Below, piece after piece: positions 1-64,000 of a stretch of 64,000 bases of DNA (within the stretch, counting starts at the first letter, position 1; every line of letters starts with the position of its first letter). Below the pieces are notes generated by a model. That model was given only the letters and a program-made list of their open reading frames with translations. It made no database searches and had not been told where the DNA came from. Location: positions 39,044 through 103,043 of the forward strand of contig JAGZGX010000007.1 in assembly GCA_018367075.1 (NCBI GenBank), given 5' to 3'. This DNA is from Collinsella sp. GTDB lineage: Bacteria > Actinomycetota > Coriobacteriia > Coriobacteriales > Coriobacteriaceae. Position numbers and translations under genes: made by a program.

Positions 1-487
1 GCGTCCCAGGCACTCAAGCGGTCGGCGATAACCTCGATAATCTCGGCAGAGGAGACCATGCCGATCTTGACGGCGCTCGGGCGAATATCGTCAAAGACGG
101 CGTCAATTTGCGCAGCGACGATATCAGGGGAGATATTCTGTACGGCGGTGACGCCGAGCGTGTTTTGTGCGGTGATGGCGGTGATGGCCGTCTCGGCATA
201 CAGACGGTGCGCCGTGATGGTCTTAATGTCTGCCTGAATGCCGGCGCCACCGCTGGAATCGGATCCCGCGATGGATAGAACGGCGGGTACCTTACTGCGA
301 TCCATGTTCGCTCCCTTGTCCGGACGGATTCAAATGGGTCTTTTACCCCGCATTATAAAGATGCCCGGGCCGGCTGTATGCCGAACCCGGGCGGGCGATG
401 CAATCTTTACGCAAATGTAAGCAATTGTTCACAAGTCAACAATTGACGGGCGTTGCAGAAGGCTTGCTGGCAATTGCCCTGTAAAGG

Positions 488-1822
488 CTAATCCTCCATG
501 CCAAGATCGATCGTCGTGCCCTCGAACACCTTGTTGACGGTGCGGACGGCGCACATCTTGCCGCACATGGTGCAGGTGCCCTCGGTGGCGGCAGGGGACT
601 CCTCGTAGCGCTTTTTGCCCGTAACTGGGTCGAGAGCACACTTCCACATGGCATCCCAGTCGAGCTTGCGGCGTGCCTGGCCCATCTTGTCGTCCATGTC
701 GCGGGCGTGCGGCACCTTCTTGGCGATATCGGCGGCATGTGCGGCGATCTTAGTGGCCATGAGGCCGTCGAGCACATCCTGGGCGTTAGGCAGGCATAGG
801 TGCTCTGCCGGCGTCACGTAGCACAGGAAGTCGGCGCCGGAGCTCGCGGAGATGGCGCCACCGATGGCGGCGGTGATGTGGTCGTAGCCCACACCGATAT
901 CGGTCACCAGCGGCCCCAGCACATAGAACGGGGCGTTGTGGCACAGGCGCTTCTGCAGCTTCATGTTGGCGGCGATCTCGTCGAGCGCCATGTGGCCCGG
1001 TCCCTCGACCATAACCTGGACGCCGGCGGCCCAGGCGCGCTTGCACAGCTTGCCCAGCTCGATCATCTCGGCGGTCTCGGTGGCATCGTTGGAGTCGTAG
1101 AGGCAGCCCGGGCGGCAGGAGTCGCCGAGCGAAATCGTCACGTCGTACTCGTGGCAAATCTCGAGCAGCTCATCGTAGAACTCATAGAACGGGTTCTCGT
1201 TGCCGGTGACCTCCATCCAGCCAAACAGCAGCGAGCCGCCGCGGCTGACGATGTTCATCAGGCGGCCGGTCTCCTTAAAGGTCTTGGTGACCGACTTGTT
1301 GATGCCGCAGTGGATGGTCATAAAGTCCACGCCGTCCTCGGCGTGCGCGCGCACGACCTCGAACAGGTCGTCCTTGGTAAGCTTGACCAGCGGCTTTTCC
1401 ATGTAGCCGATGGCGTCGTACATGGGGACGGTGCCCACCATGAGCGGCGTCTCGTCGATGAGCTGCTGGCGGAACTGGCGCGTCTTGCCCGAGTTGGAAA
1501 GGTCCATGATGGCGTCGGCGCCAAAGTCCTCGGCGATCTTGACCTTCTTCCACTCCTCGGCGGCATCGGCCTTATCGCCCGAGATGCCCAGGTTGACGTT
1601 GACCTTGGTGGACAGGCCCTCGCCGACACCAAAGGCGCGCATGCCCTTTTTGATGTGCACGATGTTGGCGGGAATGGCGATGCGGCCGTCGGCCACGCGC
1701 TCGCGGATGTACTCGGGGTCGCGATGCTCGCGCTCGGCGACTTCCTTCATCTGCGGTGTGATCTGCCCGGCGCGGGCGAAGTCGATTTGCGTGACGAGCT
1801 TGGGCTCGGTCTGTGTGCTCAT
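488..1822 (-). CDS. thiC: Phosphomethylpyrimidine synthase ThiC (HMP-P synthase). The track ORF 488..1846 is trimmed to the second ATG (MSTQTEPK...), which has the SD GAAGGGAG.
   Basis: Full-length ThiC-like translation with a C-terminal radical-SAM type CTMCG motif. The start at 1822 is preceded 8 nt upstream by GAAGGGAG, and that RBS is embedded in the TPP aptamer 3' end. Confidence 0.9.
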   Translation of the reverse strand: MSTQTEPKLVTQIDFARAGQITPQMKEVAEREHRDPEYIRERVADGRIAIPANIVHIKKGMRAFGVGEGLSTKVNVNLGISGDKADAAEEWKKVKIAEDFGADAIMDLSNSGKTRQFRQQLIDETPLMVGTVPMYDAIGYMEKPLVKLTKDDLFEVVRAHAEDGVDFMTIHCGINKSVTKTFKETGRLMNIVSRGGSLLFGWMEVTGNENPFYEFYDELLEICHEYDVTISLGDSCRPGCLYDSNDATETAEMIELGKLCKRAWAAGVQVMVEGPGHMALDEIAANMKLQKRLCHNAPFYVLGPLVTDIGVGYDHITAAIGGAISASSGADFLCYVTPAEHLCLPNAQDVLDGLMATKIAAHAADIAKKVPHARDMDDKMGQARRKLDWDAMWKCALDPVTGKKRYEESPAATEGTCTMCGKMCAVRTVNKVFEGTTIDLGMED

Positions 1823-1825
1823 TGG

Positions 1826-1925
1826 CACGGCTCCCTTCGTTGGCATTACCCATATCAGGTTTGCGGGTCAGGGCGGGCGTGCCCAATCTCAGCCTGCCGT
1901 CTTGTCCTGCAAGCTCCCCGTTATA
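1826..1925 (-). promoter_or_regulatory. TPP (THI-box) riboswitch in the thiC 5' leader. It is the translational-control type, with the SD inside the aptamer 3' segment.
   Basis: Minus-strand reading gives ...GGCUGAGAUUGGGCACGCCCGCCCUGACCCGCAAACCUGAUAUGGGUAAUGCCAACGAAGGGAG-AUG. This carries the conserved CUGAGA and ACCUGAU(A/C)UGG(G/A)UAAUGCC(A/G)(A/G)CG(A/U)AGGGA cores of the TPP aptamer. Confidence 0.85.
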
Positions 1926-1992
1926 TCATGGGCTCAAGTATAGCCTGAATGGGTACGATTGGGCCAACGAGCGTGCCTGTGGGGAGGCGAAC

Positions 1993-2514
1993 ATGGAAGA
2001 CAAGCATCTATATCGAGAGACGCAATGGGATGTATCGGCCGAGGAAAGCCGCGCGCACCATGGCCTTGTCGCGATTGGTTTTGCGGTGCTTGCCGTGCTG
2101 GTGATTGCCGTTTGTATCTGGACGTTTGGTGGTCGCGGCGGCACTGCCTGGGAGTTTGAGGCCGATGATAGCCTACCGATTATGACGGTGAGGAGTACTG
2201 GCGGTAATGCCAATACGCTCGCCATTCCGGGCGATTATTGGTACCCGCGCGATGAGTTTGTGCAGTTGCAGCTGAGTGGTGGGTCCATTCCAGGCGAAGA
2301 AATCGAACGCGTGACGTTTGACGCGGCGCTCAAAACGCTGACGGTGAAGCTCAAAGATCAAGGAGATGTGCCCACGACCATGGATATCGCCCTGACGGAA
2401 TGGCGTCTGGAGCCTCCGACGGGTGTTGCGGTGTCCGAGGTTGAGCACGTCAAGATTGTCTATCGGGACGGCACGACAAATGAAATTGCCAAAGCCGACG
2501 GCTTGGCGGAATAG
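1993..2514 (+). CDS. Hypothetical membrane-anchored protein, 173 aa, with one predicted TM helix (LVAIGFAVLAVLVIAVCIW).
   Basis: The track ORF 1813..2514 is trimmed to M61 (MEDKHLYRE), which has the SD GGGGAGG 6 nt upstream. High GC3. No recognisable family. Confidence 0.45.
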   Translation: MEDKHLYRETQWDVSAEESRAHHGLVAIGFAVLAVLVIAVCIWTFGGRGGTAWEFEADDSLPIMTVRSTGGNANTLAIPGDYWYPRDEFVQLQLSGGSIPGEEIERVTFDAALKTLTVKLKDQGDVPTTMDIALTEWRLEPPTGVAVSEVEHVKIVYRDGTTNEIAKADGLAE

Positions 2515-2554
2515 ACGTCGTGCCTAGGCAGTACATTCAAGAGTAGCGGTGGTC

Positions 2555-3364
2555 CTACAAGGCCCGTTCGTTCAGGAAGACCAAAGTGTTTTTATTTGAA
2601 AGCTCGGGAAGGTGACGATAGCCAACGTCGAACGCGGTGAGCCCGCTTACATCCTCGACCTTGTTTTCCGCCATCCAGCGCACCATGGAGCCGCGCGCCT
2701 TTTTGCTGGCGGTCGAGCGCTGGATGGGCTTGCCGTTGCGGATGCCTTCACCAAAGAGGCACGTGACGACTGTGGCGTCGCCCGCGAGGTGGGGCAGAAC
2801 GGCTTTGGCGTACTCCGCGCTGGCGAGATTGACGATCGTAGCGTTGGAGCTCGCCGGAGCGATGGTCCGTGCGAGCTTGTCGCCCCAAAACGCGTAGAGG
2901 TCTCGGGCATCGTCGACGGCAAGCTTTGCGCCCATCTCCAGCCGATACGGTTCAACGGCATGAAAGGGGCGTACGCATCCGTAAAGGCCGGAGAGGATCC
3001 ACAGATGGTCTTGCAGCCATGCGAGCTGCACTGAATCCATCACCTCGGGTGCCATGCTCTGGTACTGAATGCCGTGATAGGACATGATGGCGGGGGAGAG
3101 GTGACGGGCGAGTGCGGGATTGTCGAGATCGCCGTTCCCCAAGATAGGCTCGAACTCATGCAAAATGTCGAGACAAGGGGCCAGCAGCTTGTCGCTGACG
3201 TTCCACAGAGCTTGTAGGCCGCTGTCGCCTTCGGTTCGTTCGATGTCCAAGAGCGCATGGTGCAGCTGAGCGGTCTCGCGCGCAAAGGGCGGAATCCCCT
3301 GAACTTCAAAAGCATCTTGGGCCGCGCGCATCTGCTTGGCGGGCGAAATGATGACCTGCAGCAT
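2555..3364 (-). CDS. yaaA: Peroxide stress protein YaaA (UPF0246/DUF328).
   Basis: N-terminus MLQVIISPAKQM matches the YaaA hallmark MLxxISPAK. The track ORF is trimmed to M68, which has the SD GAGGAGAG. Confidence 0.8.
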   Translation of the reverse strand: MLQVIISPAKQMRAAQDAFEVQGIPPFARETAQLHHALLDIERTEGDSGLQALWNVSDKLLAPCLDILHEFEPILGNGDLDNPALARHLSPAIMSYHGIQYQSMAPEVMDSVQLAWLQDHLWILSGLYGCVRPFHAVEPYRLEMGAKLAVDDARDLYAFWGDKLARTIAPASSNATIVNLASAEYAKAVLPHLAGDATVVTCLFGEGIRNGKPIQRSTASKKARGSMVRWMAENKVEDVSGLTAFDVGYRHLPELSNKNTLVFLNERAL

Positions 3365-3386
3365 GGACTCTCCTCTGCCAAAAAGG

Positions 3387-3454
3387 AAGTTGCGGTGGAA
3401 TACGGTCTGTTTTGGCCGTTTATGGGCCAGTTTAGTCCGTATTTCACCGCAACT
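3387..3454. repeat. Copy A of the 68-nt palindromic intergenic repeat (REP/MITE-like). Arms are AAGTTGCGGTGGAATACGGTCTG and CAGTTTAGTCCGTATTTCACCGCAACT.
   Basis: Inverted repeat with a ~18-nt loop. It lies between the 3' end of the aminopeptidase gene and the 5' end of yaaA. The same element is found at 24078, 41080 and 42362. Confidence 0.8.
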
Positions 3455-3467
3455 GATGAAGGATCGG

Positions 3468-4865
3468 TTAGGCGCGCTCGAGGAAGGCCTTGTAGCCGCG
3501 ATAGGCCTCGTAGATGTCGGCCTTGTTGGCGACCTCCCACAGGGCGTGCATGGACAGGACGGCAACGCCGGAGTCGATGACGTTCATGCCATACTTGGCC
3601 ATGATGTAGGCGATGGTGCCGCCGCCGCCCGCGTTGACGCGACCGAGCTCGCAGGTCTGGAAGTCTACGCCGGCCTCGTCCATGATGTCGCGGACGAGGG
3701 CCACATACTCGGCGTCGGCGTCGTTGGAGCCACCCTTGCCGCGGCTGCCCGTGTACTTGTTAAAGCACAGGCCACGACCCATAAAGGCTGCGTTCTTGGT
3801 TTCGAACTTGCCGGCATAGCCCGGGTCGAAGCCGGCGGACACGTCAGAGGAGAGCATGCGGCTGTGGGCGAGTGCGCGGCGCAGGGCCAGCGGGCTATCC
3901 TCGCCGGCGAGCGTCATGATCTCGGCGACGGTGTTCTCGAAGAAGCGGCTCGTCATGCCGGTGGCACCCACGGAACCGATCTCCTCCTTGTCGACGATGA
4001 GTGTGATGCTCGTGCGCTCCACGTTGGCGACGTCGATCTGGGCGAGCATGGACGGATAGGCGCAGACACGGTCGTCGTGGCCATAGCCCAGAATCATGGA
4101 GCGGTCGAGGCCCATGTCGCGGGCCGGGCCGGCGGGCACGACCTCGATCTCGGCGGAGAGGAAGTCCTCCTCCTCGACGTCGTACTGCTCCTTGAGGATG
4201 TCCAGGAACATCTGCTTGACGGGCTCCTTGGGGGCGTCCTTGTCGTCCTCGTCAAACTTGACGGGGCGGCCGCCCACGATCACGTCGAGGATCTCGGCAT
4301 CGACGGCGTCCTTGGCGGGCTTGGCCATCTGCTCGCTCGAGAGGTGAATCAGCAGGTCGGAGATGGTAAAGACCGGGTCGTCCGCCTTGTCGCCGATGTT
4401 GATGTCGACGGTGGTGCCGTCCTTTTTGCAGATGACGCCTACGAGTGCGAGCGGGGAAGCGACCCAGTGGTAGCTCTTGACGCCGCCGTAGTAGTGCGTG
4501 TCGAGATAAGCCATGTCGCCGGCCTCGAAGGCGGGGTTCTGCTTAAGGTCCAGGCGCGGCGAGTCCACGTGGGCGCCCAGGATGTTAAAGCCCTGCTCGA
4601 GCGGGGCGGTGCCCAGGTTGACGAGCATGAGGTCCTTGCCGTGATTGGCGGCGTACACCTTGTCGCCGGCCTTGAGCGCGCGGCCCTCGGAGATCACGGT
4701 CTCCAGATTGACGTAGCCCGCCTCCTCGGCCATCTTGATACCGGTCTTGACGCACAGGCGCTCGGTCTTGTTCTCGCTCAAAAACTGCTTATAGCCGCGG
4801 CAAAGCTCCTCGAGCTCTTCGATCTGCTGTGGCGTGTACTTTTTCCATGCGCAGGGACGTTCCAT
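3468..4865 (-). CDS. M18-family aminopeptidase (aspartyl-aminopeptidase-like), 466 aa.
   Basis: ILGAHVDSPRLDLK metal-binding motif, YGHDDRV, and the overall length fit M18 peptidases. The track ORF 3468..5264 is trimmed to MERPCAWKKY, which has the SD AAGGAG. Confidence 0.7.
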   Translation of the reverse strand: MERPCAWKKYTPQQIEELEELCRGYKQFLSENKTERLCVKTGIKMAEEAGYVNLETVISEGRALKAGDKVYAANHGKDLMLVNLGTAPLEQGFNILGAHVDSPRLDLKQNPAFEAGDMAYLDTHYYGGVKSYHWVASPLALVGVICKKDGTTVDINIGDKADDPVFTISDLLIHLSSEQMAKPAKDAVDAEILDVIVGGRPVKFDEDDKDAPKEPVKQMFLDILKEQYDVEEEDFLSAEIEVVPAGPARDMGLDRSMILGYGHDDRVCAYPSMLAQIDVANVERTSITLIVDKEEIGSVGATGMTSRFFENTVAEIMTLAGEDSPLALRRALAHSRMLSSDVSAGFDPGYAGKFETKNAAFMGRGLCFNKYTGSRGKGGSNDADAEYVALVRDIMDEAGVDFQTCELGRVNAGGGGTIAYIMAKYGMNVIDSGVAVLSMHALWEVANKADIYEAYRGYKAFLERA

Positions 4866-5031
4866 GACGCAGACTCCTTTCGGATCGATCGTGCTGGTTG
4901 ATGTACCGTGAGCCATCGTATCACGCGCGGGCCCGCGGCGGCAGGGAAGCCTGATGTGCGGTGGCCGCGGGGCGGGGAGCGTGTAAACTGGTGTGAGCAA
5001 ACCGTGCCCAGCCCAAAGCGAGGTATTCAAT

Positions 5032-7779
5032 ATGTCTGACAAGCGCCGCACCTTTGCCGTTATCGACGGCAACTCGCTCATGCACCGCGCCTTCCACGCC
5101 GTGCCGCCCACCATGAACGCGCCGGACGGTCGTCCCACCAACGCGATCTTTGGCTTTTTGAATATGTTCCTCAAGATGATTGACGCCTTTAATCCCGACG
5201 GCGTTGTTGTGGCGTTTGACAAGGGCAAGCCGCGCGTGCGCATGGAGATGCTGCCGCAGTACAAGGCTCAGCGCCCGCCCATGGACCCCGATCTGCACGC
5301 ACAGTTTCCCATGATTAAGGAGCTGCTCGCCGCGCTCAACGTGCCGATTTTGCAGTCCGAGGGCTGGGAAGGCGATGACATTCTGGGCACTATGGCGCGC
5401 CTGGGCGAGCAGGCCGGCTGTGACATGCTGCTGGTGACCGGTGATCGCGATATGTATCAGCTCGTGACCGAGCACGTCAACGTGGTCTCGACCCGCAAGG
5501 GCCTGTCCGACGTGGCGATCATGACGCCCGAGAGCGTGGACGATCTGTATCACGGCATCACGCCGGCGCTCGTGCCCGACTTTTATGGTCTGAAGGGCGA
5601 CACGTCCGATAACATCCCCGGCGTGCCGGGCATCGGCCCCAAAAAGGCGAGCGCGCTCATCGCACAGTACGGTAGCCTGGACGAGGTCATCGCACACGCC
5701 GACGAGGTCAAGGGCAAAATGGGCGAAAACCTGCGCGCACACATCGACGACGCGCTGCTGAGCCGCAAGGTTGCGACCATTCGCACCGATGCGCCTGTTG
5801 AGCTCGATTTTGAGGCGACGTCCTTCCCGGCGTTTTCTGCCGATGAGGTTTCCGCGGCGCTGGGTACGCTTGGTATCACCGCCATGCAGAACCGTTTCTT
5901 GGCACTGATCGGCGGCGAGGGCGGGGCTGCTGCCTCCAGTGTGTTTGAGATGCCTGCGATGGTTCGCGCGGCCGCCGGCGATGCTGACGCGCTTGGTGCC
6001 GTTGCGGCTGAGATCTCCCGTGCGATTGGTGCCGGTGAGTGGGTCGCCGCCGTGGTGGACGACGACAAGGAAGAGGGCGCGCTCTTTGGGCTGACGCGCA
6101 CGCTGTGGTTGGCGACGTCCAAGGGCCTGTTCGCGCTCGAAGAGGGCGACAGCGATGCGGCGGCTGAAGTTGAGGGCTTCAACTTCGTCCACGGCGTGAT
6201 CGCCGGTGTGCTCGCGCGCCTGTTTATGGAGGGCCGCGTGGCGAGCCCGGACATGAAAGCGCTGCTGCACGAGCTTTCGCCTATCGATTCCTCTGAACCC
6301 GAGCTCATGGATCCGCTCGCTGCCGATTCCACGCGCATCTTCGATACCGTGGTTGCCGCCTACCTGCTGGATTCCGACCGCTCCGAGTTCGATGAGGCGT
6401 ATCTGGCCGATACCTACCTGCAGATGTCGCTGCCTGCGGCACGCGGCGCAGAGGGTGCCGGTGAGGACGCTCCTGCGCCCGTCGCTCGCACGGCGGCCTT
6501 GACGCTGGCGCTCGTGGCGCCGTTGCGCGAGTGCATGGCCCGTGAGAATGCCGCCAACGTGTTCGATGGCATCGAGATGCCGCTCGTTCCGGTACTTGCC
6601 AAGATGGAGCGCGCGGGCATGCTCGTGGACCCCGACCGCCTGCGCAATCTGTCCGAGGGCCTGGCGACCCAGATTGCCGAGGTCGAGCGCAGCATTCGCG
6701 ACCTGGCGGGTGACGAGACCTTTAATATTGGCAGTCCCATGCAGCTGTCGCACGTGCTGTTTGACGTTATGGGGCTTCCGACCAAGGGCCTCAAAAAGAC
6801 TAAGCGCGGCTATTATTCGACCAACGCCAAGGTGTTGAGCGACCTCGCCCGCGACCACGAGATCGTGCGCCTGATTTTGGACTGGCGTGAGAAGTCCAAG
6901 ATTAAGTCGACCTATCTGGACACGCTAGGTCCGTTGCGCCGTGGTGACGGTCGAGTGCACACCACGTACAACCAGACCATCACCGCGACGGGGCGTCTGT
7001 CCTCGAGCGACCCGAACCTGCAGAACATTCCGACGCGCTCGGAGCTGGGGCGTACCGTCAAGACGGCGTTCTCGGCGGGCGAGGGCAGCGTCTTTTTGGC
7101 GGTGGACTACTCGCAGATCGAGCTGCGTCTGCTGGCGCATCTTTCGGGTGACGAGCACCTGGTGCGCGCCTTTAACAAGGGCGAGGACTTCCACGCCGAG
7201 ACGGCCGCGCGTGTGTTTGGCGTTCCCGTGTCCGAGGTAACGCCCGATTTGCGTAGCCGCGCCAAGGCCGTGAACTTTGGCATCGTGTACGGCCAGCAGG
7301 CCTACGGTCTGTCGCAGTCGCTGCATATCTCGATGGCCGAGGCGCGCGACATGATCGACCGCTACTACGAGGCCTATCCGGGCGTGCGCACGTTCCTCGA
7401 CAACGTGGTGGCGCGTGCTAAGCAGACGGGCTACGCCGAGACCATGTACGGCCGCAGACGCCATATTCCCGAGCTCAAGGCCAAAAATCCGCAGCTTCGC
7501 GGCTTTGGCGAACGCACGGCCATGAACCACCCCATGCAGGGCACCGCAGCAGACATCATCAAGATCGCTATGGCCCGCGTAAGCCGCCGCCTGGAAGAAG
7601 AGGGCTTTGCCGCCCACATGATTCTGCAGGTACACGACGAACTGGACTTTGAGTGCCCCGTCGACGAAGTCGAGCGCCTAACCGCCATGGTCCGCGACGT
7701 CATGGAGCACGTAGTAGACCTCCGCGTACCGTTGATCGCCGAAGCCAGCACCGGTATAACCTGGGCCGACGCAAAATAA
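5032..7779 (+). CDS. polA: DNA polymerase I (5'-3' exonuclease, inactive or short 3'-5' exonuclease region, and polymerase domains).
   Basis: N-terminal FAVIDGNSLMHRAFHA (5' nuclease) and C-terminal polymerase motifs RRxAKxxNFGxxYG and QVHDEL. Start at MSDKRRTF. Confidence 0.92.
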   Translation: MSDKRRTFAVIDGNSLMHRAFHAVPPTMNAPDGRPTNAIFGFLNMFLKMIDAFNPDGVVVAFDKGKPRVRMEMLPQYKAQRPPMDPDLHAQFPMIKELLAALNVPILQSEGWEGDDILGTMARLGEQAGCDMLLVTGDRDMYQLVTEHVNVVSTRKGLSDVAIMTPESVDDLYHGITPALVPDFYGLKGDTSDNIPGVPGIGPKKASALIAQYGSLDEVIAHADEVKGKMGENLRAHIDDALLSRKVATIRTDAPVELDFEATSFPAFSADEVSAALGTLGITAMQNRFLALIGGEGGAAASSVFEMPAMVRAAAGDADALGAVAAEISRAIGAGEWVAAVVDDDKEEGALFGLTRTLWLATSKGLFALEEGDSDAAAEVEGFNFVHGVIAGVLARLFMEGRVASPDMKALLHELSPIDSSEPELMDPLAADSTRIFDTVVAAYLLDSDRSEFDEAYLADTYLQMSLPAARGAEGAGEDAPAPVARTAALTLALVAPLRECMARENAANVFDGIEMPLVPVLAKMERAGMLVDPDRLRNLSEGLATQIAEVERSIRDLAGDETFNIGSPMQLSHVLFDVMGLPTKGLKKTKRGYYSTNAKVLSDLARDHEIVRLILDWREKSKIKSTYLDTLGPLRRGDGRVHTTYNQTITATGRLSSSDPNLQNIPTRSELGRTVKTAFSAGEGSVFLAVDYSQIELRLLAHLSGDEHLVRAFNKGEDFHAETAARVFGVPVSEVTPDLRSRAKAVNFGIVYGQQAYGLSQSLHISMAEARDMIDRYYEAYPGVRTFLDNVVARAKQTGYAETMYGRRRHIPELKAKNPQLRGFGERTAMNHPMQGTAADIIKIAMARVSRRLEEEGFAAHMILQVHDELDFECPVDEVERLTAMVRDVMEHVVDLRVPLIAEASTGITWADAK

Positions 7780-7813
7780 AGACGCACCAACAACCCCAAA
7801 GTAACCAAAAGCA

Positions 7814-7847
7814 GAAGGGGGCTCCTTGCCAACAAGGAGCCCCCTTC
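7814..7847. terminator. Bidirectional hairpin terminator between convergent polA and the HAD gene.
   Basis: GAAGGGGGCTCCTT-GCCAAC-AAGGAGCCCCCTTC is a perfect 14-bp stem. It is followed by TT/A-rich sequence. Confidence 0.7.
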
Positions 7848-7973
7848 ATTCCAAATAATTCAGCCAAGTATCTAGGCGCCAAGACGCCATCTTGGCGGCA
7901 GGTAAGTAAACCTAGGGCCTGGCCGGGCGGCACGGGTTAACTTTTCGTAGATTCCGCACGCAAAGAAAGCCAC

Positions 7974-8807
7974 TTAATGTGGCTTTCGTCTTGCGCAGGA
8001 CCTGACCGAGGTCAGTACGCCCCCGTCGTTGTTACTCGGAATGCGCCACTTAGCATGCGCGTTCATATGCTCCTCGGCGTTGTCCACGATAAAGCTGTGG
8101 CCGACGCGCTCCAGCATGGGGATGTCGTTGTAGGTGTCGCCCACGGCAGCGGCATCGGCAATATCGATGCCCAGGTGCTCGCACAGATGCGCGACGCCGG
8201 CGCCCTTGTCAACGCCCAGGTTCATAAAGTCGATCCACTCGCGCCCGGCGTTGGTGACGTAGAGCTTGTCCGAGAACTCGGGGCTATAGGTCTCGCGGAA
8301 AGCGGGCTCGGCGTCGTAGCCGGGGAAGAAGACCGAAATCTTGTTGGACTCGAAATCAATGCCCTCAAAGCTGTCGACGTAGTTGATTGTGTTGTAGTAG
8401 ACGCTGATCTCGTCGTGGTACTGATGGTCGCGGGCAAGCACGTAGAACTCGTCGAAGCAGCACAGGACGGGGACAGCGCGAGGATCCTCCGAGGCACGGC
8501 TCAAGACCTGCTGATACAGCTCCACGTCAATATTGCTCTTATAGATATAGCTGCCGCGATAGATCACGCACGCTCCGTTGTCGGGACAAAAGGCGAGGCG
8601 GTTCTTGATGCCCTCGAACATCTCCTCGAGCTTGGGGGCTGGACGTCCGCTAGCGGGGCAGAACACGATGCCAGCCTCGGCGAGCTTGTCCAGGCGCTCA
8701 TCAAGACCCTGAGGTAGCACGCGCTCGTCGGTGAGAAGCGTCTTGTCCATATCAACGGCGAGAATCTTAATGTTTCCAATATTGGCGTCCGATTCGTAAG
8801 TTTGCAT
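7974..8807 (-). CDS. Cof-type HAD-IIB phosphatase.
   Basis: ILAVDMDKTLL (DxD motif I) ... GDTYNDIPM (motif IV) with a cap domain. 277 aa. Confidence 0.7.
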   Translation of the reverse strand: MQTYESDANIGNIKILAVDMDKTLLTDERVLPQGLDERLDKLAEAGIVFCPASGRPAPKLEEMFEGIKNRLAFCPDNGACVIYRGSYIYKSNIDVELYQQVLSRASEDPRAVPVLCCFDEFYVLARDHQYHDEISVYYNTINYVDSFEGIDFESNKISVFFPGYDAEPAFRETYSPEFSDKLYVTNAGREWIDFMNLGVDKGAGVAHLCEHLGIDIADAAAVGDTYNDIPMLERVGHSFIVDNAEEHMNAHAKWRIPSNNDGGVLTSVRSCARRKPH

Positions 8808-9081
8808 AAAAATGCGCCTTTCGTTTCGAGATTGTTTCAGACGTTATAACCATCAACTAGTAGTCGAGCGTATTTTCGCAGGAATGGTGCGTATTTGCAC
8901 CACGCTTCACAAAGTAATGAAAAAACTTTTCAGAAATTTGAATTTGTCGCTTGTGCTGCGGGCACTTTAGCGTAATATAGCGACCATCGAAAACGGAGAC
9001 GGAAAAACAACCGCTTACCGAGTAAAAGGTACCGTTTACGATATTTGAATTGCGCCCGGCGATACGTGAAAGGAGAGGCAG

Positions 9082-9156
9082 ATGCAGTTCGTAAAGATCA
9101 TCACCACTGCAGACAATGCCATCCGACGCCAGCGCGCAATTTCCCGACGACGATAA
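9082..9156 (+). CDS. Candidate 24-aa leader peptide MQFVKIITTADNAIRRQRAISRRR in the AT-rich argG leader. Speculative.
   Basis: Strong SD GAAAGGAGAGG 4 nt before the ATG. Six Arg residues, with three consecutive rare CGA codons immediately before the stop. A hairpin plus U-run (9188..9222) follows. Confidence 0.25.
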   Translation: MQFVKIITTADNAIRRQRAISRRR

Positions 9157-9361
9157 CAATCGTCTCTGTCCGCATGGGGCGAATTGCCTCAACAGAGTCA
9201 TTTTGAGGTCGTTGGGTTTTAGCACGACATTGCTGCATGTTTCTAGGGCATGTATGTGCTGATTTTTGCTATTTAACCTGATATTGCACGGTATATGACC
9301 TTGAAATGACTTGCAACTGACCGATGTTCTAACTAGCTACCAAGGGCGAAAGGAAACAGCC

Positions 9362-10588
9362 ATGAGCAAGGAAAAAGTCGTTCTCGCATATTCCGGTGGT
9401 CTTGATACATCCGTATGTGTCAAGTGGCTCCAGGACGAGAAGAATCTCGATGTCGTTTGCGTCTGCGGCAACGTGGGCCAGGAAGAGACCGGACTGGATG
9501 CCAAGAAGCAGAAGGCGCTCGACCTGGGCGTTCTCGATTGCCAGGTGCTCGACCTGCGCGACGAGTTCTCCGATGAGTTCCTGACCAAAGCCATCGCCGC
9601 AAACTCCATGTACGAGAATAAGTATCCGCTGCTCTCCGCCCTGTCTCGCCCGCTGCTTGCCAAGAAGCTTGTTGAGGTCGCCCACGAGTTTGGCGCGACC
9701 TACGTCGCCCACGGCTGCACTGGCAAAGGTAACGATCAGGTCCGTTTTGAGGCCGCCGTCAAGGCCCTCGACCCCGAGCTCAAGGTTATCGCCCCGGTTC
9801 GCGAGTGGGACCTGAAGTGCCGTCCCGACGAGGTCGCCTATGCCCACGCCCACAACGTGCCGGTTCCCGAGGGTGCCAACGACAACCCCTACTCCATCGA
9901 CGACAACCTGTGGGGTCGCGCCATCGAGTGCGGTCACCTGGAGGACCCTTGGAATGAGCCGCTCGATGACGCTTGGGTTATGACCAAGAACCCCGAGGAC
10001 ACGCCTGACACCCCGACCTATACCGAGATCGAGTTTGAGGCCGGCAAGCCTGTCGCCGTCGACGGCAAGAAGATGAAGCTCTCCGAGATCGTCATCGCCC
10101 TCAACAAGATTTCGGGCGACAACGGCTTTGGCCGTCTTGACCTGGTCGAGGATCGTCTGGTGGGCCTCAAGAGCCGCGAGTGCTATGAGGTTCCCGGCGC
10201 CCTGACGCTCATCACCGCCCACAAGGCGCTCGAGGACATCTGCGTCGAGGGCGACCTGCTCAAGACCAAGATCAAGCTCGAGCAGGATTGGGCCACCGCC
10301 GTGTACAACGGCCAGTGGTACAGCCCGCTCAAGAACGCGCTCGACGCCTTTATGGCCGATACCCAGAAGTTCGTGACCGGCACTGTCCGTCTGAAGTTCT
10401 TTAAGGGCAACTGCCATGTCGTCGGCCGCAAGAGTCCCTTCAGCCTCTACGACTACGGCCTGGCTACCTACGACCGCGACACCACGTTTGACGAGAAGGC
10501 CAGCGCCGGCTTTATCGAGATCGATACGCTGTCGCTCAAGACGTGGGCAAAGGTCCAGGGCCCCAGCTCTGCTGCTGCCCAGGCCTAG
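9362..10588 (+). CDS. argG: Argininosuccinate synthase.
   Basis: AYSGGLDTS P-loop-like motif and full-length ArgG homology. SD AAAGGAAACAGCC-ATG. Confidence 0.92.
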   Translation: MSKEKVVLAYSGGLDTSVCVKWLQDEKNLDVVCVCGNVGQEETGLDAKKQKALDLGVLDCQVLDLRDEFSDEFLTKAIAANSMYENKYPLLSALSRPLLAKKLVEVAHEFGATYVAHGCTGKGNDQVRFEAAVKALDPELKVIAPVREWDLKCRPDEVAYAHAHNVPVPEGANDNPYSIDDNLWGRAIECGHLEDPWNEPLDDAWVMTKNPEDTPDTPTYTEIEFEAGKPVAVDGKKMKLSEIVIALNKISGDNGFGRLDLVEDRLVGLKSRECYEVPGALTLITAHKALEDICVEGDLLKTKIKLEQDWATAVYNGQWYSPLKNALDAFMADTQKFVTGTVRLKFFKGNCHVVGRKSPFSLYDYGLATYDRDTTFDEKASAGFIEIDTLSLKTWAKVQGPSSAAAQA

Positions 10589-10821
10589 CGCCTCCTTCCC
10601 TTGGTATCCGCGCGGCCCATCCGCGTGATACATAACGGGCGCACGGGGTCCCTACCTTTCGTTATGCTTGCTGACACTTCTTAACATCGGTGGCCCCTAC
10701 GTTCCGCCCGCATATATGATGCCGCGTCTGCGGCTGAGTCCGAGCCCCGTCGGGGTTGTCCGGCGGGGCTCCTTCTATCAATTTGGCGGCTCTGTGCCTA
10801 TATATATGAGGAGTATCCATT

Positions 10822-10992
10822 ATGTTCAATGCTATCGCGCATGCTTTGCTTGCCCTCGCGCCCGAGTTCGATGCTGTAAGGGTCGAGGACGTTCCTATGA
10901 GCCTGAAGGCCTGGATCGATGGTTCGCAGGGCAACATCCGGAGGGAGACGTTGGGCGCCAAGTGCATGGTGCGTCACTTCTTTGCAAATTAG
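10822..10992 (+). CDS. Small hypothetical ORF, 56 aa (MFNAIAHALLALAPEFDAVRVEDVPMSLKAWIDGSQGNIRRETLGAKCMVRHFFAN), in the argG-argH spacer.
   Basis: SD GAGGAG 8 nt upstream. GC3 ~70% (gene-like) inside an otherwise lower-GC spacer. It is too short for the supplied ORF track. No family recognised. Confidence 0.25.
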   Translation: MFNAIAHALLALAPEFDAVRVEDVPMSLKAWIDGSQGNIRRETLGAKCMVRHFFAN

Positions 10993-11110
10993 CCACATGG
11001 CCCCGCGCGCGGCAGGGAGTGTGTAAAACTAGCGGTTGATAAATCGCTTTAGCGACAGGGCACATTGCTTTGGACGCTTGTTTTGGTATTTGGAGAAAGG
11101 AGACGGTTCC

Positions 11111-12541
11111 ATGGCTCTTTGGGGCGGTCGTTTTGAGGCGGGCGTGGCCGAGGTCACGCAGGAGTTTGGCGCGTCGCTGCCGGTCGACAAACATCTCTAT
11201 AAGCAGGATATCGCCGGCTCTAAGGCGCATGCCAAGATGTTGGCCGCCCAGGGCATCATCAGTGCCGAGGACGAGCAGGCGATTGCCAAGGGCCTGACCG
11301 GAATCGAACAGGATATCGATGCCGGCAACTTTACCTTCGACATCAACGATGAGGACATTCATATGTCCATCGAGAGCGAGCTGACGCGTCGCATCGGCGA
11401 GGCTGGCAAGCGCTTGCATACTGGGCGTTCGCGCAACGACCAGGTGGCGACCGATACGCGCCTGGGCGTCAAGGCGCTGGCCAAGGAGCTCATGGAGGCC
11501 AATCTTGAGCTGCGCCATGTGCTGGTGGATGCGGCCAAGAAGTACGACAAGGTGATTCTGCCGGGCTACACGCACATGCAACATGCTCAGCCCGTGCTGC
11601 TGTCGCATCACCTGCTGGCGTATTCCTGGATGTTCGCGCGCGACTTTACGCGTTTGAAGGCCGCCTTTGATGCTGCCGACAACTGCCCGCTGGGTGCCGC
11701 TGCGCTTGCCGGTACGAGCTATCCGCTCGATCGCCAGATGACGGCTGCCGAACTTGGCTTTGCGGGCGTGATCCCCAACTCGCTCGATGCCGTTTCCGAC
11801 CGTGATTTTCTGCTCGATCTGCATTACGCCGGATCCGTCATGGCGATGCACCTGTCGCGTCTTTCCGAGGAGATCGTACTGTGGTCGAGCTCCGAATTTG
11901 GCTTTATCACGCTTTCCGACTCGTACTCCACTGGCTCGTCCATCATGCCGCAGAAGAAGAACCCCGACTTTGCCGAGCTTATCCGCGGCAAGAGCGGTCG
12001 CGTGTACGGCAACCTGGTGCAGCTGCTGGTAACCATGAAGGGCCTGCCGCTTGCTTATAACAAGGACTTGCAGGAGGACAAGGAGGGCGCGCTCGATACC
12101 GCCCATACGCTCATGCAGTGCCTGTCCGTTATGGCCGGAATGATTTCGACTTGGACCGTCAACGAGGATGCCATGGCGCGCGAGTGCGGCGTGGGGCACC
12201 TTGCCGCCACCGATGTTGCCGATTACCTGGCCAAGCGTGGCCTGCCGTTCCGCGAGGCACATGCCGTGGTGGGCCATCTGGTCCTGATGTGCGAGAAGCG
12301 CGGCTGCAATCTTGAGGACCTGCCGTTTGAGGTGTTCCAGGAGGCAAGCCCGCTCTTTGAGCGCGACATTACCGAGGCGCTCGATATCCCGTCGATTGTC
12401 GCCGCGCGCACGACCGAGGGCGGCACCGCTCCTGCCGCCGTTGCCGTGCAGTTGCAGCGTGCCGAGGCACAGCTCGTGGCTGACGAGGGCGTGTTTGGAT
12501 CGCTGACCAAGGTCGTCGAGATGGGTCACGGGGCAAAGTAG
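11111..12541 (+). CDS. argH: Argininosuccinate lyase.
   Basis: ALWGGRFE N-terminus and the fumarate-lyase signature GSSIMPQKKNPD. SD GGAGAAAGGAGACGG. Confidence 0.92.
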   Translation: MALWGGRFEAGVAEVTQEFGASLPVDKHLYKQDIAGSKAHAKMLAAQGIISAEDEQAIAKGLTGIEQDIDAGNFTFDINDEDIHMSIESELTRRIGEAGKRLHTGRSRNDQVATDTRLGVKALAKELMEANLELRHVLVDAAKKYDKVILPGYTHMQHAQPVLLSHHLLAYSWMFARDFTRLKAAFDAADNCPLGAAALAGTSYPLDRQMTAAELGFAGVIPNSLDAVSDRDFLLDLHYAGSVMAMHLSRLSEEIVLWSSSEFGFITLSDSYSTGSSIMPQKKNPDFAELIRGKSGRVYGNLVQLLVTMKGLPLAYNKDLQEDKEGALDTAHTLMQCLSVMAGMISTWTVNEDAMARECGVGHLAATDVADYLAKRGLPFREAHAVVGHLVLMCEKRGCNLEDLPFEVFQEASPLFERDITEALDIPSIVAARTTEGGTAPAAVAVQLQRAEAQLVADEGVFGSLTKVVEMGHGAK

Positions 12542-12591
12542 AGGTTTGGCTGAAGCCGTTTTGGCCATGTATTGATAAATCGTTTTCGCTT

Positions 12592-12630
12592 TACGGGCGC
12601 CTGCTGATGTGGGAGCCCGTATTTTGTTGC
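12592..12630 (+). terminator. Probable argH intrinsic terminator.
   Basis: ACGGGCGCC-loop-GGAGCCCGT hairpin followed by ATTTTGTTG. Confidence 0.45.
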
Positions 12631-12926
12631 TATGGGGGAGGGGCTTGTCGAGAACTTCTGTAGGACCTTTGGGCAGGTTGTGAAGGGGATACGTTCGCGG
12701 GCGGCAACCGACCGCCTGCTCTGTTCGGCGCAGTTGATGGGCGGTCGGATGGTACTCTAATCGGGCTTCGAAACAGAAGTGACACATATGGAGCGCTTTA
12801 ATAAATTGCAACGTTTCAATAAACAGCTTTTTGTTTAACTGCAGCTAAAACTCTGTTACGATGCAGTCCAGGCGGGTGCCGGAATGGGACTTGGGCACGC
12901 GCGAACCTACTTGAAAGGCTACTTTT

Positions 12927-13331
12927 ATGGCTATCGAGAAGACCTTCATCATGATTAAGCCCGACGCCGTGCGCGACCGCAAGATCGGCGAGATCGTTGC
13001 TCGCATTGAGCGCAGCGGCCTTGTCATCGAGCGCATGGAGATGACCACGCTCGAGCGCGCTACCGTCGAGGAGCACTACGCCCATCTGGCCGACAAGCCC
13101 TTCTTTGGCGGTCTCTGCGACTTTATGACGAGCGGTCCGGTCGTCAAGATGGTCGTTTCCGGTCTCTCCGCTGTTGCTAAGATGCGCACCCTCATGGGCG
13201 CTACCAACCCGCTTGAGGCTGATCCTGGTACCATCCGCGGCGACTTTGCCGTCGATGTCAACGCCAACGTGATCCACGGCTCCGACTGCCTGGAGAACGC
13301 CGAGATTGAGATCAAGCGCTTCTTTGGCTAA
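12927..13331 (+). CDS. ndk: Nucleoside diphosphate kinase.
   Basis: MAIEKTFIMIKPDAV ... NVIHGSD. The active-site His lies in the NxxHGSD context. Confidence 0.93.
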   Translation: MAIEKTFIMIKPDAVRDRKIGEIVARIERSGLVIERMEMTTLERATVEEHYAHLADKPFFGGLCDFMTSGPVVKMVVSGLSAVAKMRTLMGATNPLEADPGTIRGDFAVDVNANVIHGSDCLENAEIEIKRFFG

Positions 13332-13369
13332 ACCAGCTTTGACTCCTTAAAGCTGTTAGCGTGTGGCTT

Positions 13370-13405
13370 GGGCGCCGCGGAACTCCATCCGCGGCGCCCT
13401 TTTAT
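13370..13405 (+). terminator. ndk intrinsic terminator.
   Basis: GGGCGCCGCGG-AACTCCAT-CCGCGGCGCCC followed by TTTTATT. Confidence 0.75.
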
Positions 13406-13417
13406 TCCAAAATCTAT

Positions 13418-13458
13418 GCAGGGGCCCGCTCGGACATGTGTTCCGAGCGGGCCCCTGC
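13418..13458 (-). terminator. rpiB intrinsic terminator (minus strand).
   Basis: GCAGGGGCCCGCTCGGA-loop-TCCGAGCGGGCCCCTGC is a 17-bp stem. The minus-strand downstream sequence is A/T rich. Confidence 0.65.
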
Positions 13459-13482
13459 TGTTAGCTTGTGGCACTGAATAGT

Positions 13483-13950
13483 TTAGGCTTCGTCGACGAT
13501 CTTAAGGGCGCGCGTGTGATCGATCTCGTTGAGGAGGTTAACGCGACGCTCGTGACGACCGCCCTCAAACTCGGCGTCGAGCCACTCGTCGACGATCATC
13601 TTGGCGAGCTCGGAGCCCACGACGCGGGCGCCAAAAGCGAGCACGTTGGTATTGTTGTGCATGCGGGAGAGCTTGGCGCTGAAGGGCTCGGAGCACACGA
13701 CGGCGCGTACGCCCTCGACCTTGTTGGCAGCCAGGCTGATACCGACGCCGGTGCCACAGATCAGGATGCCTAGATCGACGTCGCCGTTGGCAACGGCCTT
13801 ACCCACCTTGTAGCCGGCGATGGGGTAGTCAAAGCTCTCGGAGGTGTCGGTGCCAAAGTTCACGACCTCGCAGCCGCGCTCCTTCAGGTGCTCGGAGATG
13901 ATGTTCTTGAGCTCGACGGCGGCGTGGTCGTTACCGATACCGATCTTCAT
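13483..13950 (-). CDS. rpiB: Ribose-5-phosphate isomerase B.
   Basis: MKIGIGNDHAAVELK ... ICGTGVGISLAANK is the RpiB/LacAB signature. Confidence 0.88.
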   Translation of the reverse strand: MKIGIGNDHAAVELKNIISEHLKERGCEVVNFGTDTSESFDYPIAGYKVGKAVANGDVDLGILICGTGVGISLAANKVEGVRAVVCSEPFSAKLSRMHNNTNVLAFGARVVGSELAKMIVDEWLDAEFEGGRHERRVNLLNEIDHTRALKIVDEA

Positions 13951-14221
13951 GGATAGTTCCTCTCTGGTCTGTGCGGCGAGATTGCTAAAGGTTTTACCGC
14001 GTTCGACTGCATGATAGCGCGACTTTTGTGTAAACGCTTGGGCGTTTTTTGGTCAAACGCTTTAGCATGCAACAAGACCGGTTTCTCATGAATGAATGCC
14101 GTCAGTTTGCGCCTGAATGCCGTCTACCGGAACCTGGGTTGCGGTTTTTGATGCATTGTTATCAAATAAAAGAGCTAATTATTATTGAGAGCCCAGCCCG
14201 TTATACAAGTAGGAGATACCT

Positions 14222-15541
14222 ATGCCTGCCGATTCCCTTCGTGATGCCGCGTTTTGCGATGTTTTGAACCGCGAACTTGTTTGTGCACTCGGCTGCACCG
14301 AGCCCATTGCCGTTGCTTATGCAGCGGCGCTGGCGAGCCAGACGCTCGGTTGCGAACCCGATCATATGGATGTTGCCTGCTCGGGCAACATCATCAAGAA
14401 CGTCAAGAGCGTGACCGTGCCCAACTCGGGCGGTATGCACGGTATTGAGGCCGCGGCCGTGCTGGGTGCCGTGGGCGGCGACGCCAAGAGCGCGCTCGAG
14501 GTGCTCGAGAGCGTCGATGACGCGGACCGCGCCCGCGTGGCCGAGCTGCTTGCCGATGCGGACTACTGCGATGTGTCGCTTGTCGAGGGTGTGCCCAACC
14601 TCTACATCAAGGTGACTGCGACGGCCGGGGGCCATACCGCGGTCGTCGAGATTACCGATCACCACACTAATGTCACGTGCCATACGCTCGACGGTATTCC
14701 GGTATGCGGTAAGTCGGCGGGGGAGTGCGCCGCCTGCGCCGAGCGCGTGGTGGCCGAGCGTGCGGCAGATAACGCCGACACGCCCATGTCGATCGAGACC
14801 ATCATCGACTTTATCGAGGATGGTGACATTGAGGACGCCCGCGCTGCCGTTGAGCGTCAGATTGAGCTGAATGGCGCGATCAGTGCCGAGGGTCTCGCGC
14901 ACGCTTGGGGCGCCGAGGTGGGCCGTACGCTGCTGGGTGCTCGTGCCGATGACGTCGCCTGCCGCGCCCGTGCCCGTGCGGCCGCCGGGTCCGACGCCCG
15001 CATGAACGGTTGCGCGCTGCCGGTCGCCATTGTGTGCGGCTCGGGCAATCAGGGCATTACCTGCGCATTGCCCGTCATGGAGTATGCCGAGTACCTGCGT
15101 TGCGACCACGAGCGCCTGGTGCGCGCCGTGATGCTGTCCGATCTTATCGCCGTGCATATCAAGAGCTATATTGGTGCGCTTTCGGCGTTTTGCGGTGCTA
15201 TTTGCGCTGCGTGCGGCGCCGGCGCTGCGATTACCTGGCTGTGCGGTGGCACGCGCGAACAGATTGGCGCGACCGTCTCGAACACGCTCGGTAACGTGGG
15301 CGGCATCGTGTGCGACGGCGCCAAGGCGAGCTGTGCCGCCAAGATCTCGGCTGCCGTCGATGCGGCGATTCTGGGCCATGATATGGCCATGCAGGGTCGC
15401 GGCTTCCGCGCCGGCGAGGGCCTGATCCAAGATACCGTTGAGCAAACAATCGCCAGTATGGGCTACGTAGGCCGCGTGGGCATGAAGGACACCGACATCG
15501 AGATCCTCAACATCATGATCGGCAAAACCCAGGTGTGCTAG
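14222..15541 (+). CDS. L-cysteine desulfidase family protein (CyuA/YhaM, UPF0597; serine-dehydratase-like).
   Basis: LGCTEPIAVAYAAA, GGHTAVVEI, GSGNQGIT and IVCDGAKASCAAK blocks are collinear with E. coli YhaM. SD TAGGAGAT. Confidence 0.75.
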   Translation: MPADSLRDAAFCDVLNRELVCALGCTEPIAVAYAAALASQTLGCEPDHMDVACSGNIIKNVKSVTVPNSGGMHGIEAAAVLGAVGGDAKSALEVLESVDDADRARVAELLADADYCDVSLVEGVPNLYIKVTATAGGHTAVVEITDHHTNVTCHTLDGIPVCGKSAGECAACAERVVAERAADNADTPMSIETIIDFIEDGDIEDARAAVERQIELNGAISAEGLAHAWGAEVGRTLLGARADDVACRARARAAAGSDARMNGCALPVAIVCGSGNQGITCALPVMEYAEYLRCDHERLVRAVMLSDLIAVHIKSYIGALSAFCGAICAACGAGAAITWLCGGTREQIGATVSNTLGNVGGIVCDGAKASCAAKISAAVDAAILGHDMAMQGRGFRAGEGLIQDTVEQTIASMGYVGRVGMKDTDIEILNIMIGKTQVC

Positions 15542-15730
15542 TTACGCGGTTTTACCAAACCGCGTAACCAGTCGACGCTGCAAATGCCCCTAAGCGGCAA
15601 TCTGCCTTTCAATCGTCGGGCATGGCCAGAAGGCCTATGCCCTCCTCTTTCAAGGCACATTGCTCGCTTAGGGGCATTTTCGCTGACTTGTGCTCAACCT
15701 GCGGCGATATTTGGTTTGGAGCGAGGGGTC

Positions 15731-16489
15731 CTACGACAGTTCGTCGGCTACTTGGTGTTCGTAGAAGGCTTCGATTACGGCGTTAAAGTCGCGGGCGAAG
15801 TCTTCCATGGTTCCGCGCCAGGTGGCTCGGCCGGGTTTTCCCTGGCCAACATAGGCAGTTTGAATGCCGCAGGCGGGACTGGGGAAGTCGCGCTTGGGAT
15901 CGTTGCCCACCATAAGGACCTCGTGTGGCTCGAGCCCCATCACCTGAAGCTGCTCTAGATAGTAGGTGGCATCGGGCTTGCAGCGGGTGGCGTTTCCCAT
16001 GTGCGTCACGAGTTCAAAGGGGGCGTCGGCCAGGTCGCCCCAACCCATGCGGCACTCGATGGCCCCCTGGGGAAAGCTGGGGTTGGTAAAGAGCGCGCAG
16101 CGCAGCCCTGCGTCCTGTACGGCCTGGAGCGCGGCGTGTGCGCCCGGCATGGCGTGGGCGTTAATGATATCGTCGTTCTTGTACGGAAGAACTTCGCGGT
16201 CATAGTAGGTAAACGCCTCGTAGATGAGGGGATCGGAGAGGCAGATCCCGCATCGGCGCTCGACCTCTTCTTGGTAAAACTCAAGATTGGTGCGGTTGTC
16301 CGTGCCGCTTCGGCGGTTGGCGTTGAGGTCGACCAGAATGGTGCCGAGGCGCGCCATCGTGCCACCGCGGCTGCGGCGTCCGATATCCGCGAGCATCGAC
16401 GATACATCCTTAAAATAGCGAAGGATGAACGCGTTGAGGTTGATGCTGAGAAGCGTCTCGTCCATATCGAAAACGACTGCTTTGAGCAC
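15731..16489 (-). CDS. HAD-IA family hydrolase.
   Basis: N-terminus MLKAVVFDMDETLL (DxDxT) and MVGNDPKRD (motif IV). Confidence 0.65.
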   Translation of the reverse strand: MLKAVVFDMDETLLSINLNAFILRYFKDVSSMLADIGRRSRGGTMARLGTILVDLNANRRSGTDNRTNLEFYQEEVERRCGICLSDPLIYEAFTYYDREVLPYKNDDIINAHAMPGAHAALQAVQDAGLRCALFTNPSFPQGAIECRMGWGDLADAPFELVTHMGNATRCKPDATYYLEQLQVMGLEPHEVLMVGNDPKRDFPSPACGIQTAYVGQGKPGRATWRGTMEDFARDFNAVIEAFYEHQVADELS

Positions 16490-16803
16490 GCGGGCACCTT
16501 TCTCGATAAATCGTTCCAGAATCGTTGCTCCGGATACTTTACCCCAAAGCCGTATGCCTAACTGCCTATCGTCAACTTATGGAGACGGTCGTCCACAAGA
16601 TTGCGAAAAAGTCTCCATACGAGTAAAAAATCGCAGTTCACGCTTGAAATCGAAATGATTTCCCCGTAACCTATACGAACGTGATTGCATAAGCGTCACA
16701 TTAGTATCTGTCGGCTCCCGAGTGTTCCTAAACGTTGTGTGCTTGTCGCACCCTTCTGTAGGTCCTAGCAATCGGGGCCCCGTAGTTCGAAAGGGGTCCA
16801 CCT

Positions 16804-17970
16804 TTGAGTGAGATTCAGAACTCGTCCATTTTCTCTCTTGACGATGTCAACGAGGAGGAGATGAACAACCTCATCGACGGTACGATTACCGACTTTGATG
16901 AGGGCGATCTCGTTAACGGCACTGTCGTTAAGATCGAGCATGACGAGGTGCTCGTTGACATCGGATTCAAGTCCGAGGGCGTTATCCCGGTCCGCGAGCT
17001 GTCCATCCGCAAGGACGCTAACCCTGCAGACATCGTTGCACTCGGTGATCCCATCGAGGCTCTGGTTCTCCAGAAGGAGGACAAGGACGGTCGTCTGGTC
17101 CTGTCCAAGAAGCGTGCCGAGTACGAGCGTGCTTGGAACCGCATCGAGGAGAAGTTCAACTCCGGCGAGAACGTCGAGGGCGAGGTTATCGAGGTTGTCA
17201 AGGGCGGCCTGATCCTCGACATCGGCCTGCGTGGCTTCCTGCCCGCTTCCCTCGTCGACCTCCGTCGCGTCAAGGACCTCACCTCCTACATGGGCACCCG
17301 CATCGAGGCCCGCGTTATCGAGATGGACCGCAACCGCAACAACGTCGTCCTCTCCCGTCGCGTCGTGCTCGAGGAGTCCCGTAAGGCCGAGCGCTCCGAG
17401 ATCCTGTCCAAGCTCAAGTCTGGCATGCGTCTCCAGGGCACTGTTTCCTCCATCGTCGACTTCGGCGCCTTCGTCGACCTCGGCGGTATAGACGGCCTCA
17501 TCCACATCTCCGAGCTCTCCTGGAACCACGTCAACCATCCTTCCGAGGTTGTCAAGGTCGGCCAGGAGGTCGAGGTCGAGGTTCTCGACGTCGATCTCAA
17601 CCGTGAGCGCATCTCCCTGGGTCTCAAGCAGACCACCGAGGATCCGTGGCGCGCACTGGTCAAGAAGTACCCCGTCGGCGCTATCGTCGAGGGCACTGTG
17701 ACCAAGCTTGTCCCGTTCGGCGCTTTCGTCGACCTGGGCGAGGGCATCGAGGGCCTGGTGCACATCTCCGAGATGGCCAACAAGCACGTCGACCAGCCTT
17801 CTCAGGTCACCCACGTGGGCGACAAGGTTCAGGTCAAGGTCATGGAGATCGACCTCGACCGTCGTCGCATCTCCCTGTCCATGAAGTCTGCTGCTGAGAC
17901 TCTGGGCGTCGAGATCGAGGTTACCCCGCTTCCTTCCGAGAAGAAGGACGAGGAGACCGACGCCGAGTAA
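16804..17970 (+). CDS. rpsA: 30S ribosomal protein S1 (short form with four S1 domains, 388 aa). Likely TTG start.
   Basis: Repeated S1 domains (GxVxGxVxxIxxFGAFVDLGG ...). The GAAAGGGG SD precedes the TTG at 16804. An internal alternative ATG exists at 16861. Confidence 0.8.
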   Translation: MSEIQNSSIFSLDDVNEEEMNNLIDGTITDFDEGDLVNGTVVKIEHDEVLVDIGFKSEGVIPVRELSIRKDANPADIVALGDPIEALVLQKEDKDGRLVLSKKRAEYERAWNRIEEKFNSGENVEGEVIEVVKGGLILDIGLRGFLPASLVDLRRVKDLTSYMGTRIEARVIEMDRNRNNVVLSRRVVLEESRKAERSEILSKLKSGMRLQGTVSSIVDFGAFVDLGGIDGLIHISELSWNHVNHPSEVVKVGQEVEVEVLDVDLNRERISLGLKQTTEDPWRALVKKYPVGAIVEGTVTKLVPFGAFVDLGEGIEGLVHISEMANKHVDQPSQVTHVGDKVQVKVMEIDLDRRRISLSMKSAAETLGVEIEVTPLPSEKKDEETDAE

Positions 17971-17996
17971 ATCGGTTTGACGATCACTTGTTTTAA

Positions 17997-18029
17997 GGGA
18001 TCCGTCCGCAATGGACGGGTCCCTTTTTG
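17997..18029 (+). terminator. rpsA intrinsic terminator.
   Basis: GGGATCCGTCC-GCAAT-GGACGGGTCCC followed by TTTTT. Confidence 0.75.
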
Positions 18030-18310
18030 CATTTGCTGCTGAGGCGCGCGATGCTATCCGTGCGCAATGCTGCCCGGGTTGTCTGTTTGCTATTGGGTTG
18101 TCGGTGCATGAAAAATGCCGACATCCCGCCTCGGGGAGGAGGCGGGAACACACCGAGTAGACGGAGGGGTGCGGAGCGCGGTCGCGTCTCGACTGACGAC
18201 GTTGCCCATCGACAGGACCATTGTAACGCATGGCGGTTCTTGGTTTATCGTGTCGAGCGTTTGCGTTGTGCCATTGCCTGCGGCAACGGTGTGTTACACT
18301 CTTGCACTGC

Positions 18311-18668
18311 TGAGTGGGCCAGACGGTCGCGCGATGTGCTGCTTGCAGTACGCGTGAGGAAAGTCCGGGCTCCAGAGGGCGGGATGCCGGCTAACGGCCG
18401 GGCGGAGTGATCCGACGGAAAGCGCCGCAGAAAAGAAGACTCCCACCTGCGCCGTAAGGCGTAAAGGGAAAAGCTGAAACGGTGGTGTAAGAGACCACCA
18501 GCGTCGTGGCAACACGGCGGCTTGGCAAACCCCATCCGGAGCAAGCGCGAATAGGAACGCTATGGGCCGGCCCGGTCCGCGTTCGGGTAGCGTGCGTGGA
18601 GCTGCACGGTAACGTGCAGACAAGATAAATGACCGTTCACGACAGAACCCGGCTTATAGGCCCACTTG
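18311..18668 (+). ncRNA. rnpB: RNase P RNA (bacterial type A).
   Basis: GAGGAAAGUCCGGGCUCC (P4 5' strand) at 18356, internal GGUAAGAGCGCACC-like and AGGAACGC/GGGUAGG motifs, and a 3' ACAGAACCCGGCUUA P4 strand. The P1 pairs AGUGGGCC (18313-18320) with GGCCCACU (18659-18666). Confidence 0.88.
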
Positions 18669-18753
18669 GCATTTTTGTTACCCTGACAATCGGTACGGCC
18701 TTTGCCGTATTATTGAGGCTGTTTATTGCTGTGCTTTATTCTGTTGAGGGGCT

Positions 18754-19392
18754 TTGTTGGACAGCTATTTTACTCTGCAGTCGAATATTGAGGCTTCGGG
18801 CGAGTTTGTGGACCGCAAGAGCCGGTTTATTGCCCAGCTGGTCCATATTGAGTCCGAGGATGAGGCGAATGCCTTCATCGAGATGGTTCGCAAGCGTCAT
18901 TACGACGCTCGACATAATGTACCCGCGTGGATTTTGGTCGATGGACGCGAGCGCCAGAGCGATGACGGTGAGCCGAGCCGCACGAGCGGTATGCCGACGC
19001 TCGAGGTGTTGCGCGGTGCGGGACTCAAAAATGTTTGCTGCGTAGTGACGCGCTATTTTGGTGGCACGTTGTTGGGGCCTGGTGGCTTGGTACGCGCCTA
19101 TACCGCGGCGACGCAGACGGCGGTGGCCGCTGCTCAGGAGGCCGGGCAGATCGTCGAGATGACGAGCGTCGTGCCTGTTGACGTGCATGTGGCCTATCCG
19201 CAGTATGAGCAGGTGCTTCGTTTGGCGCAGGATTCGGGTGCCAAGGTTTCGGATACCGATTACGCGGATGCCGTGACACTTCATTTGGTGTTTAAAGCGG
19301 GGGAGCAGGAGCCGTTTTGCGCTAAGATGCGCGAGCTTATGGCGGGGCGCGAGGAGATTGAGGTCGGCGCTCCTGAATTTGCCGAGTTCTAA
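18754..19392 (+). CDS. yigZ: YigZ/IMPACT family protein.
   Basis: UPF0029 N-domain (SRFIAQL...HNVPAW) plus the C-terminal DUF1949-like region. Start codon is TTG at 18754 or 18757. Confidence 0.72.
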   Translation: MLDSYFTLQSNIEASGEFVDRKSRFIAQLVHIESEDEANAFIEMVRKRHYDARHNVPAWILVDGRERQSDDGEPSRTSGMPTLEVLRGAGLKNVCCVVTRYFGGTLLGPGGLVRAYTAATQTAVAAAQEAGQIVEMTSVVPVDVHVAYPQYEQVLRLAQDSGAKVSDTDYADAVTLHLVFKAGEQEPFCAKMRELMAGREEIEVGAPEFAEF

Positions 19393-19396
19393 CGGC

Positions 19397-19452
19397 GACG
19401 GCCGGCGTGCTTTTGGATGAATCCCAAGTGCGCCGGCCGTCGTTTTTCTGTT
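19397..19452 (+). terminator. yigZ intrinsic terminator.
   Basis: GACGGCCGGCG-loop-CGCCGGCCGTC followed by GTTTTTCTGTT. Confidence 0.75.
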
Positions 19453-19460
19453 GCCGCCGT

Positions 19461-19907
19461 TTACTCGGCGAGCTGCTTTAGCACATCGCAGGCGATCTCG
19501 ACGGCATCGTCGATGCAGCCGGGGCAGCTGCGGAGCGGACCCTTGTCCGATCCGATGCCCTTGAGCGTGCCGCAGACAGTCGTCGTGTTCTTCTCGCCAA
19601 AACGCTTGGCAATCTCGCGCGACAGCTTGTAGGTCTGGCCCTTGGTCTTGGGGTTTTCCATGCCGTCGCTCATCACGAAGCCCATGATGGCCACGGCGCC
19701 CGAGATGGCGCCGCAGGTCTCGGTCATGCCGCCCATGCCGGCGCCAAAGCCCTCGGTGAGGGTAAAGGCGACCTGGGGGTCGAGCCCGACGGCAGGCGCG
19801 AGCGTACAGGCGACGGCCTGTGCACAGTTAAAGCCACGGGCGTGGTATTCGGCAGCCTGAGCCTGACAGGCGGTGATGTCGAGCTGGGCCGTATCGATTT
19901 GCTTCAT
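19461..19907 (-). CDS. C_GCAxxG_C_C family (redox-active motif) protein, 148 aa.
   Basis: GFNCAQAVACTLAP (C-GCAxxG-C motif) and a downstream CGTLKG...CPGCID. The track ORF is trimmed to MKQIDTAQ, which has the SD GGAGACAACG. Confidence 0.7.
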   Translation of the reverse strand: MKQIDTAQLDITACQAQAAEYHARGFNCAQAVACTLAPAVGLDPQVAFTLTEGFGAGMGGMTETCGAISGAVAIMGFVMSDGMENPKTKGQTYKLSREIAKRFGEKNTTTVCGTLKGIGSDKGPLRSCPGCIDDAVEIACDVLKQLAE

Positions 19908-20137
19908 CGTTGTCTCCTTGGTCACGGTGTACCCGCCTATGGTACCCGTGCCGGTGCATGTAATCATCGAGAGCTTCATGTATGCCTCATTTTTATCTAT
20001 CGAGCAAATGTCCAAGGCTTGAGATAAATGCCCCGGATCAATTTGTCTCATAACCCACCTTGGGGATGGGTTGAGAGGGGTGCGGGGTAGCGGTATCGTG
20101 AACCGAATAAAACGTAACCCAGGCAAGGGAGCTAGAT

Positions 20138-21421
20138 ATGAGCGAGCAGACCATCGGTACTACATGTGTTCAGGGCGGCTATCACCCGGGAGATGCCGAG
20201 CCGCGCCAGGTGCCCATCTACCAGTCCACCACGTGGAAGTACGACACGTCCGAGCACATGGGCAAGCTGTTTGACCTGGAGGAGTCGGGCTATTTCTACA
20301 GCCGTCTGCAGAACCCCACGTGCGATCTGGTTGCCGCCAAGATCTGCGAGATGGAGGGCGGCACTGCCGCGATGCTCACGAGCTCGGGCATGGCTGCGAA
20401 CTTCCTCGCGATCTTTAACGTGGCCGGTGCCGGCGATCACGTGGTCGCGAGCTCTGCCATCTATGGCGGCACGTACAACTTGCTCGCCCACACCATGGGC
20501 CGTATGGGGCTGACCTGCACGTTCGTTGCCCCCGACTGCACTGATGAAGAGCTCGAGGCAGCCTTTGAGCCCAATACCAAGCTCGTCTTTGGCGAGACGA
20601 TCGCCAATCCCGCCCTTGCCGTGCTCGATATTGAGCGCTTTGCCAAGGCTGCGCATGACCACGGCGTGCCGCTGATGGTCGATAACACCTTCCCGACGCC
20701 CGTGATGTGCCGTCCCTTTGAATGGGGCGCCGACATCGTTACGCACTCCACTACCAAGTACATGGATGGACATGCTGCCTATCTGGGCGGCGTGATCGTT
20801 GACCATGGCCAGTTTGACTGGATGGCCCATGCGGACAAGTTCCCGGGTCTCACCACGCCCGACGAGAGCTACCACGGCGTGACCTATGCCGAGAGGTTCG
20901 GTCGCGAGGGCGCCTTCATTACCAAGGCTACCGCGCAGCTCATGCGCGATCTTGGTCCTATGCAGAACCCGCAGGCGGCGTTTTTCTTGAACAGCTCGCT
21001 CGAGAGCCTGCATGTGCGCATGCCGCGTCATTGCGAGAACGGCCTGGCCGTTGCCAAGTTCCTGCAGAGTCATCCCAAGGTGCGCTTCGTGAGCTATCCG
21101 GGCCTGGAGGGCGACAAGTACTATGACCTGGCTCAGAAGTACATGCCCAACGGTACCTGCGGCGTTGTGAGCTTTGGCTTTAACGGTGGTCGCGCGGCGG
21201 CCGAGACCTTTATGAAGAGCCTCAAGCTCGCCCAGATCGCCACGCACGTGGCCGACGCCCGCACTTGCTGCCTGCATCCTGCCAACGCCACGCATCGCCA
21301 GATGAACGATGAAGAGCTCATCGCCTGTGGCATTTCCGCCGACATGGTACGCCTGTCGTGCGGCCTCGAGGACACGGCCGACTTGATTGCTGACCTTGAG
21401 CAGGCGCTCGAGCAGTGCTAG
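20138..21421 (+). CDS. metY: O-acetylhomoserine sulfhydrylase / PLP-dependent Cys/Met-metabolism enzyme.
   Basis: IYQSTTW, HSTTKYMDGH (PLP lysine) and CGL/CBL-family length (427 aa). Confidence 0.82.
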   Translation: MSEQTIGTTCVQGGYHPGDAEPRQVPIYQSTTWKYDTSEHMGKLFDLEESGYFYSRLQNPTCDLVAAKICEMEGGTAAMLTSSGMAANFLAIFNVAGAGDHVVASSAIYGGTYNLLAHTMGRMGLTCTFVAPDCTDEELEAAFEPNTKLVFGETIANPALAVLDIERFAKAAHDHGVPLMVDNTFPTPVMCRPFEWGADIVTHSTTKYMDGHAAYLGGVIVDHGQFDWMAHADKFPGLTTPDESYHGVTYAERFGREGAFITKATAQLMRDLGPMQNPQAAFFLNSSLESLHVRMPRHCENGLAVAKFLQSHPKVRFVSYPGLEGDKYYDLAQKYMPNGTCGVVSFGFNGGRAAAETFMKSLKLAQIATHVADARTCCLHPANATHRQMNDEELIACGISADMVRLSCGLEDTADLIADLEQALEQC

Positions 21422-21557
21422 GCTAGCTCCTTACAAGGTGCCGATGCTGGCAGAAAGCTTCGGCGACCTTTCGTTCCGATTCCGTAGGCGGGACCCCAAT
21501 CGCGGCTGTTTGCAGGCGATTGGGGCCCCGTTTTTTTGCGTTGGGCCACTCGAAAGG

Positions 21558-22868
21558 ATGGATATGGAGAAAACTGCAGAGCAGCTGCGCCGCGAGCACA
21601 TTGCTCTAGAGGGCGACACCCATGGCAAGAACAAATGGGCGATTCTGTTTACCGTGCTCATCATGACGTTTATGGTGTGTCTGGATTCGACCGTCGTGAC
21701 CGTGGCGCTGCCCGTGATGCAAAAGGAGCTGGGCGTGGGCCTCGACCGCATCCAGCTGGTGAGTTCGGTGTATCTGCTTGCGACATGCGTGGCTATGTTG
21801 CCGTTTGGCCGTCTGGGTGATGTGCGCGGCAAGGTGAATGTGTTCCAGCTGGGCGTCATCGTCTTTTCGGTCGGTTCGCTGCTGTGCGGCCTTTCGGCCT
21901 CGCTCGAGGTTCTTATCCTGGCACGCATTGTTCAGGGCATCGGTTGCGCAGCGGCCATGGCTAACAACATGGGTATCATCACCGAATCGTTTCCGGCGCG
22001 CGAACGAGGTCGTGCCATGGGTATTCTCGCGACCTTTGTGGCCCTCGGCATGATGTGTGGCCCCGTGCTCGGCGGCATGCTGGTGACAAGCTTTCCCTGG
22101 GAGAGCATCTTCCTCATCAACCTGCCCATCGGCGTCATCTCGTTTATCGTGGGGCTCTACACGCTGCCGCATGTTAGGCCAGAGGCTGGCGAACGCCCCA
22201 TGCCCCTTGCCGAGGCTGCTCGCCGCTGTTTTGCAAATTCGGCCTTCACCATCAACCTTGTCTGCATGCTCATCGTGTTCGTTGGCATTGGCGCATCCGA
22301 GTTTATTCTGCCGTTCTATTTTCAGGACGCCCACGGCTTTGGTTCTGACATCTCTGGACTACTCTTTTTGGCGCTGCCGATGGTGAATGCCTTTATCGGC
22401 CCGCTTTCGGGTACGGTTTCGGACCGTGTTGGCTGCGAGGGCCCCACGGCAGTCGGCCTGGGCGTGTACGTATGCGGTCTTTTTGCGGTAAGCACGCTCG
22501 ACGAGCACTCTTCTATCCCTGTGATCGTGTGCTGCGTCGCGTTTATGTCGTGCGGTACGTCGATTTTCCAGAGCCCCAATAACTCGCTGTATATGGGCTC
22601 GTCTCCGCGCGAAGCACTCGGCTTTGCGGGCAGCTTGGGCAGTTTGGCGCGCTACGCGGGTATGGCAGTTGGCATTACGGCGGCATCGCATATCCTATAT
22701 GGGCAGATGAGCGTGGCGATGAGTGAGGCCGTGACCAGTTTTGTTGCAGGCCGTCCGGATGTGTTCCTGTTTGGTTTTCGTTCGGTGTTCTATGTGTTGA
22801 TGGCCGTGGCAGCCGTGGGCTTTGCGCTCGCCATGGTGCGTTTGGTGAGGATGCGCGCCCGCCATTAG
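21558..22868 (+). CDS. MFS transporter, DHA2 (EmrB/QacA) type with 14 TMS.
   Basis: LDSTVVTVALP and GRLGDxRG motifs. 436 aa. Start trimmed to MDMEKTAEQ with SD AAAGGA. Confidence 0.75.
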   Translation: MDMEKTAEQLRREHIALEGDTHGKNKWAILFTVLIMTFMVCLDSTVVTVALPVMQKELGVGLDRIQLVSSVYLLATCVAMLPFGRLGDVRGKVNVFQLGVIVFSVGSLLCGLSASLEVLILARIVQGIGCAAAMANNMGIITESFPARERGRAMGILATFVALGMMCGPVLGGMLVTSFPWESIFLINLPIGVISFIVGLYTLPHVRPEAGERPMPLAEAARRCFANSAFTINLVCMLIVFVGIGASEFILPFYFQDAHGFGSDISGLLFLALPMVNAFIGPLSGTVSDRVGCEGPTAVGLGVYVCGLFAVSTLDEHSSIPVIVCCVAFMSCGTSIFQSPNNSLYMGSSPREALGFAGSLGSLARYAGMAVGITAASHILYGQMSVAMSEAVTSFVAGRPDVFLFGFRSVFYVLMAVAAVGFALAMVRLVRMRARH

Positions 22869-23026
22869 CTTGTGGAGGCAGGCTTGCCACGAATCGGCCC
22901 ATCTACTGGTCTTGCGGCTTTATAGTGCGATGCGGCTTGTGGGACGGGCGGGGGTCGGTCCGTGGTAGACTATCGAACAACGTTTATTAATCGCGCGGTA
23001 TCGTTGCCGCGAGAAGGGGTTGCGCC

Positions 23027-23605
23027 ATGCAGGAGCTTGAGGATCGTATTCGCCATGACGGCATCGTAAAGGCCGGTAACGTCCTTAAGGTTGATGCCTT
23101 CCTCAACCACCAGTGCGACGTTGAGTTATTTGACCACATGGGTGCCGAGTGGGCCCGTCTGTTCGAGGGTGTCGAGATCAACAAGATTCTGACGATTGAG
23201 GCTTCGGGCATTGGCATGGCTTGCATTGCAGCCCAGCATTTTGGCGGCGTGCCGGTGGTCTTTGCCAAGAAGGCACAGTCCATCAACCTAGACGGCGAGC
23301 AGTATGCCACGACCATCTACTCCTTTACCAAGCAGAAGGAGTACCCGGTCATCGTTGGCAAGCGCTTCCTGTCTGAGGGCGACAAGGTCCTGATCATCGA
23401 CGACTTCTTGGCCAATGGCTGCGCGCTCGAGGGCCTTATCAAGATCTGCGAGGCTGCGGGTGCCGAGGTGTCCGGTATTGGCATTGCAGTGGAGAAGGGC
23501 TTCCAGGGCGGCGGCGATAAGCTCCGCGAGCGCGGCTTCCGCGTCGAGAGCCTGGCCCGTATTGCCGATATGGACTGCGAGACCGGCGAGATCACCTTCG
23601 CCTAA
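23027..23605 (+). CDS. xpt: Xanthine phosphoribosyltransferase.
   Basis: [18 protein letters not shown]-binding motif and overall Xpt collinearity. 192 aa. Confidence 0.88.
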
Positions 23606-23634
23606 GCGCGCAACACAAGCGATTGGTATGCGAT

Positions 23635-23668
23635 GTGACAAAGGGCTTTCCCTTTGTCACATTTTTTG
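23635..23668 (+). terminator. xpt intrinsic terminator. It sits only 20 nt upstream of the arfB start.
   Basis: GTGACAAAGGG-CTTT-CCCTTTGTCAC followed by ATTTTTTGT. Confidence 0.75.
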
Positions 23669-23687
23669 TATGAGGGGAGGTGTTGAT

Positions 23688-24068
23688 ATGGACGAGAACA
23701 AGATGGGATGGCGCGAGTATGCGCGCTATGCCGAGATGTCGGCCGAGGAGTTGGCGCGCGATTGCGAGGTGCAGGTGTTTCGCGCGACTGGTCCGGGCGG
23801 ACAAGGCGTCAACACGACGGATTCGGCGGTGCGCATGAAACATATCCCTTCGGGAATTACCGTGACGGCGCGCGAGAGCCGCAGCCAGTTCCAGAACCGT
23901 ATCTGCTGTCTGCGTAAGCTGCGTGCAGAGCTTGAGCGTCGTGGCCGTCCGCCGCGCCGACGCGTAAAGACCAAGGTGCCTCAGCGCTCTCGCCAGCGCA
24001 GGCTCAATGACAAGCACTTCAACGCCATTAAAAAGGCCAACCGTCGCAAGCCGGGCGGGGAGGAATAG
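23688..24068 (+). CDS. arfB: Alternative ribosome-rescue factor ArfB (peptidyl-tRNA hydrolase with GGQ motif).
   Basis: [21 protein letters not shown] motif and a basic C-terminal tail ([16 protein letters not shown]...). SD GAGGGGAGG. Confidence 0.78.
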
Positions 24069-24077
24069 CCTCCTCGT

Positions 24078-24146
24078 AAGTTGCGGTGAAATAGGGACTG
24101 TTTATGCAGCTAAAGCCGTAAGACAGTCCCTATTTCACCGCAACTT
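24078..24146. repeat. Copy B of the 68-nt palindromic repeat, between convergent arfB and the dagK-like gene.
   Basis: Arms AAGTTGCGGTGAAATAGGGACTG / CAGTCCCTATTTCACCGCAACTT. Both arms carry the compensatory CG>GG change relative to the other copies. Confidence 0.8.
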
Positions 24147-24154
24147 AGGTGGGG

Positions 24155-25117
24155 TTAGCGGGTGGGGTGCCAGACCTCGAGGGCGCCGGCGAGGATGTCG
24201 ACCTCGATGCGTGAGGCGACAACGGGCTCGCCGTCGGCCTGGATGGGGTAGTCGGGCTCCTCCAAGGTGAGCGCGGCATGGCGGCATCGGCGCATGCGAA
24301 CCGGTGGCAACTTGGTATGGTGGCCGTCCTTAGCCGAAAGAAACATAGGCAGGGCAACCGCGCGAGGGACGGGGCCGCAGGCGTAGCAGACGTCGAGCAT
24401 GCCGTCGCAGGGGTCGGCATCGGGGCAGATACGATAGCCCGAGCCATACGTGGGGCCCAGCTGAATCGCCATGATGATCGCCCTCACGCGCTCGGCGGGC
24501 GCGTCGTCAAAGCTGGCTGTCATGGGGTAATTGCGATAGCGTAGGCCAAACTGCTCAAGTCCCGAGAGAGTGTAGAGCGGAGTGCCGGCGAGACCCGTCT
24601 TTTTGCGCAGCTCGGTGGTGCCCAGGCCGATGGCGGCATCGATGCCGATCGAAAGCGTCTGGTCGTAGTACTCAACGGAAGCCTCGCCGCTACCGCTTGC
24701 GGGGTTCCATGAGCGAATGCGCCCGATGTCCTGACGCTGCAGCTCGCAGGAGAGCAGCGCGCCAAAATCCTTACCGGAGAAATCGTCGATGCCGAGTGTT
24801 TGGGCAAAATCGTTGCCGGAGCCCACGGGTAGGATGGCGAGAGCGGGGCGGACCGCCTCATCCTGCGTCATAAGCCCGTTGACGACCTCGTGAATCACGC
24901 CGTCGCCGCCAAGGGCGATAACGGTGCGATAGCCCTGAGCCTGTGCGGCAAGCTCCTTGGCGTGTCCCATGCGCTCGGTTAGCACCAGGTCAAACTGGGA
25001 TGCGCGTGCAGTCATGTCCATAAAGCGTTGCAGGCGCTCGGCAACTTCGCGCGCCGCACCCAACTGGGCGGCTGGGTTGGCGATGATGAGCGTGAGGCCA
25101 AAATCAGTTGCGTGCAT
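24155..25117 (-). CDS. Diacylglycerol-kinase-family lipid kinase (YegS/DagK-like).
   Basis: IIANPAAQ...ALGGDGVIHEVVNGL is the DAGK catalytic motif. Start trimmed to MHATDFG. Confidence 0.7.
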   Translation of the reverse strand: MHATDFGLTLIIANPAAQLGAAREVAERLQRFMDMTARASQFDLVLTERMGHAKELAAQAQGYRTVIALGGDGVIHEVVNGLMTQDEAVRPALAILPVGSGNDFAQTLGIDDFSGKDFGALLSCELQRQDIGRIRSWNPASGSGEASVEYYDQTLSIGIDAAIGLGTTELRKKTGLAGTPLYTLSGLEQFGLRYRNYPMTASFDDAPAERVRAIIMAIQLGPTYGSGYRICPDADPCDGMLDVCYACGPVPRAVALPMFLSAKDGHHTKLPPVRMRRCRHAALTLEEPDYPIQADGEPVVASRIEVDILAGALEVWHPTR

Positions 25118-25204
25118 GGGGCGACTCCCGGCGTATGACGTGACGGTGCGGTCGCGCTCAGGTCGAATTGCCCCCGATTGTGGCTGCACGTCGAATACTT
25201 ACGT

Positions 25205-26626
25205 CTACTCTATCAGGTCGTTGTGGCGCTCGATAGCATCCGCTACCGTACCGCCCTCATCTACAATAAGCGAACGGCGCTTGGGCGAGATAATGCGCTG
25301 GGCGGGGTACACGCCGCGGTGTCCGGCGGTTAGGTAGCTGATAAAGGCCACGATGACAAAGAACCCGGCAGCCGTGCCGTGGAACAGGTCGATGGCCATC
25401 ATACAGGTGGTGATAGGCACGTTAAGGCCGGCGCAGAACACGCCGAGCATGCCCAGCGCTGCCAGAAAGCTGGGATCGATTCCGACGAGGCAACCTATCC
25501 AGCCGCCGAGCGCCGCACCGATGCCAAACAGGGGCGTGACCTCGCCGCCTTGGAAGCCCGCGCCCAGGGTAAGCGCTGTGACGACCAACTTGATGGCTGC
25601 GTCCGCCAGGGTGGTGTTGCCGGCAAATCCGGCGCCGGAAAGCCACGTGGAAAGGCCGGCGTAGTTCCAGGCGTCGAGGAGGGCATAGGCGGCCAAAACC
25701 ACGAGTGCGCCGATGAGTGCGCGAACGAGGTAATTGGTGATAAAGCGACCGTAGAGGCTCTTGACGGTTCGAACCGACCAGGCAAAGAGGCGTGCCGTCA
25801 GACCGAAGATAATTGCGCTGATAACAACGATGACGACCGTTTTGGGCGTCATAGCGGGAACGCTGGCGATGACATTCGCCTCGTACTCGGTACCTAGGGC
25901 GAGTGATGTAAAGTAGCCGGTAAACGAGGCGACCAGGCAGTAGATGCCCGCGGTGTAGTCGATCTTGCCGATAAAGCACATCTCCATGCCAAAGAAAGCC
26001 CCGGCAAGGGGCGAGCCGAATACGGCGCCAAAGGCCGACGAGATGCCGGCGAGCATGAGGTCGTGGTGGTCATGCTTTTTGAGGTGGGCGAGGCTCGAGA
26101 TGTTGCTGGCGATGGTGCCGCCAATCTGCACCGCAGCTCCCTCGCGACCGGCCGATCCGCCCGTTAGGTGCGTGAGCGTGGAGCAGACGAAGGTGAGGAC
26201 GGCCATGCGCATATGGATGAGGCGGGTGCCCAGAGCGGAGTCGATGACCAGGTTGTTACCGCGTTTGGCGGCGAGACCGTGGTTTTTGTACACCCATGCG
26301 GTGACAACGCCCACAACGGGAAGCAGCGCGTAAATCCACGCATGCTGCTCGCGATAGTCGGTCGCGATATTCAACGAGGCCAAAAACGCCCAAGCGGCAA
26401 CGCCCATGGCGAGCGAGACGATGACGACGAGTGCGAGCAACTTGGCGCTCGCGAGTAGGTTGCGGGCGTTGCGGCGCGTGTCGGCAGCCAAGAGATGCTC
26501 AGAGCGGGTGAGCTGATGCCTGCCTGCCGCGATGACGTCGTTCAGAGAGAAAAAACCGCCTTCGTCGAGCGGCTGGGAATGATCCTGCGCTTCGTTTGCG
26601 CTTTCGGGTTTGTCGTTATGAGCCAT
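25205..26626 (-). CDS. ClC-family H+/Cl- exchange transporter.
   Basis: GSAGREGAAVQIGG (GREGx selectivity motif), GxFxP-like and multiple TMS. Start trimmed to MAHNDKPE with SD AAGAGGA. Confidence 0.78.
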   Translation of the reverse strand: MAHNDKPESANEAQDHSQPLDEGGFFSLNDVIAAGRHQLTRSEHLLAADTRRNARNLLASAKLLALVVIVSLAMGVAAWAFLASLNIATDYREQHAWIYALLPVVGVVTAWVYKNHGLAAKRGNNLVIDSALGTRLIHMRMAVLTFVCSTLTHLTGGSAGREGAAVQIGGTIASNISSLAHLKKHDHHDLMLAGISSAFGAVFGSPLAGAFFGMEMCFIGKIDYTAGIYCLVASFTGYFTSLALGTEYEANVIASVPAMTPKTVVIVVISAIIFGLTARLFAWSVRTVKSLYGRFITNYLVRALIGALVVLAAYALLDAWNYAGLSTWLSGAGFAGNTTLADAAIKLVVTALTLGAGFQGGEVTPLFGIGAALGGWIGCLVGIDPSFLAALGMLGVFCAGLNVPITTCMMAIDLFHGTAAGFFVIVAFISYLTAGHRGVYPAQRIISPKRRSLIVDEGGTVADAIERHNDLIE

Positions 26627-26836
26627 ACGTTCCTCTTTTAGGTTGCAACGCAAGCATTATAAAACGCGGTAAACGCGACGAGCCGGTGGGTTGGTTTCCG
26701 TTCTGTTTCGCGGCCTGCAACTGACAGGTGTATTTGCGGGTGCAGGCCGAGTCGCGGTCGTGCGTCGGGGGATTATACTGAGACAAGCATAAAGAATCGG
26801 CGCCCCTGTTGTGCGCCGTGGCATTAAGAGGTGCAT

Positions 26837-28099
26837 ATGGCAGAGAAACTCATTCCGCTGGAGGACGCGCAGTCGATTGTCCTGTCGCACGTTGCTCCGA
26901 CCGATCTCGTCGAGATTCCCGTGTGGCAGGCCGCCGGTCTTCCCTTGGCCGAGGACGCGGTGGCCGATATCGACATCTCGCCGTTTGCCAACAGCGCCAT
27001 GGACGGGTATGCCGTGCGCTCGGCGGACTTGGCGCAGGCATCTGGCGAGGCGCCGGTGACGCTCGATGTTATCGGACATGAGGCCGCGGGTCATGTGTTT
27101 GGGGACGCAATCGGCGCGGGCGAGACGGTCCGCATCATGACGGGCGCGCCGGTGCCCGAGGGTGCCGATGCCGTGGTGAAGTACGAGATCGTCGATGTGC
27201 TCGACGGTGACGGCAACGAGGGCTCGCGTGTGAGGTTTTTGGCGCCGGCCAAGGTGGGGAAGAACGTTCGCTCTGCCGCCGAGGAGGCCCATGCCGGCGA
27301 AGTCGTGATGCGTGCTGGCGAGGTTGTGACTCCGGCCGGCGCCGGCCTGCTGGCAAGCGCCGGTTACGCGAGCGTGAAGGTCCATGCCGCTCCGCGCGTG
27401 GGCATTATCTCGCTGGGCACGGAGCTGGTCGCGCCGGGTGAGCTGCCGGCGCGCGGGCAGATTCGCGACTCCAACTCCTCGGCGCTGATGGCCGAGGCGC
27501 TCGATGCCGGCGCCGAGCCCGTGTTCTACGGTATTGCGCCCGACGATGAGCAGGCGATTGGCGAGCTGGTGCATCGCGCCACGCGAGAGTGCGATTTTGT
27601 CATTACGAGCGGCGGCGCCTCGGCGGGCGATTACGACTACGTGACGGCGCTCGTCCGGCGCGAGGGCGTGGTGCTGTTCGATCGCATCTCGATGCGTCCG
27701 GGCAAGGCCATCACGTTTGGCTTGCTCGGGGGCAAGCCCTACCTAGGGCTTTCAGGCAATCCGGCCGCGGCGTATGTGGGCTTTGAGATGCTCGCCCGCC
27801 CGGCGATTCGCAAGATGCGCGGCTTTGCCGAGGGTACGCGTCCCGTGCAGCAGGCGACGCTCACGCACGGCGTGAAAAAGCGACAGCATCGCCGCTTCTT
27901 CGATCGCGCCACGGTTTTGCGCGACCCCGAGACCGGTGAGTTGTTGGTGACCGAGGCTAAGACACAGAATTCGGCGTTGCTTGGAACTATGCAGCGTGCG
28001 AACTGCCTGTTGCGTATTGACGAAGGACCGTGCGAGCTCAAGGCGGGAGATGCCGTGGACGTTGTTCGCGTCGACCTGCCCGAGGGCGCCGTGTTGTAG
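26837..28099 (+). CDS. moeA: Molybdopterin molybdotransferase MoeA.
   Basis: PFANSAMDGYAV and GGASAGDYD motifs. SD AAGAGG 5 nt before the ATG. Confidence 0.88.
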   Translation: MAEKLIPLEDAQSIVLSHVAPTDLVEIPVWQAAGLPLAEDAVADIDISPFANSAMDGYAVRSADLAQASGEAPVTLDVIGHEAAGHVFGDAIGAGETVRIMTGAPVPEGADAVVKYEIVDVLDGDGNEGSRVRFLAPAKVGKNVRSAAEEAHAGEVVMRAGEVVTPAGAGLLASAGYASVKVHAAPRVGIISLGTELVAPGELPARGQIRDSNSSALMAEALDAGAEPVFYGIAPDDEQAIGELVHRATRECDFVITSGGASAGDYDYVTALVRREGVVLFDRISMRPGKAITFGLLGGKPYLGLSGNPAAAYVGFEMLARPAIRKMRGFAEGTRPVQQATLTHGVKKRQHRRFFDRATVLRDPETGELLVTEAKTQNSALLGTMQRANCLLRIDEGPCELKAGDAVDVVRVDLPEGAVL

Positions 28100-28109
28100 G
28101 AGGAATGCT

Positions 28110-28589
28110 ATGGAGCTGAAGACATCGATCGTGACGTGCTCGGATACGCGCGATCTTGCCCAGGACGAGGCTGGAGCCGCACTCGAGGAACTTATCGAGG
28201 CACAGGGCTGGACGGTCGCCTCACATGTGGTCGTGCGCGACGACGTCAGCGAGATTGGTGATGCCATTGTGGAAGCTGCCGATGAGTGCCACGCCAATGT
28301 CGTGCTCACCTGCGGCGGCACGGGGCTTTCGATGCGAGATGTGACGCCCGAGGCGACGCGTGCCGTCTGCGACCGCGATGTGCCGGGTATTGCAGAGGCA
28401 ATCCGCGCGTATTCGATGACCAAGACGCGCCGCGCCATGCTCTCGCGCGCTATTTGCATGCAACGAGGTCATACACTTGTCGTAAACTTTCCCGGTTCTA
28501 CGAAGGCCGCCCGCGAAAGCTGGGAGGCCATAGCAGACCAGCTGGAGCATGCGGCTCAGATGACAGCTGGCGGCGGACATACCAACTAA
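28110..28589 (+). CDS. mogA: Molybdopterin adenylyltransferase MogA/MoaB family.
   Basis: LTCGGTGLSMRD and a GSTKA-like C-terminal motif. 159 aa. Confidence 0.78.
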   Translation: MELKTSIVTCSDTRDLAQDEAGAALEELIEAQGWTVASHVVVRDDVSEIGDAIVEAADECHANVVLTCGGTGLSMRDVTPEATRAVCDRDVPGIAEAIRAYSMTKTRRAMLSRAICMQRGHTLVVNFPGSTKAARESWEAIADQLEHAAQMTAGGGHTN

Positions 28590-28792
28590 GCGGTTTAACT
28601 GCGGCGGGGCGACCTGAACGGCTGCTCCGCCTTTGTTTTCCGCCGAAGCGACGCCGAGATGCACGGTAATTCGGAACTATATTCTCTGACGAGAATAATT
28701 TCTCACTATCATTATTCGCGCAGAAGTATAATCTGATTGCAGATTAAAGCCCGCGGTGGGGTACCCGGGCATAGCGTTCGAAAGGGTTGAAC

Positions 28793-29668
28793 ATGTTCGA
28801 TATGGTTTCTCGCCGCGGATTCGTTTCGCTTTCTGCTGTCGCCGCTGCCGGCCTTGGTCTTGCCGGCTGTTCGGGCAGCAAGACGTCCGAGCCGGCCGGA
28901 TCCGATGCCGGCTCCGTCAAGTCTTCCTCTAAGAAGAAGGCTGTCGAGCTGCAGGTCTTTGCCGCTAACTCGCTCGAGAAAGCTCTGCCCGAGGTTCAGG
29001 AGCTCTACACCGAGCAGACCGGCACCACGTTTGCCGACACGCAGTTTAAGGCGTCTGGCGACCTTGTCGAGCAGATGCGCGCCGGTGCCGCCGTCGACGT
29101 GCTCATCACGGCCTCCAAGGGCACCATGGACGACGCCGAAGCCGCCGAGCTCGTCGATGCCGACACGCGTGAGGACATGTTCGTCAACGACCTCGTGATC
29201 ATTCGCGCCGAGGGCTCCGATACTAAGGTCGAGGCCATCGCCGACGTCGCGAATCTGGACGGTAAGATTGCCATTGGCGACGCCAAGACCGTCCCCGCCG
29301 GCAAGTACGCCAACCAGGCGCTGGCTTCCGTGGGCCTCTATACCGGTACCGAGGGCGACGACGGCGAGTACGCGCCCGAGCTCGCCGACAAGGTAGCCCT
29401 GGCCGACAAGGTCGGCACCGCTGCGTCTTACGTCTCTACAGGCGACTGCGTGGCGGGTTTTGTCTACAGCTCCGATATCTTCCGCTACGACGGCATCGAG
29501 GAGGCCTTCGTGTGCCCCGAGGACTCGCACAAGCCCATCGTGTATCCCGGTGCCGTCGCCGAGAGCTCCGAGCACGCCGACGAGGCCAAGGCGTTTATCG
29601 ACTTTTGCCTGTCGAACAAGAAGGCCCAGAAGATTTGGGGCAAGTACGGCTTTGAGCTTTCCGAGTAG
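28793..29668 (+). CDS. modA: Molybdate ABC transporter substrate-binding lipoprotein ModA.
   Basis: Twin-Arg/lipobox signal (SRRGFVSLSAVAAAGLGLAGCS). ModA-type periplasmic binding fold motifs (FAANSL ... GDAKTVPAGKYA). Confidence 0.82.
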   Translation: MFDMVSRRGFVSLSAVAAAGLGLAGCSGSKTSEPAGSDAGSVKSSSKKKAVELQVFAANSLEKALPEVQELYTEQTGTTFADTQFKASGDLVEQMRAGAAVDVLITASKGTMDDAEAAELVDADTREDMFVNDLVIIRAEGSDTKVEAIADVANLDGKIAIGDAKTVPAGKYANQALASVGLYTGTEGDDGEYAPELADKVALADKVGTAASYVSTGDCVAGFVYSSDIFRYDGIEEAFVCPEDSHKPIVYPGAVAESSEHADEAKAFIDFCLSNKKAQKIWGKYGFELSE

Positions 29669-31179
29669 TGCGGCTTGGCGCGATAATTCCATCGTTTTGT
29701 GTTTCACTCCGTCCTTGTATTCGCTTGGAGCTTTTCGTGCTTAATAGATTCCGCATGCTTGTCGCCTGTGCTTTGACCTTCGCGCTTTGCTGGGTGCCGG
29801 GATTTGCGTTTGCCGGGGACGCCGAGGACGGGGCCCAGGTTGCTGCGACCGCTCATGGGCTTTCCTATGGAATCGAGGGTTTTGAGCGGTTGGCGAAGGG
29901 GACCGCTCGTGCCATGGAGGGCCAGCCTGAGGGCTACCGGTTTCCCGTTGACGAGGATGTGGACCTTGTAGTGGCGCCTGCTGCCGATCGCGTTGTGGCG
30001 TGGATATCGCCCAAGGCGGTCGAGAAGTATAGATTGGATCCGCAGGACAACGAGTGCGTATCGGGTCTCAAGGCCCTCGTCTGTGACCTCGACAGCGCAA
30101 ACTGCATGGGAGGTGCGCGGCTGGGGGACGTGGATCTTCCTTGGTATGTCACGGCGGAAACAACGTTTGATGCCGGCGGGTATACCTATGGCTTTGATGA
30201 GCGCGGTGCGGATGGGGACCGCTATGTGGTGATTGCATCAGCCTCGGGTGATGCCAAGGGCGGCGCGCGTTGGCTTGATAGCGCTCAAATGGTAGAGGCG
30301 TCGTCTGTCATGTTGCGGGATGAGCAAGGGCCCTTGACCTCTCTGGTCTCCTTTTTGGGCGACATCGACTATCGCCCGTTTTGGGTGTCCATTAAAACGA
30401 GCGGCCTTGCCCTGGTGATCTCCCTTGCGCTGGGCCTGTTCGCCGCGTGGAAGACTATGGGTACCTCGAGTCGCATCAAGGGCCTGCTCGACTCGGTCTT
30501 TACCATCCCCATGGTGTTGCCGCCCACGGTCTGCGGCTTTTTGCTGCTTATGCTGTTTGGTCGCTCGACCGGGGTGGGCCAGTGGCTGATTGCGCACGGC
30601 GTCTCGATTGTCTTTACGTGGCCGGCGGCGGTGATCTCTGCCGTGGTGGTATCGTTCCCCCTGGTCTACCGTACGGCGCTCGGCGCCTTTGAGAGCCTCG
30701 ACACGCAGATGCTTGACGCCGCGCGAACCCTGGGATGGTCCGAGCGTCGCATCTTTGCCAAGCTTATGATGCCGCTTGGGTGGCCTTCTATTGCTGCTGG
30801 TACGGTCCTCGCCTTTGCCCGCGCGATGGGAGAGTTTGGCTGCACGCTGTTCTTTGCGGGCAACTACGCCGGCATCACGCAGACCATCCCCATCGCCATC
30901 TATTTTGAGTGGATGGGCGGCAATACGTCGGTCGCGCTCTTCTGGGTCGTGGTCGTAATTGCGTTCAGCTTCCTGGTCATCCTGTTCATTAACATGTACA
31001 CCGCCCATTCGCAAAAGTATCGCGAGCGGGGCCTTTCCCATGCGGGGCGCAAGCAGGCCAAAGACCTCGCCGGACAGGGTGATTCGCTCGACCCGGCGGG
31101 CGGCGATGCCCTGCGAATCGATCGCGAGGCGCTGGCCGAGCTTATGCGCGATGACGCGGTTGCGAAGGGAGGTCGATAG
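29668..31179 (+). CDS. modB: Molybdate ABC permease ModB fused to a ~210-aa N-terminal extracytoplasmic domain of unknown function. The start is uncertain: GTG 29668 (coupled to the modA stop) or ATG 29755.
   Basis: The C-terminal ~260 aa are a typical ModB/CysTW permease (LDSVFTIPMVLPPTV, EAA-loop region GEFG). The N-terminal part has a signal-like MLVACALTFALCWVPGFAFA, then a Gly/Asp-rich domain with 4 Cys, in the same frame. Confidence 0.72.
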   Translation: MRLGAIIPSFCVSLRPCIRLELFVLNRFRMLVACALTFALCWVPGFAFAGDAEDGAQVAATAHGLSYGIEGFERLAKGTARAMEGQPEGYRFPVDEDVDLVVAPAADRVVAWISPKAVEKYRLDPQDNECVSGLKALVCDLDSANCMGGARLGDVDLPWYVTAETTFDAGGYTYGFDERGADGDRYVVIASASGDAKGGARWLDSAQMVEASSVMLRDEQGPLTSLVSFLGDIDYRPFWVSIKTSGLALVISLALGLFAAWKTMGTSSRIKGLLDSVFTIPMVLPPTVCGFLLLMLFGRSTGVGQWLIAHGVSIVFTWPAAVISAVVVSFPLVYRTALGAFESLDTQMLDAARTLGWSERRIFAKLMMPLGWPSIAAGTVLAFARAMGEFGCTLFFAGNYAGITQTIPIAIYFEWMGGNTSVALFWVVVVIAFSFLVILFINMYTAHSQKYRERGLSHAGRKQAKDLAGQGDSLDPAGGDALRIDREALAELMRDDAVAKGGR

Positions 31180-31182
31180 GCC

Positions 31183-32253
31183 ATGTCGCTCGTTCTGGAT
31201 ATTAAAAAGCGCTATCCCGGGTTTATGCTCGACATGCAGCTTGAGGCCGGCGAGGAGCGTGTGGCGCTGCTCGGTGCCTCGGGTTGCGGCAAGAGCTGCA
31301 CCTTGCGCTGCATTGCCGGTGTGGAGACGCCCGACGAGGGCAAGATCGTCGTCAACGGCGTGACCTTTTTTGACTCGGCGGCGGGCATCAACCTGTCGCC
31401 CCAGGAGCGCAAATGCGCCCTGCTGTTCCAAAACTATCAGCTGTTTCCCAACATGACGGTGGCCGATAACGTATGTGCCGGCGTAAAGGACGCGGGCGAC
31501 GCCGCGGCGCGTAAAAAACTTGCCGAGCGCTACCTGGGCATCTTTGGCCTAGCCGATTTTGCCGACCGCTATCCCGCGCGCCTCTCGGGCGGTCAGCAGC
31601 AACGTGTGGCGCTTGCCCGTATGGTGGCGGCTCACCCGGGCATCTTTATGTTCGACGAGCCCATGAGCGCACTCGATTCCTATCTTAAGAGCGCCCTCGA
31701 ACAGAACATGCTCGACCTGTTCGATGTATGCAACCGCACCGTGCTCTATGTGAGCCACGACATCGACGAAGCGTGCCGCCTGTGCCAGCGCATCTGCGTG
31801 ATGCACGACGGGCATGTTGAGGAGATCGGCTCCGTCGAGGACGTGGTCCGCCGTCCGCAGACGCTGGCGGCGCTGCGCCTGACGGGCTGCAAGAACACAA
31901 GCCGGGCGCGCAAGATCGGCGACGAAGAAGTTGAGGCGCTCGATTGGGGCATGACCTTTAACGTGGGTCGCGAGGTTCCCGATAATGTGGCGTACCTGGG
32001 CATTCGCGCGAGCTACTTCCATGTGGACAACCGTGCCGAGCGGGGTCGCAACAGCTACGACCTGCACGTGGCGCGCGTGAGCGATTCGCGTTTTGAGCGC
32101 CTGGTGCTGTTGGATGCGCCGCGGGCCGATGCGCCAACGCGTCTGCAGTGGAAGGTCAACAAATTGAGCGTACCAGCGGATGGGTTACCGCAAGAAGGCG
32201 AGACCCTGCGTATGCATTTTGATGCCAGCAGGATCCATCTGGTTTGTCGGTAG
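31183..32253 (+). CDS. modC: Molybdate ABC transporter ATPase ModC with a C-terminal TOBE/Mop domain.
   Basis: Walker A GASGCGKS, signature LSGGQQQRV, Walker B IFMFDEP, plus a ~120-aa C-terminal extension. Confidence 0.85.
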   Translation: MSLVLDIKKRYPGFMLDMQLEAGEERVALLGASGCGKSCTLRCIAGVETPDEGKIVVNGVTFFDSAAGINLSPQERKCALLFQNYQLFPNMTVADNVCAGVKDAGDAAARKKLAERYLGIFGLADFADRYPARLSGGQQQRVALARMVAAHPGIFMFDEPMSALDSYLKSALEQNMLDLFDVCNRTVLYVSHDIDEACRLCQRICVMHDGHVEEIGSVEDVVRRPQTLAALRLTGCKNTSRARKIGDEEVEALDWGMTFNVGREVPDNVAYLGIRASYFHVDNRAERGRNSYDLHVARVSDSRFERLVLLDAPRADAPTRLQWKVNKLSVPADGLPQEGETLRMHFDASRIHLVCR

Positions 32254-32454
32254 CGCCGGGTAATGCCGTCGGGGATATAAGTCTCGGCGGCTTTGTCTTG
32301 CCGTTCGCCGAATGAAGGATGACAAACTCTTATCAACACAGATAATTATTTATTAAACGGCGGCACACGACGCTGTCGTACGAATGTCAACGGTGTTCGC
32401 ATGGTCGACGACCGTTGATATAGTTGACCTTAACTTGTAAAGGAGGACGCGCAC

Positions 32455-32523
32455 ATGCCGCAGACGACATACATTCGCCGCGTTGCCGCGCGCGCCCTGT
32501 ATATGGCTCGGAGTCGCATATGA
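32455..32523 (+). CDS. Candidate 22-aa leader peptide MPQTTYIRRVAARALYMARSRI upstream of the HgdAB-like genes. Speculative.
   Basis: Near-consensus SD AAAGGAGG 8 nt before the ATG, in a 430-bp untranslated spacer. Confidence 0.25.
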   Translation: MPQTTYIRRVAARALYMARSRI

Positions 32524-32682
32524 GCAGGTATGTTCACGGCTCCGGGAGAGACGACGCACAACTAAATAATCGACCGCAAAGCAGGTTCCCCAAAATTCCG
32601 GGTTTAGGCACGGCTGGGTTTTCGCCGCCCACCGTGCAGCAATACCGTAGTTATCCGTATTTGGTTCGAGAGGGGAACCGTC

Positions 32683-33966
32683 ATGGCTGAAGAATTTGAT
32701 TTCCATCCGATGTGGGAGAGCCTCGGCATGAATCTTGCCGACCACGACATGCTGCTGGGCGCTGTGGGCCAGATGTACGGCGACATGTTCCTGACGCAGA
32801 ACAATCGCCCCAAGTCCACGTCCTACCTGGATTTTGTCGCCACCAACATCCACAGCGGCCGTATTAAGGAGATGCTCGACAAGAAGGAGGCCGGCGAGGC
32901 CACCAAGATCGTCGGCTCGTTCTGCGTGTACGTGCCCGAGGAGATCGTGCTTGCCTGTGACGGCATTCCCGTGGGCCTGTGCTCGGGTGCCGATTGGGCA
33001 ACCGATAAGGTCGAGGAGCACCTGCCGCGCAACACCTGCCCGCTTATCAAGAGCTTTGCCGGCTTTAAGCTGGGCGAGGTCTGCCCCTACATTGAGTCGA
33101 GTGACCTGGTGGTAGGCGAGAACACCTGCGACGGTAAGAAGAAAGCCTACGAGTTCTTTGCCACGCAAAAGAACATGTACGTCATGGATATTCCCAACGT
33201 GCACGACGAGTCGACGCTCGTGACCTGGAAGGCCGAGGTCAAGAAGCTCGCCGCCAAGATCGAGGACGAGTGCGGCGTCAAGATTACGCCCGAGGGCCTG
33301 AAGGCTGCCATCCACGCCGTCAATGAGAAGCGCCGCGCCCTGCAGCGCCTCGCTGCGACCCGCGCTGCCGACCCTGCGCCCATCAGCGGTCTCGACAGCC
33401 TGCTGACCGTTCAGGCCGCCTTTATGGACGACACACCGCGTCTGACCGGAGCCATCAACGATATGGCGGCTGAGTGCGAGCAGCGTGTCGAGGCCGGCGA
33501 GGGCGTGGCACCCAAGGGGACCAAGCGCATCCTGTACACCGGTACGCCCATGGCCGTGCCCAACTGGAAGCTGTTCAACCTTATCGAGAAGGCCGGCGGC
33601 GTTGTGGTAGGCGAGGAGTCCTGCACGGGCTCGCGCTACTACAAGGACCTGGTCGACGAGTCCGGCGAGACGGTCGACGAGATGCTCGATGCCATCGCCG
33701 AGCGCTACTTTAGGATCAACTGCGCCGTCTTTACGCCCAACGACCAGCGTATGAAGGACATTGTCCAGATGGCCAAGGACCTGCATGCCGACGGCATCGT
33801 CGACGTGGCTCTGCAGTTCTGCACGCTCTACGAGATGGAGTCGTTTGCCGTGGAGAAGGCCGCCGAGGAGGCCGGCATTCCGTTTATGCACATCACGACC
33901 GACTACGCCGGCGAGGACGCAGGTCAGCTGCAAACCAGGATCGAGGCTTTCTTGGAAACCATTTAG
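32683..33966 (+). CDS. 2-hydroxyacyl-CoA dehydratase / benzoyl-CoA reductase BcrC-BadD-HgdB family protein, subunit 1 (HgdA/HadB-like), 427 aa.
   Basis: Conserved Cys positions ([31 protein letters not shown]) and the overall collinearity typical of HGD-D family alpha subunits. Confidence 0.65.
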
Positions 33967-34120
33967 AGCTATCCGTCTCGGCGGCTTCCCCAGGCACCCG
34001 GTCTTGCCGTTCAAACCGTCGCTTGCGTACCAAAGTACGCGGCGCTTCTCTTTCACGGCAACCTCGGGCACCTGGGAAAGCCGTTTCCTTGGTTGGTTAA
34101 AAGGTTTGTTAAGGAGCTAT

Positions 34121-35284
34121 ATGCCGGAATATATTGAGCAGCCGTTGCCGTCCACGTTTGAGGAGTTCAACGAGCAGCGCAAGGCGGCGTTTATTCGCGT
34201 CAAGGATTACAAGCAGGCCGGTAATCGCCTGATCGGTTTTCTGTGCAGCTACACGCCGCTCGAGATTATCGATGCCGCGGGCGCCTCGAGCGTGGCTCTG
34301 TGCGGTACGTCCGATGAGGTGATTCCCGAGGCCGAGAAGGTGCTGCCGGCAAATCTCTGCCCGCTCATCAAGTCGACCTATGGCTTTGCCTACTCGCAAA
34401 AGTGCCCGTTTACGTACTTTAGCGACATGATCATCGGCGAGACCACCTGCGACGGCAAAAAGAAGATGTACGAGCTGCTCAACGAGCTCAAGCGCACGCA
34501 CATTCTGCATCTTCCGCAGGGTCGCGACCGTGCCTACGAGCGCGAGGGCTGGTACGAGGAGTGCTGCCTGCTCAAGGAGGAGCTCGAGGGCTTCTACGGC
34601 ATCACGATTACCGACGATGACCTGCGCGCTGCCGTCCGTCGTCGCAACCGCTTGCGTGCGGCCCAGCTCGAGATGTTTGCGCTGCAGGCCAACCAGCCGG
34701 CGGCCATGAGCGGCGTCGACCTGATGAGCACCATGTTTGCCGGTACGTTCAGCTTTGATATCGAGGCCTATACGCAGCAGCTGGAGCAAAAGGTCGCCAA
34801 GCTGCGCGAGGCCTATGATGCAGGCGAGCGCCCGATCGCGGCGGATGCCAAGCGCATTCTGATCACCGGCTGCCCGGTGGGCGGCGTGATCAACAAGATC
34901 GGTCGCACCATCGAGTCCAACGGCGGCGTGGTCGTGTGCATGGACGACTGCTCGGGCGAGCGCACGGCGGCCATGATGATCGACCCGGAGGCTCCCGACA
35001 TCCTTCGCGCCATCGCCGACCGCTACCTGGATATCAACTGCTCGGTCATGACGCCCAGCGACGGTCGTATGGAAAACACGCTGGCCATGTGCGAGAAGTA
35101 TCACGTCGATGGCGTAGTGGAGAGCGTGCTCCAGGCGTGTCACACCTTTAACGTGGAGAGTGCGCGCATGCAGGAGGCTGTCGAGGGTGCGGGTATTCCG
35201 TATATGAAGATCGAGACCGACTACAGCAACGGCGACATGGGCCAGATCGAGACGCGCATCGCCGCCTTCATCGAAACCCTGTAG
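34121..35284 (+). CDS. HGD-D family protein, subunit 2 (HgdB/HadC-like), 388 aa.
   Basis: [31 protein letters not shown] and DDCSGERT motifs. The track ORF 33761..35284 is trimmed to MPEYIEQPL, which has the SD AAGGAG. Confidence 0.65.
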
Positions 35285-35334
35285 GACAAATGCGGCAAAG
35301 GGATAGTTGCTTTGCCGCATAGAAGGAGGATGCC

Positions 35335-36099
35335 GTGGTTGGCATTGGTATCGACATAGGCTCGACGGCCGCGAAGGCTGCAGTGGTGGAGACGGACGGC
35401 GCCATTGCGTGGACCTGCGTCATGCCGACGGGGTATTCGTCGGTCGATGCGGCCGAGCGCTTGCGCGGCGAGCTCGCTGCAGCCGACTATGACGTGGCTG
35501 CCGACGACGTGCGCGTGATCGCGACCGGCTACGGCCGTGTCGCCGTGCCCTATGCGCACAAGGTCGTGACCGAGATCACCTGCCACGGCACCGGTGCCGT
35601 GCGCCTGTTTGGCGATCACGGCACGGTGATTGACGTGGGCGGCCAGGACACCAAGGTCATTCAGCTTAAAAGTGGCCGCGTGGCCAAGTTCGCCATGAAC
35701 GACAAGTGCGCTGCCGGTACGGGGCGCTTTTTGGAGATCATGGCCGACCGTCTGGGTATTTCCCAACAGCAGATGGCCGACCTTGCGCGTTCCGGTGAGC
35801 CCACCAAGATCAGCAGCATGTGCACGGTGTTTGCCGAAAGCGAGGTCATCAGCCTGATCGGTCGCGGTGAGCCGCGCGAGAACATTGCACGTGGCGTGAT
35901 CGACAGCGTGGTCTCGCGCGTGGCGACCATGGCCGGGCAGGCCGCGGGCGCCCCGTACTACCTGACCGGTGGCCTGTGCGAGAACGCCTTCGTGGTGGAG
36001 CGGTTGGGCGAGCTGCTGGGGTCGCCGGTGACCACCTCGCCCCAGGCTCGCTTTGCCGGAGCGATTGGCGCGGCGATTCGCGCACAGGCGCTCAATTAA
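35335..36099 (+). CDS. CoA-substrate-specific enzyme activase (HgdC/HadI-type ATPase; BcrAD_BadFG family).
   Basis: GIDIGSTAAKAAV, ITCHGTGA, VIDVGGQDTKVIQL and DKCAAGTGRFLE actin-fold ATPase motifs. Two Cys for the bridging [4Fe-4S]. Confidence 0.78.
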   Translation: MVGIGIDIGSTAAKAAVVETDGAIAWTCVMPTGYSSVDAAERLRGELAAADYDVAADDVRVIATGYGRVAVPYAHKVVTEITCHGTGAVRLFGDHGTVIDVGGQDTKVIQLKSGRVAKFAMNDKCAAGTGRFLEIMADRLGISQQQMADLARSGEPTKISSMCTVFAESEVISLIGRGEPRENIARGVIDSVVSRVATMAGQAAGAPYYLTGGLCENAFVVERLGELLGSPVTTSPQARFAGAIGAAIRAQALN

Positions 36100-36169
36100 T
36101 GCATCCGCCGTAGGCTCGCATTCATGCGTATACTGGGAGAAAATGATTGACCGATGAGAGGAGGTATCG

Positions 36170-37219
36170 ATGGCTGACGATCAGATTAAGCTTACGTCTA
36201 TGACTGCCGCGAGCGGTTGAGCCGCTAAGTTGGCTCCCGGAGCCCTCGCCCAGGTCCTGGGCGATTTGCCAAATGTGCATAACGACAACTTGCTCGTGGG
36301 GTTCGATACCTCCGACGATGCGAGCGTCCTTCGCGTCGGCGATAACCTGGGCCTCGTTCAGTCCGTCGACTTCTTCCCGCCGATGGTCGACGACCCGTTT
36401 CTGTTTGGCCAGATCGCCGCGGCCAATTCGCTGTCGGACATCTACGCCATGGGCGGGCGGCCGAGCCATGCCATGAACCTGCTGTGCATTCCCAGTTGCC
36501 TGGGCGTCGAGGTCGCAGGTCAGATTCTGGCGGGCGGCGCCGACAAGTGCGTCGAGGCGGGTTGCTCCATCGCGGGCGGCCACACCATCAACGACGACGA
36601 GCCCAAGTACGGCCTGTCCGTGAGCGGCTTTGTCGCGCTCGATCGTATGCTTGCCAATAGCGGCGCGCGCGTGGGCGACGTCCTGTTGCTGACCAAGGCG
36701 ATCGGCTCGGGCATCATCACCACGGCCATTAAGGGCGAGCTTATCGAGCAAGATGAGGCCGCGGCCATGTTTGACTCGATGCGCACCCTCAACGAGGCTC
36801 CGATTCGTTTGGCCGAGGGACTTGAGCTTCACGGCTGCACCGACATTACGGGCTTTGGCCTGATCGGGCATGCGTGCGAGATGGCCGAGGGCTCGGGCGT
36901 GCAGATTGAGCTTGCGTCGGGGGCGGTGCCGCTCTTTGATCAGGTGCTTGACATGGCGCGTCTGGGCATTATCCCCGCGGGCTCCTACCGCAACCAGGAC
37001 TTCTTTGGCCCGCGCGTGACAGCTGACGATGACTTGGAGCCGGGAATGCTGGATGCGCTGTACGATCCGCAGACCTCGGGCGGTTTGCTAATTGCGGCGC
37101 CCGCGGCGGATGTGGATGAGCTTGCGCGTCGTCTGCACGCTGAGGGGCGCGTTGCCGCCACAATCGGCCGCGTGTGCGAGCCGGTGCCGGGCGGTCCTGC
37201 TGTTCGCGTTGTTCGCTAA
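36170..37219 (+). CDS. selD: Selenide, water dikinase SelD. It is a selenoprotein, with the in-frame UGA at 36218..36220 being codon 17 (Sec).
   Basis: MADDQIKLTSMTAASG-U-AAKLAPGALAQVL matches the SelD N-terminal TxxxxxxG(C/U)xxK motif, with Sec at the position of E. coli Cys17. SD GAGAGGAGG 5 nt before the ATG at 36170. The track begins the ORF only at the TTG at 36230. Confidence 0.88.
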
Positions 37220-37280
37220 CCCGCACGTTTATGTAACTGTTTACCGTTCTCTAGAACGGTTCTTTCGAAAGGAATTTACT

Positions 37281-37907
37281 ATGTCTACCAAGATTGAAGT
37301 CAATGCCATGGGCGATGCCTGCCCGCTGCCCGTCGTCAAGACGCTCAAAGCTCTGAAGCAGCTCGATGGCGAGGGCACCGTCGTGACCTCGGTCGATAAC
37401 GAGACCGCCGTCAAGAACATCTCCAAGATGGCGCAGGAGAAGGGTTGCACGGCCTCGGTCGAGAAGGTTTCTGACGCCGAGTGGCACGTGACCGTGGCGA
37501 CCTCTGGCGCCGTTGCCGTGGCCGATCCCGAGCAGGATGGCGCTGTCTTCTGTAATGCCAGCGCCGGCAAGGGCAAGCTCGTCATTTCCGTCTACACCGA
37601 CTGCATGGGCCGCGGCGACGATGAGCTGGGCCACAAGCTCATGAAGGCCTTCATCTTTGCCGTGACGCAGCAGGAGGAGCTGCCCGCGACTATGCTGTTT
37701 TACAACGGCGGTGCCAAGCTCACCGTCGAGGGCTCGCCGGTGCTCGATGACCTGAAGGGCTTGGCGGAGCAGGGTGTCGAGATTCTCACCTGCGGTACCT
37801 GCCTGGACCACTTTGGCATTAAGGACCAGCTTGCGGTGGGCGAGGTCACCAACATGTACGTGATCGTGGAGAAGATGGAGCAGGCCGTGCGCGTCGTGCG
37901 CCCGTAG
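37281..37907 (+). CDS. yedF: Selenium-metabolism protein YedF (TusA/SirA-like N-domain plus DsrE-like C-domain).
   Basis: N-terminal NAMGDACPLPVVKT (TusA CPxP motif) and a C-terminal DsrE/DsrF-like region. The track ORF is trimmed to MSTKIE with SD GAAAGGAA. Confidence 0.7.
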   Translation: MSTKIEVNAMGDACPLPVVKTLKALKQLDGEGTVVTSVDNETAVKNISKMAQEKGCTASVEKVSDAEWHVTVATSGAVAVADPEQDGAVFCNASAGKGKLVISVYTDCMGRGDDELGHKLMKAFIFAVTQQEELPATMLFYNGGAKLTVEGSPVLDDLKGLAEQGVEILTCGTCLDHFGIKDQLAVGEVTNMYVIVEKMEQAVRVVRP

Positions 37908-37926
37908 CGTATTGGTTGGAGTTGCC

Positions 37927-38178
37927 ATGAGGGAGAAGCGCCCGGCGCTTGTCATCACGTTTCCCACCACGGCGGCCGCCATGGGTTGCGAGTCCCTGTG
38001 CATCGAGCGCGGTCTTCCCGGGCGGACGATTCCCGTGCCCGGGGAGGTCGCTGCCGGCTGCGGTTTGGCGTGGAAGGCGTTGCCTGTCGATGAGGAGCTG
38101 CTGCGCGGCGAACTCGCCGCGGCGGGCGTTCCCACTGAGGGCTATACCGTGATTAATATGTGGGAGGTCGTGCGATGA
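37927..38178 (+). CDS. DUF3343 / putative Se/S carrier protein-like small protein, 83 aa.
   Basis: Small protein with conserved Cys (ITFPTT...GCESLC...GCG). The position between yedF and a class-V aminotransferase is the typical context for this family. Its stop overlaps the next start (ATGA). Confidence 0.55.
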   Translation: MREKRPALVITFPTTAAAMGCESLCIERGLPGRTIPVPGEVAAGCGLAWKALPVDEELLRGELAAAGVPTEGYTVINMWEVVR

Positions 38179-39314
38179 TCTACCTGGATAACGCGGCGAC
38201 GACCATGCACAAGCCGCAGACGGTCATCGATGCCGTGACGCAGGCGATGTGCTCGCTCGGCAATGCTGGGCGCGGTGCCACCTCGGGTGCGCTCGATGCG
38301 GCACGTACCATCCACGGCTGCCGCGCCAAGCTTGCGCGCTTGCTGGGCTGCCCGCGTGCTGACCATGTTTGTTTTACGCCCAACTCCACCGCGGCGCTCA
38401 ACACCGTCATCAATGGCGTGGTGCGCCCCGGCGACCGTGTGGTCACAACGGTGCTCGAGCACAACTCCGTACTGCGTCCGCTCAACCGCCTGGCGGCAGA
38501 GCAGGGTGTGACGGTTGAGCATGCGGGCTGTGATACCAACGGCGTGCTCGACTACGACGAGCTCGAGCGGCTTGTCACGCCCGGTACGCGTGCTGTGGTG
38601 GTGACGCACGCCTCCAATGTGACCGGCAACGCGGTCGACATTGCGCGCGTGGCTGCCATCGCGCATGCGGCCGGCGCGCTGGTGATCGTCGATGCTTCGC
38701 AGTCTGCCGGCACGGCGAAGATTGACATGGATGCCATGGGGCTCGACGTCGTGTGCTTTACCGGTCACAAGGGGCTCATGGGTCCGCAGGGGACCGGCGG
38801 CCTGGCCGTGGCGGAGGGCATTGACGTGGCTCCGTGGGCCATGGGCGGCACGGGCGTGCACAGCTTCGATGCGCTGCAGCCGCTTGGGTGGCCCACGCGC
38901 CTTGAGGCGGGCACGCTCAACGGTCATGGCATCGCGGGACTTTCCGCTGGTCTCGACTTTATCGAGGCCCAGGGTGGGGTCGAGGCGATTGCTGCCCACG
39001 AGCGTGCGCTCGCTGATCGCTTCCTTGCCGGTGTGCGCAAGATTCCGGGGATTAAGCTCTACGGTGCCTTTGACCAGCAGGCGCGCTCTGCGATTGTGTC
39101 GCTCAACGTAGCCGATATCGACTCTGCCGAGATCTCGGATGCGCTCATGCAAGGGTGGGGGATTTCGACGCGCCCCGGCGCCCATTGCGCCCCGCTCATG
39201 CACCGTGCGCTGGGGACCGAGCGCCAGGGCGTCGTCCGCTTCTCGTTTGGGTATTTCAACACTACCGAAGAAGTCGACACGGCTATCGATGCTCTGTGCG
39301 ATTTAGCCTGCTAA
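38175..39314 (+). CDS. Cysteine desulfurase / selenocysteine-lyase-like class V aminotransferase.
   Basis: MIYLDNAATT start, PLP-lysine region FTGHKGLMGPQGTGGL, and HCAP near the C-terminus (active Cys). SD GGGAGG. Confidence 0.75.
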   Translation: MIYLDNAATTMHKPQTVIDAVTQAMCSLGNAGRGATSGALDAARTIHGCRAKLARLLGCPRADHVCFTPNSTAALNTVINGVVRPGDRVVTTVLEHNSVLRPLNRLAAEQGVTVEHAGCDTNGVLDYDELERLVTPGTRAVVVTHASNVTGNAVDIARVAAIAHAAGALVIVDASQSAGTAKIDMDAMGLDVVCFTGHKGLMGPQGTGGLAVAEGIDVAPWAMGGTGVHSFDALQPLGWPTRLEAGTLNGHGIAGLSAGLDFIEAQGGVEAIAAHERALADRFLAGVRKIPGIKLYGAFDQQARSAIVSLNVADIDSAEISDALMQGWGISTRPGAHCAPLMHRALGTERQGVVRFSFGYFNTTEEVDTAIDALCDLAC

Positions 39315-39337
39315 AGCTGCTAGACCGTTTATACTTG

Positions 39338-39370
39338 CGGGACGGGTGTATTTGCCCGTCCCGTTTTTGT
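39338..39370 (+). terminator. Intrinsic terminator ending the selenium operon.
   Basis: CGGGACGGG-TGTATTTG-CCCGTCCCG followed by TTTTTGTTT. Confidence 0.75.
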
Positions 39371-39391
39371 TTCGACCCGAAAGGTGTGCCT

Positions 39392-40750
39392 ATGGCCTCA
39401 TCCGCTCCGCGCGGCCTGCGCTCCGACCATGTCGTTACCGTCGGCATTGCGCTGTTCTCGATGCTCTTTGGCGCCGGTAACCTCATCATTCCGCCGTTGC
39501 TGGCGCTCCAGGCCGGCACGGCCACACCGCTTGCCATGGTTGGCTTTTTGATTGCCGCCATCGGCCTGCCCGTCATGGGCTTTATCGCCGTGGCGCTTGC
39601 CGGAACGGCGCGCGAGCTTGCCGGCCGCGTGCACCCCAAGTTCGGTGAGTTCTTTGTCGCGGCGGTGTATCTGGCCATCGGCCCGTGCCTGGCCATTCCG
39701 CGTACGAGCTCCACGGCCTTCGAGATGCTGGTGCCGCTGCTGCCCGAGGGCGTTTCGCTTGGCACGGCTCGTCTGGTGTTTGCCGTTGGCTTCTTTGTCG
39801 TCGCGTTTGTGCTCACGCTGCGTCCGGGTGTCATAACACGCGTGCTCGGCCGCATTACGGGCCCTGCGCTCATTGCGCTCATCGTGCTGGTTGTGGGTGC
39901 TGCCGTGATCTCGCCGCTGGGACCCGCTGCCGTGCCTCAGGCTCCCTACGATGCAGGCGCTGCCGTGCAGGGCTTTTTGACCGGCTATCAGACCATGGAC
40001 CTGCTCGCGTCGCTCGCCTTCGGCATCATCATCGCCGAGACCATCCACGAGCTGGGTGTTACCGATGACAAGCGCGTGGCCTTTGAGATTTCGCGTTCCG
40101 GCGTTATCGCCGGCGTGCTCATGGCCATCATCTACTGTGGCTTGGGCCTTGCCGGAATGCAGCTCGGCACCGTGATGCCCGACGCCACCAACGGCGCCGC
40201 CATCCTTGCCCGCTCTGCCTCCATGCACTTTGGCCTTGCCGGCACGGTCGTGGTCTTCGCCATCTTCTTCCTCGCCTGCATGAACGTGTGCATCGGCCTC
40301 ATCAGCTGCTGCTCGCGCTACTTCTGCGAGACGTATGTGGTTAAAGGGGGAGCGGAGGCTTCCGAGGAGGCCATGCGCCGTCCCTTTGCGGTTCTCGCCT
40401 TTGTGTTCGCAGCGTTTTCGTGCGTGCTCTCCAACGTGGGCCTCGACGTGATCCTTATGTTCTCGGTGCCCATGCTTAACGCCTTGTATCCCGTCGCCAT
40501 CGTGCTGGTTCTCATGGGTTTGGTACACGGCTTTTGCGACGCTCATCCGCAGGTGTGGGTCTGGGTCGGCGGTGTGGTTGCCGTGCAGAGCGTGATCACC
40601 TCGGTCCGCGATGCGTTCTTTGGGGGCACGTGGCTGCCCTTTGATGCGCTTCCCCTGGCAGATATCGGCGCCGCGTGGGCGCCGGTCGCCGTGGTGGCGT
40701 TTGCGATCGGTCTGCTCCACAGCCGGTTTGTCGCACATTCGAGGAGCTAG
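39392..40750 (+). CDS. brnQ: Branched-chain amino acid transport system II carrier (LIVCS family) BrnQ.
   Basis: MLFGAGNLIIPP hallmark and 12 TMS. 452 aa. Confidence 0.78.
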   Translation: MASSAPRGLRSDHVVTVGIALFSMLFGAGNLIIPPLLALQAGTATPLAMVGFLIAAIGLPVMGFIAVALAGTARELAGRVHPKFGEFFVAAVYLAIGPCLAIPRTSSTAFEMLVPLLPEGVSLGTARLVFAVGFFVVAFVLTLRPGVITRVLGRITGPALIALIVLVVGAAVISPLGPAAVPQAPYDAGAAVQGFLTGYQTMDLLASLAFGIIIAETIHELGVTDDKRVAFEISRSGVIAGVLMAIIYCGLGLAGMQLGTVMPDATNGAAILARSASMHFGLAGTVVVFAIFFLACMNVCIGLISCCSRYFCETYVVKGGAEASEEAMRRPFAVLAFVFAAFSCVLSNVGLDVILMFSVPMLNALYPVAIVLVLMGLVHGFCDAHPQVWVWVGGVVAVQSVITSVRDAFFGGTWLPFDALPLADIGAAWAPVAVVAFAIGLLHSRFVAHSRS

Positions 40751-40761
40751 GGTTTCTGCGC

Positions 40762-40790
40762 TTGCACAGGCGGGGAGTCTCCCCTATAAT
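40762..40790 (+). promoter_or_regulatory. Sigma70-like promoter for the tRNA-Pro/tRNA-Gly pair.
   Basis: TTGCAC (-35) - 17 nt - TATAAT (-10), 50 nt upstream of tRNA-Pro. The spacer contains the palindrome GGGGAG-T-CTCCCC. Confidence 0.55.
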
Positions 40791-40841
40791 TTCCTTCGCT
40801 TTGGGACACGCAAGGTTTAGACCTTAGCTGCTCAACACCTT

Positions 40842-40918
40842 CGGGACGTGGCGCAGTTTGGTAGCGCGCCTGCTTTGGGAGCAGGATGTCGCAGGTTCAA
40901 ATCCTGTCGTCCCGACCA
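40842..40918 (+). tRNA. tRNA-Pro (anticodon UGG) with encoded CCA.
   Basis: Acceptor CGGGACG/CGTCCCG, anticodon loop TTTGGGA, T-loop GGTTCAAAT, discriminator A plus CCA. Confidence 0.92.
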
Positions 40919-40924
40919 TATCTT

Positions 40925-40998
40925 GCGGGCGTAGTTCAATGGTAGAACCCCAGCCTTCCAAGCTGATGACGCGGGTTCGATTCCCGTCGCCCGCTCCA
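40925..40998 (+). tRNA. tRNA-Gly (anticodon UCC) with encoded CCA.
   Basis: Acceptor GCGGGCG/CGCCCGC, anticodon loop CTTCCAA, T-loop GGTTCGATTCC, discriminator U plus CCA. Confidence 0.9.
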
Positions 40999-41079
40999 TA
41001 GGATAGTTTTAACGGCTTTGGCTCTATTTGGTGCCAGAGCCGTTTTCATATACATACCGGGGACCCCACATCCCCTCCT

Positions 41080-41147
41080 AAGTTGCGGTGAAATACGGAC
41101 TGTTTTCCGGCTTTTATGGCCCATGTAGTCCGTATTTCACCGCAACT
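41080..41147. repeat. Copy C of the 68-nt palindromic repeat, immediately downstream of tRNA-Gly.
   Basis: CCTCCTAAGTTGCGGTGAAATACGGACTG ... TAGTCCGTATTTCACCGCAACT. Confidence 0.8.
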
Positions 41148-41311
41148 ATTTGTAAGGTTGGATTTTGATGCCGTTGGGAGGGTCGTAGCGACCGTCTACC
41201 GAGAGTGGAAATATTTTTTGAAGCTCTGACCTGCGACGTCAAGCTTTTGGTCAGCTTTTGGCAAGGCCTGCGGACGGAAGCATGCGATAGCGTAATGGTA
41301 TTCTCTCCGCC

Positions 41312-42334
41312 GTGATGGTTATGGGGTTGGCCATGCTCGATAAAGGCAAACATTTTCCGCAGTCATATGCAAGAATGCTATTCTCGGCCGTTGGAATTCA
41401 TCAAGATGGACAGCTGCTTATAACAATTGATCCTTGGGATGAACGCCGTGCGCGTGAGCTTATGCAGGAAGAGCTCATGCTTCGTCTTTACAACCACGTG
41501 TATGCGGATCCGGTCTATTGGAATAATCTTGGGGTTGAAGATCGCATCTTTCAGCTGGCATCCGCTATTGCGGTCGTTGAACCGGATGCTGTGTTTTGCG
41601 GATCGACAGCAGCGCTGCTCTACGGCATCGGCTCGGCGTATACGCTTCTGGATAAAGTGCAAGTACTGCTGCCACGGTCTACAAGGCGTGATACGTATGA
41701 GTTCGTTGAATACAAGCGCTGGCGGGTGGGCGAAGTGTGGCGTCTCGGTCTGTTTACGCTGACGGATCCGTATCGAACGGTTGTTGATATCGCTCGAACG
41801 AGCGCCTTTCGTTATGCGCTGGGCTATGTCGATGGCTTGGCCCGTGAGTACGATGTCGAACGCGAAGAGCTGCGGGCATATGCGCAGGCAAATTGCCGAG
41901 GGTTGCATGGCATCGCGCGTGCTTTTGACGTTTTTGAGCATATGGATGGCAGGTCAGACAATGGCGGCGAGTCCGAGGCGAGAGCAGCGATGATTCTCGC
42001 TGGGGTTGCCGCGCTTGAGCTTCAAGTTGAGATACCGCGACCAGGAAACGCTGGCTATTATCTAGCAGATTATGGCTGGCAGATGCCAGACGGCTCATGG
42101 ACGCTGGCAGAGCTGCATGGGCTGGGTAAGTTTGAAGACGAAGCTCAAAATGATCCGGAGCAAGCGGCGGCAAAAACCTATCGAGCGGCCCTCATGCGCG
42201 ATGCGAACCTTCGCGCCATGGGCCACAACGTCATTCATTTCAAACTCTCGGACACCTACGAAGTAGAATCGTTCGGTGCCATGATGCGCGGTTACGGTAT
42301 TCCGACAACAAAACCCTACGCCGACTCCCGATAG
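41312..42334 (+). CDS. Hypothetical protein, 340 aa. Tentatively an AbiEi-like N-terminal region plus a DUF559/Vsr-like endonuclease-fold C-terminus. Lower GC than its surroundings.
   Basis: The C-terminal block VEIPRPGNAGYYLADYGWQMPDGSWTLAELHGLGKFED...RDANLRAMGHNVIHFKLSD resembles the DUF559 pattern (yyLDfaW...aEyDG...R...L...Gw.VlRft). Bracketed by repeat copies C and D. A/T-rich codon usage unlike the flanks. Confidence 0.35.
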   Translation: MMVMGLAMLDKGKHFPQSYARMLFSAVGIHQDGQLLITIDPWDERRARELMQEELMLRLYNHVYADPVYWNNLGVEDRIFQLASAIAVVEPDAVFCGSTAALLYGIGSAYTLLDKVQVLLPRSTRRDTYEFVEYKRWRVGEVWRLGLFTLTDPYRTVVDIARTSAFRYALGYVDGLAREYDVEREELRAYAQANCRGLHGIARAFDVFEHMDGRSDNGGESEARAAMILAGVAALELQVEIPRPGNAGYYLADYGWQMPDGSWTLAELHGLGKFEDEAQNDPEQAAAKTYRAALMRDANLRAMGHNVIHFKLSDTYEVESFGAMMRGYGIPTTKPYADSR

Positions 42335-42361
42335 AGAAATCGTTCGCAGCCAACCTTCAAT

Positions 42362-42430
42362 AAGTTGCGGTGAAATACGGACTATCGAGGCCTTTAAAGG
42401 CATGAAACAGTCCGTATTTCACCGCAACTT
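42362..42430. repeat. Copy D of the 68-nt palindromic repeat, between the islet ORF and the convergent PIN toxin gene.
   Basis: AAGTTGCGGTGAAATACGGACT ... CAGTCCGTATTTCACCGCAACTTAGGAGG. Confidence 0.8.
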
Positions 42431-42475
42431 AGGAGGGGATGGGGCTGAGGGGCGGGCGATGCCGTTGCCTGCCGG

Positions 42476-42952
42476 TTAGTGGCGACCGTGGTGGCGGAGC
42501 TTGTCGATGGTGGAGTCGGTGCCGTGTCCGCGGGCGTCGGTGCTTCGGCTGCGGGCGTCGGCGGCGGTTTGGCGCTGGCGGCGGTAGTCGATCATGCCTT
42601 GGATGATGGGCTTGCCAAAGCTCACGACATCATCGTTGTAGATGGCGGTTCGGGCTGCGAGGAGGCAGTCGGTAAAGTCCATATGGGTCTTGCCGAAGAG
42701 TTTGACGGCAAGGGCGACAACGGTGGGCTCGTCGACCATGACGTCATCGAGCAGCCTTTTCATGGCCGCAGCAATTTCAACGCGGGGAACCTTATAGACG
42801 TCGCGCAGCGTGACCACGACGCGCGTGATGATTTCGGGGTAGACACGTGCGGTGCGCGTGGCGATGACCTTGGCAGCGCGCGGTGACAGGACCTCGTCGT
42901 CGTCAAGCAGGTAGCGAAGGATGACGGTCTCGTCGATGATGGTGCTACTCAT
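42476..42952 (-). CDS. PIN-domain (VapC-like) toxin candidate, 158 aa.
   Basis: N-terminal IIDETVILRYLLDD (first acidic motif) and DFTDCLLAARTAIYNDDVVSFGK (the PIN DxxDaliaAxA...T.D.dF block). 8-nt overlap with the upstream antitoxin gene. Confidence 0.5.
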   Translation of the reverse strand: MSSTIIDETVILRYLLDDDEVLSPRAAKVIATRTARVYPEIITRVVVTLRDVYKVPRVEIAAAMKRLLDDVMVDEPTVVALAVKLFGKTHMDFTDCLLAARTAIYNDDVVSFGKPIIQGMIDYRRQRQTAADARSRSTDARGHGTDSTIDKLRHHGRH

Positions 42953-43268
42953 GGATATCTACTTCCTCGGGACCCAAAACCGACTCGTCGCTTTCTGTGG
43001 CTAGGTATTCAATCCAGGCATTGCGCTCCTCGGAGCGGCGATTGGGGTCCCCATATGCTTTGAGCAGTCCATAGGCGGACGTGCCGTCCTTGGAGCGCAC
43101 GGCGACCGGCTGAAAGGGGAGCTTGCGCATCAAAATACTCTGCGCGACAAATAGACGGACAGCCTCGGCGAGCGATGTGCCCATGGCGTCGTAGAGACGC
43201 TCGGCATGCTGCTTGTCTTCCTCGCGAATGCGCACCTGCAGGATGGCTCGTTTTTGAGTCGATGACAT
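42945..43268 (-). CDS. RelB/DinJ-family type II antitoxin, 107 aa.
   Basis: RIREEDKQHAERLYDAMGTSLAEAVRLFVAQSI is the RHH RelB/DinJ N-domain signature. SD AAGGGAGG. Its stop overlaps the PIN gene start. Confidence 0.65.
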   Translation of the reverse strand: MSSTQKRAILQVRIREEDKQHAERLYDAMGTSLAEAVRLFVAQSILMRKLPFQPVAVRSKDGTSAYGLLKAYGDPNRRSEERNAWIEYLATESDESVLGPEEVDIHE

Positions 43269-43696
43269 CACTGGCCTCCCTTAATGAGCGTGCAATTTGA
43301 ATAGTCAAATACAACATCGGCTAATAATAGCCAATCTTACAACCACTACTTTATTGCACTAGAGTAATTGAGTGTAAACGATATTACAAACGTACTACAT
43401 CTTTCAGAAACGAGCGTGAAATCTCCCTTGGATGTACGCATGTAATACACTCACCTTTATAGCTTCTAGAGAATAATTCCAACCTGCCAAAACCCCTGCA
43501 ATACACCCGTATTGCAGGGCCTATGCTCAAGTTTGCCCCCTGCAACTGCGTATATTTAACCTGTATATCGTTGGAGAAACTCTACCGAGTGCATGTTTCG
43601 CCGCATGCATTCGATTCGTCGATGCCGGACCACGGGCGGTCCGGGGCAACGTCGACAGGGTCTCTCCGGCATGGGATTCAGGAGGGAGTGAACAAC

Positions 43697-44215
43697 ATGG
43701 GCAATAAACGAGTCGTGGCTGATTCTTCACGCTGCATTGGGTGCCAAACCTGTATGGCGGCGTGCATCGAGGCGCACGATATTCCCGGCAACATCGCCGC
43801 ACCTCGCTTGCGCGTAACGCGCACCTACGAGATTTCCGCGCCGGTGGCATGTCACCACTGCGAGGACGCTCCGTGCGCCAAGGCCTGCCCCACGGGCGCC
43901 TTGTTCTTTGATCCAAAGAACCATCGCATCGGCGTCAACGAGGACAACTGCATCGGCTGCAAGAGCTGCGTCATGGCATGCCCCTTTGGCGCCGTGAGCG
44001 TGGCGACCACGCAGGTCCCCGTCTTGATGGGTGACGTTCGCGTGGGTTCGCAGACTAAGAGCTTCGTGCTCAAGTGCGACCTGTGCGTGGACCGTCCCGG
44101 CGGTCCGGCGTGTGCCGAGGCGTGTCCGACCAAGGGCCTCACCCTGGTAGACGAGGAGCGTCTGGCAGAACTGACTGCCGAGCGTGCCCGCGCCACCATC
44201 GAAAACGAGGCGTAA
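43697..44215 (+). CDS. HycB/FdhF-associated 4Fe-4S dicluster ferredoxin-type electron-transfer subunit (HycB-like).
   Basis: Four CxxCxxCxxxCP-type cluster motifs (CIGCQTCMAACIE, CHHCEDAPCAKACP, CIGCKSCVMACP, CDLC...CAEACP). SD GGAGGGAG. Confidence 0.82.
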   Translation: MGNKRVVADSSRCIGCQTCMAACIEAHDIPGNIAAPRLRVTRTYEISAPVACHHCEDAPCAKACPTGALFFDPKNHRIGVNEDNCIGCKSCVMACPFGAVSVATTQVPVLMGDVRVGSQTKSFVLKCDLCVDRPGGPACAEACPTKGLTLVDEERLAELTAERARATIENEA

Positions 44216-44289
44216 GCGTCGGGCGACAGGCCCAATGATTGTCAAATAAGTACCGAGCATTCGGTAGCAGAGAAAGGAAGGAGGGTGTC

Positions 44290-46512
44290 ATGGAGAAGCA
44301 TAAAGTGATCTGCCCGTACTGCGGCGCCGGTTGCCAGTTTAACCTCCTGGTCCAAAACGGCCAGGTCGTGGGCACCGAACCGCTCAACGGCATCACCAAC
44401 CAGAGCGAGCTGTGCCTTAAGGGCATGAGCGGCTACGACTTCATCAACGACACCAAGATCTTGACTCCTCGCGTACTGCACCCGATGATCCGCCGCACTA
44501 AGGGCGCGGATCTTGAGCGCGTAAGCTGGGACGAGGCACTGGATTTCACCGCATCTAAGATGCAGGCCATAATTGACGAATATGGTCCTAACGCTGTCAT
44601 GACCACCGGCTCTTCGCGAGGCGGCGGCAATGAGGCGAACTACGTCATGCAGAAGTTTACGCGTGCGTGCATCGGCACCCACAGCGTGGACAACTGCGCC
44701 CGTACTTGACACGGCCCTACTGTCCTCGGTCTGATGGACACGGTTGGTTCAGGTTGCATGTCATGCTCCATCCCCGGTATGGAGGATGCGGGCTGCATTT
44801 TCCTCTTCGGCTATAACCCTGCCGATTCGCACCCCATCGTCGCAAGGCGTATCGTGCGAGCCAAAGAAAAGGGTTGCAAGATCATCGTCGCCGATCCGCG
44901 CCATATCGAAACTGCGCGTATCGCCGATCTCTACCTTCCGATCAAGAACGGTTGCAACGTTGCGTTCCTCAACGCCTTTGCCAACTGCTTGGTCAACGAT
45001 GGCCTCTACGACAAGGAATTCGTCGCCGAGCACACGAACGGCTTTGACGAGTGGTGGGAGACCATCAAGAACTACACTCCCGAATCCGTACAGGACATCA
45101 CGGGCGTCGAGCCTGCGTTGATCCACCAAGCTGCCGAGATGTACGCCACGGCGAAGCCCTCTGCCATCATTGGCTGGGGCATGGGCGTATGCCAGCAGAA
45201 GCAGAACCTGAAGACGGTGCACACCATCGCCTCCATCGCCTGCGTTGCCGGCCAGATCGGCAAACCCAACTCCGGCCTCGCGCCCGTGCGTGGCCAGAAC
45301 AACGTCCAGGGCTCCTGCGATATGGGCATGCTGCCCAACCTGTATCCTGGCTACCAGAAAGTCACCGACCCGGCTGTGCGTGCCAAGTTTGCCAAGGCTT
45401 GGGGCGTGCCCGAGGAAAAGCTCCCGCTCGAGGAGGGCTACAAGCTCACCGACCTGGGCCACCTGGTCGACGAGGGCAAGGTGCACTGCTTCTACAACTA
45501 CGGCGAGGACCCGGTGCAGACCGAGCCCGATTCGGCCGGCATGCGCAAGACGCTCTCCGAGCTGGATCTGTTCATTTGCCAGGACATCTTTATGACGCAG
45601 ACGACCATGCTCGCCGACGTCATCCTGCCCGCTACCTCTTGGGGCGAGCACGAGGGTGTCTTTACCGCATCCGACCGTAGCTTCCAGCACTTTGACGCGG
45701 CTGTTCCGCCCAAGGGCGAGTGCCGTCACGACTGGGAGATCTTCGCGGACCTGTCTACGCGCATGGGCTATCCCATGCACTACGACAACACCGAGCAGAT
45801 CTGGAACGAGTGCATTAGCCTGTGCCCCAACTTTGTGGGCGCGACCTACGAGAAGATGGCTCCCGAGGGCGGTTACGCCCAGTGGCCCGTCAAGAGCACC
45901 GATGTGAACGACCACGGTACGCCTGACATGTTCGCTGGTGGCAAGTTCACCACCAAGGATGGCCGTGCCAACCTGATGGCGCACGACTGGGAGGCGCCCT
46001 CCGAGCTTCCCGACGATGAGTACCCGCTCATCCTGTGCACCGTCCGCGAGGTCGGCCACTACAGCTGCCGCTCGATGACCGGCAACTGCAAGACGCTGGC
46101 GCTGCTTGCCGACGAGCCCGGTTTTGTCCGCATGAATCCCGCGGACGCCCAGGCGCGCGGCATCAAGAATGGCGACATCGTCTCGATTCACAGCCGCCGC
46201 GGCCAGGTATACAGCCGTGCCGACGTGAGCGATCGCATCAACAAGGGCACGGTCTACATGACCTACCAGTGGTGGATCGGCAAGTGCAACGAGCTGACCA
46301 TTCACAAGGTCGACCCGGTCTCGCATACGCCCGAGGACAAGTTCTCCGCCTGCCAGGTCGACGCTATCGCCGACCAGGTCTGGGCTGAGGGCGAGGTGGA
46401 GCGTCAGTACACCGAGCTCAAGCAGGCTCTGGTGGACGCCGCCGCTCCCCAGGACGTTGAGCCCGGTGCCGCCAAGTTCGACGACGAGACGCACGTGAAC
46501 CAAATCGTGTAG
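44290..46512 (+). CDS. fdhF: Formate dehydrogenase H (FdhF, Mo-bisPGD). It is a selenoprotein with an in-frame UGA at 44707..44709, which is codon 140 (Sec).
   Basis: N-terminus KVICPYCGAGCQF ([4Fe-4S]). ...HSVDNCART-U-HGPTVLGL aligns with E. coli CARV-U-HGPSVAGL (Sec140). The track splits the gene into 44239..44709 and 44734..46512, which are in the same frame. A hairpin GUCC-UCGGUCUGAU-GGAC with a GGUC loop motif begins ~12 nt after the UGA and is SECIS-like. Confidence 0.9.
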
Positions 46513-46590
46513 TCCCGTTCTCGTTGGCTTTTTGGGCCGGGCGTCCCGTACGTTCGGGAGCCCGGCCCGTTATTTTGAAAGGAAGTGGGG

Positions 46591-47208
46591 ATGAACCGCT
46601 TCATCGACATCAACCCGGAGAGGTGCATCGGCTGCGGAACATGCCAGTCCGCCTGTGCCGACGCCCACCGGATGCAGGGTCTTCAGGATACGCCGCGCCT
46701 GGCGCTCGTGAAGACCGGCGGTATTTCGGCCGCCCTTGCCTGCCACCATTGCGAGGGTGCCCCCTGCGCCGAGGTCTGCCCGGTGAATGCCATCGAGCAC
46801 GATGGCGACCGCATCCACGTCAAGGAGCAGGAGTGCATCGGGTGCAGGCTGTGCGCCATCGCGTGCCCCTTCGGAGCCATCCATCCCGATGGCACGTCTA
46901 TCGCCGGTGTCGCAGGCATGTGCGACCCGACGCCTTCGTATCCTAAGTCCCTGAGCAGCCTGCTTACGTGGGCTCCTGGCCAGTACACCTGCGCTGTCAA
47001 GTGCGACCTGTGCGCCTTCGATCCGGACGGCCCGCATTGTGTGGCGGCGTGCCCCACCAAGGCGCTGACCGTCATGGGCGGCGCGGCCGATCGCGAGCTC
47101 GACGAGGCCAAGCGCCTGCGCTCGATCGAAAACGGTCCGGTCGTCGACGTTACCGCTGTGGCCCAGGGCCTGTCCGAGAAAGCAGAAGGGAGCGTAAACA
47201 ATGGATAG
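46591..47208 (+). CDS. hyfA: HyfA/HycB-type 4Fe-4S ferredoxin subunit.
   Basis: CIGCGTCQSAC, CHHCEGAPCAEVCP, CIGCRLCAIACP and CDLC...CVAACP motifs. SD GAAAGGAAG. Confidence 0.8.
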   Translation: MNRFIDINPERCIGCGTCQSACADAHRMQGLQDTPRLALVKTGGISAALACHHCEGAPCAEVCPVNAIEHDGDRIHVKEQECIGCRLCAIACPFGAIHPDGTSIAGVAGMCDPTPSYPKSLSSLLTWAPGQYTCAVKCDLCAFDPDGPHCVAACPTKALTVMGGAADRELDEAKRLRSIENGPVVDVTAVAQGLSEKAEGSVNNG

Positions 47209-49219
47209 CATGACGCTGTTTATCGCATCGCTTGCCGTCTCGTGCATCGGTGCGCTCGCCTCGGTTCTGCTGATCAAGGCCGATAACGCCGCCAAGACCG
47301 CCGGCTGCCTAATCGGCGCCGTCGCCGCGGTGCTTTCGTTTGTGGCCGGTATCCAGGCCGTGCTGGGCGATGTCACGTCGGTCGACACCATCGTGTTCTT
47401 CCCGTTTGCCCATTTCCAGCTGCTGCTCAACCAGCTGTCCGGCCTGTTCGTGGCGCTCATCTCGGTGCTCGCGTTTGCCGGTTCAATCTACGGTCTCAAC
47501 TACTTTGATGAGTACCCGGGCAAAAAGGGCCGCGCCGGCTTCTTCTTTAACACCTTCGTGGCGTCCATGATGCTCGTCATCACCGGCGACAACGTGTTTT
47601 GGTTCCTGGTCGCCTTTGAGCTCATGTCGCTGACCTCGTACTTCCTGGTCGTGATCGAGGAGAACGAGAACTCCATCCATGGCGGTTGGCTCTACTTTGT
47701 GATCGCGCACGTGGGCTTTGTGCTCATCATGGCGAGCTTCCTCACCATGACCAACTTCGCCGGTGGCTCGTTTGCCTTTGCGGATTTCCGCGCTACGCAG
47801 TTTAGCCCCGCGGTCGCATCCGTGTGCTTTGTGCTCGCCTTCTTTGGCTTTGGCGCCAAGGCCGGTATCATCCCGCTGCACGGCTGGCTGCCCAAGGCGC
47901 ATCCCGAGGCGCCGTCCAACGTGTCGGCCCTCATGTCCGGCGGCATGATCAAGATCGGTATCTTCGGCATCCTCAAGGTGGGCCTCGACCTGCTCTCCGC
48001 CTCGGGCGTTCAGGTCTGGTGGGGCCTTATGGTCATGGTCTTCGGTGCGATCTCGTCGGTCCTCGGCGTGGCCTTCGCCCTGCAGGAGCATGACATCAAG
48101 CGCCTGCTGGCCTATCACTCCGTCGAGAACATCGGCATCATTCTGCTCGGCGTCGGCGCCTCCATGGCCGCTATGGCGCTCAACTCGGTCGGCATCGCCG
48201 TCCTGGCTCTGATGGCCGCCCTCTACCACACGTTTAACCACGCGATGTTTAAGGGCGAGCTGTTCTTGGGCGCCGGTGCGCTGCTGTACTCCACGGGTAC
48301 GCGCAATATGGAGAAGATGGGCGGCCTGTTCCGTCGTATGCCGGCTACGGCCATCTGCTTCCTTATTGGCGCGCTTGCCATCTCGGCCATCCCGCCCTTC
48401 AACGGCTTTGTGTCCGAGTGGTTTACCTACCAGTCGCTCTTTAACGCTGCCATGCAGGGCGACAAGGCCGTCATGATCGTGGCCGTGTTCGCTGCCGTCG
48501 CGCTTGCCATTACCGGCGCGCTGGCTGTCACATGCTTCGTCAAGGCCTATGGCGTCTCCTTTGCCTCCGCGCCCCGCTCCGAGGCCGCGGCCAATGCCAA
48601 GGAGGTTCCCGCCCCCATGGTGTTTGCGCAGGGCCTGCTCGCGGCCATCTGCGTCGTGCTGGGCATTGGCGCTCCCGTGATCGCGCCCGTGCTGGTCGAT
48701 GTCGCTGCGTCCGTGCTGCATCCGTACGGTGGCGTGTTTGCCGCCGAGGGCATGGAGCTCATGAACCAGTACTCCGGCGCTGCCACCTCCACGCCCGCGA
48801 TCGCTATTGCGCTCGTGGTGCTCGTCGGCCTTGCCTGCGGTTATCGCAAGCTCAAGACCGTCGGCAAGGTGCAGAAGTCCCAGCCGTGGGCATGCGGCTA
48901 TGCTCCCAACGAGCATATGCCCGTCGTGGCCACGACCTTTGCCTCCGAGGTGTCCTGGTTTATGCAGCCGCTCTACACGCTGCGCGACCGCTGCACGGCC
49001 GTCTGCTGGTCCATCGCGCACTTCTTCCAGAAGCTCACCGGTGTGGCCGAGGCTGTGGAGCCCGTACCCGACAAGGTTCTCGTCGATGCCCCGCATAAGG
49101 GTGTCGAGAAGCTCGCCGACCTCGCGACTAAGCTCGAGGGCGGCAACTACAGCATCTATATCTGCTACATCGTCGCGGCACTCGTGGTGTTCCTCGTGCT
49201 CGCCGTGCAAATGGGTTAA
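47201..49219 (+). CDS. hyfB: Hydrogenase-4 component B (HyfB; NuoL/ND5-like antiporter-type membrane subunit), 672 aa.
   Basis: NuoL-family TM motifs (WLPKAHPEAPSNVSALMSGGMIK). Same length as E. coli HyfB. Overlaps the hyfA stop by 8 nt. Confidence 0.82.
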   Translation: MDSMTLFIASLAVSCIGALASVLLIKADNAAKTAGCLIGAVAAVLSFVAGIQAVLGDVTSVDTIVFFPFAHFQLLLNQLSGLFVALISVLAFAGSIYGLNYFDEYPGKKGRAGFFFNTFVASMMLVITGDNVFWFLVAFELMSLTSYFLVVIEENENSIHGGWLYFVIAHVGFVLIMASFLTMTNFAGGSFAFADFRATQFSPAVASVCFVLAFFGFGAKAGIIPLHGWLPKAHPEAPSNVSALMSGGMIKIGIFGILKVGLDLLSASGVQVWWGLMVMVFGAISSVLGVAFALQEHDIKRLLAYHSVENIGIILLGVGASMAAMALNSVGIAVLALMAALYHTFNHAMFKGELFLGAGALLYSTGTRNMEKMGGLFRRMPATAICFLIGALAISAIPPFNGFVSEWFTYQSLFNAAMQGDKAVMIVAVFAAVALAITGALAVTCFVKAYGVSFASAPRSEAAANAKEVPAPMVFAQGLLAAICVVLGIGAPVIAPVLVDVAASVLHPYGGVFAAEGMELMNQYSGAATSTPAIAIALVVLVGLACGYRKLKTVGKVQKSQPWACGYAPNEHMPVVATTFASEVSWFMQPLYTLRDRCTAVCWSIAHFFQKLTGVAEAVEPVPDKVLVDAPHKGVEKLADLATKLEGGNYSIYICYIVAALVVFLVLAVQMG

Positions 49220-49231
49220 GGAGGGGAGAGC

Positions 49232-50158
49232 ATGAACAACATCGTACTTGCCGTTCTGCAGGGCGTGGTCGTTATGGCCGTCGCGCCGTTCTTCTCCGGT
49301 CTCGGCCGCGTGATCCGCGCCAAGATGCACAACCGTCGCGGCCCCAGCATCATGCAGGACTACCGCGACCTGGCCAAGCTCTTTGCGCGCCCCGAGTCCC
49401 AGAGCGAGGATGCGAGCTTTGCGCTGCGCATCATGCCGCCGCTGTTCTTCGCCGTCGCCTTTATGCTCGCGATGGGTCTGCCGCTCTTTACGGCACAAAG
49501 CCCCATCCCGGTCTTTGGTGACGCCATCACCATCATGTATAGCCTGGCGCTCGCCCGCTTCTTCTTCGCCCTCTGCGGTGTGGATTCGTCCAACGCCTAC
49601 GCCGGTATCGGCGGCGTCCGCGAGCTGCTCATGAGCGTGCTCATCGAGCCGTCCATGCTGCTGGCGCTGTTTGCCGCCGCCCTGGTGTGCGGCTCCACCG
49701 ACATCGCCACCATGGGCCAGCACATCATGACGGGCGCCATCGACGCGCCGGTCGCTGTGATCCTCGCCGGCATCGCCTTTGCGATTGCCTGCTACATGGA
49801 ACTCGGCAAGCTGCCGTTTGATCAGGCCGAGGCCGAGCAGGAGCTCCAGGAAGGTCCGCTCGCTGAGCTTTCCGGCCCGTCGCTTGCGATGGCCAAGCTC
49901 GCCATGTCCATGAAGCAGGTCCTGGTCGTCGCCTGGTTCTGCGCGATCTTCGTCCCCTGGGGCGAGCCCGCGGCCGTGGGTATCGCGGCCGTTCTGGGCG
50001 CGGTCATCTTCCTTGTTAAGTGCCTGATCGACTTTGTCGTATGCGGCGTGATCGAGAACTCCTGCTCGCGCTCGCGTTTTAAGGTGCTCGGTAATCAGAC
50101 TTGGGCCGTCGTGGGCATCGCCGTTCTGGCGTTTGTCTTCGTGGTCGTCGGCGTGTAG
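49232..50158 (+). CDS. hyfC: Formate hydrogenlyase membrane subunit HycD/HyfC (NuoH-like).
   Basis: MQDYRDLAKLF and NuoH-like TM pattern. 308 aa. SD AAGGAGGGGAG. Confidence 0.82.
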   Translation: MNNIVLAVLQGVVVMAVAPFFSGLGRVIRAKMHNRRGPSIMQDYRDLAKLFARPESQSEDASFALRIMPPLFFAVAFMLAMGLPLFTAQSPIPVFGDAITIMYSLALARFFFALCGVDSSNAYAGIGGVRELLMSVLIEPSMLLALFAAALVCGSTDIATMGQHIMTGAIDAPVAVILAGIAFAIACYMELGKLPFDQAEAEQELQEGPLAELSGPSLAMAKLAMSMKQVLVVAWFCAIFVPWGEPAAVGIAAVLGAVIFLVKCLIDFVVCGVIENSCSRSRFKVLGNQTWAVVGIAVLAFVFVVVGV

Positions 50159-50173
50159 GAGAAGGGAGAAACA

Positions 50174-51631
50174 ATGTCATTTGCAGTCAGTCTGTCCCTT
50201 CTCGGCTTGGTCGCTATCGCGGCCCCGATGGTGGCCTCGGTGCTCGTCGCCCTGTTCCCCCGTCCGTACGCCAAGTGGTTCAGCGTTTTGGGTGCCGCCG
50301 TCTCGACGGTCTGCACCATCGCCCTCGCCGCGAATTTCGCTGGCGCCGGCATGCCCGACACGCAGGTCCCCCTGATCTCGTTTGGGCAGACCCTCGTCAT
50401 GGGATTCACCTTCGATCGCATGAGCACGCTGCTCGCGCCCGCCTTTGTGGGTATCGGCCTGCTTGTCGTGATCTATTCGATTCCCTATATGAGCAAGAAT
50501 AACCGTGAGCATCCCGACGCACCGCGTCGTCGCTTCTACGCGTACCTCGCGACCTTCATCGGCGCCATGGCCGGTCTTGTGTACAGCTCGACCCTTTTGG
50601 GCCAGCTCGTGTTCTTTGAGATCACGGGTGCGTGCTCTTGGGGCCTCATTAGCTACTACATGACGCCTACGGCCAAGAAGGCCGGCATGAAGGCTCTGAT
50701 CATTACGCATATCGGTGCGCTTGGCCTGTATCTGGGCGCCGCCATCGTGTTTGCCCATACCGGTACCTTCGCCATTACCGCGATTGCCGGCCTCGACGCC
50801 AAGCTCAAGGCTATCGTTCTTTTGCTCGTGCTGTTTGCGGCCTGGGCCAAGTCCGCACAGGTTCCCATGTACATGTGGCTGCCTTCGGCCATGGAGGCGC
50901 CGACGCCTGTTTCGGCCTACCTGCATGGCGCCTCGATGGTTAAGGTCGGCGTGTGCGTGTTCGCGCGTGCACTCGTCTCTGCCGGCGAGATCCCCGAGAT
51001 CGTGGGTTGGGTCGCCATTATCGACGCCATGGTCACCATGCTCTTTGGCTTCCTTATGTACCTGCCGCAAAAGGACATGAAGCGTCTGCTGGCCTTTTCC
51101 ACGATCGCCCAGCTCTCCTATGTGTTCTTTGGTCTGGGCCTTTCGGTCTTTGGCAGCCAGCTGGCCTTCGATGGCGCCGTCTGCCACATCTTTAACCACG
51201 CTTTCGCCAAGACGCTGTTCTTCCTGATCGCCGGTTCGTTCTCCTTTACGCTCGGCACGCGTATGCTGCCCAAGCTTCGCGGCATCGTAAAGAAGTACCC
51301 GATCTCGGGCGTGGGCTTCGGTGTCGCCGCGCTCGCTATTGCCGGCGTGCCGCCCATGAACACGTTCTTCTCGAAGTTCCAGATTATCGCCGGCGGCTTC
51401 TCTGTGGGTGCCGGCAACGTCGCGATCCTGGTGCTCGTGTGCATCATGGTCGCCGAGACCGTCGCCACCTTCGCCTGGTTCCTCAAGTGGATGGGCTATT
51501 GCCTGCCCGGCGAGCCGAGCGACGAGGTCGCTGCGGGAGCCCCGCTTCCCCGCGCGATGGCGTTCGTGTTCATCGTGCTCATCATCATGGTCATCGTCAG
51601 CGGCCCGCTTTCGGCCAGCTGGATCGGTTAG
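50174..51631 (+). CDS. hyfD: Hydrogenase-4 component D (HyfD; NuoM/N-like).
   Basis: WLPSAMEAPTPVSAYLHGASMVK antiporter-type motif. 485 aa. Confidence 0.8.
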   Translation: MSFAVSLSLLGLVAIAAPMVASVLVALFPRPYAKWFSVLGAAVSTVCTIALAANFAGAGMPDTQVPLISFGQTLVMGFTFDRMSTLLAPAFVGIGLLVVIYSIPYMSKNNREHPDAPRRRFYAYLATFIGAMAGLVYSSTLLGQLVFFEITGACSWGLISYYMTPTAKKAGMKALIITHIGALGLYLGAAIVFAHTGTFAITAIAGLDAKLKAIVLLLVLFAAWAKSAQVPMYMWLPSAMEAPTPVSAYLHGASMVKVGVCVFARALVSAGEIPEIVGWVAIIDAMVTMLFGFLMYLPQKDMKRLLAFSTIAQLSYVFFGLGLSVFGSQLAFDGAVCHIFNHAFAKTLFFLIAGSFSFTLGTRMLPKLRGIVKKYPISGVGFGVAALAIAGVPPMNTFFSKFQIIAGGFSVGAGNVAILVLVCIMVAETVATFAWFLKWMGYCLPGEPSDEVAAGAPLPRAMAFVFIVLIIMVIVSGPLSASWIG

Positions 51632-51644
51632 GAGGTAGAACGAC

Positions 51645-52298
51645 ATGGGTTATTCGATCGTCAACATCCTTGGCGGCCTTCTGATCGTCACGTCCACCAT
51701 GGTGGTCGTCTCCAAGAACATCAAGCACGCCATTCGCTGGTATGCGGTGCAGTCGCTGGTGCTCGTGGGACTGCTCGCTACGCTCGGTGCTACTACCGGT
51801 GCGCAGGAGCTGCTTATGTGGGCCGGATCTGCCTTTATCACTAAGGTCGTCCTGGTCCCTTACATCCTCAACCGCGCATACAAGAAGATGGGCGAGCCGA
51901 GCGACGCATCGCTCAAGGCCGGCCTTAAGCCCGCGTGGGCCATCTGCATCATCGCCGTCGAGGTCGCGATCTGCTTTGCCGTTGTGACGCAGATCAGCCT
52001 GCCCACGGCCGAGGTCGCAACGCCTGCGCTCGCTATTAGCTTCGCTCACTTCTTCGTGGGCCTCACCTGCATCATCTCGCAGCGCAACATCATGAAGCAG
52101 ATCTTTGGATACTGCCTTATGGAAAACGGCAGCCACGTGACGCTCGCGCTTTTGGCCCCCACCGCTCCCGAGATCATCGAGATCGGTATCGCCACCGACG
52201 CCATCTTTGCCGTCATCATCATGTCCATCGTCGTGCGTCGCATTTGGGACGACTCCCACTCGCTCGATGCGCGCGACCTGTCCGAGCTGAGGGGGTAG
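51645..52298 (+). CDS. hyfE: Hydrogenase-4 component E (HyfE; NuoK-like), 217 aa.
   Basis: Small polytopic protein with the HyfE length and hydropathy. SD AGGAGG. Confidence 0.72.
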   Translation: MGYSIVNILGGLLIVTSTMVVVSKNIKHAIRWYAVQSLVLVGLLATLGATTGAQELLMWAGSAFITKVVLVPYILNRAYKKMGEPSDASLKAGLKPAWAICIIAVEVAICFAVVTQISLPTAEVATPALAISFAHFFVGLTCIISQRNIMKQIFGYCLMENGSHVTLALLAPTAPEIIEIGIATDAIFAVIIMSIVVRRIWDDSHSLDARDLSELRG

Positions 52299-52301
52299 TC
52301 C

Positions 52302-53861
52302 ATGGAAACGTTGATTCTCGCCCTGCTCGCGACTCCTTTGGTGTTCTCGCTGGTCATGGCGTTTTTGCCCAAGAACACGTCCTATAACGTGTTTGCCGGT
52401 CTCAACCTGGTCTCCGTCGCAGCCGTCCTGGTGCTGTCGATTATGACGGCCGGCGACGTCCTTATGAGCGGCGAAACCGCGAGCGCTCTTGGCCTGTGGT
52501 TCCACCTCGATTCGCTGGGCGCCATCTTTGTGCTGCTCATCGGCTTTATCGGTTTTCTTACGGGGCTGTTCTCGCTGCCCTATGTAAAGGCCGATATCGA
52601 GGAGGGCTCCATGCCCGCCGAGCGCGCCAAGCAGTATTTTGCGCTGTTTAGCCTGTTTGTGTTCACCATGCTGCTCGCGTGCCTGTCCAACAACATGATC
52701 CTCACGTGGGCCGCCGTGGAGGCAACCACGCTTTCCACTGTGTTCCTGGTGGGTATCTACAAGAACAAGACGGCCCTCGAGGCTTCTTGGAAGTATGCGA
52801 TGGTCTGCACCGCCGGCGTGGCCTTCGGCCTGTTCGGTACGCTGCTGATCTACGCCAACGCCGCCGACGTGATTCCCAACGCCCACGAGGCCGCATTCCT
52901 GTCGTGCGTGCTGCCGTATGCCGACCAGTTCGACCCGACGCTCATGCGCCTCGCCTTTGCGTTTGTCGTGATCGGCTTTGGCACCAAGGCCGGCCTGTTC
53001 CCCATGCACACTTGGCTGCCCGATGCCCACTCCCAGGCCCCGAGCCCCGTCTCGGCCCTGCTCTCGGGCGTGCTGCTTAAGTGCGCCATGCTTGTGATCA
53101 TGCGCTTCTACGGCTTTACTATCCAGGCCGTGGGCGCCGAGTATCCGCAGCTTTTGCTGTTGATCGTCGGCACGCTGTCCATTTTGGTGGCTGCACTTTC
53201 GATGTTTCGCCAGGACGACCTCAAGCGCCGCTTTGCGTACTCGTCTGTGGAGAACGTGGGCGTTATCGCCCTGTGCCTGGGTATCGGTGGCCCACTGGGT
53301 ATCGCCGCGGCCCTGCTGCACTGCGTGTTCCACGGCTTTACCAAGACGCTTGCCTTCTGCGTGTCCGGCAACATCCAGCACGCTTTTGGCACGCGTAGCC
53401 TGGCCAAGATCCAGGGCGTCGTCGAGGTTGCCCCCGCAACCGCCGCGCTCGCCGTCCTGGCGCTGCTCGGCCTTGGTGCCTTCCCGCCCTTTGGCATGTT
53501 TATCTCCGAGTTCCTGACTTTTGTCGCCGGTGTTACCGCCGGTCCCATGTGGCTGGTCGTCGTGGTCGCCCTCGGTCTTACCGTGGCCATCTCCGCGCTC
53601 ACCCGCATCGCACTCAAGTCGGTATTCGGCCATGCACCCCAGGGTATGGGCAAGCATGAGGCCCCGGCGCTCATGCTTATCCCCGAAATCATCCTGGCCG
53701 TCATGATCTTGTGGTTTGGCATCGCCACCCCGCTGCCTCTCGTGCACGGTGTGGAGACCGCGACCGGCATCGTGCTCGAGCAGAGCACCGAGGAACTTCA
53801 CGCGACGCCGATGTACCGCGCTGTGTTCGGTACCGAGACCGCTCAGGGCGAGGTGGAGTAA
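52302..53861 (+). CDS. hyfF: Hydrogenase-4 component F (HyfF; NuoN-like).
   Basis: WLPDAHSQAPSPVSALLSGVLLK motif. 519 aa. Confidence 0.8.
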   Translation: METLILALLATPLVFSLVMAFLPKNTSYNVFAGLNLVSVAAVLVLSIMTAGDVLMSGETASALGLWFHLDSLGAIFVLLIGFIGFLTGLFSLPYVKADIEEGSMPAERAKQYFALFSLFVFTMLLACLSNNMILTWAAVEATTLSTVFLVGIYKNKTALEASWKYAMVCTAGVAFGLFGTLLIYANAADVIPNAHEAAFLSCVLPYADQFDPTLMRLAFAFVVIGFGTKAGLFPMHTWLPDAHSQAPSPVSALLSGVLLKCAMLVIMRFYGFTIQAVGAEYPQLLLLIVGTLSILVAALSMFRQDDLKRRFAYSSVENVGVIALCLGIGGPLGIAAALLHCVFHGFTKTLAFCVSGNIQHAFGTRSLAKIQGVVEVAPATAALAVLALLGLGAFPPFGMFISEFLTFVAGVTAGPMWLVVVVALGLTVAISALTRIALKSVFGHAPQGMGKHEAPALMLIPEIILAVMILWFGIATPLPLVHGVETATGIVLEQSTEELHATPMYRAVFGTETAQGEVE

Positions 53862-53864
53862 CGA

Positions 53865-55637
53865 ATGATTGAAACTGAGAACAAGGTGTATGCCCGTCGC
53901 TGCGAGAGCCATGTCGAGGCTCTGCGCCGCGCCGTTCCGGGCTGCATCGAGAAGGTCGAGTGGCAATGCGAGGACCAGCTGACGATTACCGTCAAGCAGG
54001 ACAAGCTGCCCGAGGCCGTCCACTACCTGTATTACGAGCGCTACGGCTGGATTCCCGTGATCATCGGCAACGATGAGCGCAGCCTGTGCGGCCGCTACGC
54101 CGTGTACTACGTCATCTCCATGGAGGGGGAGGACCCCGGCTGGGTGACCGTGCGCACCGAGGTCGATCCCGCCAAGATGACATTCCCGTCCGTGACGCCG
54201 TTCGTCCCCGCCTGCGTGTGGGGCGAGCGCGAGCTGCGCGACATGTTCGGCCTGATCCCCGAGGGTCTGCCCGATCGTCGTCGCCTGGTGCTGCCCGACG
54301 ATTGGCCCAGCGGCCTGTACCCGCTGCGCAAGGACTCCATGGACTACCGTTTCCGTCCCGCTCCCGCGAGCGACATGGAAAACTACGAGTTCTTGGCCGA
54401 CACCAAGGGCAAGGAGACCACGCTCGTTCCCATGGGCCCGCTGCACATTACCTCCGACGAGCCCGGCCACTTCCGCCTGTTCGTTGAGGGCGAGACGATC
54501 GTCGATGCCGACTACCGTCTGTTCTACGTGCACCGCGGCATGGAGAAGGTCGCCGAGACGCGCCTGAACTATGATGCCGTGACGTTCCTCGCCGACCGCA
54601 TCTGCGGCATCTGCGGCTGCGCCCACTCGGTGGCCTACGCCGAGGCCGTCGAGCGCGCCCAGGGCATTCATGTCCCGCCGCGCGCCCAGTACATCCGCGC
54701 TATCATGCTCGAGGTCGAGCGCCTGCACTCGCATCTGCTCAACATTGGCCTGGCGTCTCACTACACGGGCTTCGACTCCGGCTTCCAGCAGTTCTTCCGC
54801 GTCCGCGAGAAGTCCATGGACCTGGCCGAGAAGCTCTCCGGTCACCGCAAGACCTACGGCCTCAACGTGATCGGCGGCGTGCGTCGCGACATTTTGGCCG
54901 AGCAGAAGCTCTCCACCCTCACGACCATCCACCAGCTGCGCTCCGAGGTTCAGGAGCTCGTCGACGTCTTGCTCTCGACGCCCAACTTTATTGAGCGTAC
55001 GAGTGGCATCGGCATCTTGGACCGCAAGATCGCACGCGACTTCTCGCCGGTCGGCCCGCTCATGCGCGGTTCGGGCTATGCCCGCGACGTGCGCTTTGAT
55101 CATCCCTTCGACGGCTATGCCGATCCGGATGTCCAAAAGATGCACGCCGCTACGGCCGACACCTGCGATGCCTTCGGCCGTACCGCCGTGCGCATCCAGG
55201 AGGTCTACGATTCGATCGACATGATCGAGACCATGCTCGAGAACTGCCCGTCGGGTCCCATCCTCACCACGGATTGGGAGTACACCCCGCACAAGTACGC
55301 CATCGGTGCCACCGAGGCGCCGCGCGGCGAGGACGTGCATTGGGCCATGCTCGGCAACAACCAGAAGTGCTACCGCTGGCGCGCCAAGGCCGCCACGTAC
55401 AGCAACTGGCCGGTCCTGCGCTACATGTTCCGCGGCAACACCGTGGGCGACGCGGCGCTGATCGTCGGCTCGCTCGACCCGTGCTACTCCTGCACCGACC
55501 GCGTGACGGTGACCGATGTCGCCGCCAAGCGCGACCACGTGCTCGATAAGGAGCAGTTCGAGAACGTCTGGCGCGACAAGTCGCCGCTTGCGGGCGAGGG
55601 CACCGTGGCCGCTCCGCTCGATGAGGAGGCGCTCTAA
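53865..55637 (+). CDS. hyfG: [NiFe] hydrogenase large subunit HycE/HyfG (NuoC-NuoD fusion).
   Basis: N-terminal RICGICGCAHS and C-terminal DPCYSCTDR Ni-Fe ligand motifs. The R-VTVTD cleavage context suits HycI. 590 aa. Confidence 0.9.
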   Translation: MIETENKVYARRCESHVEALRRAVPGCIEKVEWQCEDQLTITVKQDKLPEAVHYLYYERYGWIPVIIGNDERSLCGRYAVYYVISMEGEDPGWVTVRTEVDPAKMTFPSVTPFVPACVWGERELRDMFGLIPEGLPDRRRLVLPDDWPSGLYPLRKDSMDYRFRPAPASDMENYEFLADTKGKETTLVPMGPLHITSDEPGHFRLFVEGETIVDADYRLFYVHRGMEKVAETRLNYDAVTFLADRICGICGCAHSVAYAEAVERAQGIHVPPRAQYIRAIMLEVERLHSHLLNIGLASHYTGFDSGFQQFFRVREKSMDLAEKLSGHRKTYGLNVIGGVRRDILAEQKLSTLTTIHQLRSEVQELVDVLLSTPNFIERTSGIGILDRKIARDFSPVGPLMRGSGYARDVRFDHPFDGYADPDVQKMHAATADTCDAFGRTAVRIQEVYDSIDMIETMLENCPSGPILTTDWEYTPHKYAIGATEAPRGEDVHWAMLGNNQKCYRWRAKAATYSNWPVLRYMFRGNTVGDAALIVGSLDPCYSCTDRVTVTDVAAKRDHVLDKEQFENVWRDKSPLAGEGTVAAPLDEEAL

Positions 55638-55638
55638 T

Positions 55639-56355
55639 ATGCTGAAGCTTTGGAAGGTAAACGCCAAGGCCGGCGACGCGACGGTCAAGTACCCGTTTGC
55701 GCCGTTCCCCACCAACAAGGACATGCGCGGCAAGCCCGAGCACAACGCCGAGCTTTGTATCGCCTGCGGTGCCTGCGGCGTGGCGTGCCCGGCCGATGCC
55801 ATTCGCATGGACACCGACCTTGCGGCCGATACCATCACCTGGTCGATTGACTACGGTCGCTGCATCTTTTGTGGCCGCTGCGAGGAAGCCTGCCCCATGG
55901 AGGCCATCAAGCTCACCGAGGAGTTTGAGCTGGCCGTCATGAGCAAGGACGACCTCACCAGCAAGAGCGTCTACACGCTCGAGCACTGCTCGCGCTGCGG
56001 CAAGCCGTTTGCCCCGCATAAGGAGATCGACTACGCCAAGCGCCTGCTGCAAAAGGCCGGCGGCATGGAGGCCGAGCAGGCCGCCCGTACCGTCGGTATG
56101 TGCCAGGAGTGCAAGCGCGAGCTCGACGCCCTGCGCGCCGCCTCGGCCGTAAAGACCGGCAACGCTGCCGGCATGGCTGCCAACGAGACGCTTGCGTCCG
56201 GCGAGCCCCAGGGCCCCGGCATGGAGTATCTGGGCGGCCACGGCGTGAACCCGGAGTATATCGACCGCGAGCTCAACCCCGATGCGCCCGAGATTCCCGC
56301 CGGTCCGGCGCCGGTCGAGGGCATCATCATGGATTTTGATACGAAGGAGGAGTAA
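55639..56355 (+). CDS. hyfH: HycF/HyfH (NuoI-like) 2x[4Fe-4S] subunit with a ~60-aa C-terminal extension.
   Basis: CIACGACGVACP and CIFCGRCEEACP motifs. The extension carries CSRCG...CQEC. SD GAGGAGG. Confidence 0.8.
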   Translation: MLKLWKVNAKAGDATVKYPFAPFPTNKDMRGKPEHNAELCIACGACGVACPADAIRMDTDLAADTITWSIDYGRCIFCGRCEEACPMEAIKLTEEFELAVMSKDDLTSKSVYTLEHCSRCGKPFAPHKEIDYAKRLLQKAGGMEAEQAARTVGMCQECKRELDALRAASAVKTGNAAGMAANETLASGEPQGPGMEYLGGHGVNPEYIDRELNPDAPEIPAGPAPVEGIIMDFDTKEE

Positions 56356-56357
56356 CC

Positions 56358-57140
56358 ATGGCCGAACCCACGCTTTTGCCCGAGCGGCTTCAGTACCGCC
56401 CGACCAAGATCGAGCTCGACGAGAGCATCGAGAAGGCCAAGGCGACCCTTCTTAAGAAGATCAAGCGCTCGGTGTACGTCTACCGCGTTGACTGTGGCGG
56501 CTGCAACGGCTGCGAGATCGAGATCTTCGGTTCCATCACGCCCGTTTTCGACGTCGAGCGCTTTGGCATCAAGGTCGTGCCCTCGCCCCGTCACGCCGAT
56601 GTGCTCCTGTACACCGGCGCTGTGACGCGTGCCATGCGCATGCCGGCCCTGCGTGCCTTTGAGGCCGCGCCCGATCCCAAGATCGTGGTGTCCTATGGCG
56701 CGTGCGGCTGCACCGGTGGCATCTTCTACGACAACTACTGCGTCTGGGGCGGCACGGACAAGATTCTGCCGGTCGACGTCTACATCCCCGGCTGCCCGCC
56801 CAGCCCCGCGCAGACCGTCTACGGCTTTGCCATGGCGCTCGGTCTGCTGGACCAAAAGCTCCATGCCGAGACCACGGTGGAGGCCGCCGGCGAGCAGGCC
56901 GATATCCTGCACCCCGGCGTGCCGTACAAGCTGCGCGTTGCCATCGAGCGCGAGACTCGCGCCATGAGCGGCTACCGTTACGGCCGCGACCTGGCCAACG
57001 AGTTTATGGATACGCTCGAGGGCGCGCCCAAGGGCGATATCCGCGGTGCCATGGCGCTGCTCATCGACAAGCAGGACGATCCGCGCCGCGTCGAGGTGTA
57101 CTCGGCGCTGCAGGATCTGGTGCTGGCCGGAGGTCGCTAG
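56358..57140 (+). CDS. hyfI: Hydrogenase small subunit HycG/HyfI (NuoB-like).
   Basis: CGGCNGCEIE, GACGCTGG and IPGCPPSP [4Fe-4S] N2-type motifs. Confidence 0.85.
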   Translation: MAEPTLLPERLQYRPTKIELDESIEKAKATLLKKIKRSVYVYRVDCGGCNGCEIEIFGSITPVFDVERFGIKVVPSPRHADVLLYTGAVTRAMRMPALRAFEAAPDPKIVVSYGACGCTGGIFYDNYCVWGGTDKILPVDVYIPGCPPSPAQTVYGFAMALGLLDQKLHAETTVEAAGEQADILHPGVPYKLRVAIERETRAMSGYRYGRDLANEFMDTLEGAPKGDIRGAMALLIDKQDDPRRVEVYSALQDLVLAGGR

Positions 57141-57722
57141 ATGGAGCTCACGGACCGCTCTGGTTACTTTGCGGGCCCCGGTATGCTTGGCGGCTCCTTT
57201 GGTGATGCCTCGCGCGCAAGCGACGAGGCCGCCGAGGGCGTCGCCGACCCCTGCCTGGGCCATGCGCCCGACCAGGTGGTCTTCTATGAGCTCACGCGTA
57301 AGTTTGTGGAGACCGAGGAAGACGTTCCCCAGGAGGCCTGCGACGTGCTGTACTACACGCTCGCCGTGGGCCACCACACCGGCGTGCTCGATTGCTTTGA
57401 GCCGCGCCTGTCGGTGCCGGTGGATGTGTTCTATTCGCTCGTCGACGCGCTGCCGGAGGGGGAGGCCAAGACCAAGTTCGAGGCCATCCGCTCCTTTGGC
57501 GAGTGCCAGCTCGACAAGGCGGCGGTGCCGTCGCTGCTCGAGGCCTGCGATGCGCTGCTCGACGAGCGCGGTTTTCGCGGGTCGGCTAAGGCCGGCATCT
57601 CGGTGTTCGACGACGACTTTGGCCTGCATGCCCAGCAGGTCGCGTTCTTAATGAAGTTTCGCGATCTGATTGAACGCGTGCGCGATGTGTCGGGCGTGTA
57701 TCTGACGGGGAGGTTGCAGTAA
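57141..57722 (+). CDS. hycH: Formate hydrogenlyase maturation protein HycH/HyfJ with a ~50-aa N-terminal extension.
   Basis: VVFYELTRKFVETEEDVPQEACDVLYYTLAVGHHTGVLDCFE is collinear with E. coli HycH (VVFSQLSRKFIDE...VVYYSLAIGHHLGVIDCLE). Confidence 0.72.
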   Translation: MELTDRSGYFAGPGMLGGSFGDASRASDEAAEGVADPCLGHAPDQVVFYELTRKFVETEEDVPQEACDVLYYTLAVGHHTGVLDCFEPRLSVPVDVFYSLVDALPEGEAKTKFEAIRSFGECQLDKAAVPSLLEACDALLDERGFRGSAKAGISVFDDDFGLHAQQVAFLMKFRDLIERVRDVSGVYLTGRLQ

Positions 57723-58225
57723 TGGGTCGCGTTGTGGATGGTCGTGTGAACGGCGCCCCGTTTGCGGGCATTGTGCTCACGGCGGGAAGCGTGCTGCGTG
57801 CTGACGATGCCGCCGGCCCCGTGCTCTCCAAAAAGATGGAGGACGCGCCGCTTGCCGGCTGGTACACCATCGATGGCGGTCAGACTCCCGAGGATGACAT
57901 CATCGAGGTCAAGCGTGAGCGTCCGCCGCGTTTGGTTTTGGTCGATGCCGCCGATATGGCGCTGCCCGTCGGCGCCATTCGCCTGCTCGACAAACGTGAT
58001 GTGGCCCGCAAGTCGATGTTCACCACGCATTCGCTCCCTTTGTCGATTCTGATCGAGGAAATCGAGCAATCGTGCGAAGATATCGTCTTCATAGGGATTC
58101 AGCCGGGCGATACGGAGTTTTACAACCCTATGTCCCCGGAGGTCTTTGACGCCGTCGACGCCGTGTACGACGCCGTGGCCGCCAACGACTTTTCCCACTT
58201 TGTCCGCTTGGGACAAGAGCAATAG
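57722..58225 (+). CDS. hycI: Hydrogenase 3/4 maturation endopeptidase HycI.
   Basis: IVLTAGSVLRADDAAGPVL is the HycI/HybD N-terminal motif. 167 aa. Start overlaps the hycH stop (TAATG). Confidence 0.78.
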   Translation: MGRVVDGRVNGAPFAGIVLTAGSVLRADDAAGPVLSKKMEDAPLAGWYTIDGGQTPEDDIIEVKRERPPRLVLVDAADMALPVGAIRLLDKRDVARKSMFTTHSLPLSILIEEIEQSCEDIVFIGIQPGDTEFYNPMSPEVFDAVDAVYDAVAANDFSHFVRLGQEQ

Positions 58226-58264
58226 GAGCGCTTGTCCCTGCTGATTAGGAAAGAAGTGATTGAC

Positions 58265-59104
58265 ATGGCAGATTCCAAGGCAGAATATCCCGCTCCCGAT
58301 TGCCTTGCGCCCGCCGCGATCGAGGCCAAGACCGAGGCCGCCGGCGTGACCAAGGCCAACCTGCCGGTCGCAAAGGCCTTTGTTTTGGCGATGTTTGCTG
58401 GTGCGTTCATTGCCTTCGGCGGCCTGTTCTTTACCGTGTTCTTGAGCGATAGCACGCTGGGCTGGGGTGCCCAGCGCGTCGTGGGCGGCCTGTGCTTTTG
58501 CCTGGGCCTGGTGCTGGTGCTGGTGTGTGGCGCCGAGCTGTTCACCGGCAACTCGCTTATGGTCTGCGCGCTCAAGAGCAAAAAGATCACCCTGGCTCAG
58601 ATGCTCAAGGCATGGGTCGTCGTATGGGTCGGTAACTTTGTCGGTGCCTTGTTCATCGTCTTTTTGGTGTACATGGCCGGCATTTACAAGCTCAACGGCG
58701 AGGCGGTCGCCAATTCCATGGTAAGCGTCGCCGCCGGCAAGGTGACGATCGACTGGGTGACGATCTTCTTCCGCGGCATCCTGTGCAACATCTTTGTGTG
58801 CCTGGCCGTGTGGATCGGTACCGCCGGCAAGACCGTGGTCGATAAGGTTGTGGGCATTCTGCTGCCCATCGCCGCCTTTGTGGCCTGCGGTTTTGAGCAC
58901 TGCGTCGCCAACATGTACTTTTTGCCCATGGGTGCCGTGATGCACGCGTGCGGCTATGGTATCGACGTCGCCGGCGCCGATGCACTCAACGTTGCGGGCA
59001 TTGCGTTTAACCTGTCCGCCGCCACGCTGGGCAACATCGTGGGCGGCGCGGTTCTGATCGCGCTCGGCTACTGGTTTGTCTACGCCAAGAATTCCGAGGC
59101 GTAA
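58265..59104 (+). CDS. focA: Formate channel FocA (formate/nitrite transporter family).
   Basis: FNT signatures (GAELFTGN, NxxGN-like region, FEHCVANMYF). 279 aa from MADSKAEY. Confidence 0.85.
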   Translation: MADSKAEYPAPDCLAPAAIEAKTEAAGVTKANLPVAKAFVLAMFAGAFIAFGGLFFTVFLSDSTLGWGAQRVVGGLCFCLGLVLVLVCGAELFTGNSLMVCALKSKKITLAQMLKAWVVVWVGNFVGALFIVFLVYMAGIYKLNGEAVANSMVSVAAGKVTIDWVTIFFRGILCNIFVCLAVWIGTAGKTVVDKVVGILLPIAAFVACGFEHCVANMYFLPMGAVMHACGYGIDVAGADALNVAGIAFNLSAATLGNIVGGAVLIALGYWFVYAKNSEA

Positions 59105-59125
59105 AGTACCGCCTGTTTGACGTTG

Positions 59126-59161
59126 GCCTCCCGCGGGGCGTTGCCGTGCGGGAGGCTTTTT
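59126..59161 (+). terminator. focA intrinsic terminator.
   Basis: GCCTCCCGC-GGGGCGTTGCCGT-GCGGGAGGC followed by TTTTT. Confidence 0.78.
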
Positions 59162-59225
59162 GGGTCTGGGGCTCGTTGACGGGCTTTTGGCCTGTTGTGT
59201 TTGGCTGATGAAAGGGGTAATCGAG

Positions 59226-61343
59226 ATGGCATCTGCTGTGAAGCGTGACGGTCGCGCCGTGGTGACCACATGCGGGGGATGCTATGCCGATTGCGCCTTT
59301 GCGGCACGCGTTGAGGACGGTCGCGTGGTGGCCGAGCTGCCGGTGCCGGGGCATCCGTGCGCGACGCGTGCGCTGTGTGCCCGCGGGCGGCATCGCCTGG
59401 CAATGCCGTTTGACGAGCGCGACCGGATTTTGCACCCCATGCGCCGACGAGCTGATGGCTCGGGGTTCGATGTGATTTCGTGGGACGAGGCGTTTGCCCA
59501 GATTGCCGAGCGCCTTTTGGGGATTGTTGACGAGCGCGGGCCCCGTGCACTGGGTATGACGCTCGGCGTGCCCTCGTTCGACCGCTACTGGGCGCATCGT
59601 TTTATGCATGCGCTGGGCTCGCCCAACGTATACGGTGCCGACGGTGCCTGCGAGGTAAGCCGACTTACCGGTTGGGAGCACAGCCTGGGCTATAGTCCCG
59701 CCTCCGACCTGGCGCATACCGATTGCATCATGTACCTGGGGCGTTCCATCGTCGATTCGTCGACGATGGGGGCCGTTGATGCGCTCAACGATGCGCGCCG
59801 GCGCGGGGCGAAGATCATCGTGGTTGACCCCCGGCGCAGCGGTTCGGCCGCGCTTGCCGACCGCTGGCTGCGCGTGCGTCCCGGATGCGATCTGGCGTTG
59901 CTGCTGGGTATCGCACATGTGCTGGTAGCCGAGGACCTGTACGATCACGAGTTCGTTGCCCGCTATACCACGGGTTTTGATGAGCTGGCGCAGGCGGCCA
60001 GTGCTTGGACGCCCGAGTGGGCCGAGTCGATGTGCGACGTGCCGGCCGCAGAGATTGTCGCTGCGGCGCGCGAGCTAGCTGCCGCCGCGCCCGCCGCTGT
60101 GGTGGACGCGGGCTTTCATGGCGGCATCGGTATCGCGTATGCCAATAGCACCCAGACCGCGCGCGCTATTTGCTTGGTCGATGTGCTGCTGGGCTGCATC
60201 GGACACGCGGGCGGCGCGCTCAACCCGCCCACGCCGCTTGTGTTGGGCGACCTCGATCCCGCACGCTTTGCGACGCCGCCGGTGCCATGCGGGCCCAAGC
60301 TGGGGTCCGAGCGCTATCCACTGGTCGATCCGGTGCGCGGCCTGTGCACGACCATCGGTCAGTCGATTCTTGCCGGCGATTTGCGTGGGCTCATCGTCTA
60401 TGCCAGTAACCCCGGTGCGGGCTATGGCAATGCGCAGGCTTGGTTGGGTATTTTGCAGCAGCTCGACTTGCTCGTGACGATTGATATTCGCTGGTCCGAG
60501 ACGGCGCGTGCTTCGGACTTCGTGCTGCCCGACGTGACGTATCTGGAGGCCGACCGCGGTGTGGGCACGGTCGTGGGCGCCAACGATGCGCGCGTGTTCT
60601 ACCGCAATGCCGTGCTGCCCGTGCAGCATGACGACACGCGTCCCGGCCGGGAGATTTTTGCCGGTCTGGCGCAGGCGTGTGGCGTGGGCGAGTACTTCCA
60701 GTTTACGTCTGACGATCTGGCGGCTGCCCAGGTGGCGCCTTTTGGGATCAATCTGGACGAGCTCAAGGAGCGCGGCTGGGCCGACACGGGTGTTGCGTTG
60801 CCGTCGCGTACGGGCGATCCGGCGATTCCCTTGGATGGCGGCAAAATTGCGCTGGCAAGCGACGTATGGGAACGAGCCGGCCTGGGTCGTGTACCCAACT
60901 GGATCGCTCCCATGGTGGAGCCTAGCCTGGGGATGTTTCGCCTCATTAGCGGCAACCGTCCCTTTGAGTCGCATACCTCGCGTAGACTCGCGGCGGCCGG
61001 TGCCGCCGAGGCTGGATCGGATCTGGATGCCGTGCAGATGAATGCCGATGCCGCTGCGCGCATGGGCATTGCCGATGGCGAGGTCGTCGAGCTCGTGAGC
61101 GATATGGGCCGCGACCGCGTGCGCGTGGAGACGACGCCGTATCTGCATCCGGCGTGCATCTTCACCTCGGCCGCCCCCGGCGGGCGTTCGTTTGGCGCCG
61201 ATGCCGGTGGCGCTCAAGCCTTGGGCGTGGGCCCGCTCGACCATACACCTTTGCGTTGGGACCCGTTGACGGGCGCCGCGCTCACCCAGGAAAACGCCGT
61301 TCGCGTGGAAAAGATCGCGGCGCGCGAGGATAATAACGAGTAA
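59226..61343 (+). CDS. Cytoplasmic molybdopterin (bis-MGD) oxidoreductase of unknown substrate, 705 aa. No in-frame UGA.
   Basis: N-terminal CGGCYADC...C [4Fe-4S] motif and MopB-family collinearity. No signal peptide. Very Ala/Arg-rich. Candidate ligand region NVYGADGACEVSRL. Confidence 0.68.
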   Translation: MASAVKRDGRAVVTTCGGCYADCAFAARVEDGRVVAELPVPGHPCATRALCARGRHRLAMPFDERDRILHPMRRRADGSGFDVISWDEAFAQIAERLLGIVDERGPRALGMTLGVPSFDRYWAHRFMHALGSPNVYGADGACEVSRLTGWEHSLGYSPASDLAHTDCIMYLGRSIVDSSTMGAVDALNDARRRGAKIIVVDPRRSGSAALADRWLRVRPGCDLALLLGIAHVLVAEDLYDHEFVARYTTGFDELAQAASAWTPEWAESMCDVPAAEIVAAARELAAAAPAAVVDAGFHGGIGIAYANSTQTARAICLVDVLLGCIGHAGGALNPPTPLVLGDLDPARFATPPVPCGPKLGSERYPLVDPVRGLCTTIGQSILAGDLRGLIVYASNPGAGYGNAQAWLGILQQLDLLVTIDIRWSETARASDFVLPDVTYLEADRGVGTVVGANDARVFYRNAVLPVQHDDTRPGREIFAGLAQACGVGEYFQFTSDDLAAAQVAPFGINLDELKERGWADTGVALPSRTGDPAIPLDGGKIALASDVWERAGLGRVPNWIAPMVEPSLGMFRLISGNRPFESHTSRRLAAAGAAEAGSDLDAVQMNADAAARMGIADGEVVELVSDMGRDRVRVETTPYLHPACIFTSAAPGGRSFGADAGGAQALGVGPLDHTPLRWDPLTGAALTQENAVRVEKIAAREDNNE

Positions 61344-61395
61344 TTGACTCAGCTGATGTATTCGACTGATCCACGTTTCTTTTGAAAGGCCGCAC

Positions 61396-62853
61396 ATGAG
61401 CGATAGCCAGAACATGTCCGATGAGGTACGCGCCCGCCTGCGCGCCATTCCTTCCGTCAACGAGCTGCTTGCCGAGTGGCCTGTTGTGAAGGCGGCGGGG
61501 GAGACCTGCGACGCGGTGGCGCATGCCGCCGTCACGGCCGAGCTCGACGAGGAGCGCGCCGCCATTCGCGCCGGTGCTGCCCCGCGCTCTAAGCGCGAAC
61601 TAGCCTCGGCCATCGAGTGGCGTGCGCACCGCTCTGCGTTGCCGAGCCTGCGCCCTGCCGTCAACGCTACGGGCGTGGTCATCCACACCAACTTGGGCCG
61701 CGCCCCGCTCGCGGAGTCGGCCGCCAAGGCCGTGGCCGAGGTTGCGCGCGGGTATAGCACGCTCGAGTACAGCGTCGACACCTGTTCGCGTGGGTCGCGT
61801 AAGGAGCACGCTGCGCAGCTGATCCGCTCACTCACCGGTGCTGAGGACGCGCTCGTGGTCAACAACAACGCCGCCGCGGTGCTGCTGGTGCTGGCGTCCC
61901 ATGCCGCAGGCAAAGAGGTTATCGTCAGCCGCGGCGAGCTTGTCGAGATTGGCGGCAGCTTCCGCATCCCCGACGTCATGGCGGCCTCGGGCGCCAAACT
62001 CGTCGAGGTCGGCGCCACCAACCGCACGCATCTGGGCGACTACGAGCGCGCCATCACGCCCGATACGGCCATGATCCTCAAGGTCCATCCCTCCAACTAT
62101 CGCATCGAGGGTTTTCACGAGGAGGTGAGCTCTCGGGAACTTGCCGCTCTGGCCCACAAGCATGGCCTGCTGTTCTACGAGGACCAGGGGTCGGGCGCGC
62201 TGTTGCCCGACGACATCTTGGTGCGCGGCGGCGAGGAGCCCACGCCGGCTTCGGTCGCGGCGGGGCTCGATATCGTGTCGTGCTCGGGCGATAAACTGCT
62301 CGGTGCCGCACAAGCGGGCATTATCATGGGCCGTCGCGATCTGGTCCAGGCCTGCGGGTCGCATCCGCTCATGCGTGCCTTGCGCCCGGGCAAGCTCGCG
62401 CTGGCGGCGCTCGAGGCTACACTGCGCATTTACATGGATGGGGCGGATGTGGCCCATCGCGAGGTGCCGGTACTCAACATGCTCACGCTTCCACAGGCTC
62501 ATCTGGAGCGTCGCGCGCGTAAGCTGCGCGAGCTGATGGTGGCGGGTCTCGATAAGGCCGGCTGCCCGTGCGCCGTTCAGGTGGAGATCGTCGAGGAATC
62601 GTCGACCCCCGGTGGCGGTTCGCTGCCTACCGTTGAGCTGCCCACGATGTGCGTTGCCGTGCGTCTTGTTGACGAGCGTCTGACGGTCGACGCGCTCAAG
62701 CGCTCGCTTGTCCAGGACTTCGACACGCCGGTCGTCACGCGAACCTCGCACGATCGCATTCTGTTTGATGTGCGCACGCTCGTGGGCGACCGCGATATTG
62801 AGACGGCGGCGTCGACGCTTGTCGCATGCGTTGCCAAGGCGGTGCACCGATGA
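61396..62853 (+). CDS. selA: L-seryl-tRNA(Sec) selenium transferase (selenocysteine synthase).
   Basis: VINATGVVIHTNLGRAPL and PLP-lysine region SGDKLLGAAQAGII. 485 aa. Confidence 0.9.
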   Translation: MSDSQNMSDEVRARLRAIPSVNELLAEWPVVKAAGETCDAVAHAAVTAELDEERAAIRAGAAPRSKRELASAIEWRAHRSALPSLRPAVNATGVVIHTNLGRAPLAESAAKAVAEVARGYSTLEYSVDTCSRGSRKEHAAQLIRSLTGAEDALVVNNNAAAVLLVLASHAAGKEVIVSRGELVEIGGSFRIPDVMAASGAKLVEVGATNRTHLGDYERAITPDTAMILKVHPSNYRIEGFHEEVSSRELAALAHKHGLLFYEDQGSGALLPDDILVRGGEEPTPASVAAGLDIVSCSGDKLLGAAQAGIIMGRRDLVQACGSHPLMRALRPGKLALAALEATLRIYMDGADVAHREVPVLNMLTLPQAHLERRARKLRELMVAGLDKAGCPCAVQVEIVEESSTPGGGSLPTVELPTMCVAVRLVDERLTVDALKRSLVQDFDTPVVTRTSHDRILFDVRTLVGDRDIETAASTLVACVAKAVHR

Positions 62854-64000
62854 GTGGGGCCGAAGCGTTGGTGGAATGTCCCGTTATCGTAGGTACGGCG
62901 GGGCACGTCGACCACGGTAAGTCGGCGCTCATCGAGGCGCTGACGGGTAAAAACCCCGACCGCCTGGAAGTTGAGCGTCGTCGCGGCATGACCGTTGAGC
63001 TGGGCTTTGGCGAGCTAGCGCTGCCGAGTGGCAAGATCGTTGGCCTGGTTGACGTGCCGGGCCATGCGCATTACTTGCGCGCCATGGTGCAGGGTGCCAC
63101 AGGTATCGACGTCGCCGTGCTGGTGGTTTCGGCCGTCGAGGGCGTGATGCCACAGACCCGCGAGCACGTGCATGTGCTGGAGCTGCTGGGCGTTACGCAT
63201 ATGGTGGTCGCGCTGACGATGTGCGACTTGGCCGATAGCGAAATGATTGAGCTGGCCGAGCTCGACGTCGATGATTTTTTGTCGGTCACCGTGTTTGCGG
63301 ACGCGCCGATCGTGCCCGTGTCATCCAAGACCGGCGAGGGGATTGGCGCGCTGTTGGCTGCGCTCGACGAGCAGGTTAGTACCTGCTGGGATTCCTGCCG
63401 CGACCGTGCCGAGCGTACCGATGCCGCGCCGCGCTTGCCGATTGACCGCTGCTTTACGATCAAGGGCGCCGGCACCGTCGTGACGGGAACGCTGCACGAT
63501 GCGCCGGTCGCGGTGGGCGATGAGCTCGTCGCGCTGCCGTCGCGCACGGCCTGCCGCGTACGCGGGATCCAAGTGCATGGCGACACGCAGCAGGCGCTGC
63601 CCGGTCAGCGTGTGGCGCTCAACCTGGTGGGCGATGGCGTCGCTGCGCTCGATCGCGGCGAGATGCTCGGCGTGGAGGGTCGCTTTGGCCAGACGCTGCG
63701 CTTTATGATGGCGTTTACGTATTTGGGTCGCGAGGGAGCCAAGCCGCGTGTGCTCGAGTCGGGAGCGCGTGTTCACGTTATGGCAGGTACGGCCGAAGTC
63801 GTCGGCCGCATCATGCTCATGGAGGGCGAGGCCCCCATGGCGGTGGGCGAGACGCGAGTGGTGCAGGTACGCCTGGAGGAACCGCTGCCGCTGCGCGCCG
63901 GCGACCATGCCGTGGTGCTATCGTATTCGCCGGTCATGCTTATTGGTGGCGGCCGCGTGCTGTTGTCGCGCTGCCGTCGCTCGCGCGAGCTTGTTGAGGG
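62850..64000 (+). CDS. selB: Selenocysteine-specific elongation factor SelB. It is 3'-truncated by the window end; the start overlaps the selA stop (ATGA).
   Basis: IVGTAGHVDHGKS (G1), DVPGH (G3) and MCDL (NKxD variant) GTPase motifs. Characteristic selA-selB coupling. Confidence 0.9.
   Translation, partial: MSGAEALVECPVIVGTAGHVDHGKSALIEALTGKNPDRLEVERRRGMTVELGFGELALPSGKIVGLVDVPGHAHYLRAMVQGATGIDVAVLVVSAVEGVMPQTREHVHVLELLGVTHMVVALTMCDLADSEMIELAELDVDDFLSVTVFADAPIVPVSSKTGEGIGALLAALDEQVSTCWDSCRDRAERTDAAPRLPIDRCFTIKGAGTVVTGTLHDAPVAVGDELVALPSRTACRVRGIQVHGDTQQALPGQRVALNLVGDGVAALDRGEMLGVEGRFGQTLRFMMAFTYLGREGAKPRVLESGARVHVMAGTAEVVGRIMLMEGEAPMAVGETRVVQVRLEEPLPLRAGDHAVVLSYSPVMLIGGGRVLLSRCRRSRELVE

Follow-up and report, generated by a model that had tools for sequence, protein, structure and literature searches.

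In the genome of a gut bacterium of the Collinsella aerofaciens group, a pair of double-cubane cluster proteins (DCCPs) and an ATP-driven activator directly adjoin selenium-handling genes, together forming a block of seven genes on the forward strand in the order DCCP1, DCCP2, activase, selD, yedF, DUF3343 and csd (coordinates are those of the whole stretch of 64 kb that was analyzed, hereafter the window). The genes, their order and their coordinates all agree with the initial annotation of this DNA. DCCP1 (32683..33966, 427 aa; PF06050, 404 bits) is a full-length DCCP that aligns end to end (residues 6-427, 423 bits) with the DCCP structures 6ENO and 7YYL (PDB), while DCCP2 (34121..35284, 387 aa) is a shorter paralogue without about 40 N-terminal residues, matching residues 63-420 of 6ENO with 263 bits. 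In a profile search of these two large subunits both fell into the double-cubane family NF040772 (489.5 and 488.4 bits, cut-off 350), and all seven cluster cysteines are kept in DCCP1 (81, 100, 119, 149, 314, 347, 380) and in DCCP2 (42, 61, 80, 110, 277, 307, 340). The two share 38% identity, and DCCP2-type orthologues are found at 46-47% identity in Dorea-type loci. As judged from these comparisons, they are paralogues of one family and not an alpha/beta pair of the HgdA/HgdB type.

The block had initially been labeled an HgdAB-like radical dehydratase, and the Pfam HGD-D domain and a BcrAD_BadFG activase are indeed present. There is nevertheless next to no chance that it encodes a true 2-hydroxyacyl-CoA dehydratase (HgdAB, HadBC or FldBC type) or a benzoyl-CoA reductase: both proteins fail every model of these enzymes, and scores far below the cut-offs (HadC, 104 and 88 bits vs. 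700; HadB, 19 bits vs. 750; BzdN, 87 and 76 bits vs. 454; BcrC, 65 and 63 bits vs. 421) effectively refute such an identity. Both large proteins also come from a single family, with no alpha/beta pairing, and no CoA-transferase, CoA-ligase or acyl-CoA dehydrogenase gene lies within 10 kb of the block. The other option raised at the time, a non-dehydratase of the double-cubane type, is supported as far as the family is concerned.

The activase (35335..36099, 254 aa), an ATP-dependent electron-transferring protein of the DCCP-R/HgdC type (PF01869, 185 bits; TIGR00241, 231.5 bits vs. 125.4), begins with GTG behind a GGAGG ribosome-binding site. Its stop codon is separated from the ATG of selD by 70 nt, as had been reported and as we checked in the sequence. 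The selD gene (36170..37219; TIGR00476, 342 bits vs. 125), encoding selenophosphate synthetase, contains an in-frame TGA (36218-36220) for selenocysteine at the catalytic N-terminal position, where its ASGUAAK aligns with AAGCAAK in Parolsenella and CAGCGAK in locus L089; hairpins are present downstream of the UGA, with a fold that is not significant (z = -1.66). It is followed by yedF (37281..37907; TIGR03527, 214 bits vs. 110; PF01206 and PF02635), which encodes a full-length YedF of selenium metabolism with a TusA-like N-terminal and a DsrE-like C-terminal domain, and by the gene for a DUF3343 (Se_S_carrier) protein (37927..38178; PF11823, 64.2 bits vs. 25) of 83 aa from its ATG, the length also called in identical contigs (the longest ORF begins at 37912). 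The last gene, csd (38175..39314; longest ORF from 38160), encodes a class-V PLP enzyme of the EF2568 family (TIGR01977, 418.8 bits vs. 377) that stays below the cut-off of the SclA exception model (357.9 bits vs. 525) and is predicted to be a cysteine desulfurase or probable selenocysteine lyase.

Terminator-like hairpins flank the block on both sides. The one after modC (32265..32291, forward strand; 10-bp stem with seven GC pairs, T-rich tail) marks the upstream limit of the unit, and a strong intrinsic terminator (39337..39364, forward strand; 12-bp stem with eight GC pairs, TTTTTGTTT tail) ends it where the initial annotation had placed its end. The spacer of 391 nt 3' of the first hairpin contains promoter-like matches at 32319-32346 (10/12) and 32396-32424 (9/12); no Rfam family was found in it, and the 5' leader of the block revealed no conservation on comparison with Parolsenella or locus L083. 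The seven genes probably form one operon. The description of their junctions as short or overlapping fits csd and DUF3343, which overlap by 4 nt, but not DCCP1 and DCCP2, which lie 154 nt apart with a weak promoter-like match (9/12) at 34106-34135 in their gap.

Upstream of the block we find moeA, a mog/moaB-like gene, modA, modB and modC (26831..32253, forward strand) for molybdenum cofactor and molybdate uptake, the latter as previously noted. Downstream, the gene for an FdhF-type formate dehydrogenase with selenocysteine (44290..46512, forward strand; TGA at 44707-44709, NCARTUHGP) heads a formate hydrogenlyase locus extending to about 59100; FdhF draws locally on selenium as well as molybdenum. 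The block had been credited with a complete Sec/Se supply chain, which does not hold, since selA, encoding L-seryl-tRNA(Sec) selenium transferase (61396..62853, forward strand; TIGR00474, 517 bits vs. 268), lies about 22 kb away and no tRNA-Sec was found within the 64-kb window; no selB was seen among the ORFs checked. With FdhF and selA as selenium consumers nearby, the clustering in this window alone can be explained without the DCCPs: selD-yedF-DUF3343-csd would be housekeeping genes that provide FdhF and SelD with selenium, and the DCCP genes would be bystanders, with moeA, mog, modABC, fdhF(Sec), the formate hydrogenlyase genes and selA all within about 36 kb. In other genomes, adjacency would then arise from shared anaerobic regulation, or from pathways that merely include selenoproteins. 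We consider such a lack of direct coupling improbable in view of the comparisons that follow. The molybdenum tie of the module is weaker than the selenium tie: modABC or Mo-cofactor genes flank the DCCP-selenium module in several Coriobacteriia, Mop/TOBE genes follow DCCP in three metagenomic loci, and within the window FdhF, encoded nearby, and another Mo enzyme likewise account for the Mo genes.

Gene order is identical to that of Collinsella in Parolsenella; it is DCCP1-selD-yedF-DUF3343-csd in L083, a divergent activase followed by DCCP1-yedF-csd-DUF3343-selD in L089, and csd...yedE-tusA-DUF3343-DCCP1-DCCP2 in Thermophilibacter. Besides Parolsenella and Thermophilibacter, the genomes in which rearrangement leaves the adjacency intact include another Atopobiaceae genome and, going by Lin et al. 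(2015), Slackia. In Dorea (Lachnospiraceae, Bacillota) we find Csd-DCCP1-DUF3343-activase with a divergent DCCP2, while FdhF, selD and grd genes are all absent up to a distance of 10 kb. If the DCCP genes were bystanders, neither a tie kept through four gene orders in the Coriobacteriia nor the Dorea module would be predicted. The adjacency of DCCP and selenium genes is not a local accident and recurs in unrelated anaerobes, and the earlier suggestion that the pair works in selenium handling gains from this persistence through rearrangements and across phyla.

We surveyed the neighborhoods of 80 diverse, independent metagenomic DCCP loci (GC 0.29-0.70). A selenium or sulfur carrier gene was present in 38 of them, in 15 of 27 DCCP clusters (70% identity) and in 14 of the 23 loci with full flanks. 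Across the 80 loci, the density of carrier genes up to 1 kb from the DCCP core was 31.6 per 100 kb, about 60 times the 0.5 at 5-10 kb, and the adjacency exceeds chance. Among 450 neighbor ORFs, PF11823 was the commonest family (25), followed by Aminotran_5 (16), with TusA, DsrE and YedE also recurrent; counted as partners, DUF3343 (25), Csd (16), YedF (16) and YedE (5) compare with three SelD. Sampled partners pass their models (Csd, TIGR01977; YedF, TIGR03527; YedE, TIGR04112), and the SelD of L122 and L133 proved genuine. DUF3343 lies between DCCP and activase in 21 loci. No other metabolic enzyme family was recurrent among these ORFs, and the modules, e.g., YedE-TusA-DCCP-activase, look self-contained. 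The Collinsella locus exemplifies a widespread module of DCCP and activase with selenium or sulfur carriers.

Uncoupled genes would predict neither this excess in 15 independent DCCP clusters of two phyla nor the position of DUF3343 between DCCP and activase. Several observations nevertheless count against coupling: about half of the sampled loci consist of DCCP and activase alone, many lack a selenium gene, the DCCP of C. difficile (YjiM) lies apart from yedF, and in one strain (L036) a glycosyltransferase gene sits between activase and selD, at the equivalent of the 36099/36170 junction. The location of DCCP next to glycine reductase selenoprotein genes in some loci, and beside SAO selenoprotein loci (Haft, 2022, bioRxiv 10.1101/2022.07.06.499078), fits a "selenoprotein neighborhood" effect, and the same author held pathway-level explanations to be likelier than new chemistry.

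The initial annotation knew of no description of such an arrangement. No description of the DCCP-activase-carrier operon module was found in the searched literature, but at the genome level the co-occurrence is on record, with 955 of 970 strong NF040772 proteins in SelD-containing genomes (Haft, 2022), and a hint exists for Slackia, whose activase and HGD-D subunits are given without comment as STRING partners of YedE, YedF and DUF3343 (Lin et al., 2015, PMC5322559, Table 1).

The physiological substrate of DCCP is not known, and its cluster requires ATP-driven reduction (PMC9351452). Tentatively, and at less than even confidence, we propose that DCCP might be an ATP-driven reductive step feeding selenium to SelD; what is shown is the gene content with its conservation, and each chemical step of this scheme is inferred. 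Selenium, entering as selenocysteine, or elsewhere via YedE, would be taken up by Csd/Sec-lyase as an enzyme-bound perselenide and relayed between conserved cysteines of DUF3343 and YedF; the activase, with ATP, would drive an electron of very low potential into the [8Fe-9S] cluster of DCCP, whose reductive step could release selenide or hand it to SelD with no need for free thiols and no escape of toxic H2Se. SelD would then make selenophosphate for SelA, which would serve the Sec enzymes FdhF and SelD in Collinsella and, in relatives, the YqeB/YqeC Mo-Se cofactor. Low-potential electrons are needed for making H2Se because it is about as strong a reductant as H2 (PMC5187540). Partners of the DUF3343/Csd/YedF/YedE type have been placed "probably prior to selenophosphate synthesis" (Haft and Self, 2008, PMC2276186), and yedF and duf3343 are regarded as candidates for "Se reduction and/or trafficking" (Kayrouz, 2022). 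That the recurrent partners are pre-SelD proteins and that DCCPs are nested in SelD genomes (955/970) counts for a coupling directed toward SelD. Ordinary thiols or thioredoxin already reduce the S-Se bonds of perselenides, and an ATP-driven reductase may therefore exceed the needs of the job. The pairing offers a testable lead on the natural role of double-cubane reductases.

The main rival to this SelD-feeding role makes DCCP the recipient, with Csd, DUF3343 and YedF, possibly joined by SelD, building or repairing its chalcogenide-bridged cluster; selenium could occupy the mu2 bridging position ([8Fe-8S-Se]) as a new labile selenium cofactor, and DCCP would reduce some unrelated refractory substrate. 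This comes close to the cofactor supply hard-wired to the enzyme that the initial annotation had envisaged, which is a live rival, although we rate the recipient role as unlikely. SelD is seldom a neighbor (3 of 80 loci), the frequent neighbors being pre-SelD proteins, and the crystallized DCCP was reportedly made in E. coli with an all-sulfur cluster in the absence of such partners. Nine methanogen DCCPs also occur without SelD, which speaks against both the SelD-feeding and the recipient role; the same study, pointing to the SelD co-occurrence, allowed formally for a cluster bridged by selenium (Haft, 2022). An analogy is provided by selD, yedF and EF2568-type genes that cluster with selenium-consuming, selenium-dependent Mo hydroxylases (PMC2276186), and YqeB and YqeC adjoin the DCCP-selenium block in Parolsenella and L089. 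The Dorea-type Csd-DCCP-DUF3343-activase set resembles a dedicated maturation set of the NifS type, and transporters inserted within the DCCP block of L036 and Thermophilibacter hint at an imported substrate; against this, no scaffold or insertase family recurs among the neighbor ORFs and conserved substrate-pathway genes are absent from the module surroundings.

Sulfur relay is an established function of the TusA, DsrE and class-V desulfurase families, and that sulfur and selenium are not distinguishable for TusA, DsrE, DUF3343 and Csd counts against selenium feeding. In a sulfur module, the role of DCCP would be to reduce persulfide, polysulfide or S(0) on these four proteins, or to take sulfide from them, and the selenium association would merely stem from these anaerobes also using selenium. 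The absence of a selenium-specific DUF3343 clade (Lin et al., 2015), the lack of selD and yedE in the Dorea-type module and scores under the cut-off of the SclA selenocysteine-lyase model for Csd from both Collinsella and Dorea are in line with this. We nevertheless find it quite improbable, as partners pass curated models that are specific for selenium, namely TIGR03527 (YedF), TIGR04112 (seleno_YedE) and TIGR00476 (SelD), YedE is reported solely in selenium-using organisms (Lin et al., 2015), the nesting of DCCPs in SelD genomes extends to 955 of 970 (Haft, 2022), and selD is physically inside the block in Collinsella, Parolsenella, L083, L089, L093, L122 and L133.

Directly 3' of the DCCP1 stop codon, inside the DCCP1-DCCP2 gap, lies a stable hairpin of 94 nt (33985..34078, forward strand, -54.4 kcal/mol), which could be an mRNA stabilizer, a processing site or an attenuator; its inner hairpin (34023-34042) was flagged as a weak terminator. 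Compensatory changes affect 10 of its 28 pairs (five sequences), and its covariance model (R1) matched only after Collinsella and Parolsenella DCCP genes in the 1.24 Mb searched, with a second copy of the hairpin after DCCP2 in other Collinsella strains and Parolsenella.

The two large subunits at the head of the unit, DCCP1 (32683-33966) and DCCP2 (34121-35284), both on the plus strand, are members of one family, the double-cubane cluster proteins (DCCP), as the second of two readings in the initial annotation had proposed. Both passed the model of the double-cubane-cluster-containing anaerobic reductases (NF040772; 489.5 and 488.4 bits, cut-off 350), and they are paralogues with 38% identity. 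DCCP1 aligns over residues 6-427 with residues 3-421 of the Carboxydothermus hydrogenoformans DCCP (7YYL_C, 423 bits; structures 6ENO and 7YYL); DCCP2, which lacks the N-terminal segment, spans only residues 63-420 of 6ENO (263 bits). The seven cluster cysteines are aligned in both proteins, with spacings of 18/18/29/164/32/32 in DCCP1 and 18/18/29/166/29/32 in DCCP2. The ligand motif described for the [8Fe-9S] cluster, CX19CX18-19CX29CX166-170CX32-34CX32C (Haft, 2022, bioRxiv 10.1101/2022.07.06.499078), fails as a literal regular expression because some of these intervals deviate by 1-3 residues. The DCCP cluster resists dithionite and Ti(III) citrate and requires an ATP-driven partner for its reduction (PMC9351452), and its function was still stated as unknown in a structural paper of 2022.

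The pair shares the PF06050 fold and the "archerase" principle of ATP-driven one-electron activation with HgdAB/HgdC, HadBC/HadI, FldBC/FldI and class I benzoyl-CoA reductases, but the curated models of these enzymes failed widely. As candidates for a 2-hydroxyacyl-CoA dehydratase the two proteins reached 104 and 88.5 bits with HadC (cut-off 700) and, for DCCP2 only, 19.4 bits with HadB (cut-off 750); as class I benzoyl-CoA reductases they reached 87 and 76 bits with BzdN (cut-off 454) and 65 and 63 bits with BcrC (cut-off 421). Nor is there a differentiation into dehydratase alpha and beta subunits, both proteins belonging to one different family, and no CoA-transferase or other CoA-ester pathway gene was found by Pfam annotation of identical contigs within 10 kb on either side. 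With NF040772 passed, HadC, BzdN and BcrC failed, and the cysteines and the 6ENO/7YYL alignment in agreement, the label "HgdAB-like radical dehydratase" given at first is therefore wrong, and a true dehydratase is excluded at the level of sequence comparison. The closest characterised counterpart is the DCCP/DCCP-R system of C. hydrogenoformans, which falls in the same curated family (as do E. coli YjiM/YjiL; Haft, 2022), has the same seven cysteines and an HgdC-type ATPase alongside. It differs in that Collinsella has two paralogues, one of them N-terminally shortened, with a single activase, and in that the pair is embedded in a selD-yedF-DUF3343-csd block. Upstream of L090, whose protein is the closest to that of C. 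hydrogenoformans among the metagenomic ones (73% identity), no selenium gene was found over 10 kb.

The source genome lies within the Collinsella aerofaciens group (GC of the window ~62%), and DCCP1 is 98-100% identical to its counterparts in dozens of Collinsella assemblies. Upstream on the plus strand are moeA, a mog-like gene, modA, modB and modC (26831-32253), followed by a terminator-like hairpin (32265-32291) and a spacer of 391 nt that leads to DCCP1. ModB (29668-31179) carries an N-terminal extension of ~230 residues without a Pfam match, its permease domain being confined to residues 253-450. After DCCP2 the plus strand continues with the activase, an HgdC/DCCP-R-type ATPase (35335-36099; TIGR00241, 231.5 bits against 125.4), selD (36170-37219), yedF (37281-37907), DUF3343 (37927-38178) and csd (38175-39314), and a strong terminator at 39337-39364. 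The successive junctions from DCCP1 to csd measure 154, 50, 70, 61 and 19 nt, followed by an overlap of 4 nt. When ORFs and junction lengths were re-derived, the coordinates of the initial annotation, its 70-nt gap between activase and selD and its terminator all proved correct; its description of the junctions as short applies to the others but not to the 154 nt between DCCP1 and DCCP2, which contain a hairpin of 94 nt together with a weak promoter-like match. The DCCP/activase genes and the selenium genes probably form one operon.

The hairpin (33985-34078), which is very stable (-54 kcal/mol), lies directly 3' of the DCCP1 stop codon, and Parolsenella and Collinsella strains other than this one have a second copy 3' of DCCP2. 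Its presence or absence accounts for the gap between DCCP2 and the activase being 50 nt in some strains and 155 nt in others. Copies were located at 12603-12697 of locus L001 and at 11288-11382 and 12627-12721 of locus L084, both homologous DCCP loci. Compensatory changes affect 10 of its 28 pairs, and a covariance model searched against 1.24 Mb matched only at these DCCP positions in Collinsella and Parolsenella. It could represent either an RNA element specific to this operon, serving as stabiliser, attenuator or processing site, or a palindromic repeat in the DNA. No Rfam family, riboswitches included, reached its gathering score in the 391-nt leader, the 154-nt gap or the 70-nt gap, where the sole match at E ≤ 1 was a chance one on the terminator, and alignment of the 5' leader with Parolsenella and with L083 (Coriobacteriaceae UMGS609) gave no convincing conserved block. 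Elsewhere in the window a bacterial RNase P class A RNA was identified at 18311-18672 (RF00010, 282 bits).

The selenium genes of the unit were scored against curated models. SelD reached 342 bits with TIGR00476 (cut-off 125), YedF 214 bits with TIGR03527 (cut-off 110) over model positions 1-194, so that it is of full length with a TusA-like N-terminal and a DsrE-like C-terminal domain, and DUF3343 64.2 bits with PF11823 (Se_S_carrier; cut-off 25). Csd passed TIGR01977 (418.8 bits against 377) and fell below the narrower SclA model NF040779 (357.9 against 525). An in-frame TGA in selD (36218-36220; ASGUAAK) aligns with a cysteine in the SelD of Parolsenella (AAGCAAK) and of the Atopobiaceae locus L089. 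As SECIS candidates, hairpins occur 3' of this UGA, yet they fold no better than shuffled sequences (z = -1.66); selenocysteine in SelD is instead supported by the Sec/Cys alignment. The families of EF2566 (YedF) and EF2568 have been placed probably before selenophosphate synthesis (Haft and Self, 2008, PMC2276186), and yedF and duf3343 have been named as candidates for "Se reduction and/or trafficking" (Kayrouz, 2022). The operon had also been credited with a complete Sec/Se supply chain, a claim that goes too far: selA (TIGR00474, 517 bits) is located outside it at 61396-62853, and no tRNA-Sec was found in the 64-kb window. A selB gene may be located past the end of the window.

Downstream, a formate hydrogenlyase locus starts ~5 kb from the unit and runs to about 59100. 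It comprises a selenocysteine-containing formate dehydrogenase of the FdhF type (44290-46512; TGA at 44707-44709, NCARTUHGP), hydrogenase-4-like subunits, hycH (57141-57722), hycI (57722-58225) and focA (58232-59104), and a PhsA-like molybdopterin oxidoreductase (59160-61343) separates it from selA. The segment between brnQ and this locus (40842-43271) is variable in comparison with L001-L003: it holds tRNA-Pro, tRNA-Gly, a 340-aa ORF without Pfam match (41312-42334) and a RelB-like antitoxin pair, and its gene content is not constant among otherwise identical strains. Some 36 kb thus hold molybdenum supply, selenium supply and enzymes using both, and taken by itself this local setting would allow DCCP to be a bystander in a Mo/Se neighbourhood, a possible explanation that nevertheless fits the cross-phylum data described below less well.

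Comparison of the neighbourhoods of DCCP1 homologues across Coriobacteriia and Actinomycetota revealed both conservation and rearrangement. Among the matches listed in a search of genome contigs at least 80 loci were recovered, all from Collinsella, with 89-100% identity. Parolsenella massiliensis (88% to DCCP1) has the same seven-gene order within other outer flanks, where yqeC (TIGR03172, 162 bits), yqeB (TIGR03309, 352 bits) and xdhC adjoin. In Coriobacteriaceae UMGS609 (L083, 89%) DCCP1 is directly followed by selD-yedF-DUF3343-csd, while Thermophilibacter immobilis (82%) encodes csd and, further on, yedE-tusA-DUF3343-DCCP1-DCCP2-(ABC transporter)-activase, with glycine reductase genes as neighbours. 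The Atopobiaceae locus L089 (68%) has a divergent activase and then DCCP1-yedF-csd-DUF3343-selD, preceded by yqeC, yqeB, modABC, moaA and moaC; in a second Atopobiaceae genome (72%) DCCP1 adjoins glycine reductase selenoprotein genes, and two Actinomycetota genomes (~60%) have DCCP and activase only. The link between DCCP and selenium genes has therefore been kept through at least four gene orders. In Slackia heliotrinireducens, an activase and HGD-D subunits rank high among the partners that STRING gives for YedE, YedF and DUF3343, although this went undiscussed (Lin et al., 2015, PMC5322559).

Several of these loci carry additional genes. In the Collinsella-like locus L036 a five-gene Opp/Nik-type ABC transporter lies between DCCP1 and DCCP2 (11445-16722) and a GT4 glycosyltransferase between activase and selD (18884-20113); the latter was considered as SenB, but it has no match to TIGR04348 and is a generic GT4 enzyme. 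The block thus tolerates inserted genes, and in that genome selD may be transcribed from a promoter of its own. The transporter in Thermophilibacter (L088, 12528-15273), between DCCP2 and activase, is of the nitrate/sulfonate/taurine type with an NMT1/SsuA-like binding protein, and its ATPase is SaoA-like with a score under the cut-off. In two Atopobiaceae loci (L085, 8198-19051; L088, 16243-21317) the neighbours of the DCCP genes are a C_GCAxxG_C_C protein, a SLAC1/TehA-like transporter and a glycine reductase selenoprotein cluster (GrdE, GrdB, GrdA, TrxB and Trx).

For the wider survey the metagenome query was led by the C. hydrogenoformans DCCP, which kept close Collinsella relatives from filling the list, and yielded 80 DCCP loci with 50-73% identity to it and a GC content of 0.29 to 0.70 that were examined by tblastn, ORF inspection and Pfam. 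Three architectures recur: Csd-DCCP-DUF3343-activase, at times with a divergent DCCP2-type gene, DCCP-activase-YedF, and YedE-TusA-(DUF3343)-DCCP-activase. One locus (L093) has a full Collinsella-like set, and SelD adjoins DCCP in L122 and L133. When 450 ORFs lying up to 3.5 kb from the DCCP core were surveyed with Pfam, PF11823 (Se_S_carrier) was the commonest neighbour family with 25 occurrences, ahead of Aminotran_5 (16), TusA (at least 7), DsrE (at least 6), YedE (at least 4) and SelD-type AIRS (at least 2; SelD in three loci by tblastn), and no other metabolic enzyme family recurred among these ORFs. Sampled partners reached the cut-offs of curated models: Csd of L157, L110 and L124 reached 438-462 bits with TIGR01977 (cut-off 377), YedF of L107, L141 and L154 passed TIGR03527, YedE of L098 scored 504 bits with TIGR04112 (cut-off 200), and the SelD of L122 and L133 is genuine as well.

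After dereplication, a carrier gene accompanied DCCP in 15 of 27 clusters at 70% identity and in 9 of 15 at 60%. Of the loci, 23 had complete flanks, and 14 of these were positive. As an internal control, the density of carrier genes per 100 kb fell from 31.6 (0-1 kb from the core) to 6.2 (1-2.5 kb), 1.7 (2.5-5 kb) and 0.5 (5-10 kb). A Dorea species (Lachnospiraceae, Bacillota) likewise encodes DCCP2 (543 bits) divergently from Csd-DCCP1-Se_S_carrier-activase (Csd 444 bits with TIGR01977, DCCP1 512 bits). Adjacency is not universal: 42 of the 80 loci had no carrier gene, though many of these are short contigs, and in C. difficile the genes for YjiM and YedF lie apart. The co-occurrence of DCCP with selenium/sulfur carriers, for which a neighbourhood survey had been suggested at the outset, hence recurs across phyla, and the Collinsella arrangement is one case of a widespread DCCP and carrier module.

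Family memberships, an operon-like organisation and a conserved neighbourhood are thus observed, and we favour a role of DCCP within selenium trafficking, upstream of SelD, for which we infer the following chemistry. Csd or YedE would supply selenium as protein-bound perselenide, which would then be carried by DUF3343 and YedF; DCCP, charged by the activase with an ATP-energised electron, would release selenide or pass it to SelD. We favour this role because the proteins placed before SelD (DUF3343, Csd, YedF and YedE) recur far more often than SelD itself, and because the modules are self-contained, some consisting of importer, carrier and reductase alone. SelD, moreover, requires fully reduced selenium, and the reducing strength of H2Se is roughly that of H2 (PMC5187540). 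A further reason is that the genomes with DCCP are nested within those with SelD. Against it counts that S-Se bonds are reducible by ordinary thiols, and that carrier genes are absent from half of the sampled loci. A third weakness is that the carrier families do not tell sulfur from selenium. A module that handles sulfur only is possible but agrees less well with the cross-phylum data. Methanogens with DCCPs but without SelD (Haft, 2022) are a weakness too.

The chief rival explanation reverses the direction of service, with the carriers building or repairing a chalcogenide-bridged, possibly selenium-bridged cluster in DCCP. A selenium bridge has been raised as a formal possibility (Haft, 2022), and the idea gains from the analogy with the clusters for selenium-dependent molybdenum hydroxylases, but SelD rarely adjoins DCCP and no insertase recurs. 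That DCCPs encoded with Csd, DUF3343, YedF and SelD bear a selenium-bridged [8Fe-8S-Se] double cubane we consider unlikely. If they did, it would be a further cofactor linked to SelD or Sec lyase beside selenocysteine, selenouridine, the Mo-Se cofactor and selenoneine, and would explain the near-confinement of DCCPs to SelD-containing genomes. Nitrogenase offers a functional analogy only, its Fe and MoFe proteins likewise combining an ATPase-gated electron with a composite Fe-S cluster that has a labile bridging chalcogenide. A belt sulfide of FeMo-co is replaceable by selenium during SeCN- turnover. The analogy extends to the NifS-like desulfurase encoded alongside; there is no sequence relationship, and a selenium role of DCCP is hypothetical.

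Two known selenium-related systems resemble the unit. In Enterococcus faecalis, EF2566-EF2568 (YedF-family, SelD and Sec-lyase-like proteins) are encoded within a selenium-dependent molybdenum hydroxylase cluster (Haft and Self, 2008), the same TIGR03527, TIGR00476 and TIGR01977 trio being encoded together as here. In Parolsenella and L089 the block in addition adjoins yqeB, yqeC and xdhC. In Collinsella, by contrast, DCCP and activase take the adjacent place, neither yqeB nor yqeC (by tblastn) nor any gene of the xanthine dehydrogenase family was found in the 64-kb window, SelD belongs to the selenoproteins, and fdhF and selA show that the organism decodes Sec. The selenocysteine-assisted organometallic (SAO) loci, 21 of 52 of which have a DCCP within 5 kb, and the presence of 955 of 970 DCCPs in SelD genomes (Haft, 2022) reflect the same as yet unexplained association of NF040772 proteins with selenium biology. 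SAO genes are lacking here, however, and the partners are selenium supply and carrier genes, directly adjoining and probably in the same operon.

Already known, then, are the DCCP family and its ATPase, the selD/yedF/DUF3343/EF2568 gene set, the genome-level correlation of DCCP with SelD (Haft, 2022) and an unremarked STRING table entry (Lin et al., 2015). YedF and DUF3343 do not occur in Haft (2022), and in the literature searched we found no account of a DCCP-activase operon module with DUF3343, YedF, Csd, YedE or SelD, of a conserved pair of DCCP1-type and DCCP2-type proteins, or of a functional proposal for the module. The locus joins three questions: the cellular role of DCCPs, the source and safe handling of the selenide of SelD in anaerobes, and the role of YedF and DUF3343. 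A compact cross-phylum module holding all these players makes the function of DCCP, YedF and DUF3343 directly testable. Since the organism is very common in the human gut and the 90% cluster of DCCP1 has ~34,000 member sequences, the finding is also relevant to how microbes compete for selenium from the diet.

In the Lachnospiraceae type (L156-L168, L170; 11345-11605) the DUF3343 encoded 3' of DCCP ends in ...NP(R/K)RD(R/K)YC, a conserved cysteine motif that the Collinsella protein lacks. In one DCCP clade a conserved 78-aa ORF without Pfam match replaces DUF3343 between DCCP and activase (L146, 11270-11506; L152, 4603-4839). Finally, small Mop/TOBE (molbindin-type) proteins are encoded directly 3' of DCCP in three unrelated loci (L096, 11288-11509; L114, 2154-2363; L169, 6432-6635), a second hint that DCCP is linked to molybdate or tungstate.
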